Shown here piece after piece: positions 1 through 64,000 of a stretch of 64,000 nt of DNA; position 1 is the first letter of the stretch; the number at the start of each line of letters is the position of its first letter. The notes beneath the pieces are model-generated. The model saw only the letters and a program-made list of their open reading frames with translations, was not told the origin of the DNA and made no database searches. The stretch comes from Synergistales bacterium. GTDB lineage: Bacteria > Synergistota > Synergistia > Synergistales > JAFGMB01. The position numbers were made by a program, and so were the translations under genes. The stretch is taken from positions 1,088,001 to 1,152,000 of the forward strand of contig OY762654.1 of the NCBI GenBank assembly GCA_963666205.1. Reading direction: 5' to 3'.

Positions 1-2
1 AC

Positions 3-245
3 ATCGGAAATCTGAAACTTAACCTGAGCCATTACTATTTTCTCCTGGAGGGTGGAGATGGCACCTTTAACCTTTATGGGCACGATACCTTCTATCCCTC
101 TGATGAGGAACGGGTAAAGGGCGTTTTTCTCAACGGTCTTCTGGCGATCAACCTTATCCATATGGACACAGGGGAGGTTTATTCCCTGCCCTATCCACGG
201 TATGTGGACGACAACAGGTTACTGAAACACAAGACAGGCATTTAA
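3..245 (+). CDS. 3' end of a hypothetical protein, truncated by the window edge
   Basis: Open frame from position 3 (IGNLKLNLSHYYFLLEGG...RLLKHKTGI) to TAA at 243-245, followed by a terminator hairpin. Confidence 0.55.
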   Translation: MGNLKLNLSHYYFLLEGGDGTFNLYGHDTFYPSDEERVKGVFLNGLLAINLIHMDTGEVYSLPYPRYVDDNRLLKHKTGI

Positions 246-260
246 CCCAACAGAAACGAT

Positions 261-290
261 AAGGGCCCGCTTATAAACCGCGGGCCCTTT
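261..290. terminator. Probable bidirectional intrinsic terminator
   Basis: AAGGGCCCGC-loop-GCGGGCCCTT inverted repeat between convergent genes. Confidence 0.8.
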
Positions 291-323
291 CTTTATAAAA
301 TATTCCGGTAGGAGGTGAGAGTT

Positions 324-1217
324 TTATCTTCTGCCAGGATGACCCTGGAATGTTCCGTGATGAGGTTCTCTGTCCCATAAGCTGTATCTCATGTCCTGGA
401 ACTGTTCCTTCTGATCTTCGTTCAGAACCTCCATTATTTCCGCATTCAACGCTTTTCTCTCGCTGATCCTGGTTACCATTTCCTCAGCCATGGAAGAAGC
501 AATTTCTCTTGCTTTTGTTTCGTTAAAGGTGGCTGCAGATACCAGATCATGAAGTTCTTTCATCTTTTCTCTACCCTGTCTCTGACTTTTATCGCCATCC
601 CTGTGCTTTTCCACAATACTCATGATCTTCTCTTTCTGGCTGAAAGTAAGGTCAAGTTTCTCTTCCAGGTCAGATATTCCATCTTTTCTGTCCCTGTCAA
701 AATTCATTTTTTGAAGTTTTGCCTGCTGGCTGGAAGTCAGGTCGAGTTCACGGATAAGCTTTTGGTTGAACCTGTTCCGGCGATTTTCCCTTATATCTTT
801 TCTATCACCCTTGTTTTCTGTTCTTTTTTCTTCCAGTTTCTGACGCTGTTCAGGAGTAAGCACCTGGAAGACCTGGTATTGGGTTTGCATTCCCTTATAT
901 GTCATTTCGGCCATTTTGCTTTTTATTCCGGCGATCTCTTCCGCTGTCAGGTCGCTTTCATAATCCCTTATGCTGTCCCTAAAAGCCCTTCCTTCTTCCC
1001 TGGCCTTTTCCCTTAGTCCTTTAAAGATTTCCCTTATCTGTTCCTTCTGGCTCTCTGACAGATCCAGCCCTCTCATCATTGCGGGTCCCCCGTTGCCCGG
1101 GAACATCCCATCTCTCTGCATTGCACTGGAAGTTCCTGCATTTCCTAACGATATGGCTCCAACCAACGCAAAGACTGTCAATGCCATAATTCCTCTTTTC
1201 ATACTGCAGTTCTTCAT
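324..1217 (-). CDS. Spy/CpxP-family periplasmic chaperone, about twice the usual length
   Basis: Signal peptide; repeated LTxxQ-type motifs (LSESQ, LTPEQ, LTSSQ, LTFSQ, LNEDQ); AAGGAG lies 9 nt before ATG 1217 (ORF track starts at TTG 1226). Confidence 0.8.
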   Translation of the reverse strand: MKNCSMKRGIMALTVFALVGAISLGNAGTSSAMQRDGMFPGNGGPAMMRGLDLSESQKEQIREIFKGLREKAREEGRAFRDSIRDYESDLTAEEIAGIKSKMAEMTYKGMQTQYQVFQVLTPEQRQKLEEKRTENKGDRKDIRENRRNRFNQKLIRELDLTSSQQAKLQKMNFDRDRKDGISDLEEKLDLTFSQKEKIMSIVEKHRDGDKSQRQGREKMKELHDLVSAATFNETKAREIASSMAEEMVTRISERKALNAEIMEVLNEDQKEQFQDMRYSLWDREPHHGTFQGHPGRR

Positions 1218-1288
1218 TATCTTCAACTCCTTCTTAAAATCATTTGTCCGAAAGCCCGGCGCTTCGAAATGATTTTAGTCTCATTTCT

Positions 1289-1324
1289 GTAAAGGTGCGG
1301 TTCAGAAATGTTAAGAAAGATTAA
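1289..1324. promoter_or_regulatory. Putative CpxR/OmpR-type direct-repeat binding site upstream of the spy-like gene
   Basis: GTAAA(1289), GTTCA(1300), GTTAA(1310), ATTAA(1320) at 10-11 bp period; resembles the GTAAA-N5-GTAAA CpxR box. Confidence 0.5.
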
Positions 1325-1364
1325 CAGGGGTTATACATTTCATCAGACAAGGAATAGTCAGAAT

Positions 1365-1396
1365 AAAAAAAGCCCCAGGGAAAGATCCCTGGGGCT
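1365..1396 (-). terminator. Intrinsic terminator of the aminotransferase gene
   Basis: AGCCCCAGGG/CCCTGGGGCT stem followed by a U-tract on the minus strand. Confidence 0.85.
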
Positions 1397-1417
1397 GAAA
1401 TGCTGTCTTATCCGGTT

Positions 1418-2599
1418 TTAAACGAACTCTGCCATTACATCTCCGAGTATCTTGATGCCCTCACGGATCTTTTCAGGAGACATGTTGGAGAAATTGAGCC
1501 TCAGGGTATTTTCGTGTCCGCCATTGGGATAGAATGCTCCACCGGGTACGAAGGCGACTTTATTTTCGATGGCCCTGGCAAACAGTTCCCTTCCATTCAC
1601 ACCTTCGGGCATTTCGACCCAGGTGAAAAGGCCGCCTTCGGGCCTTAGAAATTTAACCCCTGCGGGGAAATATTCTTCCATGGCCTGAACCATCACCTTT
1701 GCCCTTTCGCCATAGACCTGGATCAACTTTTCCACGTGGACATCGATGTCGTTCATTTCCATGAAGGCATCGATGTGGTACTGGCTTATGGTCGATGTAT
1801 GAAGGTCGGATGCCTGTTTGAGGTATATAAACTTCAACAGGAGGTCTTCATTGCCTGCTATCCATGCAATACGCATTCCCGGGCTGAGGATCTTGGAGAA
1901 TGTTCCGAAAAGAAGGATGCTGTCGTTGGTGTCCATGGATTTAAGAGAAGGGGGGACTTCCCCGGTAAATCGAAGTTCTCCATAGGGGTTGTCCTCTATA
2001 ACGGGTACAGAATACCTGTTGACGACCTCCATGAAGGCCTTTCTTCTTTCAATGGTCCAGGTCTTTCCGGTGGGATTCTGGAAATCTGGTATTACGTAAA
2101 TGAGTTTGACCTTTTCTCCCTGGATCTTTTTCTCCAGGTCTTCGGGGACCATTCCCTCATCGTCGGTCTCCACCTCTACGAACTTCGGGCGATAGGCCTT
2201 GAAGGCATCAAGAGCTCCGAGGTAGGTGGGACTTTCACATAAGACCACATCTCCCTCATCGAGAAATAGTTTGCCCGCAAGATCGAGGGCCTGCTGAGAG
2301 CCTGTGACGATAAGGATGTTGTCAAGGGTCACGGATGTTCCAAACTTCCTGTTCATCCGGGAAGCTATCTTTTCCCTGAGAGAGGGAAGTCCTTCTGTCT
2401 TGTAGTACTGAAGAGCCTTCATGCCCGCTGTATCGAGGGCTTTAACACATGCTTCCTTCATTCCCTCCACGGGGAAAAGCTCGGGTGCGGGAAGACCGCC
2501 CGCAAAGGAAATGATCTCCGGATCGGCAATAACTTTCATTATTTCCGCAAGATCGGATGATTCAAACTCTACCATTCTGCTGGCAAATTTCATTGACAT
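1418..2599 (-). CDS. PLP-dependent class I aminotransferase (LysN/2-aminoadipate or aromatic transaminase-like)
   Basis: ISFAGGLPAPELFP, GSQQALD, PDFQNPTG, EDNPY and GTFSKILSPGMRI motifs; GGGAGG precedes ATG 2599. Confidence 0.9.
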   Translation of the reverse strand: MSMKFASRMVEFESSDLAEIMKVIADPEIISFAGGLPAPELFPVEGMKEACVKALDTAGMKALQYYKTEGLPSLREKIASRMNRKFGTSVTLDNILIVTGSQQALDLAGKLFLDEGDVVLCESPTYLGALDAFKAYRPKFVEVETDDEGMVPEDLEKKIQGEKVKLIYVIPDFQNPTGKTWTIERRKAFMEVVNRYSVPVIEDNPYGELRFTGEVPPSLKSMDTNDSILLFGTFSKILSPGMRIAWIAGNEDLLLKFIYLKQASDLHTSTISQYHIDAFMEMNDIDVHVEKLIQVYGERAKVMVQAMEEYFPAGVKFLRPEGGLFTWVEMPEGVNGRELFARAIENKVAFVPGGAFYPNGGHENTLRLNFSNMSPEKIREGIKILGDVMAEFV

Positions 2600-2628
2600 A
2601 AAAAAACCTCCCAAGTATGTAGTGATCT

Positions 2629-2669
2629 AAAAACAAAAAGGCCGGAACCTCTGAAAAAGGCTCCGGCCT
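2629..2669 (-). terminator. Attenuator terminator in the aminotransferase 5' leader
   Basis: Minus strand reads AGGCCGGAGCCT-loop-AGGTTCCGGCCT then TTTTGTTTTT, about 30 nt upstream of the start codon. Confidence 0.8.
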
Positions 2670-2682
2670 GGACCTTCAGCGC

Positions 2683-2769
2683 TTATGCGCCAACATAAGC
2701 TCCAGGGGGAAACCCGCAGCGGGATAGAATGTCTATAATGTAAATAAAGACGATAAACAGGACTTGCAT
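2683..2769 (-). CDS. Attenuation leader peptide MQVLFIVFIYIIDILSRCGFPPGAYVGA (28 aa)
   Basis: G-rich SD then ATG at 2769; 12 of codons 3-15 are V/L/F/I/Y; stop at 2683-2685 just before the terminator; missing from the ORF track. Confidence 0.7.
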   Translation of the reverse strand: MQVLFIVFIYIIDILSRCGFPPGAYVGA

Positions 2770-2827
2770 TTTACTATTCCCCCCCCACTCGTTAAGCTTG
2801 TCGGCTAATTTAAAAATATTGAGAATA

Positions 2828-2856
2828 ATTCTAACCTTCCAGACATGGGGTGTCAA
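2828..2856 (-). promoter_or_regulatory. Sigma70-type promoter for the leader and aminotransferase
   Basis: TTGACA-N17-TAGAAT on the minus strand. Confidence 0.8.
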
Positions 2857-2900
2857 ACCTGCACCATTAAATAAGGCTTCTTCAGGTAAATAAAGCTTTC

Positions 2901-2915
2901 TTTACAATTCTTAAC
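2901..2915. promoter_or_regulatory. Putative CpxR-type box upstream of the response regulator (autoregulation)
   Basis: Minus strand reads GTTAA-N5-GTAAA. Confidence 0.45.
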
Positions 2916-2973
2916 TCTTTTTTGTTCTCTTTTTCGGATAAAATAAAGAAAATTACTTCTAAAAACAACAGGG

Positions 2974-3729
2974 ATGATGGAAATGACTCGGATATTAGCA
3001 ATTGAAGATGATGTGGAGCTCTGCGAACTTCTTTCGGAATACCTGGGATCGGAAGGTTTCTGCTTCAGTTCCGTACACTCAGGAAAGAAGGGTGTTGAGG
3101 CCGCTCTCAAGGGAGAACATGACATTGTGGTACTGGATGTCATGCTTCCTGAAATGAACGGTTTCGATGTCCTGAGGAGTATTCGGGCGGAATCGGCCGT
3201 ACCTGTAATAATGCTCACTGCCAGGGGCGACGATGTGGACAGGATAGTAGGCCTGGAGATCGGGGCTGACGATTACGTTCCCAAACCTTTCAATCCCCGG
3301 GAACTGATAGCCAGGATAAAGGCGGTACTTCGAAGGTATGAGGGAGGAGTTAAGAATACACCCTCCGTGGTTGGTGAACCCATCCTCCAGGTAGCTGATA
3401 TAGAGCTTGATCCTCGATCACATGTGGTGAAAAGGGAGGGAGAGGTAGTTGAACTTACTTCCCTGGAATTCAGGCTGCTGGAGACTTTCCTTGAAAAGGC
3501 CGGAGAGGTAATAAAAAGACAGGATCTCGTGAGAAAGGTCCTGGAGAGGTCCTATTCTCCCTTCGACAGGAGCATTGACGTTCATATCAGCAATCTCCGG
3601 AAAAAGATCGGTCCGGGAAATGATGGCACAGAGAGAATAAAGACAATAAGGGGAGAAGGTTACCTTTATTCATGCCCCTCCAGCCCTGGTGATGAGAAAA
3701 GGGATGTCCGGGAAAGGACAGGTCAGTGA
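2974..3729 (+). CDS. cpxR: OmpR-family response regulator, CpxR-like
   Basis: Receiver domain (EDD, LDVMLP, GADDYVPKPF) plus winged helix with FDRSIDVHISNLRKK. Confidence 0.8.
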   Translation: MMEMTRILAIEDDVELCELLSEYLGSEGFCFSSVHSGKKGVEAALKGEHDIVVLDVMLPEMNGFDVLRSIRAESAVPVIMLTARGDDVDRIVGLEIGADDYVPKPFNPRELIARIKAVLRRYEGGVKNTPSVVGEPILQVADIELDPRSHVVKREGEVVELTSLEFRLLETFLEKAGEVIKRQDLVRKVLERSYSPFDRSIDVHISNLRKKIGPGNDGTERIKTIRGEGYLYSCPSSPGDEKRDVRERTGQ

Positions 3730-3733
3730 AAAT

Positions 3734-5209
3734 ATGATACTGAATGAAACCACCAGGGGAAAGATGTTCAGGAAGATCTTCCTCTGGTTCATGGCTGCCC
3801 TTGCAATAATATTTGTAGTAGGTATCAGTTCTGCCTATTTTGCCCACCAGGGTTTTACAAGGACAGAACTTCGCTCTGAATTTGGCGAAGCCCTGGATGA
3901 ATATGGACCCCAGGCGGTGGAGACCTACGAAAACCAGGGAAAAGAAGGCCTCGACAGTTTTCTGAAACTTTCAAACCGGAAGGTCCGGGGAAGGATGATG
4001 CTTTTCACCTCTGATGGCAAGGCCATTCTGAGGCTCTTCCGCCAGGATCGACAGGACAAGGATCAGGAAGAGGACCAGGGCAGACTTGAAAAGTTTTTAA
4101 TGGAGACCTTGAGAGAAAACGGAACCAGATTCACTTTTATCGGCCCCCTGGGGATCCTGGCCAGAAAGATAAGTTCCGAAAAGGGAAATGACTATGTCTT
4201 CGCTGCCTTCAGATTTGTTCCGCCTCCCTTTCCCTCCAGAGAAAATGCAGGAACAATGATCTTCAGGCTGCTGGCAGTCCTGGCAGCAGGAGCTGCAGCA
4301 TGTTACTGGCTGGCAAACAATATGGCAGTTCCAATAAGAAAACTTCGGGAGGCAACGCAGAAACTGGCCCAGGGTGATCTAGGGGTCAGGGTTGAAGAAA
4401 AACTTACCTTCAGGAATGATGAAATTGGAGACCTGGGGAAGGGTTTCAACATTATGGCTGAACATCTTGAAGATCTTATCGGGGCCCAGAAAAGGCTTAT
4501 CGGGGATATTTCCCATGAGCTTAGGACACCCCTGGCCAGGCTCAATATAGCCCTTGGCCTTGCCCGGAAACGCTCCGGGACGGAAGCTGAAACTGCCCTT
4601 AACAGGATCGAACTCGAGACTGAACGACTGAACGATATGATAGGCCAGCTGCTTTCCCTTTCCCGTTTTGAGACAGATATGACAAATATGCAGAAGATCA
4701 GGATCAATCTGACTGAACTTGTGGGAGATATAGTAATAGATGCCAGGTTCGAGGCAGAATGTAAGAACTGCGACGTAAAATTCGATCCGGTGAAGGATAT
4801 TTACATCTACGGCGACCCGACCCTGATCTCGCGAGCCACAGAAAATGTTGTACGGAACGCTCTCAAACATAACCTGGAAAACAGAGATGTTGAGATCACC
4901 CTTGAAGATCCTTATTCAACGACAAAGGGGAATATGGCGGTGATAAGGGTAAAGGACCACGGAGAGGGAATCGATGAGAAGGAACTGGAAAATATATTCA
5001 AACCCTTTTACCGTCTGGACTCGGCAAGGGACAGGAAAACAGGAGGTACCGGTCTGGGACTGTCCATAGCGGAACGGGCGGTCAAACTCCACGGGGGTTA
5101 TATCAGGGCTTGTAATTCTCCCGGCGGGGGGTTGACGGTGGAGATAGGGCTGCCGATGGGGAATATAAAACCAGTAAAACCCTGTTTTACCGGCAGAGAA
5201 AAACAGTAG
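3734..5209 (+). CDS. cpxA: Sensor histidine kinase, CpxA-like
   Basis: Two TM segments, HAMP domain, SHELRTPLARL H-box, ENVVRNALK N-box, GGTGLGL G-box; start uncertain (ORF track gives 3689). Confidence 0.8.
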   Translation: MILNETTRGKMFRKIFLWFMAALAIIFVVGISSAYFAHQGFTRTELRSEFGEALDEYGPQAVETYENQGKEGLDSFLKLSNRKVRGRMMLFTSDGKAILRLFRQDRQDKDQEEDQGRLEKFLMETLRENGTRFTFIGPLGILARKISSEKGNDYVFAAFRFVPPPFPSRENAGTMIFRLLAVLAAGAAACYWLANNMAVPIRKLREATQKLAQGDLGVRVEEKLTFRNDEIGDLGKGFNIMAEHLEDLIGAQKRLIGDISHELRTPLARLNIALGLARKRSGTEAETALNRIELETERLNDMIGQLLSLSRFETDMTNMQKIRINLTELVGDIVIDARFEAECKNCDVKFDPVKDIYIYGDPTLISRATENVVRNALKHNLENRDVEITLEDPYSTTKGNMAVIRVKDHGEGIDEKELENIFKPFYRLDSARDRKTGGTGLGLSIAERAVKLHGGYIRACNSPGGGLTVEIGLPMGNIKPVKPCFTGREKQ

Positions 5210-5266
5210 ATCCTCTCCTCCAACGGCTGAGATCCATAAACCTAAAACCTTTTTCACCATGGAGGA

Positions 5267-5540
5267 TCCGCCGTAAACCATCGTATAAAACATTCAGACC
5301 CAAGTAGTGGCGGACTTTCAGCGCTGAGGTTGCGCAGAGTAACGCAGAGGTAAAACATACCCCCTTCTGTGCCATAAAAATGGTGTGCTGCGCAAAATGA
5401 TGGACCTATTTTGCACGATTAGAACCGTAAACCTTTTAACCCTGTCTAACCGCAGAGGGCGCAGAGGACACAGAGGAAACCCAGTCAAGGTCAAAACGTT
5501 AAGGCGGACTGTAAGCGCAGAGGAAACATGTAACCGCAAA
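5267..5540 (+). repeat. Cluster of short REP-like repeats
   Basis: About six CGCAGAG/CACAGAG units and a TCCGCC...GGCGGA inverted pair in a 390-bp convergent intergenic gap. Confidence 0.5.
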
Positions 5541-5572
5541 GACACAGGCAGGGCGGATGCCCTGCCTGTGTC
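5541..5572. terminator. Stem-loop, probable terminator downstream of panE
   Basis: GACACAGGCAGGGC/GCCCTGCCTGTGTC perfect 14-bp inverted repeat. Confidence 0.7.
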
Positions 5573-5602
5573 TAATATCTATACTCATTCAGGAAAGAGA
5601 CT

Positions 5603-6514
5603 CTATTTCAGTGCTTTGTAGACCCCTTCATAGGCTGGAACACTGATACCCAGTTCTGCCGCTTTTTTAACCACATAGCCGATAAAGAGTTCGAGTTCGT
5701 TATTCCCACCCTTTTCTACATCGAGCTGCATGGAGGATTTGGTTTGAGGAGGGAAGTTCTTTCCCACATTTATGGAGTCCTGTACTATCCCTGGTGGAAG
5801 TTGAACTCCCAGGGTTCTACCGATCTGTTCGAGCTCGGTTATCATATTTACGAGAAGTTCAAAACTCTCCTGATCTGAGAGGACTTCTCCGAAGGTCTGT
5901 CCCTTTACGGATGTTACCCCTGCATAGGGACTCATGAACATGAACTTTTTCCATGCATCAAGGGTTATATTATCTGAAAGGACAGAATTGATCCCAGCCT
6001 CGGTAAAGAGTTTCTGTATGGGCTCATAAAGGTCAACCCCTGCATTTTCTGGTCCCCAGACAAATTTACCGGCACCGCCAACCTGCCTTACGACTCCGGG
6101 TTCCTCTATCCTGGCCGATATGTAGACACAGCCGTTCATGATCCTGCATTTCGGGAGAACTGCCTCCAGGATCTGGCTGTTATTAACTCCGTTGAGAAAG
6201 GGAATGACCACAGTTTTTTCAGTTACTGTGCATGAGGCCATTCTGGCGGCTTCCTTCAGCCCATATCCCTTGACAGCAAAAACAAGGAGATCCACCTTGC
6301 CCAGGTCACCCGGGTCTGCCGTTGCCACATCAGGTCTTACCGTAAATTCCTCTTCCGGCGTGATTATCTTCAATCCATCTTTCTTTATCTTTTCAAGGTG
6401 GTTGCCCCTGCAGATAAAACATACTTCATGATCTCCAGGACCTGCATATTTCCGGGCCAGTTTTCCTCCGAAGAAACCACCTATGCCTCCTATACCCATC
6501 ACAGCTATTTTCAT
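5603..6514 (-). CDS. panE: Ketopantoate reductase family protein (PanE/ApbA)
   Basis: GIGGIGG Rossmann motif, AVKGY, FLNG, WKKF, KSSMQLD...ELE motifs. Confidence 0.85.
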   Translation of the reverse strand: MKIAVMGIGGIGGFFGGKLARKYAGPGDHEVCFICRGNHLEKIKKDGLKIITPEEEFTVRPDVATADPGDLGKVDLLVFAVKGYGLKEAARMASCTVTEKTVVIPFLNGVNNSQILEAVLPKCRIMNGCVYISARIEEPGVVRQVGGAGKFVWGPENAGVDLYEPIQKLFTEAGINSVLSDNITLDAWKKFMFMSPYAGVTSVKGQTFGEVLSDQESFELLVNMITELEQIGRTLGVQLPPGIVQDSINVGKNFPPQTKSSMQLDVEKGGNNELELFIGYVVKKAAELGISVPAYEGVYKALK

Positions 6515-6628
6515 TATCCAACCTCCTGATCCTTATGTTATAGCAATTTCCAGAACCGGTTAAAAACTGAAAGAGATGTTCACAGAGAACATCCTTTTCA
6601 TTTTCTCAGGATTGAACATAATTTCCCA

Positions 6629-7315
6629 TTATCCTGTTTTCTCTTCAGGAAGGACCCAGACAGCGAGGGCTTCTTTCATGTTCATGACCGCCGGTGTCCC
6701 GTTCAGGCTGACCTCGATGAGCTGCTCTTCACAACTGTGGTTTATGCACTGGACATGGGAACCCGGGGAAAAGCCCGAATCAAGAAGTCTTTTTCTTAGA
6801 AGTTCCCTTGCGGTTATACGCACCACTCTCCCGTTCTCTCCTTCTTCAAGCATTAATAGAGGGCGGGACAGATCCTCGGGATTATCAAGTCCGCTCTGCA
6901 GTCTTGCGACCCACTGTCTCTCTTCTTTCATGGAAACACAGTAAAAGTCTACAAAAGCAGCAAGCCTTTTTTCACTCTCCGGATCAAGGACATGTTCCAT
7001 TGCACATGCGATTTCACTGGCAACATCCGGCTTTATCCCTATTATCTCCCTTAGGAGATAGGAAAGATGCTGATGACGCCGGAAGATCTTCAAGGCCCGT
7101 TCCTTACCCTTTTCAGTAAGATTGGGAGTTCCGTATTTTTCCTGAACAAGAAAACCTTCCCCACACAGTTTTTTGAGGGCAGAAACAACGGAAGCCTTTG
7201 AGACATGCAGATTTTTTGCAAGGGCCGTTACAGAAGGTTCCTGGCTTTCCATTTCCAGGGAAAATATCTCTTCGAGATAATCTTCAGTTCTTTCAGAAAG
7301 AGCCATTATTCTCAC
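6629..7315 (-). CDS. DtxR/MntR-family metal-dependent repressor with C-terminal FeoA-like domain
   Basis: TEDYLEEI, VSKASV HTH, RRHQHL and ACAMEH metal site; RKRLLDSGFSPG FeoA-like tail. Confidence 0.9.
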   Translation of the reverse strand: MRIMALSERTEDYLEEIFSLEMESQEPSVTALAKNLHVSKASVVSALKKLCGEGFLVQEKYGTPNLTEKGKERALKIFRRHQHLSYLLREIIGIKPDVASEIACAMEHVLDPESEKRLAAFVDFYCVSMKEERQWVARLQSGLDNPEDLSRPLLMLEEGENGRVVRITARELLRKRLLDSGFSPGSHVQCINHSCEEQLIEVSLNGTPAVMNMKEALAVWVLPEEKTG

Positions 7316-7322
7316 TCCAATT

Positions 7323-7392
7323 GTTAGGTCTTTCGAACTATTTTACAACAAAATCTCATCTTAAGCTATATTACCAGTTTAATTTTTCTAAC
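7323..7392. promoter_or_regulatory. Two putative DtxR-family operators upstream of the regulator
   Basis: GTTAG-N6-CGAAC (7323-7338) and GTTTA-N6-CTAAC (7377-7392). Confidence 0.55.
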
Positions 7393-7445
7393 AGATCCAT
7401 TACATGGAAGTCCTACAACACATATTGAGTATACAAAACTTATGC

Positions 7446-7504
7446 TTGCATATTTGAAATGACTATAATATAATATAACTAACAATATGTTAGAGCTTTC
7501 TAAA
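7446..7504 (+). promoter_or_regulatory. Sigma70 promoter with a downstream putative DtxR-family operator
   Basis: TTGCAT-N17-TATAAT (7446-7474) and GTTAG-N6-CTAAA (7489-7504). Confidence 0.6.
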
Positions 7505-7612
7505 GATACCTCCCCTAAGGTTCATTTAGCGAGCATATTGTAGACCTGGGAAAAGGGATGTACGTAGAAATACCTACATTTTTTACAGCACTTTTTCCCA
7601 GGTATTTTTTTT
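7481..7612 (+). ncRNA. Candidate structured small RNA or regulatory 5' leader
   Basis: Stem ACAATATGTT/AGCATATTGT enclosing ACCTCCCC; second stem ACCTGGGAAAAG/TTTTTCCCAGGT followed by T8. Confidence 0.4.
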
Positions 7613-7649
7613 GTATCAGGGTAGAATTACCCCATGGAGGTGTTTTCAT

Positions 7650-7952
7650 TTGAAAATAAGATCAATATTTTTTCTACTGGTAATAGCATTTATGGCTCTT
7701 TCATTACTTTCCACGACAGCCTTTGCCGCGGAGGCTCTATATATATGCCGTCCATGCAGCAGAAGCTTTATCCCTGAAGCAAAGAGCGTCCTGGAGGAAC
7801 TCGATCTTGAAGACAAGGTCAGGATAAAGACCACTTCATGTCTTGGAGACTGTGACAAGCCCGTGGTTCTTAAGTTTCAGAATAAAATATATACAAGTAT
7901 GGATAGAGAGAAACTGAAAATGCTCCTTATGGAAGTATTTGATCTTTCCTGA
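7650..7952 (+). CDS. Exported small protein resembling thioredoxin-like (2Fe-2S) ferredoxins
   Basis: Signal peptide ending AFA-A, CRPC and CLGDC motifs; GGAGGT precedes TTG 7650 (ORF track gives 7611). Confidence 0.6.
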   Translation: MKIRSIFFLLVIAFMALSLLSTTAFAAEALYICRPCSRSFIPEAKSVLEELDLEDKVRIKTTSCLGDCDKPVVLKFQNKIYTSMDREKLKMLLMEVFDLS

Positions 7953-7977
7953 AAATCAGGAAAAGGAGGAATATGAT

Positions 7978-8640
7978 ATGAGATCGGTATCCTTTAAAAA
8001 AATATTGCTGGCCATAATGGTCCTGTTTACTGCTTTATCAGTATTTTCCCCTTCTGCAAAGGCCGTAGACGTACTGGAAATGGAAAAGCAGGAACTTTCC
8101 AGAAATGAAATTGAAGGGATTCTTCTGATGAGAGAAGAGGAAAAACTGGCCAGAGACGTATATCTGACCCTTGGAGAAAAGTGGGATCTGAAACCTTTTT
8201 TTAATATAGCCGAAAGCGAGCAGAAACATATGGATGAGATGGGATCCCTGGTAACAAAATATGACCTGGAAGATCCCGTAAAGGATGATACAAGGGGCGT
8301 ATTTACAAACCCGGAAATGAAAAAACTCTACGACGAACTTCTTGCCAAAGGGCAGAAATCCAGACTTGATGCCTTTAAAGTGGGAACAATGATCGAAGAC
8401 CTGGACATCGCAGATCTTGAGGCGCTTCTTAAGGAAACGGATAACGATGATATAAGGATCGTTTATCTGAACCTAGTAAAGGGATCCAGAAACCATCTGA
8501 GAACCTTTCATTTTCAGATTGAAAAATCCGGAGGCACCTACAAGGCACAATATATCACCGATGATATGTATAATAAGATCACAGGATCTCAGAAGGAACA
8601 GTACGAAATATCCGATCCGGATTTCAAGTATGAATATTAG
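7978..8640 (+). CDS. DUF2202 ferritin-like protein with signal peptide
   Basis: MREEEKLARDVY, SEQKH, IEDLDI and GSRNHLR motifs; AGGAGG precedes ATG 7978. Confidence 0.8.
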   Translation: MRSVSFKKILLAIMVLFTALSVFSPSAKAVDVLEMEKQELSRNEIEGILLMREEEKLARDVYLTLGEKWDLKPFFNIAESEQKHMDEMGSLVTKYDLEDPVKDDTRGVFTNPEMKKLYDELLAKGQKSRLDAFKVGTMIEDLDIADLEALLKETDNDDIRIVYLNLVKGSRNHLRTFHFQIEKSGGTYKAQYITDDMYNKITGSQKEQYEISDPDFKYEY

Positions 8641-8650
8641 ATAATTCATT

Positions 8651-8692
8651 AAAAAGGGGAGGGGCCCGGAAAACAGAGCCTCTCCCCTTTTT
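8651..8692. terminator. Bidirectional terminator
   Basis: AAAAAGGGGAG...CTCCCCTTTTT between convergent genes. Confidence 0.8.
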
Positions 8693-8724
8693 AATGATAA
8701 TATCAGGGTCCAGGATAAAAAGGA

Positions 8725-9477
8725 CTAATAACCTGAAAGGAACATTTTCATTATAAGACTTGCTGACAGAAGTGATACCACTTCTCCCATCTCGCACAGA
8801 ATCCCGTAGCCATCATCTGTCAGTCCACCCCTCATTCTGGTAAAGACCCATGACAGCAGGAAGACCGAACCTCCTGTAAAGAAAAGGAAGACCAGACCAT
8901 ATGTACCTGCAAGGAGAATAGCCAGCGTCAAGGCTGATATCGTTCCGATTACAAATTCCCTGTTGGTACAGCTTTTCCTGAAGGTATCTACCGTACCATC
9001 CGATACTGCACATGGAAAGAAGCGAATTGCCAGAACCATTGCCCAGCATCCCAGGATGGGCGCCAGTATAAGGGCCTTGGAAAAGAACTGCCATTTAAGT
9101 TCATTCAAAGCAGCGAACTTTACCAGAAGGACGCATACCAGGGCCAGGGCTCCGAGGCTTCCAAGCCGGCTATGTTTCATTATGGGAAGCCTGATCTCCC
9201 CGCCCCCATTCTCTCCGATTTTTTCAAAGGAACTTCCATAACCATCCAGGTGAAAAGCCCTTGTGACAAGAACCCAGATGGTCACAGTCAGAGCTGTGGA
9301 AAGCATAGGCTGAAAGAGGAAACCCATAAGACCATGGATAAACAGCAGCATTCCCCCGATCACTGCACCTACAAGGGGGAACCATGCTATCGATCTTCCA
9401 AGATCCTGGAGGGAAACATTCTCATCTCCAGGGACCGGGATGATGGTCAGAAAGCGAAGGGCATTGAGAAATTCCAA
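8725..9477 (-). CDS. cobS: Cobalamin synthase CobS-family membrane protein (divergent)
   Basis: ALRFLTIIPVP, FPLVGAVIG, FHLDG, IMKHSRLG and GGLTDD segments; several canonical acidic residues appear altered. Confidence 0.7.
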   Translation of the reverse strand: MEFLNALRFLTIIPVPGDENVSLQDLGRSIAWFPLVGAVIGGMLLFIHGLMGFLFQPMLSTALTVTIWVLVTRAFHLDGYGSSFEKIGENGGGEIRLPIMKHSRLGSLGALALVCVLLVKFAALNELKWQFFSKALILAPILGCWAMVLAIRFFPCAVSDGTVDTFRKSCTNREFVIGTISALTLAILLAGTYGLVFLFFTGGSVFLLSWVFTRMRGGLTDDGYGILCEMGEVVSLLSASLIMKMFLSGY

Positions 9478-9631
9478 ATTATGGCCTCCTTAAGTCCGGA
9501 TATTCCGGTACTCATAAAAATCATTATTTCATCAAATATCTTAACAGAAGATACAACTGTTGTGACTATCAGGCCAACCCTTCAGTCCCGAAAGAAAATC
9601 TTTACATACTTCAACAATAATAAAATACCCC

Positions 9632-9683
9632 TTGACTCCATTCATAGTTAATATTATAATTAATATTGTTAGATGTACTTAAC
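9632..9683 (+). promoter_or_regulatory. Peroxiredoxin promoter with putative DtxR-family operator
   Basis: TTGACT-N17-TATAAT (9632-9660) followed by GTTAG-N6-TTAAC (9668-9683). Confidence 0.65.
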
Positions 9684-9718
9684 ATATTATTTAGTATCTC
9701 ACTCAAGGAGGTTTTAAA

Positions 9719-10369
9719 ATGGACGCAGAGATCAGAATGCCCCTCATAGGGGATCCCATGCCGCTAATGGAAGTTAATACAACGAGGGGAAAGATGGTCC
9801 TACCTGACTCTTACAAGGGTAAATGGTTCGTACTTTTCAGCCATCCTGCGGATTTCACTCCCGTCTGTACAACAGAATTTGTAGCATTTCAGAAGAGATA
9901 CCAGGAGTTCAAGGATCTTGACTGTGAACTCATAGGGTTGAGTATTGACCAGGTTTTCTCACATATTAAATGGACAGAATGGATAAAAGAAAAGCTTGAT
10001 GTAGAAATAGAATTTCCAATAATTGCGGATAACGGTGAAGTGGGATATATCATGGGAATGGTCCATCCCGGCAAAGGATCCAATACTGTAAGAGCAGTAT
10101 TTATCGTTGACCCTGAGGGTATTGTAAGGGCTATACTCTACTATCCCCAGGAACTGGGACGTAATTTTGACGAGATACTGAGAATGGTCAAGGGGCTTCA
10201 GACTTCAGACGCAGAGGGAGTAGCTCTTCCTGCGAACTGGCCTGACAACGAGCTTATAGGCGAAAATGTCATAGTACCACCCGCATCGAATGTGGATGAC
10301 GCCAGGGAAAGACTGGAAAGCAGGGAACACACCTGTTTCGACTGGTGGTTCTGTCATAAAAAGCTTTAA
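9719..10369 (+). CDS. Peroxiredoxin (Prx6/TDXH type)
   Basis: [14 protein letters not shown] active site, [10 protein letters not shown]-terminal CFDWWFC. Confidence 0.95.
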
Positions 10370-10398
10370 CCTCTCTCCCCCTTAATACATATACACAT

Positions 10399-10452
10399 AC
10401 AACACAGCGAAGGGACTGACCTCTGCAGGTTCAGTCCCTTCGCTGTGTTGTA
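10399..10452 (+). terminator. Long stem-loop, probable terminator
   Basis: ACAACACAGCGAAGGGACTGA/TCAGTCCCTTCGCTGTGTTGT inverted repeat. Confidence 0.75.
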
Positions 10453-10538
10453 ATGAAGTTTTCAGCTTCTGTCTCATTGTGCTGATGTATTGGTTATAAT
10501 GGGAGAATATGTAATTTCATAATAAGGGGGATGACCAG

Positions 10539-11060
10539 ATGCAAGAGAAGGGTTTCATACAGATCTACACCGGAACGGGAAAAGGCAAGACCACAGCCGC
10601 CCTTGGTCTTGCCATGAGAGCCGTTGGAGCCGGCTTCAGAATCTTTATCGGACAATTCCTGAAACAGGAGAAATACAGTGAACATAGGGCAATAAAACTT
10701 ATGGGGAGTTCCGTGACCCTGAGAACTTTCGGAGGAGACCGGTTTATTGGAGATACCCCCTCCGAAGGGGATATAGCCCTGGCAGAAAAGGGGCTGGAGG
10801 AGTTGAGACAGGCCCTTGTCAGCGAAGTTTATGATCTTGTCATAGCAGATGAGATCATTGTGGCAGTTCATCTCGGCCTGTTGAAAGAGGAAGATGTCCT
10901 CAGCCTGATGAGGCAGAAACCTGAAAATGTAGAACTGGTCCTTACAGGCCGTTATGCAACAGAGAAGATGATAGCCATGGCAGACCTGGTAACGAAAATG
11001 GTGGAAAACAAACATTATTATGATAAGGGAATACAGGCAAGAGAAGGGATCGAAAAATAA
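10539..11060 (+). CDS. btuR: Cob(I)alamin adenosyltransferase (CobO/BtuR/CobA type)
   Basis: YTGTGKGKTTAALG, QFLK, ELVLTGR and GIQAREGIE motifs. Confidence 0.9.
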   Translation: MQEKGFIQIYTGTGKGKTTAALGLAMRAVGAGFRIFIGQFLKQEKYSEHRAIKLMGSSVTLRTFGGDRFIGDTPSEGDIALAEKGLEELRQALVSEVYDLVIADEIIVAVHLGLLKEEDVLSLMRQKPENVELVLTGRYATEKMIAMADLVTKMVENKHYYDKGIQAREGIEK

Positions 11061-11218
11061 TATATTTCCACGTCATCATGGGCACCATTCTTCTGTCTAA
11101 GATACAGGAAATGGACCAGGGGCTGAATAAGATAATCAACATTATTCCTTTATGGCTTATATCGGTTTTATTTTATTGGCGTTTGGAACTTTAAAAGAGG
11201 AAAGGAACTGATCCAAAA

Positions 11219-11824
11219 ATGGAAAGAACGATTTATCTGGTCAGGCATGGAAGACCGGCCCTCCCGGATCATGAACTTCGTTTTCTGGGCAGGACAGATC
11301 TTCCCCTTTCGGAGGAAGGCATGGACCAGGCCCTGAAACTTGGAGAAATATTTAAGGGACATAATTTCGAAGATGTTTTTCACAGCGGGATGAAGAGGAC
11401 ATCCCAGACGGCATACCTCATCTTCAAGGACAGGCCTGTAGAAATGGAAACAGTGCCCCAATTCAGAGAGATCGCCTTTGGTGAATGGGAAACCCTTTCC
11501 ATGAAGGAACTTTCGATAAAGGATCCTGAAGCATTCAAGGCAAGGGGACGGGACTTCGGGAACTTCAGACCCCCTGGAGGAGAAAACTTCGACGATCTGC
11601 AGAAAAGAGTATACCCTGCCTTCGAAAAGATTCTATCCAGAACAACTGGAGATATTATGATAGTCGGCCATGCCGGGGTGTTCAAGACCATCATAATGAA
11701 AATACTTGGTCTATCTTTTCAGCAGCTTTTTTCCTTCCGCCAGGAATATTGCGGGGTAAATGTAATTTCTCAGGTAGACGGGTCTCTTTCAGTACTAAAA
11801 CTGAACTGGACACCCGAAATCTGA
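11219..11824 (+). CDS. cobC: Histidine phosphatase, probable alpha-ribazole phosphatase
   Basis: LVRHG, EIAFGEWE, PGGE and VGHAG motifs; lies next to btuR and near cobS. Confidence 0.65.
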   Translation: MERTIYLVRHGRPALPDHELRFLGRTDLPLSEEGMDQALKLGEIFKGHNFEDVFHSGMKRTSQTAYLIFKDRPVEMETVPQFREIAFGEWETLSMKELSIKDPEAFKARGRDFGNFRPPGGENFDDLQKRVYPAFEKILSRTTGDIMIVGHAGVFKTIIMKILGLSFQQLFSFRQEYCGVNVISQVDGSLSVLKLNWTPEI

Positions 11825-11872
11825 TTTTCAGACATGTGAAAAATACAAAGACAGATCTTTTTTCAACAAGAA

Positions 11873-12475
11873 TCAGAAATGGTCTTTTATAAGGACCTCT
11901 TCCTTTGGCAGCTGACCTGCACGGGGCCAGGCTTCTTTAGTTCCCTTGCCAACCACAACGAACATGGCAATAACATGGTCTTCGGGAAGGTTTATGAGCT
12001 TTGCAACTGCATCGAAATCAAAACCGTCCATGGGACATGAATCATAGCCCATTTCCTTCGCTGCCAGCATCAGAGTCTGGGCAGCTATCCCGCATGACCT
12101 CATGGCCTCGTCCCTCTGGACCTGATCTTTCCCCCGGTAGTACTGATCTATGGCAGTGAGGATGAAATCCTGAACCTGCTGAGGAGCATTTCTCCACTTC
12201 CGGGGAACATCTTTTTCCCAGGCCTTTAGATCGGCGCAAAGAACGATGAGCAGCGAAGCATCCGTTACCTGCTCCTGATCCCAGGCAACTTTCCGTATTT
12301 CCTTACGAAGCTCGGGATCCTGAACCAGAACAAATTTCCAGTTCTGAATGTTGAATGCTGTGGGGGACAACATGGCGAGAGAAAAAAGCTGGTTTATCTC
12401 TTCATCACTCATCCTGTGCTTTGGATCATAGTGCTTGACAGCTCTTCTCTTTTCGATAGCTACGAGGGTATTCAT
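11873..12475 (-). CDS. Nitroreductase family protein
   Basis: RRAVKHY, SPTAFNIQNW and MGYDSCPMDGFD motifs. Confidence 0.9.
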   Translation of the reverse strand: MNTLVAIEKRRAVKHYDPKHRMSDEEINQLFSLAMLSPTAFNIQNWKFVLVQDPELRKEIRKVAWDQEQVTDASLLIVLCADLKAWEKDVPRKWRNAPQQVQDFILTAIDQYYRGKDQVQRDEAMRSCGIAAQTLMLAAKEMGYDSCPMDGFDFDAVAKLINLPEDHVIAMFVVVGKGTKEAWPRAGQLPKEEVLIKDHF

Positions 12476-12553
12476 TAAACATCCACCTCCCTGGTTATTT
12501 ATAGTGTTATTTTCAAAAAACGGACTTCATTCTATAATACATCCTTTAACGAA

Positions 12554-12580
12554 TTGAGCAAATAGCTGACTATTGCTCAA
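12554..12580. promoter_or_regulatory. Palindromic operator candidate upstream of the nitroreductase
   Basis: TTGAGCAAATAG-CTGA-CTATTGCTCAA near-perfect inverted repeat with no U-tract. Confidence 0.45.
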
Positions 12581-12642
12581 CTGAACAGATCTTAACAGGG
12601 TTATATCCTCATATCAGAGACAGATCCAATGGATAGTTCACT

Positions 12643-12680
12643 AAAAAACCAGGGGTCACGTAAATCGTGACCCCTGGTTT
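12643..12680 (-). terminator. Intrinsic terminator
   Basis: AAACCAGGGGTCACG/CGTGACCCCTGGTTT with an A-tract on the plus strand. Confidence 0.85.
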
Positions 12681-12754
12681 GAATTAAGCTCTTCTTTCAA
12701 AAAATGAAAATATAGATCTCAAACCCGAGAGGAACCCTCTCAGCAGGTTGAGCT

Positions 12755-13588
12755 TCAGGAGCCTCCACTTGCGCCACCGCCGGATCCGGAACTCCCGGAT
12801 CCTCCGGAACCGCTATTATCTCCGCCATTACCGGAAGAACCATTCCTGTTCACCCTTGTAATAGAACCATTCACTGTATCCCATCCGTAGTAGGAATTAT
12901 TCCTGGTGATCCTGCCCTCTTTATTGAGGTTTACCAATCCTTCTGTCTTCCTGGATACAGATGGACTTACCCCGTCGGCTGTATACCCAAGCCTGGCCAG
13001 ATTCAATGGAAGACTTCTTTCCTGGGGATCTTTCCACATGGTACTGTTATTTGACAGCAGATCAAAAAGGTCTCTTGTCTGGGTAAGAGTCCGGTTCAGT
13101 TGATCATATTCCCCTTGATCCACTACACCTGCCATCTCCCTGAAGGCTGTGGATCGATCCAGACCTTTAAAGATATCATGGGCCAGCCATAAAGCTCCGG
13201 GCTCTCTTATATCAACCAGAAAAGATATGGCCGCCAGAGAAGATTCTATGGCAAGAACCTGTTTCGGAAGATTCTCATCCGCTCCTATAAAACCTTCCAC
13301 TCCATCAAGGTTGGCTGGATCTCCATCGGGTAAAAGGATCTCCATCAGCTGAAGGGATCTCGAGGCTCCCTCACGGGCATTCGTACTCTTCCAGACCATA
13401 TCCCGTACCGCCTGGGGATCTTGTGAAACCTGACTGGAAAGAAGCTCCTTCCTGAGTTCCTGGCCACTTTCCTTCTGGAGACAGAAATTAATGTAGTCGT
13501 CCTTATCTCCTGCAAATGATACCGATGTAATAACCATCAGAACTGCTGAAATACATAAAATGGGTAAAAGTAATCCAGTTCTTTTCAA
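12755..13588 (-). CDS. Hypothetical exported protein with Gly/Ser-rich tail
   Basis: Signal peptide, 277-aa ORF, low-complexity C-terminus; paralogue of the next gene. Confidence 0.75.
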   Translation of the reverse strand: MKRTGLLLPILCISAVLMVITSVSFAGDKDDYINFCLQKESGQELRKELLSSQVSQDPQAVRDMVWKSTNAREGASRSLQLMEILLPDGDPANLDGVEGFIGADENLPKQVLAIESSLAAISFLVDIREPGALWLAHDIFKGLDRSTAFREMAGVVDQGEYDQLNRTLTQTRDLFDLLSNNSTMWKDPQERSLPLNLARLGYTADGVSPSVSRKTEGLVNLNKEGRITRNNSYYGWDTVNGSITRVNRNGSSGNGGDNSGSGGSGSSGSGGGASGGS

Positions 13589-13941
13589 TTCTTGTATTCT
13601 CCCTTCAAATGCACAAATTGAGTTATAACTATCCCTTAAAGGAATGGTTTACGTTGAATACTCCAGAAATATCCTCATTATCTTAAAGATATGAGAAGGC
13701 ACATATCCATCGATCAGTTACGGAGAAAATATGCAGGATCTGAAAAAGAAAGGCTGGCATAAAGAAAAGCTATTGGAAAAAAGATCAAGGGGCAAAGTGA
13801 CCATGGAGAACATATAGTAACATCTGATCCTTATCCTGTGTTATATAAATACTAAACAGGCAGCCCAGTGAAATCTTAAACCATTTTATCTACTTGTTTT
13901 ATAAGCATAGGGAAACTTCCCTATCTGCCTGACCTGGGCCC

Positions 13942-14817
13942 TCAGGTACAGGGTGTCCCTTCCGAAAGGCGAAGGGGAACCTGCGATCTCCGGGAAGGGG
14001 ATAATCCAGATGTTTCAACAGACCACTTACCCCGACTGGTAAAGGGATGGACCTTTCCACTAAGCAAGTTGAACACCCGGGGTCCGGAAATATTATTCAG
14101 GATGCCCCTGGTACTTATATACAGAACAGGAAGATCCCTGAGATCTTCTGCGTTCATATTTTCTTCACTGTAGCCTGATAACTTGCGTAATCCGAGGGGA
14201 AGAACTCCTCCGCCCGGATCAGCTCAGGTAAAATCTCCCTTAAAGACCTTTTCAAACAAAGCCCTGGAAGTAGAAAAATGTTCGGACAGGACCTGAAGGT
14301 CTTTTCCTCCGTTAGGGGATGGCAGGGATCTCATTACATCGGTTTTCTCAAGGGAAAGGAATATCTCCTGTGCCAGACCGAGAGATTCCGGTTCTCCTAT
14401 CCGGCAGAGAGAAGCCATGGACGCAAGGAAAACCTCCAAAAGGACAAGCTGTTTTGATATCCCCGGCTCTGGCGGAAAGGAGTGGAGATCCAGGAAGGAA
14501 TTTTCAGTAATGAATCCAGAAATTTCGTCCAGCCTGGAAATCTCTTTTCCTTCCAGTAGATACCTGGCCATGGTAAAACTCTGAGAAGCCTTGATCCGGT
14601 CGTTTTCACCGGTACTCATGATCTCCCAGCGTTCTGCAAGGGATCTGCTTCCTGCCATTTTCAAAAGATCCTCTTCATATCGGTCATTAAGTTTCATCCT
14701 CATAAGGAAATCAATATAATCCATATCTTCTGCCTTTGAACAGGAAGAGAGAATGCTCAGAAGAAACAGACAACAGAGACATAATAGGGCTATTCTTTTA
14801 AATGACAATAGAATCAC
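13942..14817 (-). pseudogene. Paralogue of 12755-13588 interrupted by an in-frame TGA at 14224-14226
   Basis: ORFs 14224-14817 and 13942-14157 share a frame and the gap between them is open; similarity to the paralogue continues past the stop (TMWKDPQERSLPL vs FT*ADPGGGVLPL). Confidence 0.7.
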
Positions 14818-14989
14818 CTCCTATTGATTTACTATACTATCATAGTGAATCGAAGAAAAGAGATCCAGAAAAAATATCTGTTTATTTGTTACAATCAGGT
14901 TAAGGGATCCTGATAATCCATTGCATAGCAAGAAAATTGAAATATAATCGAAAGGATCGACAAAGATCTTGATCAAGGGAGGGGTAAAC

Positions 14990-15859
14990 ATGATAAGCGA
15001 AGAAATGAGACAAAAACTGCTCAGGCTTCAGAAAGCAGAGATAACCCAGCATCACATATACCTGCGCCTTTCCAGTCAGGTAGGGGGTGAGAACGGTGAA
15101 ATTCTTGCCCAGGTCGCCAATGACGAATTCCGCCATTATATGGCCCTTGAAGTTTTTACAAGGGAAGTCATAAATCCCTCTTTTTTCACCATCTGGTTCT
15201 ATCTTCTGCTCGGAAAGATATTCGGGATCACTTTCGTTATCAAGTACCTGGAGCAGGGAGAGGAAGAAGCAGAAAAGATCTATGATGAGCTTGCAGCAGA
15301 GATACCCGAGGCGGCTGCAATAAAAGAAGACGAAGAAAGGCACGAACATGAGCTTATTGCCCTTATAGATGAGGAAAGACTATCCTACATCAGCTCCATG
15401 GTGCTGGGTGTTAATGATGCACTGGTAGAGCTTACAGGAGCCCTGGCCGGTCTGACCTTCGTTCTCGGAAGTACCAGGATAACGGGCACTGCAGGGTTGA
15501 TAACGGGAATATCGGCATCTCTCTCCATGGCTGCATCGGAATACCTTTCCCAGAAAAGTGAGATACAGACAGATACTGATCCCCTGAAAGCCTCCATATA
15601 CACGGGGATAATGTACGTAGCGGCTACCCTGATCCTTATAATTCCCTATTTTGTCTTTACCATCCCCCTGGCAGCCCTTTTCTTTACCCTGTTCAACGCA
15701 GCCCTGATAATAGTTGTTTTCACTTTTTTCCTTTCAGTGGTAAAGGAAACATCCTTCAGAAGATCCTTTACCGAAATGATCATGCTCAGTTTCGGAGTAG
15801 CTGGAATATCATTCCTCATAGGAATATTTGCCCGGACCATCCTTAAAGTTGGCATCTGA
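14990..15859 (+). CDS. VIT1/CCC1-family metal transporter with N-terminal rubrerythrin/ferritin-like domain
   Basis: ExxH motifs (DEFRH, DEERH) followed by VLGVNDALVELTGALAG and SLSMAASEYLS. Confidence 0.85.
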   Translation: MISEEMRQKLLRLQKAEITQHHIYLRLSSQVGGENGEILAQVANDEFRHYMALEVFTREVINPSFFTIWFYLLLGKIFGITFVIKYLEQGEEEAEKIYDELAAEIPEAAAIKEDEERHEHELIALIDEERLSYISSMVLGVNDALVELTGALAGLTFVLGSTRITGTAGLITGISASLSMAASEYLSQKSEIQTDTDPLKASIYTGIMYVAATLILIIPYFVFTIPLAALFFTLFNAALIIVVFTFFLSVVKETSFRRSFTEMIMLSFGVAGISFLIGIFARTILKVGI

Positions 15860-15898
15860 GTCCAGGGTCTTTATCCGTTAATACCCGGGATACACTCA

Positions 15899-15944
15899 AG
15901 GGTGTGGGGGAAAGGTTATATTTTCTGCCCCGCACCCTTTTTTC
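15899..15944 (+). terminator. Intrinsic terminator
   Basis: AGGGTGTGGGG...CCCCGCACCCT followed by a T-tract. Confidence 0.7.
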
Positions 15945-16253
15945 CTGGCCCGTATTTTTACCTTGATTTGAAGGCCCATAATCTGTATAATCTCACGAAC
16001 AGGTTTATCCAGAATCAATCCATCACTCTATTCCTGACTTTATCTTCCTGATGTTCCCCTTAATGTTTATTCTTATCCTTTATTCTTATCCTTATTGATC
16101 TGCAAATAAATGCTTACGCTGAATTGTTTATGCTGATCTGTTCAGGTGATGATTCCTGAAAAGGGGGGAGAGTCATACCTGCTTTGTTCATGGTTGTTTG
16201 AGAATGTCCTGTTCCGTTAGAAAAAATAATTATCAAGAAGGAGTTGAAGCTTA

Positions 16254-17039
16254 ATGAGAATTAGAGACATCATATCCATACGAAACGTCCTGATCATCTT
16301 TGTATTCTGCGCTATAGTTGCAGGACCTACGGCTGTCCAGGCAGCTACCATTCTGAATGAAAACTTTGATGCCAGCTGCTGAGGGGTTCCTCCCGGAATG
16401 CCCACAGGCTGGGGGCGTCAGACAGTAAGCGGAAGTTCAAACTGGTACACAAATTCTTCTTCCTATTCCGTCACACCTCACAATAATTCCATCCGTCTCA
16501 TCTACATGAACAGCGGAAGTACTGAAGGTCGGGCCAGGCTTTACCATACCAACAGCCTTGATCTGAGCAAGTACAACAAGGTGACACTAACTTTCTGGAT
16601 GTACAAGGATCCTGTTCTGGAACAACTGGATGACCGGATCCAGGTCCAGGTCAGAAAGGGCAGTTCATGGGTCAATGCCGGAGATCCCCTTTCCCGCTAT
16701 GCTTCATCCTACGGATGGAGGCAGCAGACTGTAGATCTTTCCGAATTCGGCGGCGGAACGATCCTGATCGGGTTTCTTGGCATAGGAGAAGGCGGAAATG
16801 ATCTCAGGATAGATGATGTCTCGATTACCGGGGAATGGGTCGATGATCCCGACCCGGTAGATGATACGGACAATTCAGATCCTCCTGCAGACAATGACCC
16901 TGACGAAGGGAACTCCGATACAGCTTCGGATGGAGGGGGCGGAGGATGCACTACAGGACTGTTACCCCTTTCTGCCCTCCTTCTGCTTATCCCTCTATTT
17001 CTTATGGGAACAGGCAGTTTATCAGGAAGATCCAGATAA
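16254..17039 (+). pseudogene. SYNERG-CTERM-type surface protein with adhesin-like beta-sandwich; in-frame TGA at 16380-16382
   Basis: AGGAG then ATG 16254, signal peptide ending AVQA, then ATILNENFDASC*GVPPGMPTGW in frame with ORF 16398-17039; Asp/Pro-rich linker and GGGGGCTTG-hydrophobic tail. Confidence 0.7.
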
Positions 17040-17047
17040 GGGAATAT

Positions 17048-17082
17048 AAAAAGGCCCCTCGGTTTTCCCGAGGGGCCTTTTT
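17048..17082. terminator. Bidirectional terminator
   Basis: AAAAAGGCCCCTCGG/CCGAGGGGCCTTTTT. Confidence 0.9.
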
Positions 17083-17095
17083 ATATTCAACTGTT

Positions 17096-18376
17096 TTAAC
17101 CTCCCAGTACATTGGGAAGGAACATTATGATATCCGGGAAATAGGTAAGTATAAGGAGATCTGCCAGAAGCACAAGCAGATAGGGCATGACCTCCCGGGT
17201 CACGGTTTCAATGGGGATCCTGGTTATACTGGAAACAACGAAAAGATCAAGACCTACCGGCGGCGTAATACAGCCTATGGCAAGGTTGACCACCATCATT
17301 ACTCCAAAGAATATGGGATTGATACCCATGGTCAGGGCGACGGGCAACAGTATGGGCGTTAGAATTACCACCGCAGCTGAAGCATTGACCAGTGTTCCCA
17401 TAAAAAGGAGCAGTAGGTTCACCAGCATCAGGAAAACTATGGGACTGTCAGTAAGATTGGCGAAAGCAATCCCAAGCTTGTGAGGTACCTGGGCATTGGT
17501 AAGGATCCATCCAAAAAGATTGGCCCCGCCGACAACGAACATTATCATAGTGGTGCTGACTGCTGCCTTGAAAATCACTTTGGGTATATCCTTAAGCTTA
17601 AGTTCCCTGTATACGAACATTCCCACAAAGGCACCATATACTGCCGCTACTGCGGCTGCCTCGGTGGGTGTAAAGATACCGCCATAGATGCCTCCTATTA
17701 TTATTACAGGCATCATAAGAGCCCAGAAACAGTCCTTAAAGGACTTGAGAATATTCTTGAGGGAAATGGTCCCCGTACCCTTATAACCTCTCTTTTTCGA
17801 AATGAACCAGCTTACGATACACATGGATATTCCCATAAGAATTCCGGGGGCAAACCCGCCAAGGAAAAGATCCGCTATGGATGCATCTGCCACTACTCCA
17901 TATACAACCATGGTTATACTCGGAGGAATGACTATCCCTACAGTACCTCCGCTAGCTACCACTGCCGCCGCAAAGGATTTTTTATAGCCCCGGTTCTCCA
18001 TTTCATCGATAAGGGCCGTTCCTATAGCAGCTGTAGTTGCTGCAGAAGACCCGGAAAGAGCTGCAAAGAACATTCCGGAAACTGCTACCACAAGGGCCAG
18101 ACCGCCTGCAAGGGCACCTACCAGGGAATTGGCAAAATCGACGATACGCCTGGTAACTCCTCCTGAGGACATGAAGGCTCCTGCAAGCATAAAGAAAGGG
18201 ACTGCCATGAAAGAGAAGGAATCCACAGAGGTGAACATTCTCTGGGCAACTACCACAAGGGGGAGTTTGAGCATTCCGTAAAGGATTATGGCAGAGGAAA
18301 GTCCAAGGCCAGTAGCTATGGGGGCACCAGTAAGAAGTACGACAAAGAAAGAACCCAGCATTATCCACAATAACAT
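17096..18376 (-). CDS. dctM: TRAP transporter large permease
   Basis: AVPFFMLAG, SGSSAA, IPPSI, TPTEAAA and TPPVG motifs. Confidence 0.95.
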   Translation of the reverse strand: MLLWIMLGSFFVVLLTGAPIATGLGLSSAIILYGMLKLPLVVVAQRMFTSVDSFSFMAVPFFMLAGAFMSSGGVTRRIVDFANSLVGALAGGLALVVAVSGMFFAALSGSSAATTAAIGTALIDEMENRGYKKSFAAAVVASGGTVGIVIPPSITMVVYGVVADASIADLFLGGFAPGILMGISMCIVSWFISKKRGYKGTGTISLKNILKSFKDCFWALMMPVIIIGGIYGGIFTPTEAAAVAAVYGAFVGMFVYRELKLKDIPKVIFKAAVSTTMIMFVVGGANLFGWILTNAQVPHKLGIAFANLTDSPIVFLMLVNLLLLFMGTLVNASAAVVILTPILLPVALTMGINPIFFGVMMVVNLAIGCITPPVGLDLFVVSSITRIPIETVTREVMPYLLVLLADLLILTYFPDIIMFLPNVLGG

Positions 18377-18388
18377 GAAAGCCCCTCC

Positions 18389-18895
18389 TTACTCTACACC
18401 CAGTTCCGGCCGGGTTTCTGATGCCGGAGTGCTGAGGGTCTTGAGAAGATCTTCAATGGTATTGAGGATCATGGCCATGGAACCGATGGGCAGCACGTAG
18501 TAAATATAGGACATTGTTATCTGCATGGCCGGGGAGGTCTGGAAAACTGTCCTCTGAACCATGAGAATACCGTTTTTGAAGATTATGATCATGAAAACCA
18601 CAGTAAGAATGTTTGCTATTATCCTCAGCACTTTCAGAGGCATACCGGAGATCCTCTCCGTGATAACCCCCACTGTCATATGCCCCCCCATCCTCTGAAC
18701 TACAGGGATACCGAGGAATACTGTCCAGACGAACAGGTAGCGGGCAAGTTCTTCTGAAAAGGAAAGGGAATTGTGAAAAACATATCTGGAAACAACCTGG
18801 ACAAATATGAGGGCAAGCATTGTTCCCAGAGTGATGGTGATAATAAACCTTAAAAACCTGTCTATGATCGAATTGATCCTGGTTAGTACCTGCAC
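18389..18895 (-). CDS. dctQ: TRAP transporter small permease
   Basis: QVVSRY, SEELARYLFVW, four TM segments. Confidence 0.9.
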   Translation of the reverse strand: MQVLTRINSIIDRFLRFIITITLGTMLALIFVQVVSRYVFHNSLSFSEELARYLFVWTVFLGIPVVQRMGGHMTVGVITERISGMPLKVLRIIANILTVVFMIIIFKNGILMVQRTVFQTSPAMQITMSYIYYVLPIGSMAMILNTIEDLLKTLSTPASETRPELGVE

Positions 18896-18920
18896 AAGGT
18901 TAACCTCCTAAGTTTAAAAA

Positions 18921-18951
18921 GGTAGCGGGTCCTGTTCAAGAGCCCGCTACC
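18921..18951 (-). terminator. Internal stem-loop after dctP (partial terminator or mRNA stabiliser)
   Basis: GGTAGCGGG/CCCGCTACC inverted repeat. Confidence 0.6.
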
Positions 18952-18977
18952 AGGTGGAAAATAGATCTGTAAGGTAA

Positions 18978-19958
18978 TTACTTGGTGTTTACGATAGCTT
19001 CGATGGTATCAGCACCAACGGTTTTCTCAAACATATCCCATACGGGCTTGGTTGCTTTCTTGAAGGCTTCCTTGTCCACATCTACAAGGATCTCGCTCTT
19101 TCCGCTCTCGCGGATCTTATCCCAGTAGCCGTTCTCAAGGTCGATGGCAAGCTGGCGCTGCCAGTCACGGGCCTCATCGGAAGCTTCCTGGAGAACCTTC
19201 TTCTGATCGTCATTGAGCTTGTTCCAGGAGATCATGCTTATAAGCATAGGTTCTGCTGAATAGGTATGCTCGGTAAGAGAAATGTATTTCTGGACTTCAA
19301 AGAATCTCTTTGTGTAGATATGAGCTGCAGGATTCTCCTGGCCATCAACTACTCCCTGCTGAAGAGCTGTGAAAAGTTCTCCGAATGCCATGGGAGTGGG
19401 ATTCCCGCCAAGGGATTTGATCATCTCGATATAAACGGGCTGCTCCATTACCCGTATCTTGAGTCCCTTTACATCTTCAGGTTTGGTTATGGGCCTGACG
19501 TTATTGGTCATGTTACGGACACCGTTCTCGAAGTATCCAAGAACCTTGATGCCCCTGGGCTCAAGACCTTTGGCGATCTCCATGCCTATACCGTCAAGGA
19601 CCTTGAAGGTGTGAGCTCTGTCCCTGAAAATAAAGGGAAGATCGAAAACTGCTACCTTGGGAAGGAAATTACCAAGGACTGCGCTACTGCTCATGCACAT
19701 ATCGACGGTTCCAAGGGTAAGACCCTCAACCAGGTCCCTCTGGTTACCAAGCTGGCTGCTTGGGAAAACCTGTATTTCCATGGTACCGCCTGATTTTTCA
19801 TTTACCAGATCGGCAAATTTCTGGGCACCCTGGGCATAGGGATTCTTGGGATCGGCAATATGACCCAGTTTGAGAGTCACATCAGCAGCGAGAGCCACAG
19901 TTCCAAAAGCAAAAAGAGCTACAAGGGCAATACATACTATCCTGGAAAATCTGTTCAT
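18978..19958 (-). CDS. dctP: TRAP substrate-binding protein, probably for malate/C4-dicarboxylates
   Basis: Signal peptide, FPSSQLG, GLKIRV, ALQQGVVDGQEN; downstream of malic enzyme; start at MNRFSR (ORF track gives 20012). Confidence 0.9.
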   Translation of the reverse strand: MNRFSRIVCIALVALFAFGTVALAADVTLKLGHIADPKNPYAQGAQKFADLVNEKSGGTMEIQVFPSSQLGNQRDLVEGLTLGTVDMCMSSSAVLGNFLPKVAVFDLPFIFRDRAHTFKVLDGIGMEIAKGLEPRGIKVLGYFENGVRNMTNNVRPITKPEDVKGLKIRVMEQPVYIEMIKSLGGNPTPMAFGELFTALQQGVVDGQENPAAHIYTKRFFEVQKYISLTEHTYSAEPMLISMISWNKLNDDQKKVLQEASDEARDWQRQLAIDLENGYWDKIRESGKSEILVDVDKEAFKKATKPVWDMFEKTVGADTIEAIVNTK

Positions 19959-20021
19959 AAACAATAACCCCCTAAAAGATTTTTTACTGCTTTTTACCAA
20001 TAAACCCGGCATTTCCGGGTA

Positions 20022-21212
20022 CTAGCCTATTCTGGCGACTCCAGTCTTTATGGCTGCTTCAGCAACACCCTTTGCGACCGCTGGAACTACCCTGTCATCA
20101 AGAGCTTCGGGAATTATTCTCTCGGCACAGAGCTCATCATCAGATATCAGTGACGCGAGGGCCCTGGATGCTGCGAGTTTCATTTCCTCGTTGATCTCAC
20201 TGGCCCTGACATCAAGGGCTCCCCTGAATATTCCGGGAAATCCCAGACAGTTGTTGATCTGGTTGGGGAAATCGCTCCGACCCGTTGCTATTACTGCCGC
20301 TCCTGCCTCTCTGGCTTCGTCGGGGAAGATCTCAGGGGTGGGGTTGGCCATGGCGAATACTATTGCATCCTTCGCCATGGTGCTGACCATTTCCTTCGTC
20401 AGGACTCCTGGTGCAGATATGCCAAGGAATACGTCCGCATCCTTTATCACTGATCCAAGGGGACCCTGTTCCTTATGGGGATTGGTATCCTTTGATATCT
20501 CCTCCTTGGCCCAGTTCATATGATCCTTCCTGCCTTCATAGATGGCTCCGGCACGGTCAAGGAGTATGACATTCTTAGCTCCTGCGGAAAGAAGGAATCT
20601 GCATATGGCAGTCCCGGCTGCTCCGGCTCCGCTCATGACTATCTTGCAGTCCTCTATCTTTTTGTTCACCAGCTTCAGCGCATTCCACAGTCCTGCAAGG
20701 ACGATAACAGCTGTTCCATGCTGGTCATCGTGGAATACGGGTATATCGGATATCTCCTTAAGCTTCCGCTCCACCTCAAAACAGCGGGGTGCTGCTATAT
20801 CCTCAAGATTGATACCTCCGAAAGAGGATGTTATCTGGGCAGTAACATTGACTATCTCGTCAACATCCTGGGATTTTATGCAGATGGGGAACGCATCAAT
20901 TCCGGCGAATCTCTTGAAAAGGACGCTCTTTCCTTCCATGACCGGAAGAGAGGCATCTGCACCTATGTTTCCGAGTCCCAGAACTGCACTTCCATCAGAA
21001 ACAACTGCCACCATATTGGCTTTGGAAGTCACTTCGTAGATGGACTCCGGATTTCTTTCAATCTCCCGGCATGGTTCCGCTACTCCAGGCGTATAGACCA
21101 GAGACAGGTCTCGCATGGTTTCTACAGGAAGCTTGCTTATCACTTCAAGCTTTCCGCAGGATTTTCTGTGAAGCTCAAGGGATTCCTGAAATATCTCTTC
21201 TTTCTTTGCCAT
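20022..21212 (-). CDS. NAD(P)-dependent malic enzyme (short bacterial type)
   Basis: YTPGVA, DGSAVLGLGNIG, NLEDI, FHDDQHGTA and NQINN motifs; AGGAGG precedes ATG 21212. Confidence 0.95.
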   Translation of the reverse strand: MAKKEEIFQESLELHRKSCGKLEVISKLPVETMRDLSLVYTPGVAEPCREIERNPESIYEVTSKANMVAVVSDGSAVLGLGNIGADASLPVMEGKSVLFKRFAGIDAFPICIKSQDVDEIVNVTAQITSSFGGINLEDIAAPRCFEVERKLKEISDIPVFHDDQHGTAVIVLAGLWNALKLVNKKIEDCKIVMSGAGAAGTAICRFLLSAGAKNVILLDRAGAIYEGRKDHMNWAKEEISKDTNPHKEQGPLGSVIKDADVFLGISAPGVLTKEMVSTMAKDAIVFAMANPTPEIFPDEAREAGAAVIATGRSDFPNQINNCLGFPGIFRGALDVRASEINEEMKLAASRALASLISDDELCAERIIPEALDDRVVPAVAKGVAEAAIKTGVARIG

Positions 21213-21412
21213 TAACGTTCCTCCTGGTTTGGTCACCCCTGGAAACATGCCCCAGAGGAGGAATAGATTTGATTAAAAAACAAATGGAAAGGGAAGGTCT
21301 GTCTGAAAGATAACCCAATTGAAGAATCTTATTCAAGAATTAGGACATAAAGAAAGGATATGTACATTTTTAGAAAGGTTTTTGGTCACTGGCTCTGTTC
21401 AAAAAAGGGTAT

Positions 21413-22096
21413 TCAATGAAGCAGCTTATATTTGTTAACGGGACGCCCTATCTCCCTGTAGGAAGGTTCTACTACCCCTTTCCCTGTGGATACTATGTAC
21501 TCGAGATATCTTCTGGCCGTAACACGGGATACACCTGCGAGTTCCGCAGTTTCATCCGCAGAGAGGGGGACTCCCTTTTTTTTCATAAGCTCCATTATTC
21601 TGTCGAGCTTACTTGAATTAAGTCCCTTTGGAAGGGCTCTTCTGTTTTCAACTTCTCTCCTCATGGAAAAAATGGAATCAATTTCTTCCTGGCTCAGGGC
21701 ACTTGACATGGCCTTGTGATGATAGGCACGAAAGGAATCAAGGGCCCTCCTGAATCTTTCATATGTAAAGGGTTTAACGATATAATCAAAAGCACCGTAT
21801 CTGATCACTTTTTTTATTGTTTCCGATTCATGGGCAGCAGAAACCATGATTATATCCACGTTCTTCCGGGCCTGGCGTATTTTTCTCAAAGTTTCTATCC
21901 CATCCAGTTCGGGCATGAAAATATCCAGGATAACAAGGTCTACAGCAGCCTCTTTATCCTCAAGATACCTTATTGCCTGAAGTCCGTCACAGGCAGTACC
22001 TGCGATGGAATACCCTTCAGTGGAAAGAACAAATCGTTTATGGATCTCCATTACCATGGGATCATCCTCGACTATAAGAACCGAAACAGGCTTCAT
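21413..22096 (-). CDS. CitB/DcuR/MalR-family response regulator
   Basis: EDDPMV, LPKGL, SRVTARRYLEY and GRP motifs. Confidence 0.9.
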   Translation of the reverse strand: MKPVSVLIVEDDPMVMEIHKRFVLSTEGYSIAGTACDGLQAIRYLEDKEAAVDLVILDIFMPELDGIETLRKIRQARKNVDIIMVSAAHESETIKKVIRYGAFDYIVKPFTYERFRRALDSFRAYHHKAMSSALSQEEIDSIFSMRREVENRRALPKGLNSSKLDRIMELMKKKGVPLSADETAELAGVSRVTARRYLEYIVSTGKGVVEPSYREIGRPVNKYKLLH

Positions 22097-23694
22097 CAGG
22101 CTTCTCCTCCATTGGGAAGATTAACGACAAATTCAGTGAAATGGTCTTCATCCGAGACCACGTTGATTTCTCCATGGTAAGAATCTACCAGTGATTTTAC
22201 ACTGAAAAGACCATAACCTCTTTTACCCTCCGTCTTTGTAGTAAATCCTTTTTCAAATATCCTGTCAATACTTGCGGAGGGGATACCCTTGCCGGTATCC
22301 CTGACACTTATGAGGATCCTGCCGGATTCATCAAAAAGAGACAGGTCTATTTTCCGTCTTTCCCTTGAGACTTCGAGAACCGATTCCATGGCGTTTTCCA
22401 GAAGGTTGCCTATTATTACAACCAGTGCATTGCCGGAAACAGATCCATGTTCAGCCAGGTAACTGTCAGGATCTACACAAAGGTCTATCCCGAGCTCTCT
22501 GCATCTTCCCATTTTGCCAAGAAGCAATCCTCCCACAGCAGGGTTCCTGAACCTGTGTGTAACAAGTGATAATACGGTCTGCTGAGCATCTACGACCCCT
22601 GAAATATACTCGACAGCCCTATGGTACTCGCCAAGCTGTATCAGTCCTGAAATAGTCTGCAGTTTGTTGAGAAACTCATGATTCCTGACCCTGAGAGCCT
22701 CCAGGTACTTCTTCACTCCTGTCAGTTCCTCAGCCAGATCCTGTACAACTGACATATCCCTGAAACTTGCAATTGCACCGATCTTCCTTCCCTTCTCCAC
22801 CAGGGGGATCCTGTTGGTCAGTATCCGGCTGTTCAGAAGGATCTGCTCCTGATCATATTCTGCTTCTCCCGTTCTGATGACTTCAGGAAGTCTTGTATTC
22901 GGGATATGCTTCTCTGCCGATCTTCCCAGAACCTCTTTTCCTTCAATCCCGAGAAGTTTTCTGGCCGTATTGTTTATGAGGCTGATATTTCCTCCTTCAT
23001 CAACAGCAAGGATACCTTCAGGAATGGAATCCAGTATTACTTCCCTCTCCTTGAGTATCCTTACTATTTCGTAAGGTTCCAGCCCTCTGTTAGCCTTTTT
23101 TATATTCCAGGCAAGAAGCTGGGCTCCCAGCAGACCAACTATAAGCCCCAGAAAAAGAGCAAAAATGAGTCGTTGAGTTAATTCCCGCCTGAGGGCTCTT
23201 ATATCGTCCAGAAGGACACCGACGGAAACTGCACCCACCTGTTCCCCCTCATAAAAAAGAGGGACAAAGGCCCTCATGGAAGGCCCCAGGGTTCCCACGG
23301 CTTTGGAGATATACTGTTTACCCTCCAGCACTTCCTTTTCATCTCCACCAACAAACTTTCTGCCTATCCTGTCCTTGACAGGATGGGAATAGCGGATACT
23401 GTTGTTATCGAATACAACCACATATTCAGCGCCGGTTTTTTTCCTGATACCATCTGCTATGGGATCGATTATCTCTTCTCCTCCTGCCTTCCCCACATTC
23501 TTCTGGATGGCAGGAATGGATGCTACCGAGAGAGCGATATCCATGGCATTTTCACTCATCCGATGCTCAAAGGGTGCTACCACTGTAGTTTCAACTACCA
23601 GGCCAACGATGAACAGGCTGACAAAGAAGATGGCAAAAGCCAGCAGCGTGATCTTGGTTTTTATTGAGGTATGTCTATCGGGTTTTATACCCAA
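22096..23694 (-). CDS. CitA/DcuS/MalK-family sensor kinase
   Basis: RYSHP and GTLGPSMR sensor motifs, PAS domain, HEFLNKL, GNLLENA. Confidence 0.9.
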   Translation of the reverse strand: MGIKPDRHTSIKTKITLLAFAIFFVSLFIVGLVVETTVVAPFEHRMSENAMDIALSVASIPAIQKNVGKAGGEEIIDPIADGIRKKTGAEYVVVFDNNSIRYSHPVKDRIGRKFVGGDEKEVLEGKQYISKAVGTLGPSMRAFVPLFYEGEQVGAVSVGVLLDDIRALRRELTQRLIFALFLGLIVGLLGAQLLAWNIKKANRGLEPYEIVRILKEREVILDSIPEGILAVDEGGNISLINNTARKLLGIEGKEVLGRSAEKHIPNTRLPEVIRTGEAEYDQEQILLNSRILTNRIPLVEKGRKIGAIASFRDMSVVQDLAEELTGVKKYLEALRVRNHEFLNKLQTISGLIQLGEYHRAVEYISGVVDAQQTVLSLVTHRFRNPAVGGLLLGKMGRCRELGIDLCVDPDSYLAEHGSVSGNALVVIIGNLLENAMESVLEVSRERRKIDLSLFDESGRILISVRDTGKGIPSASIDRIFEKGFTTKTEGKRGYGLFSVKSLVDSYHGEINVVSDEDHFTEFVVNLPNGGEA

Positions 23695-23853
23695 AGATCG
23701 CGGCCTCCCCTTCAGAAGGAAAAATGGCTATCTTAATATATGGATAATATTTCCAAGAATGCTTCCAGAGGTAACATAACATCATAAAAAAGGGGGGTCA
23801 AATCCCTCAATGATGTATAATTAAATTACTGACGTAAGAAAGGAGGAAGTAAA

Positions 23854-24315
23854 ATGGCTTCAGCACTAGTTGCCATCGACCAGAGCAGTATCAGCAGAGA
23901 CCTTATCCATTATGCCTTTCAGTTTGCCCGCATGGAGAAGATAGACCATCTTGATTTCATACATGTCACCCCGGAAAAGGAAAAACCAATGATCATATCC
24001 GACCCTGACCATCCTGCGGATCTTCCCGAAGTTGAAAGTATCCAGATCCGCGATGAACTCTTTTCACTATTAACTTCCGCAGTCAGAAATCCTGAACAGC
24101 CGGAAATAACCTTCGATCTTATCGTTAACACGGGTACCCCATATGAGGAGATAATTCTCCAGGCAGATAAGGGGGATTACGATTTTATTCTCATAGGACA
24201 CAGAGGAATGAGCAATGTCAAACGATTTTTCATAGGCAGCGTTGCGGCAAAAGTGGTAAGACATGCTCCATGCTCGATCCTTGTTTTTCACCCCCAGGAA
24301 AAGGGTTCTCTATAG
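23854..24315 (+). CDS. Universal stress protein
   Basis: VAID N-terminus and GHRG...IGSVAAKVVRHAPCSI. Confidence 0.9.
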   Translation: MASALVAIDQSSISRDLIHYAFQFARMEKIDHLDFIHVTPEKEKPMIISDPDHPADLPEVESIQIRDELFSLLTSAVRNPEQPEITFDLIVNTGTPYEEIILQADKGDYDFILIGHRGMSNVKRFFIGSVAAKVVRHAPCSILVFHPQEKGSL

Positions 24316-24350
24316 AAAAACCAGGGAGGACAGTCCCCCCTGGTTTTTCT
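24312..24350. terminator. Bidirectional terminator
   Basis: ATAGAAAAACCAGGG/CCCTGGTTTTTCTAT. Confidence 0.85.
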
Positions 24351-24433
24351 ATCTCTTATTCAATTAATTTTTTCAAACGAAGCATCTTTATAAGAAAATG
24401 GAATTTGTCATGGAAATAGTTATCAAAAGATCT

Positions 24434-24742
24434 TCAACGTTCCAGTGATTCCTCTGTCAAAGACACACCCCGCCTGAAAGCAATATAATCCTTGATAAAC
24501 ATTCCGCTCTCGGAAGGTTCTATATACGAATATGCAGCATCATTATTTATCTCCCCATGAACCACCAGATCAAAATAAGTTATCTTCCCTTTTTCAGTTG
24601 TGGCTTTGTATGTAGGATCAGTTCTGAGATATTCCATTTTTACGGAACGGGCCGGGAAATAAACCACACCTTCCATTTTCTTCACATCCCTGCTTTCAGC
24701 AATTACTTCTCCATTCCATATTGCCTTAACCATCATTATCAT
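24434..24742 (-). CDS. DUF427 domain protein
   Basis: KAIWNGEVIAES, EGVVYFP, KG..YF, NNDAAYSY, IKDYIAF. Confidence 0.8.
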   Translation of the reverse strand: MIMMVKAIWNGEVIAESRDVKKMEGVVYFPARSVKMEYLRTDPTYKATTEKGKITYFDLVVHGEINNDAAYSYIEPSESGMFIKDYIAFRRGVSLTEESLER

Positions 24743-25173
24743 CTCCAGAAAATTTAATTTACGTAATCAGGAAACATTATCCATTGCCTGATCAGAGGAT
24801 CTCAAAGTTATGTTTCCAACAGGAAAACAGCTCGATCATAAATCTCAATATCCTGAACACATTCTGTAATTCCTGAAAAAGGGATAAATATTAGAAGGAA
24901 ATGATAAAGTAAACAAATTCGAAGAAATAAATCGACCGGGCAAATAAGAGAAAGGGCATGGAGGATCATGACAATTAACGGAATAACTGAACTGCAGGTA
25001 AACTCCAGATCATCTTTCTTTTCCTGACTACATCATTTAATTGCACTATTTAATTATATGTCCAGACGCTATTTTATCAATACATCCAGTAATAATATAC
25101 AATATTCGAATTAACATGACTGGACATTAAAAAACCCGGCAGGTTAATTACCGTACCGGGAAAATATCATTTT

Positions 25174-26400
25174 TCAAAGGGCCTTTTGCCGCAATTTCAA
25201 TTTAGAGCAGATGAGATTCCCCAATCTTTCTGCCCCGATCCTGATCTTTTCCGGACTAACTCCTCCGAAACTTATTCTCATGCAGTTATTGCCCATGCCT
25301 CCGCCTTCAATGAAAAAGCCTTCACCTGCAACATACGCAACTTTCACATCCGGATTTGTGGTTGATTCCACCAATAGTTCAGTGGTATTGATCCCTCCCG
25401 GCAACTCAGCCCATGTGAACAGTCCCCCATCAGGAAAGGTCCTCTTTGTCCCTTCAGGGAAGAACCTGTCGATGCATTCGATCATGGTGTCTCTTCTTTC
25501 CCTGTACAGATCACAGATCATCTTATGATGATCCGGATAATATCCTCTTTTAAAGAACTCTGCACAGACGACCTGAGGCAACATGGACGTATGGGAGTTT
25601 GTCGCTGTCTTGGCGTCGAAAAGTTTTGCTGTTATTTCATCGCTGGCAAGGATATATCCAAGTCTGCTGCCAGGAGAGAATATCTTGGAGAAACTGTTTG
25701 CCAGTACGGTATTACCAGTCTGGTCAAAGGCTTTGATGGGCTGCAGTTCTTTTCCGCTGTAGCGAATATCCCTGTAAGGATCGTCTTCCAGGATAATCAC
25801 ATCATATTCGCTCCCCAGGGCCGCGATCTTTTTCCTTCTGTCCAGCGAAAGGGTCCTGCCTGTGGGATTCTGGAAAGTGGGAATAACGTAAACGATCTTT
25901 GGTCTGTATTTTATGATCTTGGCTTCCAGATCTTCCGGAACCATTCCGTTGTCATCCATATTTACACTTATGCATTTCGCCTGGAACATTTCAAATATTT
26001 CCACACAGTGGACAAAAGTCGGCGACTCAACCAGGATCACATCACCCGGATCGATATAGAGCTGGCAGAGCAGGTTCATAGCTTCCAGACCACCGCTTGT
26101 GATGAGAAGGTTATCTACCTTTGCATCTACTCCCCGGGGAGACAACAGATCATTCGCAACAACTTCACGAAGATCCTGCAATCCCATGACACTTCCATAT
26201 TGAAGGGCTTCCACTCCACGACTGTCGATCCTCATGACTTCATTTGTAATTTCACGAACGATATCAACGGGAAGAGCTTCTTTTGCCGGGGCACCGCCCC
26301 CAAAGGAAATAAGATCCGGATCGTTCATCGCTCCGAACAGGTTTCGGATAATTGCTGCGGATTTCTCCATTGTCGTCATACGTTCTGCAAATTCCGACAT
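25174..26400 (-). CDS. PLP-dependent class I aminotransferase
   Basis: ISFGGGAP, PTFQNPTG, EDDPY, NSFSKIFSPGSRLG; start ATG 26400 (ORF track gives 26445). Confidence 0.9.
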   Translation of the reverse strand: MSEFAERMTTMEKSAAIIRNLFGAMNDPDLISFGGGAPAKEALPVDIVREITNEVMRIDSRGVEALQYGSVMGLQDLREVVANDLLSPRGVDAKVDNLLITSGGLEAMNLLCQLYIDPGDVILVESPTFVHCVEIFEMFQAKCISVNMDDNGMVPEDLEAKIIKYRPKIVYVIPTFQNPTGRTLSLDRRKKIAALGSEYDVIILEDDPYRDIRYSGKELQPIKAFDQTGNTVLANSFSKIFSPGSRLGYILASDEITAKLFDAKTATNSHTSMLPQVVCAEFFKRGYYPDHHKMICDLYRERRDTMIECIDRFFPEGTKRTFPDGGLFTWAELPGGINTTELLVESTTNPDVKVAYVAGEGFFIEGGGMGNNCMRISFGGVSPEKIRIGAERLGNLICSKLKLRQKAL

Positions 26401-26480
26401 AACATAACCCCCCGATCTTGAACTGTATAAAATTATAGCAACCACTGCCCTGCTGTCCAGAATGGAGTTCAGTACAAATC

Positions 26481-26529
26481 AAAAAAAACTCCGTGTTATT
26501 TCGTGAATTATCAAGAAATAACACGGAGT
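26481..26529 (-). terminator. Strong intrinsic terminator between panB and the aminotransferase
   Basis: ACTCCGTGTTATTTC/GAAATAACACGGAGT stem followed by a U-tract on the minus strand. Confidence 0.85.
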
Positions 26530-26655
26530 CAAGCTCTCATACCAAAGGATTTCATAGCTTAATCGCGGAAGATCTAACCATCTCCTGAGTCCTTCAGTAT
26601 TCAGACTTATAACTTTCTGTAAAATATCAGAAATATAGTTTATCCCTGAAGAATA

Positions 26656-27510
26656 CTATTCATACTCCTTCAGCATTTCCATGTATTCTTCTTCCCTGTC
26701 CTTAAGGATATGATAGCAATGGTCATCCGTGGGGAACTGACCAGTTTTAACATCATTGACATATTCCTTGAAGGCCTGGGTCTCGATCTCGGCAACATTG
26801 GCATATTTTTTGACGAATTTTGGCGTAAAGGCCTCGAACAGACCAAGCATATCTCCACATATAAGGAGCTGCCCATCACAGGGACCGCCTGCCCCGATAG
26901 AATATACGGGAATATCAAGCTTTTTGGTGATGAACTGGGTCAGTTCCGGTGGAACAGCTTCAAGAAGAAGGGCAAAAGCCCCGGCTTCCTGTATTGCAAG
27001 GGCGTCTTCGATCAGGAATCTGGCACTCTCAGGATCACGGCCCTGGGCCTTGAAACCGCCAAGGGGTCCTGAACTCTGGGGGGTAAGACCGATATGCCCT
27101 ATTACAAGAATACCTGCATCTACAATGGCCCGGATGCGGCTCAGTACTCTTTTGCCGCCCTCGAGCTTGACTGCGTCCATATCTGCTTCCTTGAGGAATC
27201 TTCCCGCATTGAAGACAGCATCTTCATCAGATACCTGGTAGGACATAAAGGGCATGTCTCCTACGCAGAAAGTATTTGGAGCACCCCTTCTGACCGCCTG
27301 ACAGTGGGAAATGCAGTCTTCCATGGTGACAGGGATGGTTCCCTGGTAGCCTAGCACTACCATGCCGAGGGAATCTCCTACAAGTATCATGTCCATTCCT
27401 GCCTGCTCGACGAAGGAAGCCGTCGGGAAATCATAAGCGGTTACCCATGCTACCTGTTCCCCTTCTTTCTTCATCTTAACAAATTCGAGTCTTCCTTTTT
27501 TCTTTGCCAA
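26656..27510 (-). CDS. panB: 3-methyl-2-oxobutanoate hydroxymethyltransferase
   Basis: TAYD, LVGDSLGM, DMPFMSY, VKLEGG, GHIGLTPQ and IGAG motifs. Confidence 0.95.
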   Translation of the reverse strand: MAKKKGRLEFVKMKKEGEQVAWVTAYDFPTASFVEQAGMDMILVGDSLGMVVLGYQGTIPVTMEDCISHCQAVRRGAPNTFCVGDMPFMSYQVSDEDAVFNAGRFLKEADMDAVKLEGGKRVLSRIRAIVDAGILVIGHIGLTPQSSGPLGGFKAQGRDPESARFLIEDALAIQEAGAFALLLEAVPPELTQFITKKLDIPVYSIGAGGPCDGQLLICGDMLGLFEAFTPKFVKKYANVAEIETQAFKEYVNDVKTGQFPTDDHCYHILKDREEEYMEMLKEYE

Positions 27511-27586
27511 TTTTATCTACCCCTCTTTCCTGAATTTGAATTTCATCTACACTCTTTCCTGCCACTGAATTTATTGTCCAATGGAT

Positions 27587-28372
27587 TTAATCGTTTACTC
27601 CACCCTCATAACCGAACTCTGCCGAGAGCCTTCTGGCTGCTTCCAGAAGGAGTTCCACCATGGATAACTCTTCTCTGCCTCCACTCTTATACCGGTAGCG
27701 GGGATAGGATATGCTGAGGGCGGCGACCGCATCTCCACTTCCCATTCTTACGGGAGATGCAACACAGGCCAGCCCTGGGATAAATTCCTGATCATCCACT
27801 GCATATCCCCTTCTATGGATGATCTTGAGCTCTGCAAGCAGTTCATCAAGAGATCCGATAGTATCAGGAGTAAATTTAGTAAACTCCTCTTTCTCGAAAA
27901 GACGGATCACTTTTTCCCTTGGAGTGTAGGCCAGCATCGCTTTGCCCAGGCTGGTGGCATAGGCAGGATAACTCCTTCCCACCCCTATATCCGCCTTTAT
28001 GACCTCCGTGCTCTCGATCTTCTCCACGTACATGGCACGTGGGCCGTCAAGAATAGCAAGGTTGACGGTCTCACGGGTTTTTGAAGCAAGATGTTCCAGA
28101 TAAGGATTGGCACGCCGGATGAGTCCCAGGCGGTCAATCTCTATGGTGCCCATCTCGAAAAGCTTGAAACTGTTCGAATATTTCTGAGTCACCGGATTCT
28201 GGTTAACATAACCCTTATACCTGAGAGTACTCACCAGACGATGGACCGTACTCTTATCCAGATCAAGGGCTTCCCCTATCTGCGTGACACCCTGTTCTTT
28301 CTTTTCGTTAAGAAACTCTATGATCTCAAGAGCCCTGATCACAGACTGTACGTGATTATCTTTTTTCGTCAT
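27587..28372 (-). CDS. IclR-family transcriptional regulator
   Basis: VQSVIRALEI, KSTVHRL HTH, ETVNL, TSLGKAMLA, RGYAVD. Confidence 0.95.
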   Translation of the reverse strand: MTKKDNHVQSVIRALEIIEFLNEKKEQGVTQIGEALDLDKSTVHRLVSTLRYKGYVNQNPVTQKYSNSFKLFEMGTIEIDRLGLIRRANPYLEHLASKTRETVNLAILDGPRAMYVEKIESTEVIKADIGVGRSYPAYATSLGKAMLAYTPREKVIRLFEKEEFTKFTPDTIGSLDELLAELKIIHRRGYAVDDQEFIPGLACVASPVRMGSGDAVAALSISYPRYRYKSGGREELSMVELLLEAARRLSAEFGYEGGVND

Positions 28373-28399
28373 GATACCTTACTACTCCTCGCTCAGTCT

Positions 28400-28469
28400 G
28401 TTTCGTATGACGAGATGCTTATTTCGTTTATTCAATTGAGATTTTACGAATTAAGGTATGATATGTCAA
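28400..28469 (-). promoter_or_regulatory. iclR-panB promoter with putative operator
   Basis: TTGACA-N17-TAAAAT (28469-28441, minus strand) and GTTTC-N7-GAGAT at 28400-28416. Confidence 0.6.
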
Positions 28470-28640
28470 TATAGAAAAGATATTTTTATCCGGGCAGAAT
28501 CAGAACTGCCCGCTATTACTACGTTAAATGCACTAATATGTTTGATCTGAAGGTTAAAGAAAAAACAAGTTTTACCAGGGTACTTGATTTTCCTTCTATT
28601 TTTTGATAAAAGAGACTATGTTCCATTTTTGATTATATGT

Positions 28641-28657
28641 GTTTCGTGATATGAAAC
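28641..28657. promoter_or_regulatory. Putative IclR-type operator upstream of fhs
   Basis: Palindrome GTTTC-GTGATAT-GAAAC just before the fhs SD; resembles the site at 28400. Confidence 0.55.
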
Positions 28658-28678
28658 GTAATAAAGGAGGAACCGAGA

Positions 28679-30346
28679 ATGTTAAGTGACATCGAGATCG
28701 CCCAGTCAGCGAAGATGCAGCCGGTAGTGGAGGTAGCTGAAGGGTTGGGAATAAAGGAAGAGGAGCTGGAGCTCTACGGGAGGTACAAGGCTAAGGTATC
28801 CTACGACCTGTGGGAAAGGGTCAAGGGGAACGAGGACGGCAAGCTGATCCTGGTGACGGCCATAACGCCCACCCCTGCAGGAGAGGGAAAGACCACCACC
28901 ACAGTGGGCCTCAGCCAGGGACTGGCAAAGATAGGAAAGAAAGTATCCATAGCCCTTCGTGAGCCCAGCCTCGGCCCCAGCTTCGGAGTCAAGGGAGGAG
29001 CAGCCGGAGGAGGCTACTCCCAGGTGGTGCCCATGGAGGACATAAACCTTCATTTCACAGGCGACATCCACGCCGTATCCACCGCCCACAACCTTCTGGC
29101 AGCCCTGCTTGACAACCATCTCCAGCAGGGTAACGAGCTGGGCATAGACCCCCGTCAGATAGTTCTGAGGCGGGTCATGGACATGAACGAGAGGGCCCTT
29201 CGCAACGTGATAGTGGGCCTTGGAGGCAAACCCCACGGAATACCGAGGGAATCGGGATTTGACATCACCGTAGCCAGTGAAGTGATGGCCATCCTCTGCC
29301 TTGCAGGGAGCATAGCCGACCTGAAGGAAAGGCTGTCCCGGATGGTAATAGCCTATACATACAGCGGAGAAGCCGTTACAGCAGGGGACCTGAAGGCCGA
29401 AGGCTCCATGGCAGTTCTGCTCAAGGATGCCCTGAAGCCCAACCTGGTCCAGACATTGGAAGGAGTGCCCGCCTTCGTCCACGGAGGCCCCTTCGCCAAC
29501 ATAGCCCACGGATGCAACAGCGTCCAGGCAACGAAGTACGGACTGAAGCTCTCGGACTACTTCGTCACCGAAGCGGGATTCGGAGCCGACCTTGGAGCGG
29601 AGAAGTTTCTGGACATCAAGTGCCGCATGGCAGGGCTCCATCCCAGCGCAGTGGTTCTCGTAGCCACAGTGAGGGCATTGAAGATGCACGGAGGCATGCC
29701 GAAGACCGACCTTGGCAGGGAGGACCTGAAGGCCCTTGAAGCAGGGATCCCCAACCTTGAGAAGCACATAGAGAACCTGAGCTCCTTCGGAGTACCCGTA
29801 GTGGTGGCCATAAACAGATTCCCCACCGACAGCGAAGCCGAGCTGAAGCTCGTGGAGGAACACTGCGTAAGGCTTGGAGCCACCGTATCCCTGTCCGAAG
29901 TATGGGCCAGAGGCGGGGAAGGAGCCGTAGACCTTGCGGAGAAAGTGGTAAGGGCATGCGAGAAGGAGAACAGCTTCCACTACCAGTACGACGCCAAGGC
30001 GACGCCAAAGGAGAAGATAGAAGCCATAGCGAAGAAGATCTACGGAGCAGGAGCCGTTACCTACACGGACAAAGCTGAGAAGGACCTTGCGGCCATCCAC
30101 GAACAGGGAATGGACGACCTTCTCATATGCATGGCCAAGACCCAGTCCTCCATATCTGATGATCCCGCCAAGCTGGGAAGGCCGGAAGGCTTCACCCTCA
30201 CGGTGAGGGAAGTGAGGCTTTCAGCAGGAGCCGGTTTCCTTGTACCCATAACGGGAAGCATAATGACCATGCCCGGCCTGCCGAAGAAACCCGCAGCCCT
30301 GAAGATAGACATAGACAACGAAGGTAACATCTCCGGTCTCTTCTAG
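28679..30346 (+). CDS. fhs: Formate--tetrahydrofolate ligase
   Basis: [37 protein letters not shown] and IMTMPGLP motifs. Confidence 0.98.
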
Positions 30347-30514
30347 GAAGAGCATGGACCATAGAGCAGCAGAAAGCGGACAGTAACAGAACAGAAACAG
30401 CAGCATAACATAACGAGCCATTACTGCGCAGGGAGATCCCCCGACCCCCCCTTCAAAGGATTACACCTCCTTAGGCGGATCTCCCCTTCCTTTATTAAAG
30501 AAGACAAAGGAGCA

Positions 30515-31060
30515 ATGAAAGAAGCCATGAAAAGAATGGACACCCACAGACTGGTGACCCTGGGGCTGCTGGTGGGTCTTAACATAATCCTGGTGAGGTT
30601 TGCCAGTGTGCGGATAAGCATAGGGGGAGTGGAAGGGATAAGGATAGGACTGGGAAGTTTTCCCGTGGTATTTGCGGGGCTCTTCCTCGGACCCGCGGCA
30701 GGAGGTATGGCAGGAGCCCTTGGAGACATACTGGGCTTCATCCTGAACCCCATGGGAGTCTACATGCCCCACTTCACCCTCAGCGCCGCCCTCACCGGAA
30801 TGATCCCCGGCCTCGTACTGACCCTTATGGGCAGGGAGAGGGTGACCTTTATCCGCCTGGCCATAGCCAGCGGAGCGGGCCTCTTCGTCACATCCATGGT
30901 ACTTGTGCCCTGTTTCCTGAAGATGCTCTTCGGCATACCCCTGTGGACCACCCTTCCGCCGAGGGCCATATCCTTCTGCTTCACCGTACCCCTCTATGCC
31001 CTCTTTGCAGAGAGGATAGCAGGAAAAGTGGCGTCACCCCTGAGGGGAACCACCAGCTGA
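30515..31060 (+). CDS. folT: Folate-family ECF transporter S component
   Basis: RFASVRISIGGVEGIRIG, GALGDILG, Y.PHFTLSAALTG; lies between fhs and folD; exact start uncertain. Confidence 0.8.
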   Translation: MKEAMKRMDTHRLVTLGLLVGLNIILVRFASVRISIGGVEGIRIGLGSFPVVFAGLFLGPAAGGMAGALGDILGFILNPMGVYMPHFTLSAALTGMIPGLVLTLMGRERVTFIRLAIASGAGLFVTSMVLVPCFLKMLFGIPLWTTLPPRAISFCFTVPLYALFAERIAGKVASPLRGTTS

Positions 31061-31210
31061 AGGAGCCTCCTGGACCGGAGGGGAACATGAAAGAGCGGTC
31101 AGGGGAAACCGCAAAAAATAATAGAAGGACCAGAGAAAGAAGTAAGAAACCAGGAAAATAAGGAAAGAGATAACTGAAATACGAGGAAACTGAAAGGAAG
31201 TGTCTTTATA

Positions 31211-32053
31211 TTGACAGCCCGGCTTCTTGACGGAAAGAAAACAGCCGCCCTGGTAAGGGAGAAGATAGCGGCGGAAGTGGAAAGGCTAAGGGGAGAAGGC
31301 AGGGGAGTTCCCGGCCTTGCCGTAGTGATAGTGGGAGAGAACCCCGCATCCAGGGTATACGTGGGACAGAAGGAGAAGGCGTGCAAGGCAGCAGGTTTTG
31401 ACTCCATTCTACACCGCCTGCCCGAGGAGACCACCCAGGAGGAACTCCTATCCCTTGTGGAAGAGATGAACAACGACCCCCGCATAGACGGGATCCTGGT
31501 GCAGCTTCCCCTTCCCCGGCACATGGACAGCGACAGCATCATAGCCGCCATAAGGCCGGAAAAGGACGTGGACGGATTCCACCCCATAAACATGGGAAAG
31601 CTCGTTACGGGGCTTAAGGGGACGGAACCGTGCACCCCCAAGGGTATCATGTACCTTCTAAGGGAGTATGGGATAGAACTTGAAGGGAAAAGGGCCGTTG
31701 TGCTGGGCCGGAGCAACATAGTGGGCAAGCCCGTAGCCTCCATGCTCATGGCGCAGAATGCCACGGTGACCGTCTGTCACAGCAGGACGAAGGAAATGGC
31801 CAGTTACACGAAAGAGGCGGACATCATAGTGGCAGCCATAGGAAAGGCAAAGTTCCTCACCGCACCAATGGTCAAAGAGGGAGCAGTAATAGTTGATGTA
31901 GGAATAAACCGGCTGGAAGAGGGACTCGTGGGAGATGTGGACTTCGAGGCCCTGAAGGAAAAGGCCTCCTGGATAACACCTGTACCGGGGGGAATAGGAC
32001 CCATGACCATCGCCATGCTCCTACTCAATACCCTCGAGGCTTTTAAAAAATAG
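31211..32053 (+). CDS. folD: Bifunctional methylene-THF dehydrogenase/cyclohydrolase
   Basis: GILVQLPLP, KDVDGFHP, PCTPKG, GRSNIVGKP, TPVPGGIGPMT. Confidence 0.98.
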   Translation: MTARLLDGKKTAALVREKIAAEVERLRGEGRGVPGLAVVIVGENPASRVYVGQKEKACKAAGFDSILHRLPEETTQEELLSLVEEMNNDPRIDGILVQLPLPRHMDSDSIIAAIRPEKDVDGFHPINMGKLVTGLKGTEPCTPKGIMYLLREYGIELEGKRAVVLGRSNIVGKPVASMLMAQNATVTVCHSRTKEMASYTKEADIIVAAIGKAKFLTAPMVKEGAVIVDVGINRLEEGLVGDVDFEALKEKASWITPVPGGIGPMTIAMLLLNTLEAFKK

Positions 32054-32102
32054 ATCCATATATACTTTTTCATTTCTACCATGTTTCATATTCAGGGACT
32101 AA

Positions 32103-32138
32103 AATAACAAGGGACCGGAAAACCGGTCCCTTGTTATT
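32103..32138. terminator. Bidirectional terminator
   Basis: AATAACAAGGGACCGG/CCGGTCCCTTGTTATT. Confidence 0.9.
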
Positions 32139-32147
32139 ACTATAAGA

Positions 32148-32411
32148 TCAGGACTTCCTGGTGATACTTTTATAAACCTCTACCACGGAAAGAAACCATA
32201 CGGCCATCCCTCCCGAGATCCTTCCCACAAAGGATATGTCAGGGGATGAATAGTGGAAGGTCAGATAACCGAAGATGATCATCCAGAACAGCATCACCAG
32301 TCCCCTCATGGGCCTCCCGATAAACACGTATCCTGATCCTGGAATGAATATGGTTGAGAGAAGGGGAAGGAATCTCAGGTATCTTCCCTTTTCCGTATTG
32401 CCGTCTTTCAT
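32148..32411 (-). CDS. Small membrane protein
   Basis: 87 aa with three hydrophobic segments (IPGSGYVFIG.PMRG); 8 nt downstream of the permease. Confidence 0.65.
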   Translation of the reverse strand: MKDGNTEKGRYLRFLPLLSTIFIPGSGYVFIGRPMRGLVMLFWMIIFGYLTFHYSSPDISFVGRISGGMAVWFLSVVEVYKSITRKS

Positions 32412-32419
32412 GGTTCTCT

Positions 32420-33790
32420 CTAGTATCCCTTCGGTCTTGGCCAGCTCTCTACCCCGGCACTTAGCAGCTTCTCCGTGTCAACTTTCCTGTAGCGGTGAAG
32501 GACAAACCAGAGGGAGGCTATTAGATAGAAACAGAATCCGGATATCATGTTAACCCAGTAGCCGAAATACATGCCCACCAGCGTTGCCAGGGTCAGTATT
32601 ATCAGTACCACTGCAGGAAGGGGATGCCAGGGGGCAATATATCCACGATCAATGCTGCCCAGAGGATACATCCTGCGGAATTTGAACATCATATACGCGC
32701 TCAATGCATAGACCAGAAGTGCTGAAAGTATGGAGAAGGTTATAACCTGGTCAAGGAGTCCCGTGAAACCGAAGGCGATGGCTATGGGAAGCAGGAATAT
32801 TATCGCCCGGTAGGGTGTATTGTACCTGGGATGGACCGCAGCAAAGGCTTCTGATATGAGGGTGTCCCTGGACATGGCGAACCAGGCTCTGCTTGCATCA
32901 GTTATACAACCGTTGGCACTGGCCATGCAGGAGAGAATGGTACCTATGAATAACATGACCACCACAAAGGGCATTCCGGTAGCCCGGGCTGCATCGAAAA
33001 GTGGATATACGGACGAACCGAGCTCTCTGGAGTGAACCAGACCGGAACATACGAACCAGGTAACTGTGGCTCCTATAAGCAGGGTCACCATTCCGGTGAG
33101 GGCTCCTACCGGCAGGGACCTGCTGGTAGATCTGCACTCCTCCGCTGCCAGGGCGGTCCCCTCCACTCCGAGGTAGAACCAGATGCCGAACTGGAAAGCT
33201 CCCACTATGCCTATCCATCCGTAGGGAAGTCCGTTGGTCAGTTCCGGCAGCTTAAGAAGACTTTCTGATGGACTATAGAACTTGGTCGCAAAGAGAAGGA
33301 CGAAGATTGATATGTAGGCTATTGCTGTTATAACAAAGTTAAAGGTGAGAGTGGCATAAACTCCCCGGTAATTCAGGTAGGTCAGTCCTACCAGGGTAAG
33401 TATTATGTAGGGCAGGCTATGGATGTGAGGACTCAGCGTCTTCAGTATCTCCCCAACCACCAGGGCATCCGCTGCTTCCAGCATGACATATTCAAAAACA
33501 AGCATGAGACCTACGTTGAAAGCTGCAAGGGGGCCAAGGAGATACTTGGCCATGGTGTACTGTCCTCCTGCTTCAGGCATGACAGAACCTATTTCTGTAT
33601 TTATCATAACCAGGGATACATAGAGAAGACCCATGATCCAGCAGGCGATTATGGCTCCTATGGACCCTCCCTTGGCTATTGTGAAATTCCACCCCATGAA
33701 CTCTCCCACGAGCACTATTCCCACTCCAAGAGCCCAGATATGCATGGGCCCCAGGACCTTGGAGAGTCTTTCCATCTTTTCTCCGCTCAT
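32420..33790 (-). CDS. APC-superfamily permease, ethanolamine/amine permease (Eat)-like
   Basis: IWALGVGIV..GEFMGWNF, MPEAGG, WFYLGVEG...AAEE, VHPRYNTPYRA. Confidence 0.85.
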   Translation of the reverse strand: MSGEKMERLSKVLGPMHIWALGVGIVLVGEFMGWNFTIAKGGSIGAIIACWIMGLLYVSLVMINTEIGSVMPEAGGQYTMAKYLLGPLAAFNVGLMLVFEYVMLEAADALVVGEILKTLSPHIHSLPYIILTLVGLTYLNYRGVYATLTFNFVITAIAYISIFVLLFATKFYSPSESLLKLPELTNGLPYGWIGIVGAFQFGIWFYLGVEGTALAAEECRSTSRSLPVGALTGMVTLLIGATVTWFVCSGLVHSRELGSSVYPLFDAARATGMPFVVVMLFIGTILSCMASANGCITDASRAWFAMSRDTLISEAFAAVHPRYNTPYRAIIFLLPIAIAFGFTGLLDQVITFSILSALLVYALSAYMMFKFRRMYPLGSIDRGYIAPWHPLPAVVLIILTLATLVGMYFGYWVNMISGFCFYLIASLWFVLHRYRKVDTEKLLSAGVESWPRPKGY

Positions 33791-33978
33791 CTCAATTCAC
33801 CGGACCCTTCTGTTTTTCCGCTGGTTGCTGAATTTTTCATTCCGGAAGGGTTCTGGCTATTCCCTGCCCTGTTTATCTTTCTTTCTTTTTCTACAATGAA
33901 AAAATCCCTGAACATTACTGCCAGCATTAATATGGAAAGTCCCCAGGCAACGAGGTTCATCATCTTCCAGAAATTCAT
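33787..33978 (-). CDS. Small single-TM protein
   Basis: 63 aa with one TM helix; 4-nt overlaps with both neighbours. Confidence 0.6.
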   Translation of the reverse strand: MNFWKMMNLVAWGLSILMLAVMFRDFFIVEKERKINRAGNSQNPSGMKNSATSGKTEGSGELR

Positions 33979-34307
33979 CCTTCATTCCTCCCCGCCCGCT
34001 TCTCCACAACTCTTTCCAAGTCTCTCTTTTCTTTCCTGTCATAGTGTGCAGCATAAAAACTCTTAAGCTCTCCCTCGGAATGGTGGATTATGTAGACCAG
34101 GTATATGACGAGAAAGGAGGCTGTGAATGAGAAACTGGCCATGTTGAAGGTGTAGGTAAGACCTCCACCGCTTCCCGACCCTACTATAACCTTCCCTCTC
34201 ATGAGCATGGTGGTGAGAAGGGTCACGAAACAGAGGACCATTACGAAGAGAATGTCAAAGGCCTCGACAAGGAATGTCCGGACCTTTCCTTTATTATCTG
34301 AAGACAT
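33975..34307 (-). CDS. Small membrane protein (two TM segments, Gly-rich loop)
   Basis: 110 aa in an operon with the permease. Confidence 0.7.
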   Translation of the reverse strand: MSSDNKGKVRTFLVEAFDILFVMVLCFVTLLTTMLMRGKVIVGSGSGGGLTYTFNMASFSFTASFLVIYLVYIIHHSEGELKSFYAAHYDRKEKRDLERVVEKRAGRNEG

Positions 34308-34310
34308 TAT

Positions 34311-34661
34311 CTATGCCTCCCCTTCCAGAAGAACTTCTGTTTTACCAGGGTCGGCTACAGTTTCTTCTGCTATTCCCATTCCTTTCAGAAGGAGAAGGTT
34401 ATCAACATCCTCTCCATAGAGGACCCTTCTTTTCTGTTTGAGGTGAACCAGAACAGCCACAAGCGATGCGGTACAGAATATTCCCACCGTGAGAGCCGAT
34501 GCCATGGCTATGGTCCTGACCATGCTTCCATCCAGGAGGTTAACCACCTGGGAGAGAACCAGGGCCAGTATGGCCCACATTAAGAGTATGAATCCGGTTA
34601 TCACCATGGTGTCACAGACATAGAGTCGCTTCATCATGGCTTCCCTGCTGATGGATGACAA
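34311..34661 (-). CDS. Small membrane protein (two TM segments)
   Basis: 116 aa; first gene of the permease operon. Confidence 0.7.
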   Translation of the reverse strand: MSSISREAMMKRLYVCDTMVITGFILLMWAILALVLSQVVNLLDGSMVRTIAMASALTVGIFCTASLVAVLVHLKQKRRVLYGEDVDNLLLLKGMGIAEETVADPGKTEVLLEGEA

Positions 34662-35031
34662 TTACAACACTACCTTTCTGAAATTAGATGAGTCTGAAAA
34701 CCACATTAATATCTCCCGAAGCAATTGTTTCCCCTATCTGCTCCAGATTCCGCCCATGACCAATTTATGGAATTGGTAAATTTTTGAATCTGATCATCAA
34801 TATCAGTCCCCCCAGAAACCTGTTTCTGCCGAAGAGGAACTCTGACTTACTTTATTCGTTATTTGGAAAGAGCCTTCAAAGGGAAACAATCCTGAAGGAA
34901 TTCACCCTCCAGAGAAAGGGAGGATTTTTCATTACAGGGTACAATATACCACATTGAAAATGATGTTACCCCTTTCATTTCTTATGTGAGCAGTAATTAT
35001 TACAGAAACCTTAATCTTTATTCATAACCAT

Positions 35032-35068
35032 ATAGCAAGCGGGCGACTGAAAGCCGCCCGCTTGCTAT
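35032..35068 (-). terminator. Terminator of the AcnX/TRAP operon
   Basis: TAGCAAGCGGGCG/CGCCCGCTTGCTA inverted repeat. Confidence 0.8.
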
Positions 35069-35085
35069 AAACAATATATTATCCG

Positions 35086-35535
35086 TCAGTCTTTTGGTCT
35101 GTAAACATGGACTGAGCAGGGAGCATGGCGCACAACTTTTGCAGCCACACTTCCGATAAAGAATCTCTCAATATCACTCAAACCCTTATGACCTATCATT
35201 ATAAGATCATAATTGCCTGCCTCACTTGTCTCTATTATGGTCGAGGAGGGTTCTCCGATCCTGAGGATCAATTCACAGGCAAGTTTATCCAGTGCAAATT
35301 TTTTTCTCCAGGTTTCTATCATGACATGGAACTTCTCCCTGAGCTCATCCTCTTCTGAAGGTTCTATTTCCTTGAAATTTATGTTCCAGCCGGCCCGGGT
35401 AGGGATCCTTCCCTCTACCACATGGATGAAGTCTATCCTTTCCACATCTTCCCGAGAAGCATATGACAGGGCATAAGCTGCAAGATCTTCACTGAAAGGA
35501 CTCTCATCAATTGCCACAAGTATTTTTTCCCCCAT
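35086..35535 (-). CDS. Universal stress protein, TRAP-associated
   Basis: KILVAID and GHKG...IGSVAAKVVRHAPCSV; start at MGEK 35535 (ORF track gives 35616). Confidence 0.9.
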   Translation of the reverse strand: MGEKILVAIDESPFSEDLAAYALSYASREDVERIDFIHVVEGRIPTRAGWNINFKEIEPSEEDELREKFHVMIETWRKKFALDKLACELILRIGEPSSTIIETSEAGNYDLIMIGHKGLSDIERFFIGSVAAKVVRHAPCSVHVYRPKD

Positions 35536-35557
35536 CTTTACAAACCCCCTTTCGTAC

Positions 35558-36874
35558 CTAGAACAGAACCCTTCCCAGGAACCAGCTGGGCAATGCAAGT
35601 GATACAGCAGGAACATAAGTGGTTATTATAAGGGTGGGCATCCATGCAAAGATGATCATAAGCATGGTTGGCCTAAGCATTTCCTTTATACTGGCCTTAC
35701 CCAGACGTCCTCCAAGATAAAGAAGGGGTGCCGTCGGGGGCGTAATATTACCCATTCCAAGGTTCACACCGAGAATAGCAGCGAACTGGATTGGGCTTAC
35801 CCCTATCTTGACCATAAGCGGAAGAAGAAGGGGGGTACAGAGAAGGGTCCCGCTGACATCATCCATAAGCATCCCGATCATTACCATGAAGATATTCACC
35901 ATTATAAGGATGATCCTTGGATCTTCAGATACGCTCATGAAAATACCTATTACTTTGTTGGGGAGATTCTCCATAACAAAGAGTCTGCTAAGTATCATTA
36001 CTATAAGGAACATTACCATTAACACACCTGTAGTGGTCCCTGTATCGACAAGGGCTTCCTTGAAAGAAGTGAAGGTAAGACCCTTATATACGAAAAATCC
36101 TACAGGTATGGCATAGAGGACAGATACAGCGGCAGCTTCAGTGGGAGTCATTATTCCAGCGTAAATACCACCAAGAATGATCACCGGCATTAACAGAGCA
36201 GGAATGGCTTTTTTAGTCCTGGTCCAGTTGCTATCAACTATTTCGATCTTCTCTTCCTGCTTCCTTATGTGAGTCTCGTTCATCTCAGGTGATGTCCTGC
36301 ATATGTACCAGTTGACACAACAGAGGAGAAAGGCCAGAAGAAGACCAGGTCCTACTGTCGCAAGGAAACATGTGAGAACGGACTGGTTGGCGCTCCATGC
36401 ATATATGATCTGGATGGAACTTGGCGGAATGAGCAATCCCAGAGGGGATGCATTAACTATGATCGAGGCAGCGTGCCCCTTACTGTAACCGGCCTCTCTC
36501 AGCTTCGGGAACATGATGCTCCCTATACATGAAAGGGTCGCTGCTGCACTGCCCGAGATAGCTCCGAAAAGAGCGGAAGCGATGATGGCAACTGCACCCA
36601 GCCCTCCCCGTATTTTGCCCACAAAAATATTGATAAAGCCGACCAGCGCGTCACCGATGTTACCCCTTTCCATGATCCCTCCAGCAAGTATAAAGAGAGG
36701 AATGGCAAGAAGTACTATGGTGTTGAGCTTACTGTATCCGCTTGAAAGAAGAGCTCCTGACTGATATCCCATGGCCACCACCATGTAGATAAGCGAGGTG
36801 CCGAAAGCAAATACTACGGGTACACCGATAACTATAGTAAAGATCAGCAGAAAGATCGTAATTATCAAGCCCAT
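35558..36874 (-). CDS. dctM: TRAP transporter large permease
   Basis: AIPLFILAG, SGSAAA, IPPSS, TPTEAAA, TPPTAP. Confidence 0.95.
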   Translation of the reverse strand: MGLIITIFLLIFTIVIGVPVVFAFGTSLIYMVVAMGYQSGALLSSGYSKLNTIVLLAIPLFILAGGIMERGNIGDALVGFINIFVGKIRGGLGAVAIIASALFGAISGSAAATLSCIGSIMFPKLREAGYSKGHAASIIVNASPLGLLIPPSSIQIIYAWSANQSVLTCFLATVGPGLLLAFLLCCVNWYICRTSPEMNETHIRKQEEKIEIVDSNWTRTKKAIPALLMPVIILGGIYAGIMTPTEAAAVSVLYAIPVGFFVYKGLTFTSFKEALVDTGTTTGVLMVMFLIVMILSRLFVMENLPNKVIGIFMSVSEDPRIILIMVNIFMVMIGMLMDDVSGTLLCTPLLLPLMVKIGVSPIQFAAILGVNLGMGNITPPTAPLLYLGGRLGKASIKEMLRPTMLMIIFAWMPTLIITTYVPAVSLALPSWFLGRVLF

Positions 36875-37444
36875 TTAAGATACCTCCCCCTGTCGGGATG
36901 GCTTCAGGCCATCTCCGTCTTTGCCAGCCTGACTCTTTCCGGGAAAGGCCTCTCGAAATACCTGGTAAAACCTGACCAGGGAATAGATGCTCATTATGGA
37001 AAAACCAAGGAGTATTGAACTCTGGGGGATAACCATGGGGATCCTCCAGGCTATGGATCTGGCATGTTTAACGATACCCCATACAAAATAGTTATAAGCC
37101 CAGTAGTTTATTACAAGGCATACAGTTGTGGAAATGAAGGAAACCAGAAGTTTCATCCTGAGCTTAATCTTTTCGTTCTTTACATATTCGTTCACTATAT
37201 CTGCCTGAATATGGCTGTCTTCGAAGGAACCATAGGCTGCTCCCATCATATAGAGCCAGAATGCGAAGATGAGTATGAATTCCTCAGCTCCGTAAAGGTC
37301 CTTGTGAAGGATGTATCTGAAAAAGACCTGGGCTCCTATTCCAAGGGTGAGCAGAGTCTGGGCCAGTATAACCATGAATGACAGAAATTTCGGAATTATA
37401 ACTTTCAGAAAGAGTTCACCTGAATTACGTTGCTGTTGCGGCAT
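36875..37444 (-). CDS. dctQ: TRAP transporter small permease
   Basis: QVFFRY, EE...FWLY, SHIQAD; start probably ATG 37444. Confidence 0.85.
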   Translation of the reverse strand: MPQQQRNSGELFLKVIIPKFLSFMVILAQTLLTLGIGAQVFFRYILHKDLYGAEEFILIFAFWLYMMGAAYGSFEDSHIQADIVNEYVKNEKIKLRMKLLVSFISTTVCLVINYWAYNYFVWGIVKHARSIAWRIPMVIPQSSILLGFSIMSIYSLVRFYQVFREAFPGKSQAGKDGDGLKPSRQGEVS

Positions 37445-37510
37445 TTTCTTTAGCCTCCATCTCTTTGGAAGTCCTTTTACCTGTTTGTTCGAAAGATGGA
37501 AAAGGAAAGA

Positions 37511-37545
37511 GGAGAGGGTCATCCCCTACTGGGAGGACCCTCTCC
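37511..37545 (-). terminator. Internal stem-loop after dctP
   Basis: GGAGAGGGTC/GACCCTCTCC inverted repeat. Confidence 0.6.
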
Positions 37546-37562
37546 ATTATCGTGGCAGATAT

Positions 37563-38576
37563 TTACTCGAAATCGGCCATAAGCCCCTTGATCACATCTT
37601 CACCGAACATCTTGGAGAACTTGGGCCAGGAAACCTTTCTCACCTGGGCAGCAAGAGCTTCTATGTCTTCCTGTGAAATATCGTGGATCCTGACACCGTT
37701 TTCTTCAGCAAGTTTTTTCTGATAGTCAGCTTCGGTCTTCTGGGCATTCTCAACGCTCAATTTAGCCTGTTTCTGACAAGCATCAAAAATAACCTTTCTG
37801 TACTCTTCCGGAAGTCTTTCAAAAGCATCAACGTTCATTATGTAGGATACATTTTCAACAAACATCCGAACCGGGTAGAAATCCTTGATCAGATCTCTGA
37901 ACTGGAAGTAGTTCAGAGTAGCAGTTCCGCCTATCCATCCATCACAGACACCAGTCTGCATTGAGGTATAAAGGTCTGACCAGTTTATGGTTACGGTATC
38001 GTAATTGAGGTCCTTCATGGTAACCTTGTAAAGTTCTGCCGGTGGGATCCTGATAAGGATATTATGGTTGGCTTCAACATTGAAGGGCTCTGTGGGTTCT
38101 TTCATTGTGGCAAGAGAAATAAAGCTGTCCACATAGACACCAAGAAGTTTCACATTGACCTCGGCATGAGCTGCCTCATAGGTCTTGTACCAGAAGGAAG
38201 ATGGGGAGAACACCTTGGCGAGGCCTTCCCATGTCGTTGCCAGATAAGGCATGGAAGAGATCTCGAGCATGGGGTTGTACTGACCTGTGATGTAAAAGAA
38301 TCCCATGTCCACATTGCCGCGCATTATATCCTCGTAAACCTGGCTGTAATCCCCCAGCTGTCCTCCGGGATAAACCATGATCTCGACTTCTCCGTTTGTC
38401 GCCTGTTTTACTTCCTCTGCAATATCATACTGGGATTTTGTTCCGGGATGATCCGGAGCATAGTTACCGGCAAAACGGAGCTTATACTTCACCTTTGCAT
38501 CTGCAGCAAGAGCAAAAACCGTTACCATCATTGCCACCAGAAGGAACAACACCATGAATCTTGAATACTTTTTCAT
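37563..38576 (-). CDS. dctP: TRAP substrate-binding protein
   Basis: Signal peptide, YPGGQLGDY, LIRIPP, WSDLYTSMQTGVCDG. Confidence 0.9.
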   Translation of the reverse strand: MKKYSRFMVLFLLVAMMVTVFALAADAKVKYKLRFAGNYAPDHPGTKSQYDIAEEVKQATNGEVEIMVYPGGQLGDYSQVYEDIMRGNVDMGFFYITGQYNPMLEISSMPYLATTWEGLAKVFSPSSFWYKTYEAAHAEVNVKLLGVYVDSFISLATMKEPTEPFNVEANHNILIRIPPAELYKVTMKDLNYDTVTINWSDLYTSMQTGVCDGWIGGTATLNYFQFRDLIKDFYPVRMFVENVSYIMNVDAFERLPEEYRKVIFDACQKQAKLSVENAQKTEADYQKKLAEENGVRIHDISQEDIEALAAQVRKVSWPKFSKMFGEDVIKGLMADFE

Positions 38577-38642
38577 TTTGATTTCTCCTCCTCTTATTGA
38601 TCTTCTTATCTTTTTGTTTCTTTTAAAACACTAACACCATCG

Positions 38643-39443
38643 TTAAACAAAACCGTAATAGGGTTTCTGAGCTACTACACTGTGAGCGTATCTGATAAGT
38701 GTAATGAAATCGAATACAGGAAGATCGGTCGCTCTCTGCACATCAGCTGCATATGGAGGCATATCACTGCATTCAAGGAGAATAGCACCTACCTCCGGAT
38801 GGGTTTCCTTTATCCTTAATGCTGTTGAAACCACCTCATCCCGGACCTTCCTGTTGTCGAAGTACCCCCTGTCACTGTGAAGGATGGATTCAAACTCTCC
38901 TCCCCTCGGGATCTCCTCGCAGACACATACATCGGGATCAGCTCCACAGCTTTCCCAGATATCCGGGGTCAGAGAAGGCTTGTCAGCGCAGATAAGGCCT
39001 ACCTTCTGATCTGACCTTATCACTGATTTTATCCAGGGTATCTGGACGAGACTTGAAAGAAAGGTGGGAACATTCAGGGCATCCCTTACCTGGCTCTGAA
39101 AATGCCCGAAGTAACCGCAGGCACCGCATATGGCCCTGCATCCTTCCATTTCCAGCTCTCTAGCTGTAGCGATCAGATCATCAAGGAGTGATGGATCTCC
39201 CCCGTGCATCCTCTCCTGGTTGGAACCAGGCACTACACGATGTCTGACAGGGAAATCATAGGTATATGCATTGACTACATTTCCCGGAATAAGGGGATAC
39301 CATACATTCAGGAGCATGATCCCGACGGGATAACCAGAAATGACCTGGCCCTTTTTGATATAAAAGGTCCGATCCTTATCCTCTTCTCTTCCGATAAAAC
39401 CATAATCTCTGTGATCCCTGAACTCTTCTGTCACTTGCTTCAC
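38643..39443 (-). CDS. Asp/Glu/hydantoin racemase-family protein
   Basis: PGNVVNAYTYDFPV; two catalytic-type Cys motifs GACGYF and LECSDMPPY; LPVFD. Confidence 0.8.
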   Translation of the reverse strand: MKQVTEEFRDHRDYGFIGREEDKDRTFYIKKGQVISGYPVGIMLLNVWYPLIPGNVVNAYTYDFPVRHRVVPGSNQERMHGGDPSLLDDLIATARELEMEGCRAICGACGYFGHFQSQVRDALNVPTFLSSLVQIPWIKSVIRSDQKVGLICADKPSLTPDIWESCGADPDVCVCEEIPRGGEFESILHSDRGYFDNRKVRDEVVSTALRIKETHPEVGAILLECSDMPPYAADVQRATDLPVFDFITLIRYAHSVVAQKPYYGFV

Positions 39444-39537
39444 CTCTCATTCCTGCATGCAGATACTTCTGCAAGTTTATGAAAAAATCCAGCTTCAAGG
39501 GTTGGGGACCGGTGATATCGCGCCAGTCCCCCGATAC

Positions 39538-40761
39538 CTACTTTTTCTCTGTATATACTCCGTTGTGAAGATAATCCAGCATTTCTTCCTTCGTCATATG
39601 GCCTATCCCGATATAATCGAGAGTATAGCCCTTTTCCCAGAAATTCTTCCCTGTCATGGCACATGCAAGATGGATCATGGATTCCACTATGGGGATATCT
39701 ACTCCAAACTTTTTTGCCAATTCATGGTATACATGGCAGCCTACGGGGATATCTTCTGTTATATACCTGTTATTGAGGTCAAAGGGACCTGTACCGTACT
39801 GGATATAATCCTGCTCTTCAAAGGGTATTACATAATCCAGGCCCATATATTCCTGTCCCAGGACATTTTCCCTTGAAAAGAAATGTTCCTTTTCATAGGG
39901 CTGAATACCTACACCCATAGCCTCAGCCAGGGCACATTCCTCTTTATAGAAAGAATACTGAACTTCTGAGACAGCCGGGCAGTATGCATGGGAATAGATG
40001 GAGTAGTCATACTTGTTCTCGCCGTAGATAACTCCCCAGTTCTGCATGACTGCTGCGCCAAGAAGAGTACCCGGGCAATGAAGTACGGGGTTGACGTTAC
40101 TGAAACCAGTATCCATTACAGTGTTGCCGCCAACTGCCCCATCGCCATTGGTAACAGCATCCATGGAGCCCATATATTTTGAGCTCTCAAGAAAAGCTTC
40201 CTGATCGACTGAGGGAAGTGCTGCACCCCTGAGGGTAATAGCCCTGTAATAGACACGGATCTGGGGAAGAATAACTCCGCCCTTGTTCTCCACCCGGCAT
40301 CCGTAAGGTGCACTTGACCAGCCTCCAATGATAACTTTCTTGGTACATCCGGCTTCACGCATCATCTTTCTCAGAAGAAGGGTCCCGTAGTTGTCCGGGA
40401 AAATATGAATTACCATCCCATCCTCAAGAGCAGGGATAAGTTTTTCAAAGAAAGGTCTGTGACCAACGGACGGGGTGGCTACAATAACAATACCTGCACC
40501 TTTAACGGCTTCAGCTATATCAGTAGTCACCATATCCATTTTTGCTAGTCCTTCACGTTCAAAACCGTAAAGGTTAAGCTGCTGGCCAAAGAATTTAATA
40601 CCTTTATCCACGCCGAAAAGGGTCTTTGTGGCAAAAGGTTCAATGTCACATATCCTTACCTTTGCACCTGCCAGAGCACAGTCCGCTGCCTGAGCTTTGG
40701 CAACAGCACCTGCTCCAAGTACTGCTATTGGTTTGTCCTTAAGATATTCCATATTACTCAT
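39538..40761 (-). CDS. NAD(P)-dependent opine (octopine/nopaline) dehydrogenase family protein
   Basis: VLGAGAVA Rossmann motif, SNVNPVLHCP, NRYITEDIPVG. Confidence 0.85.
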   Translation of the reverse strand: MSNMEYLKDKPIAVLGAGAVAKAQAADCALAGAKVRICDIEPFATKTLFGVDKGIKFFGQQLNLYGFEREGLAKMDMVTTDIAEAVKGAGIVIVATPSVGHRPFFEKLIPALEDGMVIHIFPDNYGTLLLRKMMREAGCTKKVIIGGWSSAPYGCRVENKGGVILPQIRVYYRAITLRGAALPSVDQEAFLESSKYMGSMDAVTNGDGAVGGNTVMDTGFSNVNPVLHCPGTLLGAAVMQNWGVIYGENKYDYSIYSHAYCPAVSEVQYSFYKEECALAEAMGVGIQPYEKEHFFSRENVLGQEYMGLDYVIPFEEQDYIQYGTGPFDLNNRYITEDIPVGCHVYHELAKKFGVDIPIVESMIHLACAMTGKNFWEKGYTLDYIGIGHMTKEEMLDYLHNGVYTEKK

Positions 40762-40859
40762 ACCTGATACTGCCTCCTTGTTTGTTCTGTAATAATGCCT
40801 ATATGATCAATATTGACTCCATTGCCGGCTTTCTGAAGTCAACATATTACATCCGTAAT

Positions 40860-41285
40860 CTAGTGGTCCTTTTTTCGGGACAGTATTTCTATGATCCCTC
40901 TATCCCCATCGACCCTGACCAGATCTCCTGTTCTTATAATCTCAAAGGGGTCTTCTTCAAGGTCCGTCACTGCAGGAACTCCTGTAACCACTGCTGCCAC
41001 TCCGGTGCGGGAATCCATCCTGGGAAATATCAGGGCCGCAGGGCCTATGCCCCCTACCCGGGCTGCATGGAAATGACAGGACCATCCGTTGGATCCCTTG
41101 CCTCCCGAGAGGACAAGGACCCCTCCCTTTATGCTCATTCCTTCAAAGGGATGCCCCTTCTCTATGACGATGCCTGTTCTGTCGTCCACTCCGCTCCAGC
41201 CCTGGATGGTCTCCCTGCTCACCATGGCTATGCCCTCCGCTACTCCTCCTATGGCTCCTCTACCGTGAAGTACTATCCTTTCCAT
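40860..41285 (-). CDS. Aconitase X swivel subunit (DUF126)
   Basis: GGVAEGIA, GVDDRTG, HPFEG, GGKGS, VRVDGDRG. Confidence 0.85.
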   Translation of the reverse strand: MERIVLHGRGAIGGVAEGIAMVSRETIQGWSGVDDRTGIVIEKGHPFEGMSIKGGVLVLSGGKGSNGWSCHFHAARVGGIGPAALIFPRMDSRTGVAAVVTGVPAVTDLEEDPFEIIRTGDLVRVDGDRGIIEILSRKKDH

Positions 41286-41287
41286 AT

Positions 41288-42556
41288 CTATCTGCCCTCC
41301 CAGTAGCCGCTGACCGCTGACTTAAGACAGTCTTCCATGGATCCGTACCATACCCTGGCTCCGCTTCCCGGTTTTATATAATGGGCCTGTTTACCGGAAT
41401 CGAAGGCCATGGTAACCGCCCCTTCAGGCTTCTTTTCGCTTGTCAGGGGACAGCTGCTGGTCAGTACTATTCCTCCCGCATTTTCTATTGCCTGGGTATA
41501 TCCGCACCGGTCCGACGTTTCCTTTATGGGGGCTGCTGTCCATACATGGAGGATGGTGTCAGGATCTACCTGCCTCCCCTTCAGGAAATCCGCTGCCATC
41601 ATCATCTGTTCTATGGTGTAATGGGGACAGCCCATGCTTATGTAGTCCAGTTTCTCCCGGCCGCCCTCGTTAAGCATTCCCAGGGATTCCTCTATGTCTT
41701 TCTTCGTTATGGTTATGATCTCCTGTGGTTCAGTTCCTCCCAGGGCTTCTTCAAGAGTCTTCGCTTCGGGGGTTATGCCCACGATATGGCACATCTCGGG
41801 TCCTCCCGTGGTAGCCATGGAAGCATATGCTGACTTAAGCTTCGTCACATCGGGCCTCTGGAATCCCTTTCTGAGTACGGGAATGGAATGGGTGGGGGTC
41901 TTGCGCCCTATGGTATATCCGAGAAGGTCCCAGTCATAAACGGTCTCCGTCGGACATTCCACGTCGAAGATATGGGTTCCCTTACGATTGTTCATCAGAT
42001 GGAGTCCCCACAGGGGTGTCCTGCCGCATACAGCGGACCAGAATCCCGCCTCCAGACCATCCGCCTGTCCGCAAGCTCCCCAGAGAGAGTTCATCATCAG
42101 GACAGCGTGAGATTCACTGGTCACGTAGTGTTCTCCCATGAGGGGAATGAATCCAAGAAGATAGGGTACGCATGACCCTACAAGCTGGACTCCTGCATCC
42201 AGATAGCGTTTGAGGTAATTTACGTTATTTTCATGCTCTTTTTCGGATACTCCCATTTCCTTCCAGTTGAAGGGACACATGGGAGCAACATCGGACTGGG
42301 CATAGCATTCGATCTTGTCAAGAACCACTTTCTCAGAAGAACAGAAGTGCATCTCAGACATGACTTCATCTATATCATCGGAGTCCAGGGCATTCATATA
42401 GGGATGGGATCCGCAGAAAAGGTGAGCCTTGGTCACTACGCAGAGTTCATCCGCTCCAAGGACATGGGCATAACTGACCACATTCTCCATGGCCTTCTGT
42501 TTCAACAGGCCTTCAGAACCATCCAGCATTCGCTTTTCTCTATCAGTCAGGTTCAC
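41288..42556 (-). CDS. Aconitase X catalytic subunit (DUF521)
   Basis: MNLTDREKRMLDG, SCVPY, SESHA, GRTPLWGLH, HIVGITPEA, GCPH, SCP, DSGKQAHY. Confidence 0.88.
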   Translation of the reverse strand: MNLTDREKRMLDGSEGLLKQKAMENVVSYAHVLGADELCVVTKAHLFCGSHPYMNALDSDDIDEVMSEMHFCSSEKVVLDKIECYAQSDVAPMCPFNWKEMGVSEKEHENNVNYLKRYLDAGVQLVGSCVPYLLGFIPLMGEHYVTSESHAVLMMNSLWGACGQADGLEAGFWSAVCGRTPLWGLHLMNNRKGTHIFDVECPTETVYDWDLLGYTIGRKTPTHSIPVLRKGFQRPDVTKLKSAYASMATTGGPEMCHIVGITPEAKTLEEALGGTEPQEIITITKKDIEESLGMLNEGGREKLDYISMGCPHYTIEQMMMAADFLKGRQVDPDTILHVWTAAPIKETSDRCGYTQAIENAGGIVLTSSCPLTSEKKPEGAVTMAFDSGKQAHYIKPGSGARVWYGSMEDCLKSAVSGYWEGR

Positions 42557-42648
42557 TTACCGTACCCTCCTTTAGTATTGGCTCCAGCTATCAAAAAAAG
42601 CCAACAGCAAATGTTTCATTTCGAAATACAGTTTTTATTCTGATTTAT

Positions 42649-43524
42649 TTAAAGCAGATCTGCCAATTCGATTTTTTCGAGGATATAGGCTCCATGCTCC
42701 TCAAGAAAATGATCATATTCTTTAAGCTTTGCCCGGGATTTGTTCTTATCCTTAAGGAATACCCCGATCAATAAAGAATGGATCAGCGCCATTACTGCCC
42801 CGTAAGGATCAATAAAGGACATGAATTTCTGCGGAACGAGAAATAGTATCGATGAAAATGCTGCTATTGGTGAAAGAACGGAATCGGTGATACCTATGAC
42901 CTTGATGTTTTTTTCTTTAAGGTAACTCATTACTTCCTGAGTCTGCTGAGGATATCTAGGGAAACTGAAGACCAGCGCCACCGAATTGGGAGAAAGTGCC
43001 TGGAGAGAATTGAAAGTCTCAGGATCAAAAGAAAGAATCCTTGTTACATTTTCCTTAAAAACATTGAGATAAATGCTGGCATATTCTGCAACGACCCTGT
43101 TGAACTGTGTACCTACAATAATGACATCTTCAGCGTTAAAGATGGAATCTACAGTATCGTTGAAAGAATCTTCACTGATACCTTCAAGCATCTCCTCCAT
43201 AATCGTCTTTTCAAGGGAAATGACTTTGCTGAAAAGGGAATGGCTGTTTTCAAGAGGATATTTCTCCATAGAATGTATTTCCTGGTATAAAAGTTCCTGG
43301 ATGGCAGACTGAAGCTCGGAATAGCCCGGATAACCAAGGGAATAGGCCAGACGGGTGACCGTAGCTTCACTGACACCGGCATTCATTGCCAGAGTAGTGG
43401 AAGATACAAAGGCAATATCTTTAGAATTCTCCGCAATATATTTAGCCAGGGTCCTCTGCTTGGGACTCAATGTAGGAGCGACTTCCCGTATTCTCTCTAA
43501 AACAGATACTTTCTTGTATCCCAT
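42649..43524 (-). CDS. MurR/RpiR-family transcriptional regulator
   Basis: GVSEATVTRLA..LGYPGY HTH and SIS domain FSFPRY, ITDS..SP; AAGGAG precedes ATG 43524. Confidence 0.92.
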   Translation of the reverse strand: MGYKKVSVLERIREVAPTLSPKQRTLAKYIAENSKDIAFVSSTTLAMNAGVSEATVTRLAYSLGYPGYSELQSAIQELLYQEIHSMEKYPLENSHSLFSKVISLEKTIMEEMLEGISEDSFNDTVDSIFNAEDVIIVGTQFNRVVAEYASIYLNVFKENVTRILSFDPETFNSLQALSPNSVALVFSFPRYPQQTQEVMSYLKEKNIKVIGITDSVLSPIAAFSSILFLVPQKFMSFIDPYGAVMALIHSLLIGVFLKDKNKSRAKLKEYDHFLEEHGAYILEKIELADLL

Positions 43525-43525
43525 C

Positions 43526-43601
43526 TGAAAAATCTCCTTCATCCTAGATTTTTGATGAAGAACTTTCTACAAAGAGTAGATGACCTTCATCTTTTTGTCA
43601 A
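43526..43601 (-). promoter_or_regulatory. Promoter of the rpiR-acnX operon with putative RpiR operators
   Basis: TTGACA-N17-TACTCT (43601-43573, minus strand); TGAAA-N6-CTTCA (43526), TGAAG-N6-CTACA (43556), AGTAG-N5-CTTCA (43575). Confidence 0.6.
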
Positions 43602-43660
43602 GTCTGTATACTTCATACCTGAAACCCTTTTGCCTCAATCTGCCTCCTCACAATTTAACA

Positions 43661-43694
43661 AGAATGAGGCAGGACTCAAGTCCTGCCTCATTCT
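43661..43694 (-). terminator. Terminator after the deacetylase
   Basis: AGAATGAGGCAGGAC/GTCCTGCCTCATTCT. Confidence 0.8.
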
Positions 43695-43720
43695 GTAACC
43701 AAATGTTTTTCACGATCTTT

Positions 43721-44521
43721 TTATTTGACTAATCTGTCACCAAGCCGGACAAAAGTGAATCCCCTTTCTATCAATAAGGGTACTGCATCAATTATTCCTT
43801 CTGCCGTATCTCCTTCGGGATGGTTCATATGACATAGTATGATATCTCCAGCCTGGGAACTGAGAAGAGCTTCCTTAACCTTCTCCCGGCTGAAAGTCGC
43901 TCCGGCATCTCCAAGAACTGAATATCCGGCAATGATGTAACCAAGATCCACGGCTATCTGGACGGCAACTTCGTCATAGTATGCTGTACCGGAACGGAAA
44001 AAGGAAGGCTTGATCCCTGTAAGATCCTGTATCTTTAACCCGTTCAGCTCTATCTCGCCGACCAGCTCGGCTATGTCGGCAGTCCCTGCTATGCCATAGA
44101 CGGACCTGCCGTTAACCGAACATGGTTTATGAAGTAATCCGTGGTTGCCTATCTCAAAAAGGGGATCACTCGCTAGGTCCATAAACAGGTCGGGATTGGC
44201 ATCTATCCATCTTGCATTTATAAAAAGGGTGGCCGGTATATTCTCCTGCCTCAGGAACCTGACAAGCTCTTTGTCGCAACCACTCCCCCGCTTCGAGCCA
44301 CAGGCATCCAGGGTGAGGGCTATCTCTTTACTATCTGTTTCAAAACGGGATACTATGCCGTCCAGCTCCTCTCCCCACTGGGCTGGAACGCATTTCCCGT
44401 ACCTGACTTCCATTTCCGTTATCATGGATCCCAGGTCAGCTGCTGCAGAAAAAGGTGTTGAACATAGCATATAGAATAAGGTAATCGAAATGACGGTAAA
44501 TATATTTTTCAAGTAAACCAT
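43721..44521 (-). CDS. Exported polysaccharide deacetylase (CE4/NodB) family protein
   Basis: IALTLDACG, IPATLF, IGNHGLLH, FFRSG, IILCHMNHP. Confidence 0.88.
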   Translation of the reverse strand: MVYLKNIFTVISITLFYMLCSTPFSAAADLGSMITEMEVRYGKCVPAQWGEELDGIVSRFETDSKEIALTLDACGSKRGSGCDKELVRFLRQENIPATLFINARWIDANPDLFMDLASDPLFEIGNHGLLHKPCSVNGRSVYGIAGTADIAELVGEIELNGLKIQDLTGIKPSFFRSGTAYYDEVAVQIAVDLGYIIAGYSVLGDAGATFSREKVKEALLSSQAGDIILCHMNHPEGDTAEGIIDAVPLLIERGFTFVRLGDRLVK

Positions 44522-44541
44522 CCTTTACCTGGAATTTGTTA

Positions 44542-45915
44542 TCAGATAAACAGACGCAGAACGCTCCTCCATAGAACAGATATCCTGCCATAAGGGGGAT
44601 AAAGGAACCTGTTGTCAAAGGAAAAGGGTTTCCTTAATACGCTTTTGAAATGCGAGAAAGAATCAAAGCTGGCCTTGCCATGGTATGAACCCATACCCGA
44701 ATCTCCAACTCCCCCAAAGGGTAAACCTCCGGGAGCAAGGTGGATCAGAGTATGATTAACACAGACCCCTCCGGAAGAAGTATGTCTCAGGATCTTTTCT
44801 TTTACGTACTCGTAACCGGAAAATACGTAAAGGGCAAGGGGTTTGGGTCTATCATTTATCTGTTTTATAACCTCATCCAGGGTTTCAAATCCCAGGACCG
44901 GAAGGATGGGGCCAAATATCTCTTCCTCCATAATTTTCGAATCCCAGGTTACATTGTCGATTATTGTGGGTGCAATATACAGTTCTTCCTTTATGTACTC
45001 CCCGCCGGCAACGATATCCCCCTTTATCAGGGAAACAAGCCTTCTGAAGTGCTTTTCGCTTATGATCCTGCTGTAATCAATGGAAAGCCTGGGTTCCTTT
45101 CCGTAAAAATCTTCCAGCTGTTTTTTCATCATTTTTATAAACTCGGCCTTTATGCTCTCATGAACAAGCACATAGTCAGGAGCGACACATGTCTGGCCTG
45201 CATTCATGAATTTTCCCCAGACTATCCTCCTGGCGGATATTTCCAGATCTGCTGAAGCATCCACAATACATGGGCTTTTTCCCCCAAGTTCAAGGATAAC
45301 AGGGGTCAGGTGTCTGGCGGCAGATCTCATAACTATCCTGCCAACTCTTGTACTTCCAGTATAAAAGATAAGATCGAATTTCTGCTCCAGAATAGAACTC
45401 ATATCCTTTGAGGATATCCGCAGAAGGGAAACGTGCTCTGGCGGAAACACTTCTCCGATAATCTCCTCCAGCAGGATGGCCGTATTCTGCGAAAGGCTGG
45501 AGGGCTTTATGAATGCACAGTTTCCGGCTGCTATTGCCCCGACAAGCGGCGATATTACAAGCTGGAAGGGGTAATTCCAGGGGGAAACTATAAGTACAAC
45601 TCCAAGGGGTTCAGGATATATCTTTGCAGATGCCGGAAGATATACGGGGGGCACATTGACCCTTCTGGGCTTAGCCCACCTTTCAAGGTTCCGGAGGGTA
45701 TGATCTATTTCATTGAGGCAAAAGGCTACCTCACTGGAAAAAGCTTCCATGGTTCCCTTGCCAAGATCCATGGAGAGAGCTTCATAAATCTCATTCTCCC
45801 GGCTGAGAATGACTTCTTTCAATTTCTTTAAGCGGGATTTACGTAAGGAGACAGATCCAGTCTCTCCAGAATTGAAATATGCCCTCTGCATCTCCAGGAT
45901 ATTGGCGATATCCAT
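44542..45915 (-). CDS. Aldehyde dehydrogenase (ALDH3/YwdH-like)
   Basis: SPWNYP, YTGS, LELGGKSP, NAGQTCVAPDY, EEIFGP, PFGGVG. Confidence 0.93.
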   Translation of the reverse strand: MDIANILEMQRAYFNSGETGSVSLRKSRLKKLKEVILSRENEIYEALSMDLGKGTMEAFSSEVAFCLNEIDHTLRNLERWAKPRRVNVPPVYLPASAKIYPEPLGVVLIVSPWNYPFQLVISPLVGAIAAGNCAFIKPSSLSQNTAILLEEIIGEVFPPEHVSLLRISSKDMSSILEQKFDLIFYTGSTRVGRIVMRSAARHLTPVILELGGKSPCIVDASADLEISARRIVWGKFMNAGQTCVAPDYVLVHESIKAEFIKMMKKQLEDFYGKEPRLSIDYSRIISEKHFRRLVSLIKGDIVAGGEYIKEELYIAPTIIDNVTWDSKIMEEEIFGPILPVLGFETLDEVIKQINDRPKPLALYVFSGYEYVKEKILRHTSSGGVCVNHTLIHLAPGGLPFGGVGDSGMGSYHGKASFDSFSHFKSVLRKPFSFDNRFLYPPYGRISVLWRSVLRLFI

Positions 45916-46033
45916 GAATTCTCCCTCCAGAATTATCAAGATATACCAGTCTTTTCATCACACTAAGACGGTACATACATTGTACATCATAACCTGTGTT
46001 GGTTCTCCATAAAATCTCTACTATTTCTTTGCT

Positions 46034-46978
46034 TTAAAAAAGAAAGCCCTGGGTACCAATATAATGCCGGCCTTCCAATCTCTGACTGCCTGGGGGTGGA
46101 AGAAGAAATTCTCCGTCGGGATCATGGGAACGAAAATTCTTCAGTGCAGTCACCCCGCTCTTCACTGCATAGCAGTAAAGACAGCCATGGATACATGTTT
46201 CATATTCTCCCACATCCCTTGCAGCATAACAGCCGCAGGAAGAACCTGGCCGATGAGATCTTTCCGGAGGAAGTGGAAGAATTTTTCCAGCAACATCAGA
46301 CAGACGAAAAGGATCTATACAGCAGGCATCTGCCACTCCCTCTGAGAGAAGATCCCTCTGCCCGCACAGAGAAAGGGACATACCACAGGAACGGGCAATA
46401 TCAGCCAGACGGGAAGCAAAGGATATTTTCATGGCGTCAGGAGGATCATAAAACCTTATCCCTTCTTCACCTGAGAGTCTGTTCATCTTCTCAATGGTTT
46501 TCCTGTAAAAACTGGTGAAAGATACTATAACTTCCGATGTAAGTCCTTCAAGGGAACGGGAAATTCGGGAAAAGTTTCTGATATGAAAATCTTCATCCGA
46601 AAGAGAAGAAAAGAGTATGGGGTCGTAGCGCCATACAACTGAATGAGGGCCATATTTTCGTGATATCTTCTCAAAAACAACCACACTATCCTCCCAGCGG
46701 GGAACGTGTTTATCCAGGATTTCAGGATAGCCGGTGATGGTAAATTGCAGATAAAAGGGATAACCCATGTTTCTAACAGAATCAAAACCCTCAAGAAAAG
46801 ACAGGGGGTTCCTTGTCCAGAATACGATACCTTCAACCCTCTCTTTTGACAGGTTGATCAGGGAAACCCTCCGGTTATACGGATTAACCCTTTTACAGTA
46901 GCCCTCCCGAAGCCTGTTAAGAAACCATTTTCCGTAAAAGGCAGGTATATCAGTCCGATAGCTGGCAGAAATGATCAA
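46034..46978 (-). CDS. DUF1848 family protein
   Basis: MIISASYRTDIPAFY, VFWT, WRYDPI, CGC..DVG.Y.TC.HGCLYCYA. Confidence 0.88.
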   Translation of the reverse strand: MIISASYRTDIPAFYGKWFLNRLREGYCKRVNPYNRRVSLINLSKERVEGIVFWTRNPLSFLEGFDSVRNMGYPFYLQFTITGYPEILDKHVPRWEDSVVVFEKISRKYGPHSVVWRYDPILFSSLSDEDFHIRNFSRISRSLEGLTSEVIVSFTSFYRKTIEKMNRLSGEEGIRFYDPPDAMKISFASRLADIARSCGMSLSLCGQRDLLSEGVADACCIDPFRLSDVAGKILPLPPERSHRPGSSCGCYAARDVGEYETCIHGCLYCYAVKSGVTALKNFRSHDPDGEFLLPPPGSQRLEGRHYIGTQGFLF

Positions 46979-47006
46979 AAGGATCCTTCCCCTTTCTGCA
47001 AAGAAC

Positions 47007-48656
47007 CTACTCTACTGTTCTTGCCGCAATGGGAATACGCCTCCCCATACCGAAGGCCTTGGAGGTGACCTTGAGCCCTGGCGCTGCCTGTTTACGTTTA
47101 TATTCAGATCTCGAAATTGCCCTTATCACCCATAATACTGTTTCTTTTTCGAAACCTTTTTCAACAATCTGCGACAGGGAACAGTTCTCCTCTATATAAA
47201 GGTGGATTATTTCATCCAGTACAGGATAGGGAGGAAGGGTGTCACTATCCTTCTGATCCGGTCTTAATTCTGCTGAAGGAACCTTCTCGATTATTTCAAC
47301 GGGGATGATCCCGGAAGAGGTGTTGATGAACCGGGCCAGGTCATAGACCATGGTCTTCGGTACATCAGCAAGAACGGAAAGACCTCCGCTCATATCTCCG
47401 TAGAGGGTGCAATAACCGACGGACATCTCGCTCTTGTTACCTGTTGAAAGGACAAGGGATCCTGTAGCATTGGATATAGCCATAAGGATATTACCCCTTA
47501 TCCGCGCCTGTATATTCTCCTGAGCAAGGGCTCTGCCTCGTCCCTCCAGATCCCTGTCAAGGGTTGCAAGCGTTGAGTTGAATATGTCCGTGATCGGTAT
47601 CACTTTGAAGTCCATACCAAGATTCTTCGAAAGGGTGCGGGAATCTTCCACACTCCCCAATGAAGAATAGGGAGACGGCATGGAGATACCGAGAACATTG
47701 TCCGCCCCCAGGGCCTGGACCGCCAGAGCGCAGGTAAGGGCAGAATCGATCCCGCCGGAAAGTCCCACTACGACCTTTGAAAACCCGCATTTAGAGAGAT
47801 AATCCTTTATTCCCAGAACAAGCGCATGATAAACGTTCCGGATTTCGTTGATGACGGGGAATACTTCTGTACTGCCTGATGAACGGGTGTCAACAGTGAC
47901 CAGTCCTTCCTCAAAGGAAGGGAGTACTGCCAGGGGATCTCCCTTGCCATCGAGCACCATGCTGGTACCGTCAAATACCAGTTCATCATTTCCTCCGACC
48001 TGGTTCACATATATAAAGGGAAGGCCGTTTCTCCTTACATGTCCCCTGAGGAGGTCATACCTGGCCCGGATCTTTCCCACAGAAAATGGAGATGCCGATA
48101 TATTCACCATGAGTGTAGCTCCCTTATCGGCGAGTTCCTGTACGGGATCCCTTTCATACATCTCTCCGTCGGGCCAGAAAAGGGGGTCATTCCATGCATC
48201 TTCACATATGGATATTCCAAGGATCTCACCCCTGAAAGAGAGTGTAGTTACTTCCGGGAAGGGACTGAAATAACGGGCTTCGTCAAAAACATCATAGGTG
48301 GGGAGAAGGCTTTTACCTGCATGAACAAGAATATTGCCCTTTTCAAAAAGAACAGCAGAATTGAACAGCTTCTTTCCCACCATACTCCCTGTGGGAAAGG
48401 GACATCCCAGGAGGATCCCCAGATCATCCCTGGAGCGAGAGATGGCCTTTATCTCCTCCATACCCCGGTTTACAGCAGCCATGAACCAATTTTTTTCAAG
48501 AAGGTCCATTGGCGGATATCCCGTCAGGAACAGTTCTGAGAATATAACCAGATCGGTACTCTGCCGTGGTAGTGTTTCGATAGTTCTGCGAAGTTTTTCC
48601 ACGTTTCCTTCAATATCCCCTACTTTGGGATCAGCCTGCACAATGGTTACACGCAT
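47007..48656 (-). CDS. nadE: Glutamine-dependent NAD+ synthetase
   Basis: Nitrilase domain (ELFLTGYPP, ICEDAW) plus GLSGGIDS, ENIQARIRG, GNKSE, PSAEL. Confidence 0.96.
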   Translation of the reverse strand: MRVTIVQADPKVGDIEGNVEKLRRTIETLPRQSTDLVIFSELFLTGYPPMDLLEKNWFMAAVNRGMEEIKAISRSRDDLGILLGCPFPTGSMVGKKLFNSAVLFEKGNILVHAGKSLLPTYDVFDEARYFSPFPEVTTLSFRGEILGISICEDAWNDPLFWPDGEMYERDPVQELADKGATLMVNISASPFSVGKIRARYDLLRGHVRRNGLPFIYVNQVGGNDELVFDGTSMVLDGKGDPLAVLPSFEEGLVTVDTRSSGSTEVFPVINEIRNVYHALVLGIKDYLSKCGFSKVVVGLSGGIDSALTCALAVQALGADNVLGISMPSPYSSLGSVEDSRTLSKNLGMDFKVIPITDIFNSTLATLDRDLEGRGRALAQENIQARIRGNILMAISNATGSLVLSTGNKSEMSVGYCTLYGDMSGGLSVLADVPKTMVYDLARFINTSSGIIPVEIIEKVPSAELRPDQKDSDTLPPYPVLDEIIHLYIEENCSLSQIVEKGFEKETVLWVIRAISRSEYKRKQAAPGLKVTSKAFGMGRRIPIAARTVE

Positions 48657-48926
48657 CTGGCCTCCCTCCTTTCCAACTATCTGAACTTGAATAAACCAAT
48701 ATTATGCCCTATTTCTCCTCACTTTAACAATATATAACAATATCTTGATTCTTTGTATTTTTTGAAATATAATGCATTAGACTAACACTACATTGTATTA
48801 GATAGTATTTATACTGAATTCCTTCCAGGTCTATGGTTGCCATGACTACCTAATATTTCCCCATTTACTGTTTCCCCGGATATGTTCCTCAATTTTTAAA
48901 TGGAGTCATATTGAAGGAAAGGAGAG

Positions 48927-49337
48927 TTGAAAATGGAAGATATTTCGCGCATCGAGGGTATTGGGGAAAACGACAGTTATAAACTCAGACAAATGGGAAT
49001 AAGAACCGTGGAAGCTTTGCTCGAAAAAACAGCTACTGTTAAAGACCGCAGATCTTTAGCCAAAGAAATGGGCATCCCCGAAACTACTGTCCTGAAATGG
49101 GCCAATCAGGCTGACCTTCACAGGATCAAGGGCATAGGCAAAGAATATGGTGAACTGCTCGAAGCAGCGGGAGTAGATACAGTTGTTGAACTTTCCAGAA
49201 GAAAACCGGATAATCTGTATTTCAAGATCCTGGAAGTCAATGCAAGGAAAAGACTCGTCCGAAGAACTCCGCCTCAGAACGCAGTCCGCAGATGGGTCGA
49301 AAGCGCCCGGGAAATGTCCCGTACCATCTATCATTAA
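48927..49337 (+). CDS. DUF4332 / helix-hairpin-helix domain protein
   Basis: IEGIG, WANQADL.RIKGIG.EY..LLEAAGVDTV.EL. Confidence 0.85.
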   Translation: MKMEDISRIEGIGENDSYKLRQMGIRTVEALLEKTATVKDRRSLAKEMGIPETTVLKWANQADLHRIKGIGKEYGELLEAAGVDTVVELSRRKPDNLYFKILEVNARKRLVRRTPPQNAVRRWVESAREMSRTIYH

Positions 49338-49366
49338 TGGACTCGGGAGAAGAATAGATCGAAGGG

Positions 49367-49400
49367 AAGAGGTCCGTCTCTTATGAGGCGGTCCTCTTTT
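49367..49400 (+). terminator. Intrinsic terminator
   Basis: AAGAGG.CCGTCTC/GAGGCGG.CCTCTT followed by T residues. Confidence 0.7.
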
Positions 49401-49510
49401 GTTTATGGATCTTCGGCAGACTCCACATGGCTATCAGGGAAGGATCCATCCTATTTATCATATACAGGAATTGATAGTAAAATGCTTTCCATGGAAGGAA
49501 TGATGACTAT

Positions 49511-50098
49511 ATGATACTTAACATTCACGGAATTCTGGATCAGGGAAATAACCGTACAGCAAGATTTCTTGAACACCTTTTTCCCTGTGAAGATATCCTG
49601 TCCCCTGATCTGCCTCTTGAGCCGGTAAAAGTAGTGGAGGAACTGGACGAACAGATCCATCGATACGGGAAAACGCCTTTAATGATAGTGGGTGAAAGCC
49701 TTGGAGGGTTCTATGCCTACATCATGTGCGCCATACTCAATGTTCCTGCCGTATTTCTCAATCCTGCTATAGTCCCATTCATCACCAGTACAGACCTTAT
49801 AGGTCCGGTCAGGAACAAGTTTACAGGAGAAAAGGGAGAATGGAAGTTCCAGTATGTTCTGCAATTGAAGAAACTTTTCTGTGAACATGCATGGAAGGCC
49901 GACCCACGTAATCTGAATGTTTTTGTCTGTCTTGACGACAGGAGACTTGACCATAACCTTCTTACACGAAAGTTCTTTGTTGATTTCAGTAAATTCATTT
50001 CCTTTGAAGAGGGAGGGCATCGTTTTGATAACCTCGAAAGGATCTCAGACACCCTCTCAGTGATAATGTCAGAAACAGAAAAGGGAAGAAATCGCTGA
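49511..50098 (+). CDS. YqiA/YcfP (UPF0227) alpha/beta hydrolase
   Basis: NIHG, GESLGG nucleophile elbow, LNPA, GGHRF. Confidence 0.85.
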   Translation: MILNIHGILDQGNNRTARFLEHLFPCEDILSPDLPLEPVKVVEELDEQIHRYGKTPLMIVGESLGGFYAYIMCAILNVPAVFLNPAIVPFITSTDLIGPVRNKFTGEKGEWKFQYVLQLKKLFCEHAWKADPRNLNVFVCLDDRRLDHNLLTRKFFVDFSKFISFEEGGHRFDNLERISDTLSVIMSETEKGRNR

Positions 50099-51478
50099 TC
50101 ACCACTTTTTCCTGTCTATATACTTGCGTATTTCATCCATGGTGACCCGGGTAAGTTCGGCCCTCGGGAGCATACCCAGAAGCTGCCAGGCAATATCCAG
50201 GGATTCTCCTATCTCCCGGTCTTCTTCTTTTCCCTGCATAAGGAACTTCTTTTCAAAGGCTTCACCAAAGGCAAGATAGGCCTTGTCCGTTTTGCTCAAC
50301 TCATCTTCACCCACAACACTTGCCAGGGATCGAACTTCCTGGACACGGCTGTAGGATGCAAAGATCTGACTGGAAAGATCTGGATGGTCCTCCCGGGTAT
50401 AACCTTTCCCTATCCCGTCCTTCATCAGCCTGGAAAGGCTTGTTAGAGACTCTACGGGAGGATAGACCCCCTTGTTGTAAAGTTCCCTTGAGAGAACTAC
50501 CTGTCCTTCTGTTATGAAACCGGTCAGATCAGGTATGGGATGGGTTATATCATCGTTCGGCATGGTCAGAATGGGGAGCTGAGTAAGGCTCCCCTTAACA
50601 CCCTTTATCACTCCTGCCCTTTCGTAGAGAGATGCAAGATCACTGTAGAGATAGGCCGGATATCCCTTTCTGCTGGGCACTTCTCCCCTGGCCACACTCA
50701 GCTCTCTCAAAGCTTCGCAGTAACTTGTCATATCTGTCATTATCACAAGAACATGCATCCCCAGATCAAAGGCAAGATATTCAGCTGCAGTAAGGGCAAA
50801 GCGGGGAGTGGCAAGCCGTTCTATAACCGGATCATCGGCAAGGTTCAGGAACATTACTATATTTCCCGTCTGGCCTTTTCGGGTCAGCTCATTGGAAAAA
50901 AATGCAGCATCGTCATGTTTTATCCCTATTCCTGCAAAGACAACCGCAAAATTCTCTTCTCCTACAAGTCGGGATTGGGTGGCTATCTGTACCGCAAGCT
51001 GATTATGAGGCAGCCCGTTCCCGGAGAAAATAGGAAGCTTCTGTCCCCTTATAAGGGTAGTCAGGACATCAGTCACGGAAATACCTGTATGGATGAAGTC
51101 CCTGGGATAAAGCCTTGCCATGGGATTGATGGCTGAACCGTTCACATTCTTTTTTATACCGCCGAATATCCTTCCGCATCCATCCCTCGCTTCACCAAGT
51201 CCATTGAAGGATCTTCCAAGAATGGATGGAGAAAGGGCTATTTCCAGGCCCTTTCCAAGAAATCTTACTCTTGTCGAATTCGGGACCAGATCATTTGTAC
51301 CGGAAAAGACCTGAACAAGGGTGGACTTCTCATCCACAAGGACCACCCTGCCCTTACGGATCCTTCCTGTCTGATCCACCACATCTACTATCTCGTCATA
51401 ACCTACCTCTGCTATGCCTCCAAGGAGGATGAATGGCCCTGTTATCTCCTCAAGCCCGATATATTCAGTTAACGCCAC
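50099..51478 (-). CDS. ntpB: V/A-type ATPase subunit B
   Basis: [40 protein letters not shown]. Confidence 0.95.
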
Positions 51479-53259
51479 TGCTCTTCACCCCCAGGTCTTG
51501 CAAGCCTTTCTCTGCCAACTTCTTCCAGTTTCTTTTCCAGGGTGGTTCTCACTCTGGCGAAGGATCCCATATCATCTGCCGGTATCTCCTTCAAATGGGT
51601 GATCTCTACAACCTCATTGAGATCCCTTATAAGGGACAGGGGACATCCACTGTTCACCAGTTCCCTGGTCTTCTGGTAAAAGAAGAGAATTATTTCCAGA
51701 ATTGCAAAACCCTTTTCAGGAGGACAGAAAGAATCAGGGCCAAATGCACCCTGCTGGAGATATCCGTTCTTCAGGAGAAATGCAGTGAAGGCAAGAAGAC
51801 GCTGTTCATCGGGGAGAACATCCTCACCCACAAGACGGACTATCTGCTGTATCCTTTCATCTTCTGAAAGGATGTCCCTCGCCTTATCCCTTAATTCTCC
51901 CCATCGGGGGTCCACATGTGAAAAATACCAGTCCTTAACCTCATCCGCATATTCACTGTATGATTCGACCCAGTTGATCGCAGGGAAATGTCTTGCATGG
52001 GCAAGCTGTTTATCCAATCCCCAGAAACAGCGGATGAATCTTTTTGTATGTCTCGTTACGGGTTCGGTAAAATCGCCACCTGGAGGAGATACCGCTCCTA
52101 TCACTGAAATGCTCCCCTTTTCCCCCCCCATGGTCACGACCTTTCCGGCTCTTTCGTAGAATTCGGCAAGACGGGTGGGAAGATAGGCAGGAAAGCCTTC
52201 TTCAGCAGGTATCTCTTCCAGCCTTCCCGATATCTCCCTCAGGGCTTCAGCCCATCGGGAAGTGGAATCGGCCATCATGGCAACGTCGTATCCCATATCA
52301 CGGTAATACTCAGCTATGGTTATTCCCGTATATATAGATGCCTCCCTTGCTGCAACGGGCATATTGGAGGTGTTGGCTATAAGGACGGTCCTCTCCATGA
52401 GAGGTTTGCCTGACCTGGGGTCATCAAGTACCGGAAACTCCTCCAGGACCTGGGTCATTTCATTACCTCTCTCACCGCAGCCTATGTAGACGATTATCCG
52501 GGCATCGCTCCACTTGGCAAGCTGATGCTGGGTTACCGTCTTTCCTGTCCCGAATCCACCAGGTATGGCGGCAACCCCCCCCTTCGAAAGGGGAAAAAGT
52601 CCGTCAATGACCCTCTGGCCCGTTATAAGGGGTTCATCAGGAAGCAGTCTTTCACGGTATGGCCTTGGAGTCCTTACAGGCCATCTTGAAATGATCGGGA
52701 TATCCCTCTCCTTTCCCTTCCCATCTCTTATCCTGGCAAGGATCTCCCCTGCCTTGTGAAAGCCTGCCGGTACTATTGAAAGGATCTCTCCTTCCACTCC
52801 GGGCGGGGCCACTATCCTGTGGGTGACCATTGAGCTTTCCTGCACGGTGGCAAGGACCATTCCGCTTGTTACGATCTCTCCCGCACTGACCTGGGGAGTA
52901 ATTTCCCAGACCTTGTCCAGGTCCAGCTGGTCAACTTTTACCCCCCTTGAGATAAACGATCCCTCCAGCTCTCTGAGTTTGCCCAGAGGACGGCCAATAC
53001 CGTCTATTATGGTCCCTATAAGCCCGGGACCCAGAGCCATTGAAAGGGGTTCTCCATTTCCGGATACATCCTCTCCCAGACGTAAACCCTGGGTATCCTC
53101 ATAAACCTGTATAAGGGCTTCATCACCTTCCATACGGATGATCTCGCCAATGATGGCAAGCTTACCCACCTCCACCATTTCCCTCATGGCGAAGTCTCTC
53201 ATTCCCTTTGCCCTGACAACCGGTCCATTAACTGTTACGATGCTGCCCTTTCGCTTCAC
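51469..53259 (-). CDS. ntpA: V/A-type ATPase catalytic subunit A
   Basis: [35 protein letters not shown]. Confidence 0.97.
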
Positions 53260-53276
53260 TTATCTCCCACCTCCTG

Positions 53277-53894
53277 TCAGAGGACCTTGAGAAGTCGTTC
53301 AGCGATCTCATCAGCCATCTCACCGGCCTTTACATGCCAGTCTGCATTTACCTGCCATTTCCCGTCTTTCGAACGAAGCCACAGTCCTCCAAGTATGGGA
53401 GCCGGCTCTTTATCAAAGGAAATTTTCAGATCAGGTTTCTTTATCTTGAGGTTGTGAACCATTTCCTCTCCAAGAGAGCTATCCCTTTCAGAAAGTCTGA
53501 AAGATAGATCCTGACCCTCAGGAACTGATTCTGCAGCTTCCAGAAGTACACCTGCAAGAAGGGCAGGATAATTCTCCCGCTCCCGAAGTTTTACCAGTTC
53601 AGTTTCAAGGATCTCCACTGCCTCGGCTATCAGACTGTTCTGGAGCCTGAGCCGTTCCCGTTCCCGTTCCCTCTCGGCAGTTACAATTTCTCTTCTTCGA
53701 ATGTCTTCGGCTCTTTTTCCTGATTCCATAAGGATCCCTTCTATGATCTGCTCCAGCCGGGAATTTTCTGCTTTAAGCCATTCCCCTGAATCCTTTCGGG
53801 CATTCGAGAGAGCATATCCTCTTTCAGCTTCAGCCTTTGAAAGAACAAGATCCTTTAGATCAGAAAGTTTCTGGTTATTTTCCTCTTTGTTCAT
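53277..53894 (-). CDS. ntpE: V/A-type ATPase subunit E
   Basis: Coiled-coil N-terminus, ILGG motif, operon position. Confidence 0.75.
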   Translation of the reverse strand: MNKEENNQKLSDLKDLVLSKAEAERGYALSNARKDSGEWLKAENSRLEQIIEGILMESGKRAEDIRRREIVTAERERERERLRLQNSLIAEAVEILETELVKLRERENYPALLAGVLLEAAESVPEGQDLSFRLSERDSSLGEEMVHNLKIKKPDLKISFDKEPAPILGGLWLRSKDGKWQVNADWHVKAGEMADEIAERLLKVL

Positions 53895-54202
53895 TCGATT
53901 TTCACCCCAATGGCATTTCTTACGTAACTTGTAAGAAAATCCTTTCCCCGTTCACTTCCATGCCGGTCAGGAACTTCCACAAGGAGGGGAAGAGTTCCGC
54001 TCTCCCTTATCTCTCTTACAAGATCAGGAATAACTGCTGCTGCCTTTTCCGTCAGCACAAGGATACCGATATCTCCGGCAATAAGGGCTTCCCTTACTGC
54101 ACTCCCTGTTTCGTGAGAACCATGAGCCACTACTCCCTTTATTCCCGCCAGACGGAGGGCTACCAGGGTGTCATGATTATCACTTACCAGAAAAGCCCTC
54201 AT
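53891..54202 (-). CDS. ntpF: V/A-type ATPase subunit F
   Basis: DTLVALRLAGI, DIGILVLTE, PLLVEVPD, AIGVKI. Confidence 0.9.
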   Translation of the reverse strand: MRAFLVSDNHDTLVALRLAGIKGVVAHGSHETGSAVREALIAGDIGILVLTEKAAAVIPDLVREIRESGTLPLLVEVPDRHGSERGKDFLTSYVRNAIGVKIE

Positions 54203-54208
54203 GTCTTG

Positions 54209-54625
54209 TTACAGTTTGGCCAGAATAAGGAGAGAGACGATAACTCCATAAATAGCTATCCCCTCCGCAAGGCCAAGGTATATAAGGGTCATTCCGAGGG
54301 TTTCAGGCTTCTCTCCGATAACTCCAAGGGCTGCAGCACCAACCACTGCCACGGCAATTCCTGCTCCAAGACATGCCAGTCCGGTAGAGATGCTGGCTCC
54401 AAGGAAACCCAATCCCGATGACTGGGAGAGACCCTCTGCCGCAAGGGACGGCCCTGTAAAGAATGGAGCCGCACCAACTAAAACCAGGGACATTATGGAA
54501 ACTGCAACACCCATAAAGAGTATCCTGCCGGGTTTCCTTATCTTACGCCCCCTTAAAACAAAGCCGTAAGAAACGAGAAAGGCCATGGTGGAACAAAGTA
54601 TTCCAAGGTATTTCATCTGCAGCAT
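54209..54625 (-). CDS. ntpK: V/A-type ATPase proteolipid subunit K/c with N-terminal extension
   Basis: GAGIAV...EKPE...GLAEGIAIYG; start 54616-54628 (ORF track gives 54679). Confidence 0.9.
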   Translation of the reverse strand: MLQMKYLGILCSTMAFLVSYGFVLRGRKIRKPGRILFMGVAVSIMSLVLVGAAPFFTGPSLAAEGLSQSSGLGFLGASISTGLACLGAGIAVAVVGAAALGVIGEKPETLGMTLIYLGLAEGIAIYGVIVSLLILAKL

Positions 54626-54663
54626 CATCTCCTCTTTCAGATCTGTTATGGAAACCTCTAAAT

Positions 54664-56586
54664 TTATTTTTTTCCCCATTTCATGGGAACAAATGCTTTT
54701 CCGCCACCAGAATAGAATTTACTGAAAAACTCGTAATACTCAAGCCTCAGGGTCTGAATAAACACTATAAGGCCTTCGAGGGCAACAATTACAAGGTGTC
54801 CGACGATCAGGATCACCCACTTGATGATCCCTCCTCCAGGCAATCCTTCCACCATCTGTCCCAGCATCATAACTGCCAGGCAGAGCCCGACGTGATTAAG
54901 GGCAAATGCGGCCAGTCTGACAAAGGAAGCAGTATTACTGAGAAAGGAAAGTAAGGTATGAAAAACCTCAAAAACATGAACAACATTACTGGTTTTCCCA
55001 TGTTCTTCATGGAGGAACCGCACAGAAAGGAACTCGGCAAGAAGAATAACGGCAAAAAGGATAAGGAGGGCTGAAAGAAGGATCCCTGAGGGTACTGGAA
55101 GTTTCCTGTTCGACAGAGCCGACCAGGCGAAAATGACGGCTATCCAGTAAAATACAAGTCCGGCGAGACCCTGTCCGTCAAAGAGGAGCTTTCCGTATTC
55201 TCTTTTTCTGTATCTAAGGAGGATGTTCATTATCATTCCAATACTTATGAAAACTATGCCTGCAGCCAGGGAAGTCTGAATAAGTTCTCCCATATCCTCC
55301 ATTGGTGATATCCAGACACGGTGCAGAATGTGCTCGTTCCCGAATATGCTGCCGTAAAGAAAGCCGAAGATAGAGGCTGATAGCCCTGAAAGCTTGATCA
55401 CTGAAGCAAAAGCCCTTTGAACGAGGTTCTTTTTTTCCAGGATCATTGCACCGGCTATCAGCATGATCCCGTGTCCGACATCTCCGAACATAAAACCGAA
55501 GAAAAGACAGAAACTCAGGGCTACGAGAAGAGATGGATCGCTTTCTCCGTAGGATGGAAGGCTGTAAAGGGCGACAATATCCTGAAAGTTTCTTACAAAG
55601 GGAAGATTTTTCAGCCTGACAGGGATCTTTCTCCCTTCCCTTTCCGTGCTGCTTTCCACTATGATCATGGTTCCGGGAGCCTCTTCTGTCATTATCTTTT
55701 TTACACCTTCGATCTCCTCGGAAGGCAGCCAGCCGGACAATATGAACATCTCCCCTATCTGCCCCCTGGCCATGCACAGTGCATATATCCTCTGCATTCC
55801 ATAAACCTGGTAATACAGATCCTCAAGCTGTTCCCTGGAGCGGTTGAGGTAATTTCTTGCAGCTTCCTCAAGTCTGGATCGGGCTCTTTTATGATTCTCT
55901 ATTCTTCTCCTGAGGCCACCAACCCAGTCCGGGCCAAGACCCTTCAGTGTTTCTGCAATGGGGAATTCCCTGAAATAAACTGATTCCAGAAGTTTTAATG
56001 CCCCCTCAAGATAGCCGGACACGGTTATGACAACCGCCCAGACATCCTCTCCACTCTGCCTGACGGGTATGACCATCATGGGAACTTCTTTGACAGAATC
56101 CTCGAGTCTGGCAAAATTTTCTTTCGTAAACCTTCCGAGAAAAAATTTGACTATCCTGGAATCCAAAGCCTGGCGCCCCTTATCTCCGAGAGAAAGAATC
56201 ACTTCAGCAAAAAGGACAGCCGCTTCCAGTTCTTCTTCTTCCACGGCAAGCTGTCTGGCTCTTTTTTCCCATATTCTCAAGCGTTTTGATGCCCGGCTGA
56301 CCCGAGCGCTTAATTCCTCAAAGGGTGAAAATTTCAGGTCTTTACTTACTGAGGGGACAGGTGGTTCTTCTCCGGCCGTTCGCCAGATGGATTCAAGGTC
56401 TTCCAGGATAGGATCGTAGGGATTGACACGGAAAGTTTTTATTCTTGATCTGATAGACATATCATCCAGAGAATAGTCTATTGACAATGGCTGAAAATCT
56501 CCTCTTACAAGAAGTCTGGTGGCTAGGATCTCAATTTCCGTCCTGGGACCTACGAATGTAAGTCCGGACATTTTTACGATACTCAT
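54664..56586 (-). CDS. ntpI: V/A-type ATPase subunit I/a
   Basis: FGFMFGDVGHG, LYGSIFG, SNTASFVRLAAFALNH, IQTLRLEYYEFF. Confidence 0.95.
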   Translation of the reverse strand: MSIVKMSGLTFVGPRTEIEILATRLLVRGDFQPLSIDYSLDDMSIRSRIKTFRVNPYDPILEDLESIWRTAGEEPPVPSVSKDLKFSPFEELSARVSRASKRLRIWEKRARQLAVEEEELEAAVLFAEVILSLGDKGRQALDSRIVKFFLGRFTKENFARLEDSVKEVPMMVIPVRQSGEDVWAVVITVSGYLEGALKLLESVYFREFPIAETLKGLGPDWVGGLRRRIENHKRARSRLEEAARNYLNRSREQLEDLYYQVYGMQRIYALCMARGQIGEMFILSGWLPSEEIEGVKKIMTEEAPGTMIIVESSTEREGRKIPVRLKNLPFVRNFQDIVALYSLPSYGESDPSLLVALSFCLFFGFMFGDVGHGIMLIAGAMILEKKNLVQRAFASVIKLSGLSASIFGFLYGSIFGNEHILHRVWISPMEDMGELIQTSLAAGIVFISIGMIMNILLRYRKREYGKLLFDGQGLAGLVFYWIAVIFAWSALSNRKLPVPSGILLSALLILFAVILLAEFLSVRFLHEEHGKTSNVVHVFEVFHTLLSFLSNTASFVRLAAFALNHVGLCLAVMMLGQMVEGLPGGGIIKWVILIVGHLVIVALEGLIVFIQTLRLEYYEFFSKFYSGGGKAFVPMKWGKK

Positions 56587-57683
56587 TAAATCCCACCCTC
56601 CGACTTCATGGGCCTGACCAGAAAGAGCACTGCCATTCTACGGCTGAGGTCATACCTGACATCTTCTATGATGGTGATGAGGTCTGCAACTTCCATCTCT
56701 CTCAGATAGAGGTAGGCCATTACGGTATGGATACCCGGAACACCCATCCTGAAAGTCCGTATACACTCATCCCACTGGAAACGTTTCAGATTCCTTTCTA
56801 TGATCAATTCTGTCTCTCCTTTACCTGCCTCTCCCGGATACTGGAAGATTGAAAGGTAAGGGGTCTGTTCAAGGATCTTCATGAATTCATCGGGAAAGGA
56901 AGAGAAAGCAAGTCTGCTGATGGTCCGCCTGTTCAACCGATAGTTGAAGGGGATAAGCCTTGTAAGGATCTCTTCGGGCTTCAGGTTAAAGAAAACCCTT
57001 GATCTGTAAAGCCAGTAGATATTCATAAGGTCCGCTCTTGCACCAAAGAGCTTGAGAAGCTGTTTCTTTTCAGTCCGTCCGACCCGGTACAGGAGAGTTA
57101 AAAAACTGTTCATGACAAACCCGTCCAATGCCATTTCGACCGGGAAGAGTGTGCTCCCAGTCTTTATCATGGTATTGATGGGCTCTGAAAGGACACTGAA
57201 GTAGGGAGTATCCTTAAGGGCCAACAGAAGGTCCTCGAAATTCCGTGCTTCCAGTATTTCCTCAGATGGAAAAGAAAGATCCGGAATAGCACGTATTTTC
57301 TCCCATATGGAATCACGCGACTGTATATTTCCAAGGACCAGCCTGAAGATCCTCTTCAGGATATCCACATCGTATCTGAGTTTCCAGGCTTCGACCAGAT
57401 CCCATCTTCTTGGGCCAAGGTAATTCCTGAAGCGAAAAGCCTCGTAAAGGGGAACCATCGAAAGTATAGCTTCAAGCTCGTAACGATGTATATCCGAGGA
57501 ACTTATATGCTTCAGGTAGTCACCATAGGATTCTGAGTAACTAAGCTGTCTGGCGATCTCACTCATACTGTGACAGTTGAAAAGGAGATGCCAGAAAAAA
57601 TCATCAGGAAGCATCCTCCCCTTCATTGTCCTTGCCTTGGCAGATACGGAGGCTCTTCTTCCCATGGAAAGGACGGACAGCAT
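56586..57683 (-). CDS. ntpC: V/A-type ATPase subunit C/d
   Basis: AKARTM, L..TPY, DLMNI.W.YR, YLYLRE.EV.DL..IIE.VRY. Confidence 0.8.
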   Translation of the reverse strand: MLSVLSMGRRASVSAKARTMKGRMLPDDFFWHLLFNCHSMSEIARQLSYSESYGDYLKHISSSDIHRYELEAILSMVPLYEAFRFRNYLGPRRWDLVEAWKLRYDVDILKRIFRLVLGNIQSRDSIWEKIRAIPDLSFPSEEILEARNFEDLLLALKDTPYFSVLSEPINTMIKTGSTLFPVEMALDGFVMNSFLTLLYRVGRTEKKQLLKLFGARADLMNIYWLYRSRVFFNLKPEEILTRLIPFNYRLNRRTISRLAFSSFPDEFMKILEQTPYLSIFQYPGEAGKGETELIIERNLKRFQWDECIRTFRMGVPGIHTVMAYLYLREMEVADLITIIEDVRYDLSRRMAVLFLVRPMKSEGGI

Positions 57684-57685
57684 TG

Positions 57686-58024
57686 CTAGATCTCCCCTTT
57701 TCGGCTGTAATCCAGGGCTATCTCATTCACAAGGTCTTCAACCACCACTCGGACCTTTTCATTGAACCTGGCCTTCATCCTGTTTCTCTCGACTTCTCCC
57801 ATGACAAGTATCTGTGATGCCTCGGCCTCTCCCCCGCTTCGCGCCGTTTCCACAGTGGCTTTGGCCTGTTCATGGGCTGCACGCATCCTGTCTTCCCTTT
57901 CCCTGGCAAACTCATCCCTTGTGGACTGAAGAATAGCGGAGGCTTCATTTTTTGCTTCTTCTATGACCCGGTTAGCTTCATGCTCTGCTCCCAGCAGCTG
58001 GGTAAGGATATCTTTAAGCTCCAT
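57686..58024 (-). CDS. V/A-type ATPase subunit G/H (peripheral stalk)
   Basis: AE.EA..VIEEAK.EA coiled coil and operon position; start at MELKD 58024. Confidence 0.7.
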   Translation of the reverse strand: MELKDILTQLLGAEHEANRVIEEAKNEASAILQSTRDEFAREREDRMRAAHEQAKATVETARSGGEAEASQILVMGEVERNRMKARFNEKVRVVVEDLVNEIALDYSRKGEI

Positions 58025-58658
58025 TGTCCCCTGGTGCCTCCCTTCGGGAAGATCCACCCTTTGCGATCTTCATCCTTATAAAATCTTCCCTTTCTCCCTC
58101 TTCAAGGACATTCGAGATCATGGCAATACCTCTTCTGTAAGAGGGGATGACCACCTTCTCGAGGGCATTAACCCTCCTGAAGGTCTTTCTTATCTGAACG
58201 GCAAGCCTGTAAACACTCGTTTCGAGTTCCGCCAGTCTGGCCAGAAGACTCAATACTTTTCTTGCATGAAGATAGGCATTGTCCATGGCTCCGGAGGTTC
58301 CGAAAAATGAATAGCATGGGATGGGATCTGGAGGGACTGGATCCACACTTGGGATCTCCACCCCCATTACGGAGCGCAGGCGTATGGTAAAGGAAGTCTC
58401 CTCCGGGACAGAGTGGGCTATCTCCTCCACGCTATCGATACCAAGGGAAAGATTGGCCATCTGAAGGCTTGTATATGAATCAGAGAATATCTTCTGTATA
58501 TCTTCCTGGATCTGCCGGCTCTCCTGGATACGTTCCACCAGTTCCATCATGAGAACCTGCCTTTTCTGTTCCAGAAGGTCGTGACCCTTTCGGGCAAGGG
58601 AAAGAGATCCCTTCAGTTTGACCATGTTGCCCCGGGTAGGTGCCAGGTTTCTATTCAA
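58014..58658 (-). CDS. ntpD: V/A-type ATPase subunit D
   Basis: PTRGNM, GHDLLEQKR, VMGVEIP, KTFRRVNALE.VVIP, LEE.EREDF.RMK. Confidence 0.95.
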   Translation of the reverse strand: MNRNLAPTRGNMVKLKGSLSLARKGHDLLEQKRQVLMMELVERIQESRQIQEDIQKIFSDSYTSLQMANLSLGIDSVEEIAHSVPEETSFTIRLRSVMGVEIPSVDPVPPDPIPCYSFFGTSGAMDNAYLHARKVLSLLARLAELETSVYRLAVQIRKTFRRVNALEKVVIPSYRRGIAMISNVLEEGEREDFIRMKIAKGGSSRREAPGDNGA

Positions 58659-59021
58659 ATTGAGATCTCACCCCTGAGTATGTAAATGTGAAACAGGCCT
58701 ATGGTGAATGCTGTTCTTTCTTTCTGAACTTTGATACATTCTGAATTTAGAGCTTTCACAAAACTATGTCAATGACTATTTCCCGGTCATCCAAAAAAGA
58801 AATGTTTCACAGGATAAACCGGGGCGATTTCGGCGAAAAACACCTCAAAACTCCTTAAAGAAAGTATATTCCCCTCCTGGCATACTTCCAGGTAGATTCT
58901 CAGGTATTTATTGTTGGATAAACCTTAACCCTATACAATAGATAAGGAAGTAAATTGATCTTCATAGATAGATTAAGGAAAGACATCCAATGTTCCTGAG
59001 AATGCCAGCCCTTCAATATAA

Positions 59022-60743
59022 ATGAAAAAAGTTTTCCCCGAAAGGGAAGCCTTTCATTCTGGAGTGATGAGTAAAATGGACAATATATCCTGTTACAAAC
59101 AACCTTCCCCGGGAACCTTTCCGGATGGTGAGTATCCTTTAAAGACAAGACTCAATATCTCCCGCCTGCTGTTATTAATTCTGACAGCGGCCCTTATGCT
59201 GACATTGACACAGACCCTTCAGGCTTCTGATAACACATCAGCCGCCCTCGAAGAGATCCGCATGGAAAGACAGGGGATCAATTCCAACTGGATCCGGGTC
59301 AGGGAATCCCTTCTGAAGGAAGATGCAGGGGACCCCTTCAATCTACCCAGGGCATGGAGCTTTACAGGCCATATCGTCCTGGATGGAGAACAAACTGCCC
59401 TGACCGCAGAGGGAAAGGGCAGATTAACCTACAGCCTCAAAGAATATTTTGCAGGCAACCTGGTGATCATATACCTTTACGATCCTTCTTCAGGGGAATT
59501 CAGACCGACGGATCAGGCCATAATGAACACCGTATCTACAGGGATAGAGTTACAGAATGCAGAACTGTTTTTACCCTTTGCCCGTACCGAGGGTCCTGAG
59601 AATGAAAGACCCCTGACAATTAAAGAATTCTCTCCCGACAGGGATGAGTTTTTCCCCGGTTTCCACTCAGAGGTCATAAGGGGATCCGCACAGGGTCAGA
59701 ATATGGAACTTGACATATACTCCCCAGAGCTGAACCTGCCCATGGAAGGGGAAATGATCACCCTTGACCGTTTTAACATGAGTCTCCGAATTCCTCTGAA
59801 TGATCTGACAGGGGCTGTAAAGGGAAGAGATCTTTTCTTCAATAGAAAATTAAAAACAGGTAACAACATTGCAGTACTGTCAGCTGAGATAAGATTTGAA
59901 GACCCGGAAGTCGCCATAGCCTTACCGTATGATGAAATACTTGTCAACAGAACTACAGGCAATGATACTGATAACATATTGCCTCTACGGGCAAAAAATC
60001 CAGATAAAAATAAACACTGCAGTTACCGGTTCATTATTCTTAAAGGGATGGACAATGTCACCTTTCCAGGAGGTAACAGAGAGATGATCACATCATCAGG
60101 AGAAGCAGACCTGAAGCTTCTCACACCAAATACTGAGATCGATGATGTGATCCTTGAAGTACTTAGGGACTGTCCTGACGGACAGAGACATTCAGACCTG
60201 GTTTCACTCACCTTGAGAAAACCAGCTAACCTCAGGAGTATGGAAGATCTTCAACTCAGAGAAAGGGGATATTCCCCCTTTATCAGTTACAGGGAAATGC
60301 TTTTGGAAGGAAGACCCTATGAATTGAATCTCCCTGGAAAAAGCAGAGAAAAAATAACGGATGGATATTCGCGGATGTTCCTTTACCAGGTCATTGACCA
60401 GTTCGGCGTTCCCATCCGAAAAGAAGGACTTAAGGGAGAATCCAGGATAACCCTTACGGAAGAAAAAGCTGATTACAGGGTTGGAGGAACACCTCTTCCC
60501 CTGCTTATGGGTTATGAACAGGTTCCGGAAGGGGGAAACACTTTCAGAAAAGACTTGTTTACCGGAAAGGAAGGGTTGTTACCTGACAGGATAAACCTTC
60601 CTGTTTCTGGAGGATCATACGGGATACCCTCTGATATGGAAGTAACCATTGAACAGAAGATATACCTTATGGGATGGCTTTTAGGGTCACGGCAACTTCA
60701 CCTGACCGAAAGGGAAGTGAACGCCGGACCATGGAAAAGATAA
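59022..60743 (+). CDS. Hypothetical, probably exported protein
   Basis: 573-aa ORF with a hydrophobic signal-like segment ending TLQA; start uncertain; no family recognised. Confidence 0.7.
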   Translation: MKKVFPEREAFHSGVMSKMDNISCYKQPSPGTFPDGEYPLKTRLNISRLLLLILTAALMLTLTQTLQASDNTSAALEEIRMERQGINSNWIRVRESLLKEDAGDPFNLPRAWSFTGHIVLDGEQTALTAEGKGRLTYSLKEYFAGNLVIIYLYDPSSGEFRPTDQAIMNTVSTGIELQNAELFLPFARTEGPENERPLTIKEFSPDRDEFFPGFHSEVIRGSAQGQNMELDIYSPELNLPMEGEMITLDRFNMSLRIPLNDLTGAVKGRDLFFNRKLKTGNNIAVLSAEIRFEDPEVAIALPYDEILVNRTTGNDTDNILPLRAKNPDKNKHCSYRFIILKGMDNVTFPGGNREMITSSGEADLKLLTPNTEIDDVILEVLRDCPDGQRHSDLVSLTLRKPANLRSMEDLQLRERGYSPFISYREMLLEGRPYELNLPGKSREKITDGYSRMFLYQVIDQFGVPIRKEGLKGESRITLTEEKADYRVGGTPLPLLMGYEQVPEGGNTFRKDLFTGKEGLLPDRINLPVSGGSYGIPSDMEVTIEQKIYLMGWLLGSRQLHLTEREVNAGPWKR

Positions 60744-60830
60744 TAAAATTAACAAGATTAAATTCAGACATTTAACAGGGTGTATAATATTAAGACAGTT
60801 TATTTTCAACCCCAGTCAGGAGGGACAAAT

Positions 60831-61280
60831 ATGAGAAGATTTTCCTGTGTTCTTATGGCAACCATTATATTGTTAATTACCTGCAGCTGTGTTTTTGCAT
60901 ACCCGAGTTATGTAGCATCACCGAGGCAGGTCTTCGATGACGGTGCAGCCCCTCAGGATCTGCGTCTTATCCAGGAGTTCAGGAACAGCTATCTGGATGG
61001 TTTTCCCAATCCCTCGTACCAGAGCATAGCCAGGGAATTTGAAGATTATTTTGGTGGCAGCAGATGGTGGAACTACGATGAATACAATGTTGTAATGGCA
61101 GGCCTTACCTATGCCAACGGAAGAAAATCCAGGGTCAGGGTATCCTTCTACAGGGAAGGTTACGAACCCGTCTGGATAAGCTACGTTCAGATCGACGGTA
61201 AAGTAGTTTACCGCTGGGATGATGAATATAACCCACTGAACCTTAATGATCTGCTCAGGGAAATATACAGCCTGCACTGA
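60831..61280 (+). CDS. Hypothetical exported protein
   Basis: GGAGGG precedes ATG 60831; signal peptide ending VFA-Y. Confidence 0.7.
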   Translation: MRRFSCVLMATIILLITCSCVFAYPSYVASPRQVFDDGAAPQDLRLIQEFRNSYLDGFPNPSYQSIAREFEDYFGGSRWWNYDEYNVVMAGLTYANGRKSRVRVSFYREGYEPVWISYVQIDGKVVYRWDDEYNPLNLNDLLREIYSLH

Positions 61281-61373
61281 AGGGAATAAACTTTCAGTGC
61301 GACCATTCTGAAACAAAGGGAAACTCCCCAGTTATAAATACAGGTACTGAACTTTAAATCCCCTCTTTCCTTT

Positions 61374-62555
61374 CTACTGGAAAGAGGGGATTTCCTTTTT
61401 CCCGGAAGAGATGACAGGTTTCCAGAAATATATGTACACCAGGGGAGAGATCAGAAACACAGCCCCTGCAACAATCTGAAATGCCCTCGTGTAATCGAGA
61501 AGTGCTGACAGGTAGCCTATGATCAGAGGGCAGATAAAGAAGGACAAAGCCATGAGGAACCACACCATGGATGTCACCTTCGGTCTCAATCTCGGAGGCG
61601 CAACATCACCAGCAAGAGCAAGGTGCATGGGGAAACCATAACCCATACCAAGCCCGAAAAGAATTCCGCATATCATGAACAGCAAGTTATTCCAGGCAAA
61701 GGTAGAAAGGAAAAGTCCTGCTGAAGTCAGGGCAAACATGGGAGCTGCAAGCTTCATCCGGGGAAACCTGTCAAGGTGCCTGAAGAGGAAAAGCCTTATG
61801 AAAACAGAAAGGGCAGCATTCGCCGAGATGAAAAATGAAGGGACCAGACCTTTTTCCATAGCCAACCCAGCCACGGAGAGGATACATGCGTCTGTGAATG
61901 AAAAAAAGATTATTGAGACGAAAAGCGCCCGTACTGAAGGAAGTCGGAAAAGATCTGAATAAGTGCCCCAATCCTGTTTTTGTCTCTTTTCATATCCAAC
62001 CTCCTCTATTTTAAAAGACATAACCAGAATAAGTGAAAGAAAGGATACCAAAGGTCCAAGCCATATGTAAAAAAGAGGATGTCCATGATGTAAAAGCCAG
62101 TCCGCCAGGGGAACCGCTGTGACTAAAGGAGCGATACATCCGGCGGACACAAGGGCAAAGGAGGACCCCCTTATCTCATCCGGCACTGAAATAACCTGGT
62201 AGGTTGTAAGGCTTACAAGAAAAAGGCTAGAGGAAACTCCTGTAAGGATCCTCCAGAAAAGGATCTGGGTAATTGAAGAACCCGCCAGGGCAACTCCTGC
62301 ACTGCTGACAAGGTTTACCGATGCGGCTATAACAAGGGTCAGGTAAAATCCGTACTTCTCCACCAGCCTCACTACGAGAGGTCTTGAAAAAGTTGAGGCA
62401 GCATAATAAGAACCAAGAACCCAGCCAATTACACCAGGATCAACAATACCATAGGTGTTGAGATAAGGAGCAAGAAGATAATAGACGTTGCTCAGGCTCA
62501 TCAGGGCAAAATTGGCAGCAAAAAATTTAAATATAAGAAATCTGTAGTTTTTCAT
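61374..62555 (-). CDS. MFS transporter
   Basis: About 12 TM segments, RILTG, IRGSS, GLGMG motifs. Confidence 0.85.
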   Translation of the reverse strand: MKNYRFLIFKFFAANFALMSLSNVYYLLAPYLNTYGIVDPGVIGWVLGSYYAASTFSRPLVVRLVEKYGFYLTLVIAASVNLVSSAGVALAGSSITQILFWRILTGVSSSLFLVSLTTYQVISVPDEIRGSSFALVSAGCIAPLVTAVPLADWLLHHGHPLFYIWLGPLVSFLSLILVMSFKIEEVGYEKRQKQDWGTYSDLFRLPSVRALFVSIIFFSFTDACILSVAGLAMEKGLVPSFFISANAALSVFIRLFLFRHLDRFPRMKLAAPMFALTSAGLFLSTFAWNNLLFMICGILFGLGMGYGFPMHLALAGDVAPPRLRPKVTSMVWFLMALSFFICPLIIGYLSALLDYTRAFQIVAGAVFLISPLVYIYFWKPVISSGKKEIPSFQ

Positions 62556-62719
62556 TGAAAACCTTTAACTATTTTAATTTTCATTCCACATAGATAACAT
62601 TCTTGACCATTTGCTTGTAAATGAAATTACAAAGCACAAGATATAAAATATACAAAGTCAAGAAGAAACTAATCCACTATATATTCTTTATTTTGTCATG
62701 ACCAGGTTTTAATAGTTTT

Positions 62720-63916
62720 TTAAAGTACTTTTTCTTCATGATCCTTAAAAAAATCTATTACGGTCTGCGCAAAAACCGCTGGACCTATCCAAAGAACATC
62801 TTCATTGATATCAAATTTTGGATGATGATGTGGATATTGTGTATCCCTATCTGATCTAAAAGACCCCAGGCTGAAAAAGGTCCCTTTGGTTTCCAGGAGA
62901 TAATAAGCCATATCTTCTGCACCCATGCCCGGTCTTTTAATCTCGACAATATTCCTTTTACCCACGATTTTTGCCGCTGATTTCGCAAAGAAGCGAGTGA
63001 AGTCTTCATCGTTTAATACCGCAGGATAAAATTTTCCGTATGTTATTTCTGCCTCTGCCCTGTTTGCTTGAGCAATTGAGGCACATATCTCCCTGAACCT
63101 TTTTTCTATGAATAGCCTGTCGTCCTGATCTAATGTTCGGATAGTTCCTTTAAATTCCACTGTTTCGGGTATAACGTTAGTGGTGGTACCTCCCTGAATC
63201 ATACAAATGCTTAAAACCGCTTCATGGGTGGGATCGATCTCCCTGCTGACTATGCGTTGAAGAGAAGTTATCATTTCTGAGGAAGTTATGATAGGGTCTA
63301 TACACTGATGCGGTCTTGCTCCATGACCTCCATGGCCTCTCACCTTAACGCTGAATGAGTCTACAGCTGCCATCATTGACCCATAACGAATGCCGATCTG
63401 TCCATCCCCAACTTCTTTGAACAGTTGGCCTATATGCAATCCAATTACCGCATCGACGTGAGGGCCTTTCATACACCCCTCATCGATCATGATTTTAGCG
63501 CCCCCGGTAGTTTCTTCTGCAGGCTGAAAGATCATTTTTACAGTCCCCTTAAGGAGATCCTTATTCTCTGCAAGAATTTTTGCGGTGCCCAAAAGCATTG
63601 CCGTATGGGCATCATGTCCACAGGCATGCATATTGCCATTTACGGATGCATAATCAAGACCAGTCTCTTCTTTTATCGGAAGGCCATCCATATCTGCTCT
63701 AAGAGCAATTGTAGGACCAGTCTCATCACCACTGATCAAGGCCAATACCCCGGTCCTGGCCATAGTTTCATAGCTGATACCCATTTCGTTCAACCTGTCT
63801 TTGACAAATTGAGAAGTCTGAAAAAGATCAAATCCTATTTCTGGTATCTGGTGTAATCGGCGTCTCCATTCAATAATATCCGAATGGATATCCTTAGCAG
63901 ATTGCTTCGCATTCAT
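62720..63916 (-). CDS. M20D-family amidohydrolase
   Basis: RRRLHQIPE, LRADMDGLP, MHACGHDAH, FQPAEE, GGHGA, AEDM, HHPKF. Confidence 0.93.
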   Translation of the reverse strand: MNAKQSAKDIHSDIIEWRRRLHQIPEIGFDLFQTSQFVKDRLNEMGISYETMARTGVLALISGDETGPTIALRADMDGLPIKEETGLDYASVNGNMHACGHDAHTAMLLGTAKILAENKDLLKGTVKMIFQPAEETTGGAKIMIDEGCMKGPHVDAVIGLHIGQLFKEVGDGQIGIRYGSMMAAVDSFSVKVRGHGGHGARPHQCIDPIITSSEMITSLQRIVSREIDPTHEAVLSICMIQGGTTTNVIPETVEFKGTIRTLDQDDRLFIEKRFREICASIAQANRAEAEITYGKFYPAVLNDEDFTRFFAKSAAKIVGKRNIVEIKRPGMGAEDMAYYLLETKGTFFSLGSFRSDRDTQYPHHHPKFDINEDVLWIGPAVFAQTVIDFFKDHEEKVL

Positions 63917-64000
63917 AGCCTCATCCTCCGATCGTTTATTTGATCACAATTTGGATGGATAGTAAAAACAGAACGATACTACCCCACTGGCCGATATAAT

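Follow-up and report, generated by a model that had tools for sequence, protein, structure and literature searches.

A candidate reductive dehydroxylation operon

In the window (the 64,000-nucleotide stretch of DNA analyzed), nine co-oriented genes bring together a two-subunit dehydratase of the AcnX family, an opine-dehydrogenase-family oxidoreductase (ODH), a two-Cys protein of the Asp/Glu racemase superfamily (Rac), a TRAP transporter, a universal stress protein (USP), and an RpiR regulator. We infer, tentatively and with regard to the substrate as well as to each reaction and its place in the order, that this operon encodes a route by which a beta-hydroxy alpha-amino or imino acid, likeliest of the 3-hydroxyproline type, is reductively dehydroxylated. 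The host is an Acetomicrobium-like anaerobic amino acid fermenter of the Synergistales, and the three operon enzymes are uncharacterized members of known families. The features are as follows, all on the minus strand.

43573..43601, -, promoter-like site TTGACA-N17-TACTCT with the palindrome GATGAAGGTCATC (43591-43579) inside the spacer
43537..43560, -, inverted repeat CTTCATC-N10-GATGAAG, spanning the 5' leader and Shine-Dalgarno region
42649..43542, -, RpiR/MurR-family regulator (HTH_6 and SIS)
41288..42556, -, AcnX large subunit, 422 aa (PF04412, 376.5 bits)
40860..41285, -, AcnX small (swivel) subunit, 141 aa (PF01989, 83.7 bits)
39538..40761, -, opine-dehydrogenase-family NAD(P) oxidoreductase (ODH), 407 aa (Octopine_DH, 104.6 bits)
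38643..39443, -, PRK07475-type Asp/Glu-racemase-superfamily protein (Rac; NF005679/PRK07475, 287 bits, cut-off 231)
37563..38576, -, TRAP solute-binding protein DctP (Pfam and NCBIfam)
36875..37522, -, TRAP small membrane subunit DctQ (Pfam)
35558..36874, -, TRAP large membrane subunit DctM (Pfam and NCBIfam)
35086..35616, -, universal stress protein USP (Pfam)
35032..35068, -, GC-rich hairpin 3' of usp (14-bp arms, 9-nt loop, without a T-run)

In the proposed scheme, DctPQM, with USP, would take up the carboxylate, and RpiR would control the operon. The two-Cys PRK07475-type enzyme would epimerize C-alpha so that H-2 comes to lie anti to OH-3; the conserved Ser of the two-subunit Fe-S AcnX would abstract H-2, and OH-3 would be expelled on the cluster. 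The resulting enamine would tautomerize to a 2-imino acid; NAD(P)H-dependent reduction of this imine by the opine dehydrogenase homologue could then yield the amino acid without its hydroxyl group and might double as an electron sink. Collagen-derived trans-3-hydroxy-L-proline, for example, would be converted to cis-3-hydroxy-D-proline, pyrroline-2-carboxylate, and finally proline. Stereoisomers of 3-hydroxyproline are the likeliest substrate class; N-methylated hydroxyprolines, 3-hydroxyaspartate, and 5-hydroxyectoine would be substrates of the same reaction class but are less likely. Orthologues of EutD and EutE were not found in the genome (best scores of 43.5 bits versus a cut-off of 613 and 30.1 versus 402.7, respectively), which speaks against hydroxyectoine.

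Gene array and regulatory elements

The nine open reading frames were read at 35086 to 43542, with gaps of at most 98 nt, and carried the domains stated in the sequence-only reading in Pfam and NCBIfam profile searches; the motifs that it had cited, namely, the three AcnX Cys motifs, NxNxxxH (NVNPVLH) and RYITED in ODH, and the two racemase Cys residues, were likewise all present. RNA library contigs, which may include DNA carry-over, covered parts of 7 of the 9 genes. The ODH/Rac and dctQ/dctM junctions were each spanned by one such contig, although a contig spanning two genes does not equal a single transcript, and the junction between the AcnX small-subunit and ODH genes was spanned by an independent assembly (run X4). 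For rpiR, the ATG at 43524, with AAGGAG upstream, is a more likely start than 43542, and the listed USP start, which creates a 59-nt overlap with dctM, is probably too far upstream.

The promoter-like site and related palindromes described earlier were confirmed as sequence elements. TTGACA (43601-43596), a 17-nt spacer, and TACTCT (43578-43573) were read directly, and the repeat GATGAAG/CTTCATC occurs at 43591-43579, 43560-43554, and 43543-43537. However, the -10 element matches TATAAT at 3 of 6 positions, a consensus promoter scan of the region did not list the site, and promoter-like matches in the region occur at chance level (15 found versus 15.4 expected). The inverted repeat at 43537-43560 is a candidate RpiR operator. 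As for the terminator claimed at 35032-35068, the hairpin is present, but no T-run follows the stem and it is thus not a canonical intrinsic terminator; a scan of the region did not list it, and it resembles (85%) a hairpin 3' of a deacetylase gene in a congener (L001). The regulator shares 75% identity with that of an AcnX-less module in a related genus (L063) and 44 to 45% with that of the OCD-type cluster in L001.

AcnX belongs to a functionally unnamed clade

The large subunit carries FCGxH, ESH, and three Cys motifs (GSCVPY, MGCPHY, and SSCPL, with SCVPY, GCPH, and SSCP as the signature), and the small subunit has its catalytic Ser within KGS-NGW-SCHFH and a Trp within IQGWSGVD. GSNGW is carried by 115 of 120 database homologues of the small subunit, and GSNGWSxHFH together with FCGxH marks a separate clade of AcnX from anaerobes, whose database entries bear no functional names. 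In a HMMER alignment to solved enzymes, with residue roles in AtAcnX and TkAcnX as assigned in PMC8184944, the catalytic residues Ser70, Glu292, Ser293, Lys530, and Tyr534 (AtAcnX numbering) are kept, as is Trp35, and the three Cys residues are those that TkAcnX also has. The nitrogen-binding Asp203 and Thr72 of AtAcnX are replaced by Phe and Gly, and Asp was found at these positions in 0 of 21 clade rows; Cys71, Ile206, Asn294, and Cys510 are also unconserved. An amine would therefore have to be bound in another way; alternatively, the substrate may be something other than an amine.

[quoted passage not shown] AtAcnX is the best solved relative (E value of 2e-43), the whole catalytic core and Trp35 are retained, and related loci hold hydroxyproline-type genes. 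However, the archaeal mevalonate-5-phosphate dehydratase is almost as similar (7e-42), the score against the NCBIfam equivalog is 195.7 bits versus a cut-off of 700, and the six residues listed above are not conserved, whereas, according to the authors of PMC8184944, Type IIa AcnX is marked by binding sites that are completely conserved, and subclasses IIc to IIf are without the landmarks. The low score, the loss of Asp203 and Thr72, and the functionally unnamed clade thus uphold the earlier view that this AcnX is something else.

Dehydrogenase, racemase, and transporter

The best solved relative of ODH is 1bg6 (E value of 4e-23), and NVN.V.H and N.RY..ED are common to both. ODH is a plausible imine (ketimine) reductase; a limited search for precedent found no ketimine reductase of the opine dehydrogenase family. 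Rac, which we propose to be a C-alpha epimerase, scored 27.5 against Pfam Asp_Glu_race, under the cut-off of 31, and, in an alignment of 30 family members, its C109 and C225 are conserved in every one. Its predicted model (pLDDT of 91) matched glutamate, aspartate, and hydantoin racemases and arylmalonate decarboxylase with a Foldseek probability of 1.0. Racemase, decarboxylase, and isomerase members were indistinguishable in this fold search. No solved solute-binding protein is closer to DctP than an E value of 1e-17, so its ligand cannot be inferred. A usp gene also lies 3' of the TRAP genes in L063 and in the uehABC-usp-eutABCDE operon of Ruegeria pomeroyi (PMC5924519, in part).

Recurrence of the genes in other genomes

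AcnX, ODH, and Rac genes are contiguous and co-oriented in three distant loci (L003, L005, and L028; Bacillota or metagenome, in other phyla or orders), and a transporter recurs with them; L028 has a Liv-type amino acid ABC importer in place of TRAP, and L003 also has two proline-racemase-family genes. In L063, by contrast, the seven-gene module RpiR-ODH-Rac-DctPQM-USP lacks AcnX, which in that genome lies elsewhere, on a contig that also carries RidA and a serine-dehydratase-alpha-like gene. In L001, AcnX is 96% identical and at the same locus (flanks 88 to 99% identical), and its neighbors are an OCD/mu-crystallin gene, RidA, two serine-dehydratase-alpha-like genes, and another TRAP system. 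Within the block 42574-40884, the DNA shares 93% identity with L001, compared with 75 to 79% outside, and the recombination breakpoints, near 42574 and 40884, are sharp; the placement of the AcnX block in the operon could therefore be an accident of cassette exchange.

A number of further patterns emerged. (i) ODH occurs without OCD in the window, L003, L005, and L028, OCD occurs without ODH in L001, L007, and L049, and L019 and L020 hold both in adjacent divergent operons; we propose that the two act as alternative reductases beside near-identical AcnX (96%). The OCD family contains the known pyrroline-2-carboxylate reductases and also an opine (tauropine) dehydrogenase (PMC4113996, in part). 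(ii) Other neighbors of the AcnX clade are RidA (L001, L002, L006, L013, L019/L020, and L049), DAO with DHDPS (L009), the tautomerase-like DUF1904 (L006 and L013), and APC permeases. (iii) Among the genomes searched, ODH at at least 94% identity occurs in G000 and G003, and both have the clade AcnX; on contigs L019/L020 (ODH 86%), the clade AcnX lies beside the module. G001 and G004 hold a second, paralogous, linked pair of AcnX (55%) and ODH (57 to 59%). (iv) ODH homologues (59% identity) are found at loci without AcnX (L023, L025, and L026) and in a 97%-complete genome (G017) without an AcnX match above the family cut-off; together with the L063 module, this indicates that ODH and Rac can work without an adjacent AcnX.

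The sequence-only reading was thus partly supported. AcnX is distinct, and its genes are found with those for ODH, Rac, and a transporter in distant genomes, but the nine genes are not conserved as a single unit, given the AcnX-less module in L063 and the breakpoints. Its argument from the absence of proline racemase and pyrroline-2-carboxylate reductase misleads, since related loci carry proline-racemase-family and OCD-family genes, the genome itself has a proline-racemase-family gene outside the operon, and ODH is a plausible imine reductase. Its opine cleavage proposal is weakened, as the context points to dehydroxylation of an amino or imino acid instead.

Alternative explanations

Opine cleavage nevertheless retains a small but real chance of being correct. 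The substrate would be an opine-like N-(carboxyalkyl) amino acid or imino-dicarboxylate, Rac or an epimerase would set its configuration, ODH would split its secondary amine oxidatively into an amino acid and a 2-oxo acid, and AcnX would dehydrate its hydroxylated form or a product. ODH does belong to the opine dehydrogenase family and carries the His and Asp motifs, opines have two stereocenters, so an epimerase fits, and ODH homologues lie beside TRAP and M20 peptidase genes without AcnX (L024 to L026). The paralogous AcnX'/ODH' cluster in L047 contains a gene of the MmgE/PrpD family, which includes iminodisuccinate epimerase. However, AcnX would have no obvious job once the opine is cut, the cluster contains neither a lyase nor an additional opine gene, the genes found beside clade AcnX (RidA, OCD, the proline racemase family, Liv ABC, and DAO/DHDPS) are in keeping with free amino or imino acids, and ODH and OCD interchange beside 96% identical AcnX. 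Unlikely as well is a mosaic without functional coupling, in which RpiR-ODH-Rac-DctPQM-USP is self-sufficient and the AcnX pair came from an OCD/RidA/serine-dehydratase-like pathway by cassette exchange. The gene arrangement in L063, the breakpoints with their step in identity, the separation of the two modules into divergent operons in L019 and L020, and metagenome run X6, in which depth approximately doubles over AcnX and 40884 is a loose end, are consistent with it. The contiguous genes in L003, L005, and L028, the linked diverged pair in G001 and G004, and the clade AcnX accompanying close ODH relatives in G000, G003, and L019/L020 argue for coupling, as does the lack of a promoter-like gap of its own for the AcnX pair, which lies 92 nt from rpiR and 98 nt from the ODH gene.

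The altered amine site raises the possibility, which we judge improbable, of a beta-hydroxy acid with quaternary or no nitrogen (carnitine-like, a hydroxyproline betaine, or a hydroxy-dicarboxylate), which AcnX would convert to an enoate, by analogy with mevalonate-5-phosphate dehydration, and for which the two-Cys protein would be not a racemase but a maleate-isomerase-like cis-trans isomerase. The AcnX has aromatic or hydrophobic residues (Phe, Gly-Trp, and Trp35) at this site, where TkAcnX has Ala, Val, and Leu; genes for MttB-family methyltransferases and BCCT or OpuA importers adjoin clade AcnX or ODH homologues (L007, L013, and L021 to L023), and the fold search leaves room for an isomerase. 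Yet the cluster is devoid of methyltransferase, corrinoid, and betaine transport genes, an imine reductase would have no role on an enoate, and imines fit the context of RidA, OCD, and proline racemase.

Comparison with known systems

Like the 3-hydroxyproline route of AtAcnX, the dehydroxylation proposed here would begin with dehydration to a 2-imino acid by an AcnX-family enzyme, in which the catalytic Ser, Glu, Ser, Lys, and Tyr are kept, and would end with NAD(P)H-dependent reduction; loci related to the operon contain proline-racemase-family and OCD genes. Two of the three cluster ligands, Cys273 and Cys508, are kept, but the third Cys is at the position of Ser449 and not at Cys510, an archaeal-type pattern that adds to the differences in Asp203, Thr72, and profile score. 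In addition, the candidate reductase is of the opine dehydrogenase family, not described for this role in the articles cited here, and the candidate epimerase is of the Asp/Glu racemase superfamily rather than the proline racemase family. With TkAcnX (mevalonate-5-phosphate dehydratase, Type IIb, 7cnr/7cns), the AcnX shares two subunits, the Cys positions C-x-PY, GCPH, and SC, and a hydrophobic residue at the Asp203 position; however, the phosphate-binding Ala47-Gly48-Val49-Ser50 is F-C-G-x-H-x, with two extra residues, Leu27 is Trp, and the genes sit in a bacterial, catabolic setting, in a cluster that contains no mevalonate gene.

BhcB and BhcD of the beta-hydroxyaspartate cycle are a dehydratase and an OCD-family iminosuccinate reductase, and they similarly convert a beta-hydroxy amino acid to an imine by dehydration and to an amino acid by reduction, as proposed here. 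However, BhcB depends on PLP, the L001 OCD scored 58.8 bits versus the BhcD cut-off of 500, and the Bhc aldolase and transaminase are absent here. Opine dehydrogenases (CENDH/ArODH, 1bg6; octopine dehydrogenase, 3c7a) share with ODH the Octopine_DH domain, the Rossmann N terminus, and NVN.V.H and N.RY..ED, which contain the His-Asp dyad described for these enzymes (PMC10787698, in part). The protein is nevertheless distant from 1bg6 and approximately 50 residues longer, is encoded in a catabolic operon that also encodes a dehydratase, and would act on a preformed, probably cyclic imine instead of an amino acid and a 2-oxo acid.

The same operon grammar, in which genes for a TRAP transporter and usp accompany those for an Asp/Glu-racemase-like protein, a dehydratase, and a reductase of imines, is seen in R. 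pomeroyi uehABC-usp-eutABC, proposed to convert 5-hydroxyectoine to ectoine, a scheme without biochemical evaluation according to the review (PMC5924519). Its enzymes are not orthologous: EutB is of the PLP threonine dehydratase type, EutC is of the OCD family, and Rac had no match to EutA at an E value of ≤1e-3 with NCBIfam profiles. The proposed scheme thus follows the logic of the known 3-hydroxyproline route and of the proposed uehABC-usp-eutABC route and would represent a known kind of chemistry carried out by unfamiliar, non-orthologous enzymes.

Organization of the gene cluster

The cluster comprises nine open reading frames (ORFs), which according to Pfam and NCBIfam encode an RpiR/MurR regulator, the large and swivel subunits of an aconitase X (AcnX), an opine-dehydrogenase-family oxidoreductase (ODH), a PRK07475-type Asp/Glu-racemase-like protein (Rac), the TRAP transporter components DctP, DctQ, and DctM, and a universal stress protein (USP). 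The nine-gene array described in the sequence-only reading was confirmed as such, and the motifs quoted there are present in the translated proteins. The features concerned are as follows.

35086-43542, minus strand: operon of nine ORFs, each gene call supported by Pfam and NCBIfam
43601-43573, minus strand: TTGACA-N17-TACTCT, read in the sequence, with a weak -10 element
35068-35032, minus strand: hairpin 3' of usp, with a 14-bp stem and without a T-run

The site claimed as the promoter exists and is surrounded by GATGAAG/CTTCATC repeats, but its -10 element is weak and promoter-like matches across the region occur at chance level (15 observed versus 15.4 expected). Similarly, the claimed terminator after usp is present as a hairpin but misses the T-run. 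The deacetylase gene upstream of the operon ends in a separate hairpin with a T-rich tail, so that a transcription start of the operon's own is plausible. Judged from the sequence, the more likely start of rpiR is the ATG at 43524, behind AAGGAG. Contigs of a sediment metatranscriptome library, with a likeness of 99% or more, represent parts of seven of the nine genes, with DNA carry-over being possible, and span the ODH/Rac and dctQ/dctM junctions; they do not demonstrate a single transcript, and the stretches without RNA-library contigs include 40903-41576 and 42925-43598. Rfam gave no match over the 64-kb window. The G+C content is 0.52 to 0.55 at positions 28000 to 32000, compared to approximately 0.46 in the rest of the window.

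The aconitase X pair

Only two AcnX activities are assigned, and section 14 of PMC8184944 describes the remaining bacterial subclasses (IIc to IIf) as lacking the landmark residues of both. The large subunit matches PF04412 with 376.5 bits (cut-off, 31.5) and the swivel subunit PF01989 with 83.7 bits (cut-off, 27); the swivel gene begins 2 nt past the large-subunit gene. Separate large catalytic and swivel subunits, both above the Pfam cut-offs, correspond to the definition of two-subunit Type II enzymes. The NCBIfam equivalog NF051439 (cut-off, 700 bits) was not reached, the large subunit scoring 195.7 bits and the small one 46.1 bits. [quoted passage not shown] We then transferred the residue roles described in PMC8184944 (sections 7, 9, and 12) by HMMER alignment.

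Residues of AtAcnX and their equivalents in the window AcnX (HMMER alignment)
Ser70, Glu292, Ser293, Lys530, Tyr534: identical
Trp35: kept
Cys273, Cys508: kept
Ser449: Cys, as in TkAcnX
Cys510: absent
Asp203 (proline-nitrogen binding): Phe (Phe47 of the window AcnX)
Thr72 (proline-nitrogen binding): Gly
Cys71: Asn
Ile206: Pro
Asn294: His

The five identical residues in the first line are also common to TkAcnX and hence mark AcnX catalysis, not specificity for cis-3-hydroxy-L-proline. In AtAcnX, the substrate nitrogen is bound by Asp203 and Thr72 and the ring is contacted by Trp35 and Ile206 (PMC8184944, section 9); of these four residues, only Trp35 is retained. In TkAcnX, phosphate is bound by the stretch Gly48-Val49-Ser50 together with Asn53 and Asn79 (PMC8184944, section 12). 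This Type IIb phosphate-binding set was not found in the window AcnX, which instead reads F-C-G-S-H-P at the loop, with two residues inserted; the Asn53 column is variable within its clade, and the alignment at Asn79 is ambiguous. A scan of the 14 ORFs at 32420-45939 (nine of the cluster and five flanking) found no member of a mevalonate-type family. The window AcnX is predicted from these alignments to be neither of the two known AcnX enzymes.

Among 42 large-subunit and 35 small-subunit ORFs aligned from the loci examined, where some rows represent the same gene twice, [F/Y]-x-G-x-H is common to every one of the 21 large-subunit rows of 43% identity or more (FCG in 17 of the 21), and none of these rows has Asp at the position of AtAcnX Asp203. 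The small-subunit rows read GSNGW in 17 cases and GSTGW in 3. Among the best 120 database homologues of the small subunit, GSNGW is present in 115 and GSNGWSxHFH in 100. These 120 carry no functional name in the source databases; the labelled homologues come from Synergistales, Clostridia, Tissierellales, Eubacteriaceae, and other anaerobes. Our literature search, which covered few subscription journals, retrieved no function assigned to the GSNGWSxHFH/FCGxH clade or to PRK07475 and no opine-dehydrogenase-type pyrroline-2-carboxylate reductase.

Dehydrogenase, racemase-like protein, and transporter

ODH matches Octopine_DH (PF02317) with 104.6 bits (cut-off, 30) and aligns over its full length with the opine dehydrogenase 1bg6 (E value of 4e-23). 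Its NVNPVLH and NNRYITED segments align with TNVNAVMH and NTRYFFED of 1bg6; the shared motifs NVN.V.H and N.RY..ED are those described in PMC10787698 as holding the His-Asp dyad of opine dehydrogenases. Its helical domain and dyad motifs place the protein within the opine-dehydrogenase family. The known pyrroline-2-carboxylate reductases described in PMC4113996 belong to the ornithine-cyclodeaminase (OCD) family, which also holds an opine (tauropine) dehydrogenase, so that OCD and opine-dehydrogenase chemistries overlap.

Rac matches PRK07475 of NCBIfam with 287 bits (cut-off, 231) and falls below the cut-off with Pfam alone (27.5 versus 31). Its C109 and C225 are invariant in all 30 aligned family members. 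Foldseek searches with the predicted model (pLDDT of 91) returned glutamate, aspartate, hydantoin, and allantoin racemases and arylmalonate decarboxylase with a probability of 1.0 and TM scores of 0.5 to 0.6, and no meaningful relative was found in the PDB by sequence. Sequence and model point to the Asp/Glu/hydantoin racemase superfamily, defined by a two-domain fold in which each half contributes a catalytic Cys, a placement at superfamily level only. PRK07475 comprises at least 1,877 database clusters, none with a functional name.

The three TRAP genes are adjacent, and all products score above the Pfam cut-offs (DctP, 140.6; DctQ, 72.2; DctM, 276.2 bits). Solved TRAP binding proteins were considered as guides to the ligand of DctP; since the best match is weak (E value of 1.3e-17) and the top matches bind unrelated ligands, no ligand can be inferred.

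Recurrence of the partners and mosaic structure of the operon

The AcnX partners recur: AcnX, ODH, and Rac are linked in three further loci. (i) In a Bacillota MAG (L003), ODH and then a proline-racemase-family gene precede AcnX large, AcnX small, Rac, and DctPQM, followed by a second proline-racemase-family gene, in which the first catalytic Cys position is Ser, and a fused serine-dehydratase-like gene. (ii) In L005, the order is ODH-DctPQM-AcnXLS-Rac. (iii) In L028, AcnXLS-Rac-ODH is followed by a Liv-type amino acid ABC transporter and a fused serine-dehydratase-like gene. In two genomes (G001 and G004), a diverged AcnX' (55%) and ODH' (57 to 59%) are linked, with an MmgE/PrpD gene and a TAXI-TRAP in between. 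Within single operons, ODH and OCD substitute for one another beside window-type AcnX, with ODH only in four cases and OCD only in three. Other neighbors of clade AcnX genes include RidA, DUF1904, DAO with DHDPS, MttB-family methyltransferases, and BCCT and APC transporters; informative neighbors were not found at L004, L008, L010, L011, and L012. All in all, the partners that recur either produce or use up 2-imino acids.

Several further arrangements were observed. The paralogous clusters L047 (G001:C14:58001-77000) and L066 have the order RpiR, AcnX', MmgE/PrpD-family gene, TAXI-TRAP, and ODH'; 5-oxoprolinase-family genes (LamB/YcsF, CT_A_B, and CT_C_D) adjoin them upstream of the RpiR gene, and their AcnX' small subunit reads GSTGWSCR, without an equivalent of Trp35. 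In a Desulfococcus MAG, a clade AcnX is immediately preceded by a gene for glutamate formiminotransferase-cyclodeaminase (L012, 6364-7989). ODH homologues with 69 to 78% identity adjoin MttB-family methyltransferases at L021, L022, and L023; L021 also contains a proline-racemase-family fragment, and L023 an OpuA-type ABC importer with PanB-like and Rac-like genes. These three neighborhoods hint at anaerobic metabolism of the proline-betaine type.

The nine genes did not prove to be one conserved unit. A related genus of the same family (L063) has a seven-gene module consisting of RpiR (75% identity), ODH (94%), Rac (90%), DctP (90%), DctQ (74%), DctM (93%), and USP (73%), with a 265-nt gap between rpiR and ODH and no AcnX. 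Among 11 metagenome loci found with ODH, AcnX is present in 3 and Rac with at least 50% identity in 3; the contig measures less than 7 kb in 4 of the 11 cases. Of 41 Synergistales genomes, 12 have an AcnX above the cut-off and 5 a close ODH (E value of at most 1e-60), and in one of the five (G017; ODH, 59%) no AcnX match exceeds the family cut-off.

The congener locus L001 matches the flanks of the window operon (deacetylase, two small membrane proteins, and APC permease, 88 to 99% identical) and has a 96% identical AcnX pair, accompanied by a different RpiR (44%), an OCD/mu-crystallin gene, another TRAP, a 431-amino-acid serine-dehydratase-alpha-like gene, RidA, and a 515-amino-acid fused serine-dehydratase-like gene. 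L002/L065 and L049 share this type. In two metagenome contigs (L019 and L020), the RpiR-ODH-Rac-TRAP-USP module stands divergently beside an OCD-type cluster with AcnX.

DNA identity of window segments to related loci (blastn)
42574-40884 (AcnX block): 93% to L001
43541-42650: 75-79% to L063
40781-35086: 75-79% to L063
Outer flanks: 89% to L001

In one metagenome run, AcnX is covered at approximately twice the depth and a loose end falls exactly at 40884; a contig of run X4, from another study, spans the AcnXS/ODH junction. The identity breakpoints and this bridging contig indicate that the nine-gene array is a real but derived mosaic. The AcnX pair is a recombination cassette (window positions 40884 and 42574; L001 and L063). 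It forms a fixed core, with two accessory sets alternating at its side, and would be shared by ODH/Rac or OCD/RidA/serine-dehydratase-like cassettes that plug in at one chromosomal locus.

The hairpin after usp (window 35037-35083) is 85% identical to the hairpin 3' of the deacetylase gene in L001 (651-697), which may indicate a repeated, REP-like element at the borders of cassettes. The small proteins h116 and h110 (116 and 110 amino acids; window 33975-34661), which have no family and look membrane spanning by eye, precede an ethanolamine-permease-like APC transporter (32420-33790). In the window, L001, and L049, these three genes come after the clade AcnX cluster, in L049 directly after AcnXS, and may encode a three-part importer. 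A DUF1904 tautomerase identity was ruled out for h116 and h110, which are small membrane proteins without DUF1904 similarity.

Genomic background

The closest public relative of the window AcnX (96%) comes from a MAG labelled Acetomicrobium hydrogeniformans. The window genome is a single 2.95-Mb contig in which tblastn retrieved one AcnX, six further distant ODH paralogues (22 to 28% identical), nine matches to the OCD/mu-crystallin query, and some 25 DctM matches. Its gene content suggests an amino acid and organic acid fermenter. Elsewhere in it, a proline-racemase-family gene occurs with a D-hydroxyproline-dehydrogenase-like set (L034), and a search for glycine/proline reductase returned two 445-amino-acid GrdE-like genes, which are not decisive for the fate of proline.

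Three other loci of this genome were noted. L030 (G000:C1:1530001-1545000) contains GntR, OCD, a 523-amino-acid serine-dehydratase-like gene, and TRAP, without AcnX or RidA, and is a retained remnant of the OCD-type module. L032 (G000:C1:1150001-1164000), just past the window end, has an ODH paralogue, two saccharopine-dehydrogenase-like genes, GntR, a Rac paralogue (34%), a split DcuC, and M20 peptidases, and is possibly another cluster for secondary-amine catabolism. L033 (G000:C1:2005001-2024000) holds, within approximately 19 kb, three OCD-family genes and three RpiR among EamA, TAXI-TRAP, and sugar-kinase-like genes. In this organism, amino acid clusters seem to be under RpiR control.

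Proposed pathway and comparison with known systems

In the simplest scheme, the transporter would import the substrate, which would then be epimerized at C-alpha; AcnX would eliminate water in anti fashion to give an enamine and from it an imine, and ODH would reduce this imine with NAD(P)H. Of the interpretation given in the sequence-only reading, the new AcnX activity is still probable and the partners recur, but cleavage of an opine now appears doubtful, as does a conserved nine-gene unit.

Cis-3-Hydroxy-D-proline accumulates as a dead end in Pseudomonas. A substrate of the 3-hydroxyproline type is favored by the proline-racemase-family genes, the Liv importer, and the DAO/DHDPS neighbors, and a dehydratase for cis-3-hydroxy-D-proline could, we infer, fill this gap and explain the altered nitrogen-binding site. 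N-Methylated or non-amine substrates are possible in view of the aromatic replacements and the MttB, BCCT, and OpuA neighbors. That the locus combines a third AcnX functional class, the first ketimine reductase of the ODH family, and the first assigned PRK07475 member is a tentative proposal, which we regard as rather unlikely to hold in all its parts. As a third class, the GSNGWSxHFH/FCGxH clade would be an oxygen-sensitive [4Fe-4S] dehydratase of a beta-hydroxy imino acid, with cis-3-hydroxy-D-proline or an N-methylated hydroxyproline as candidate substrate. To our knowledge, no known enzyme dehydrates this beta-hydroxy imino acid.

The locus provides one uncharacterized AcnX subclass with a clear sequence signature, repeatedly linked partners, and a short substrate list, and the swapping of cassettes around a fixed AcnX core illustrates how catabolic operons are rebuilt. 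If the proposal is true, three unnamed families would gain a function (the AcnX clade, one opine-dehydrogenase clade, and the PRK07475 racemase-like family), anaerobes of gut, sludge, and sediment would have an extra route for hydroxylated amino acids, and anaerobic amino acid fermenters would gain a reductive dehydroxylation that is cheap in cofactors and at the same time serves as an electron sink.

The proposed scheme for uehABC-usp-eutABC has the same grammar of TRAP, usp, racemase, dehydratase, and reductase, but none of its genes is orthologous to those of the window operon. EutA does not match the window Rac (NCBIfam), and EutD and EutE were not found in the window genome (best scores of 43.5 bits versus 613 and 30.1 bits versus 402.7, respectively). 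Hydroxyectoine, which fits the operon grammar, was demoted as a substrate since the genome lacks EutD and EutE. The kind of pathway is already known, and here it would be built from three unassigned enzyme clades, namely, those of AcnX, ODH, and PRK07475.
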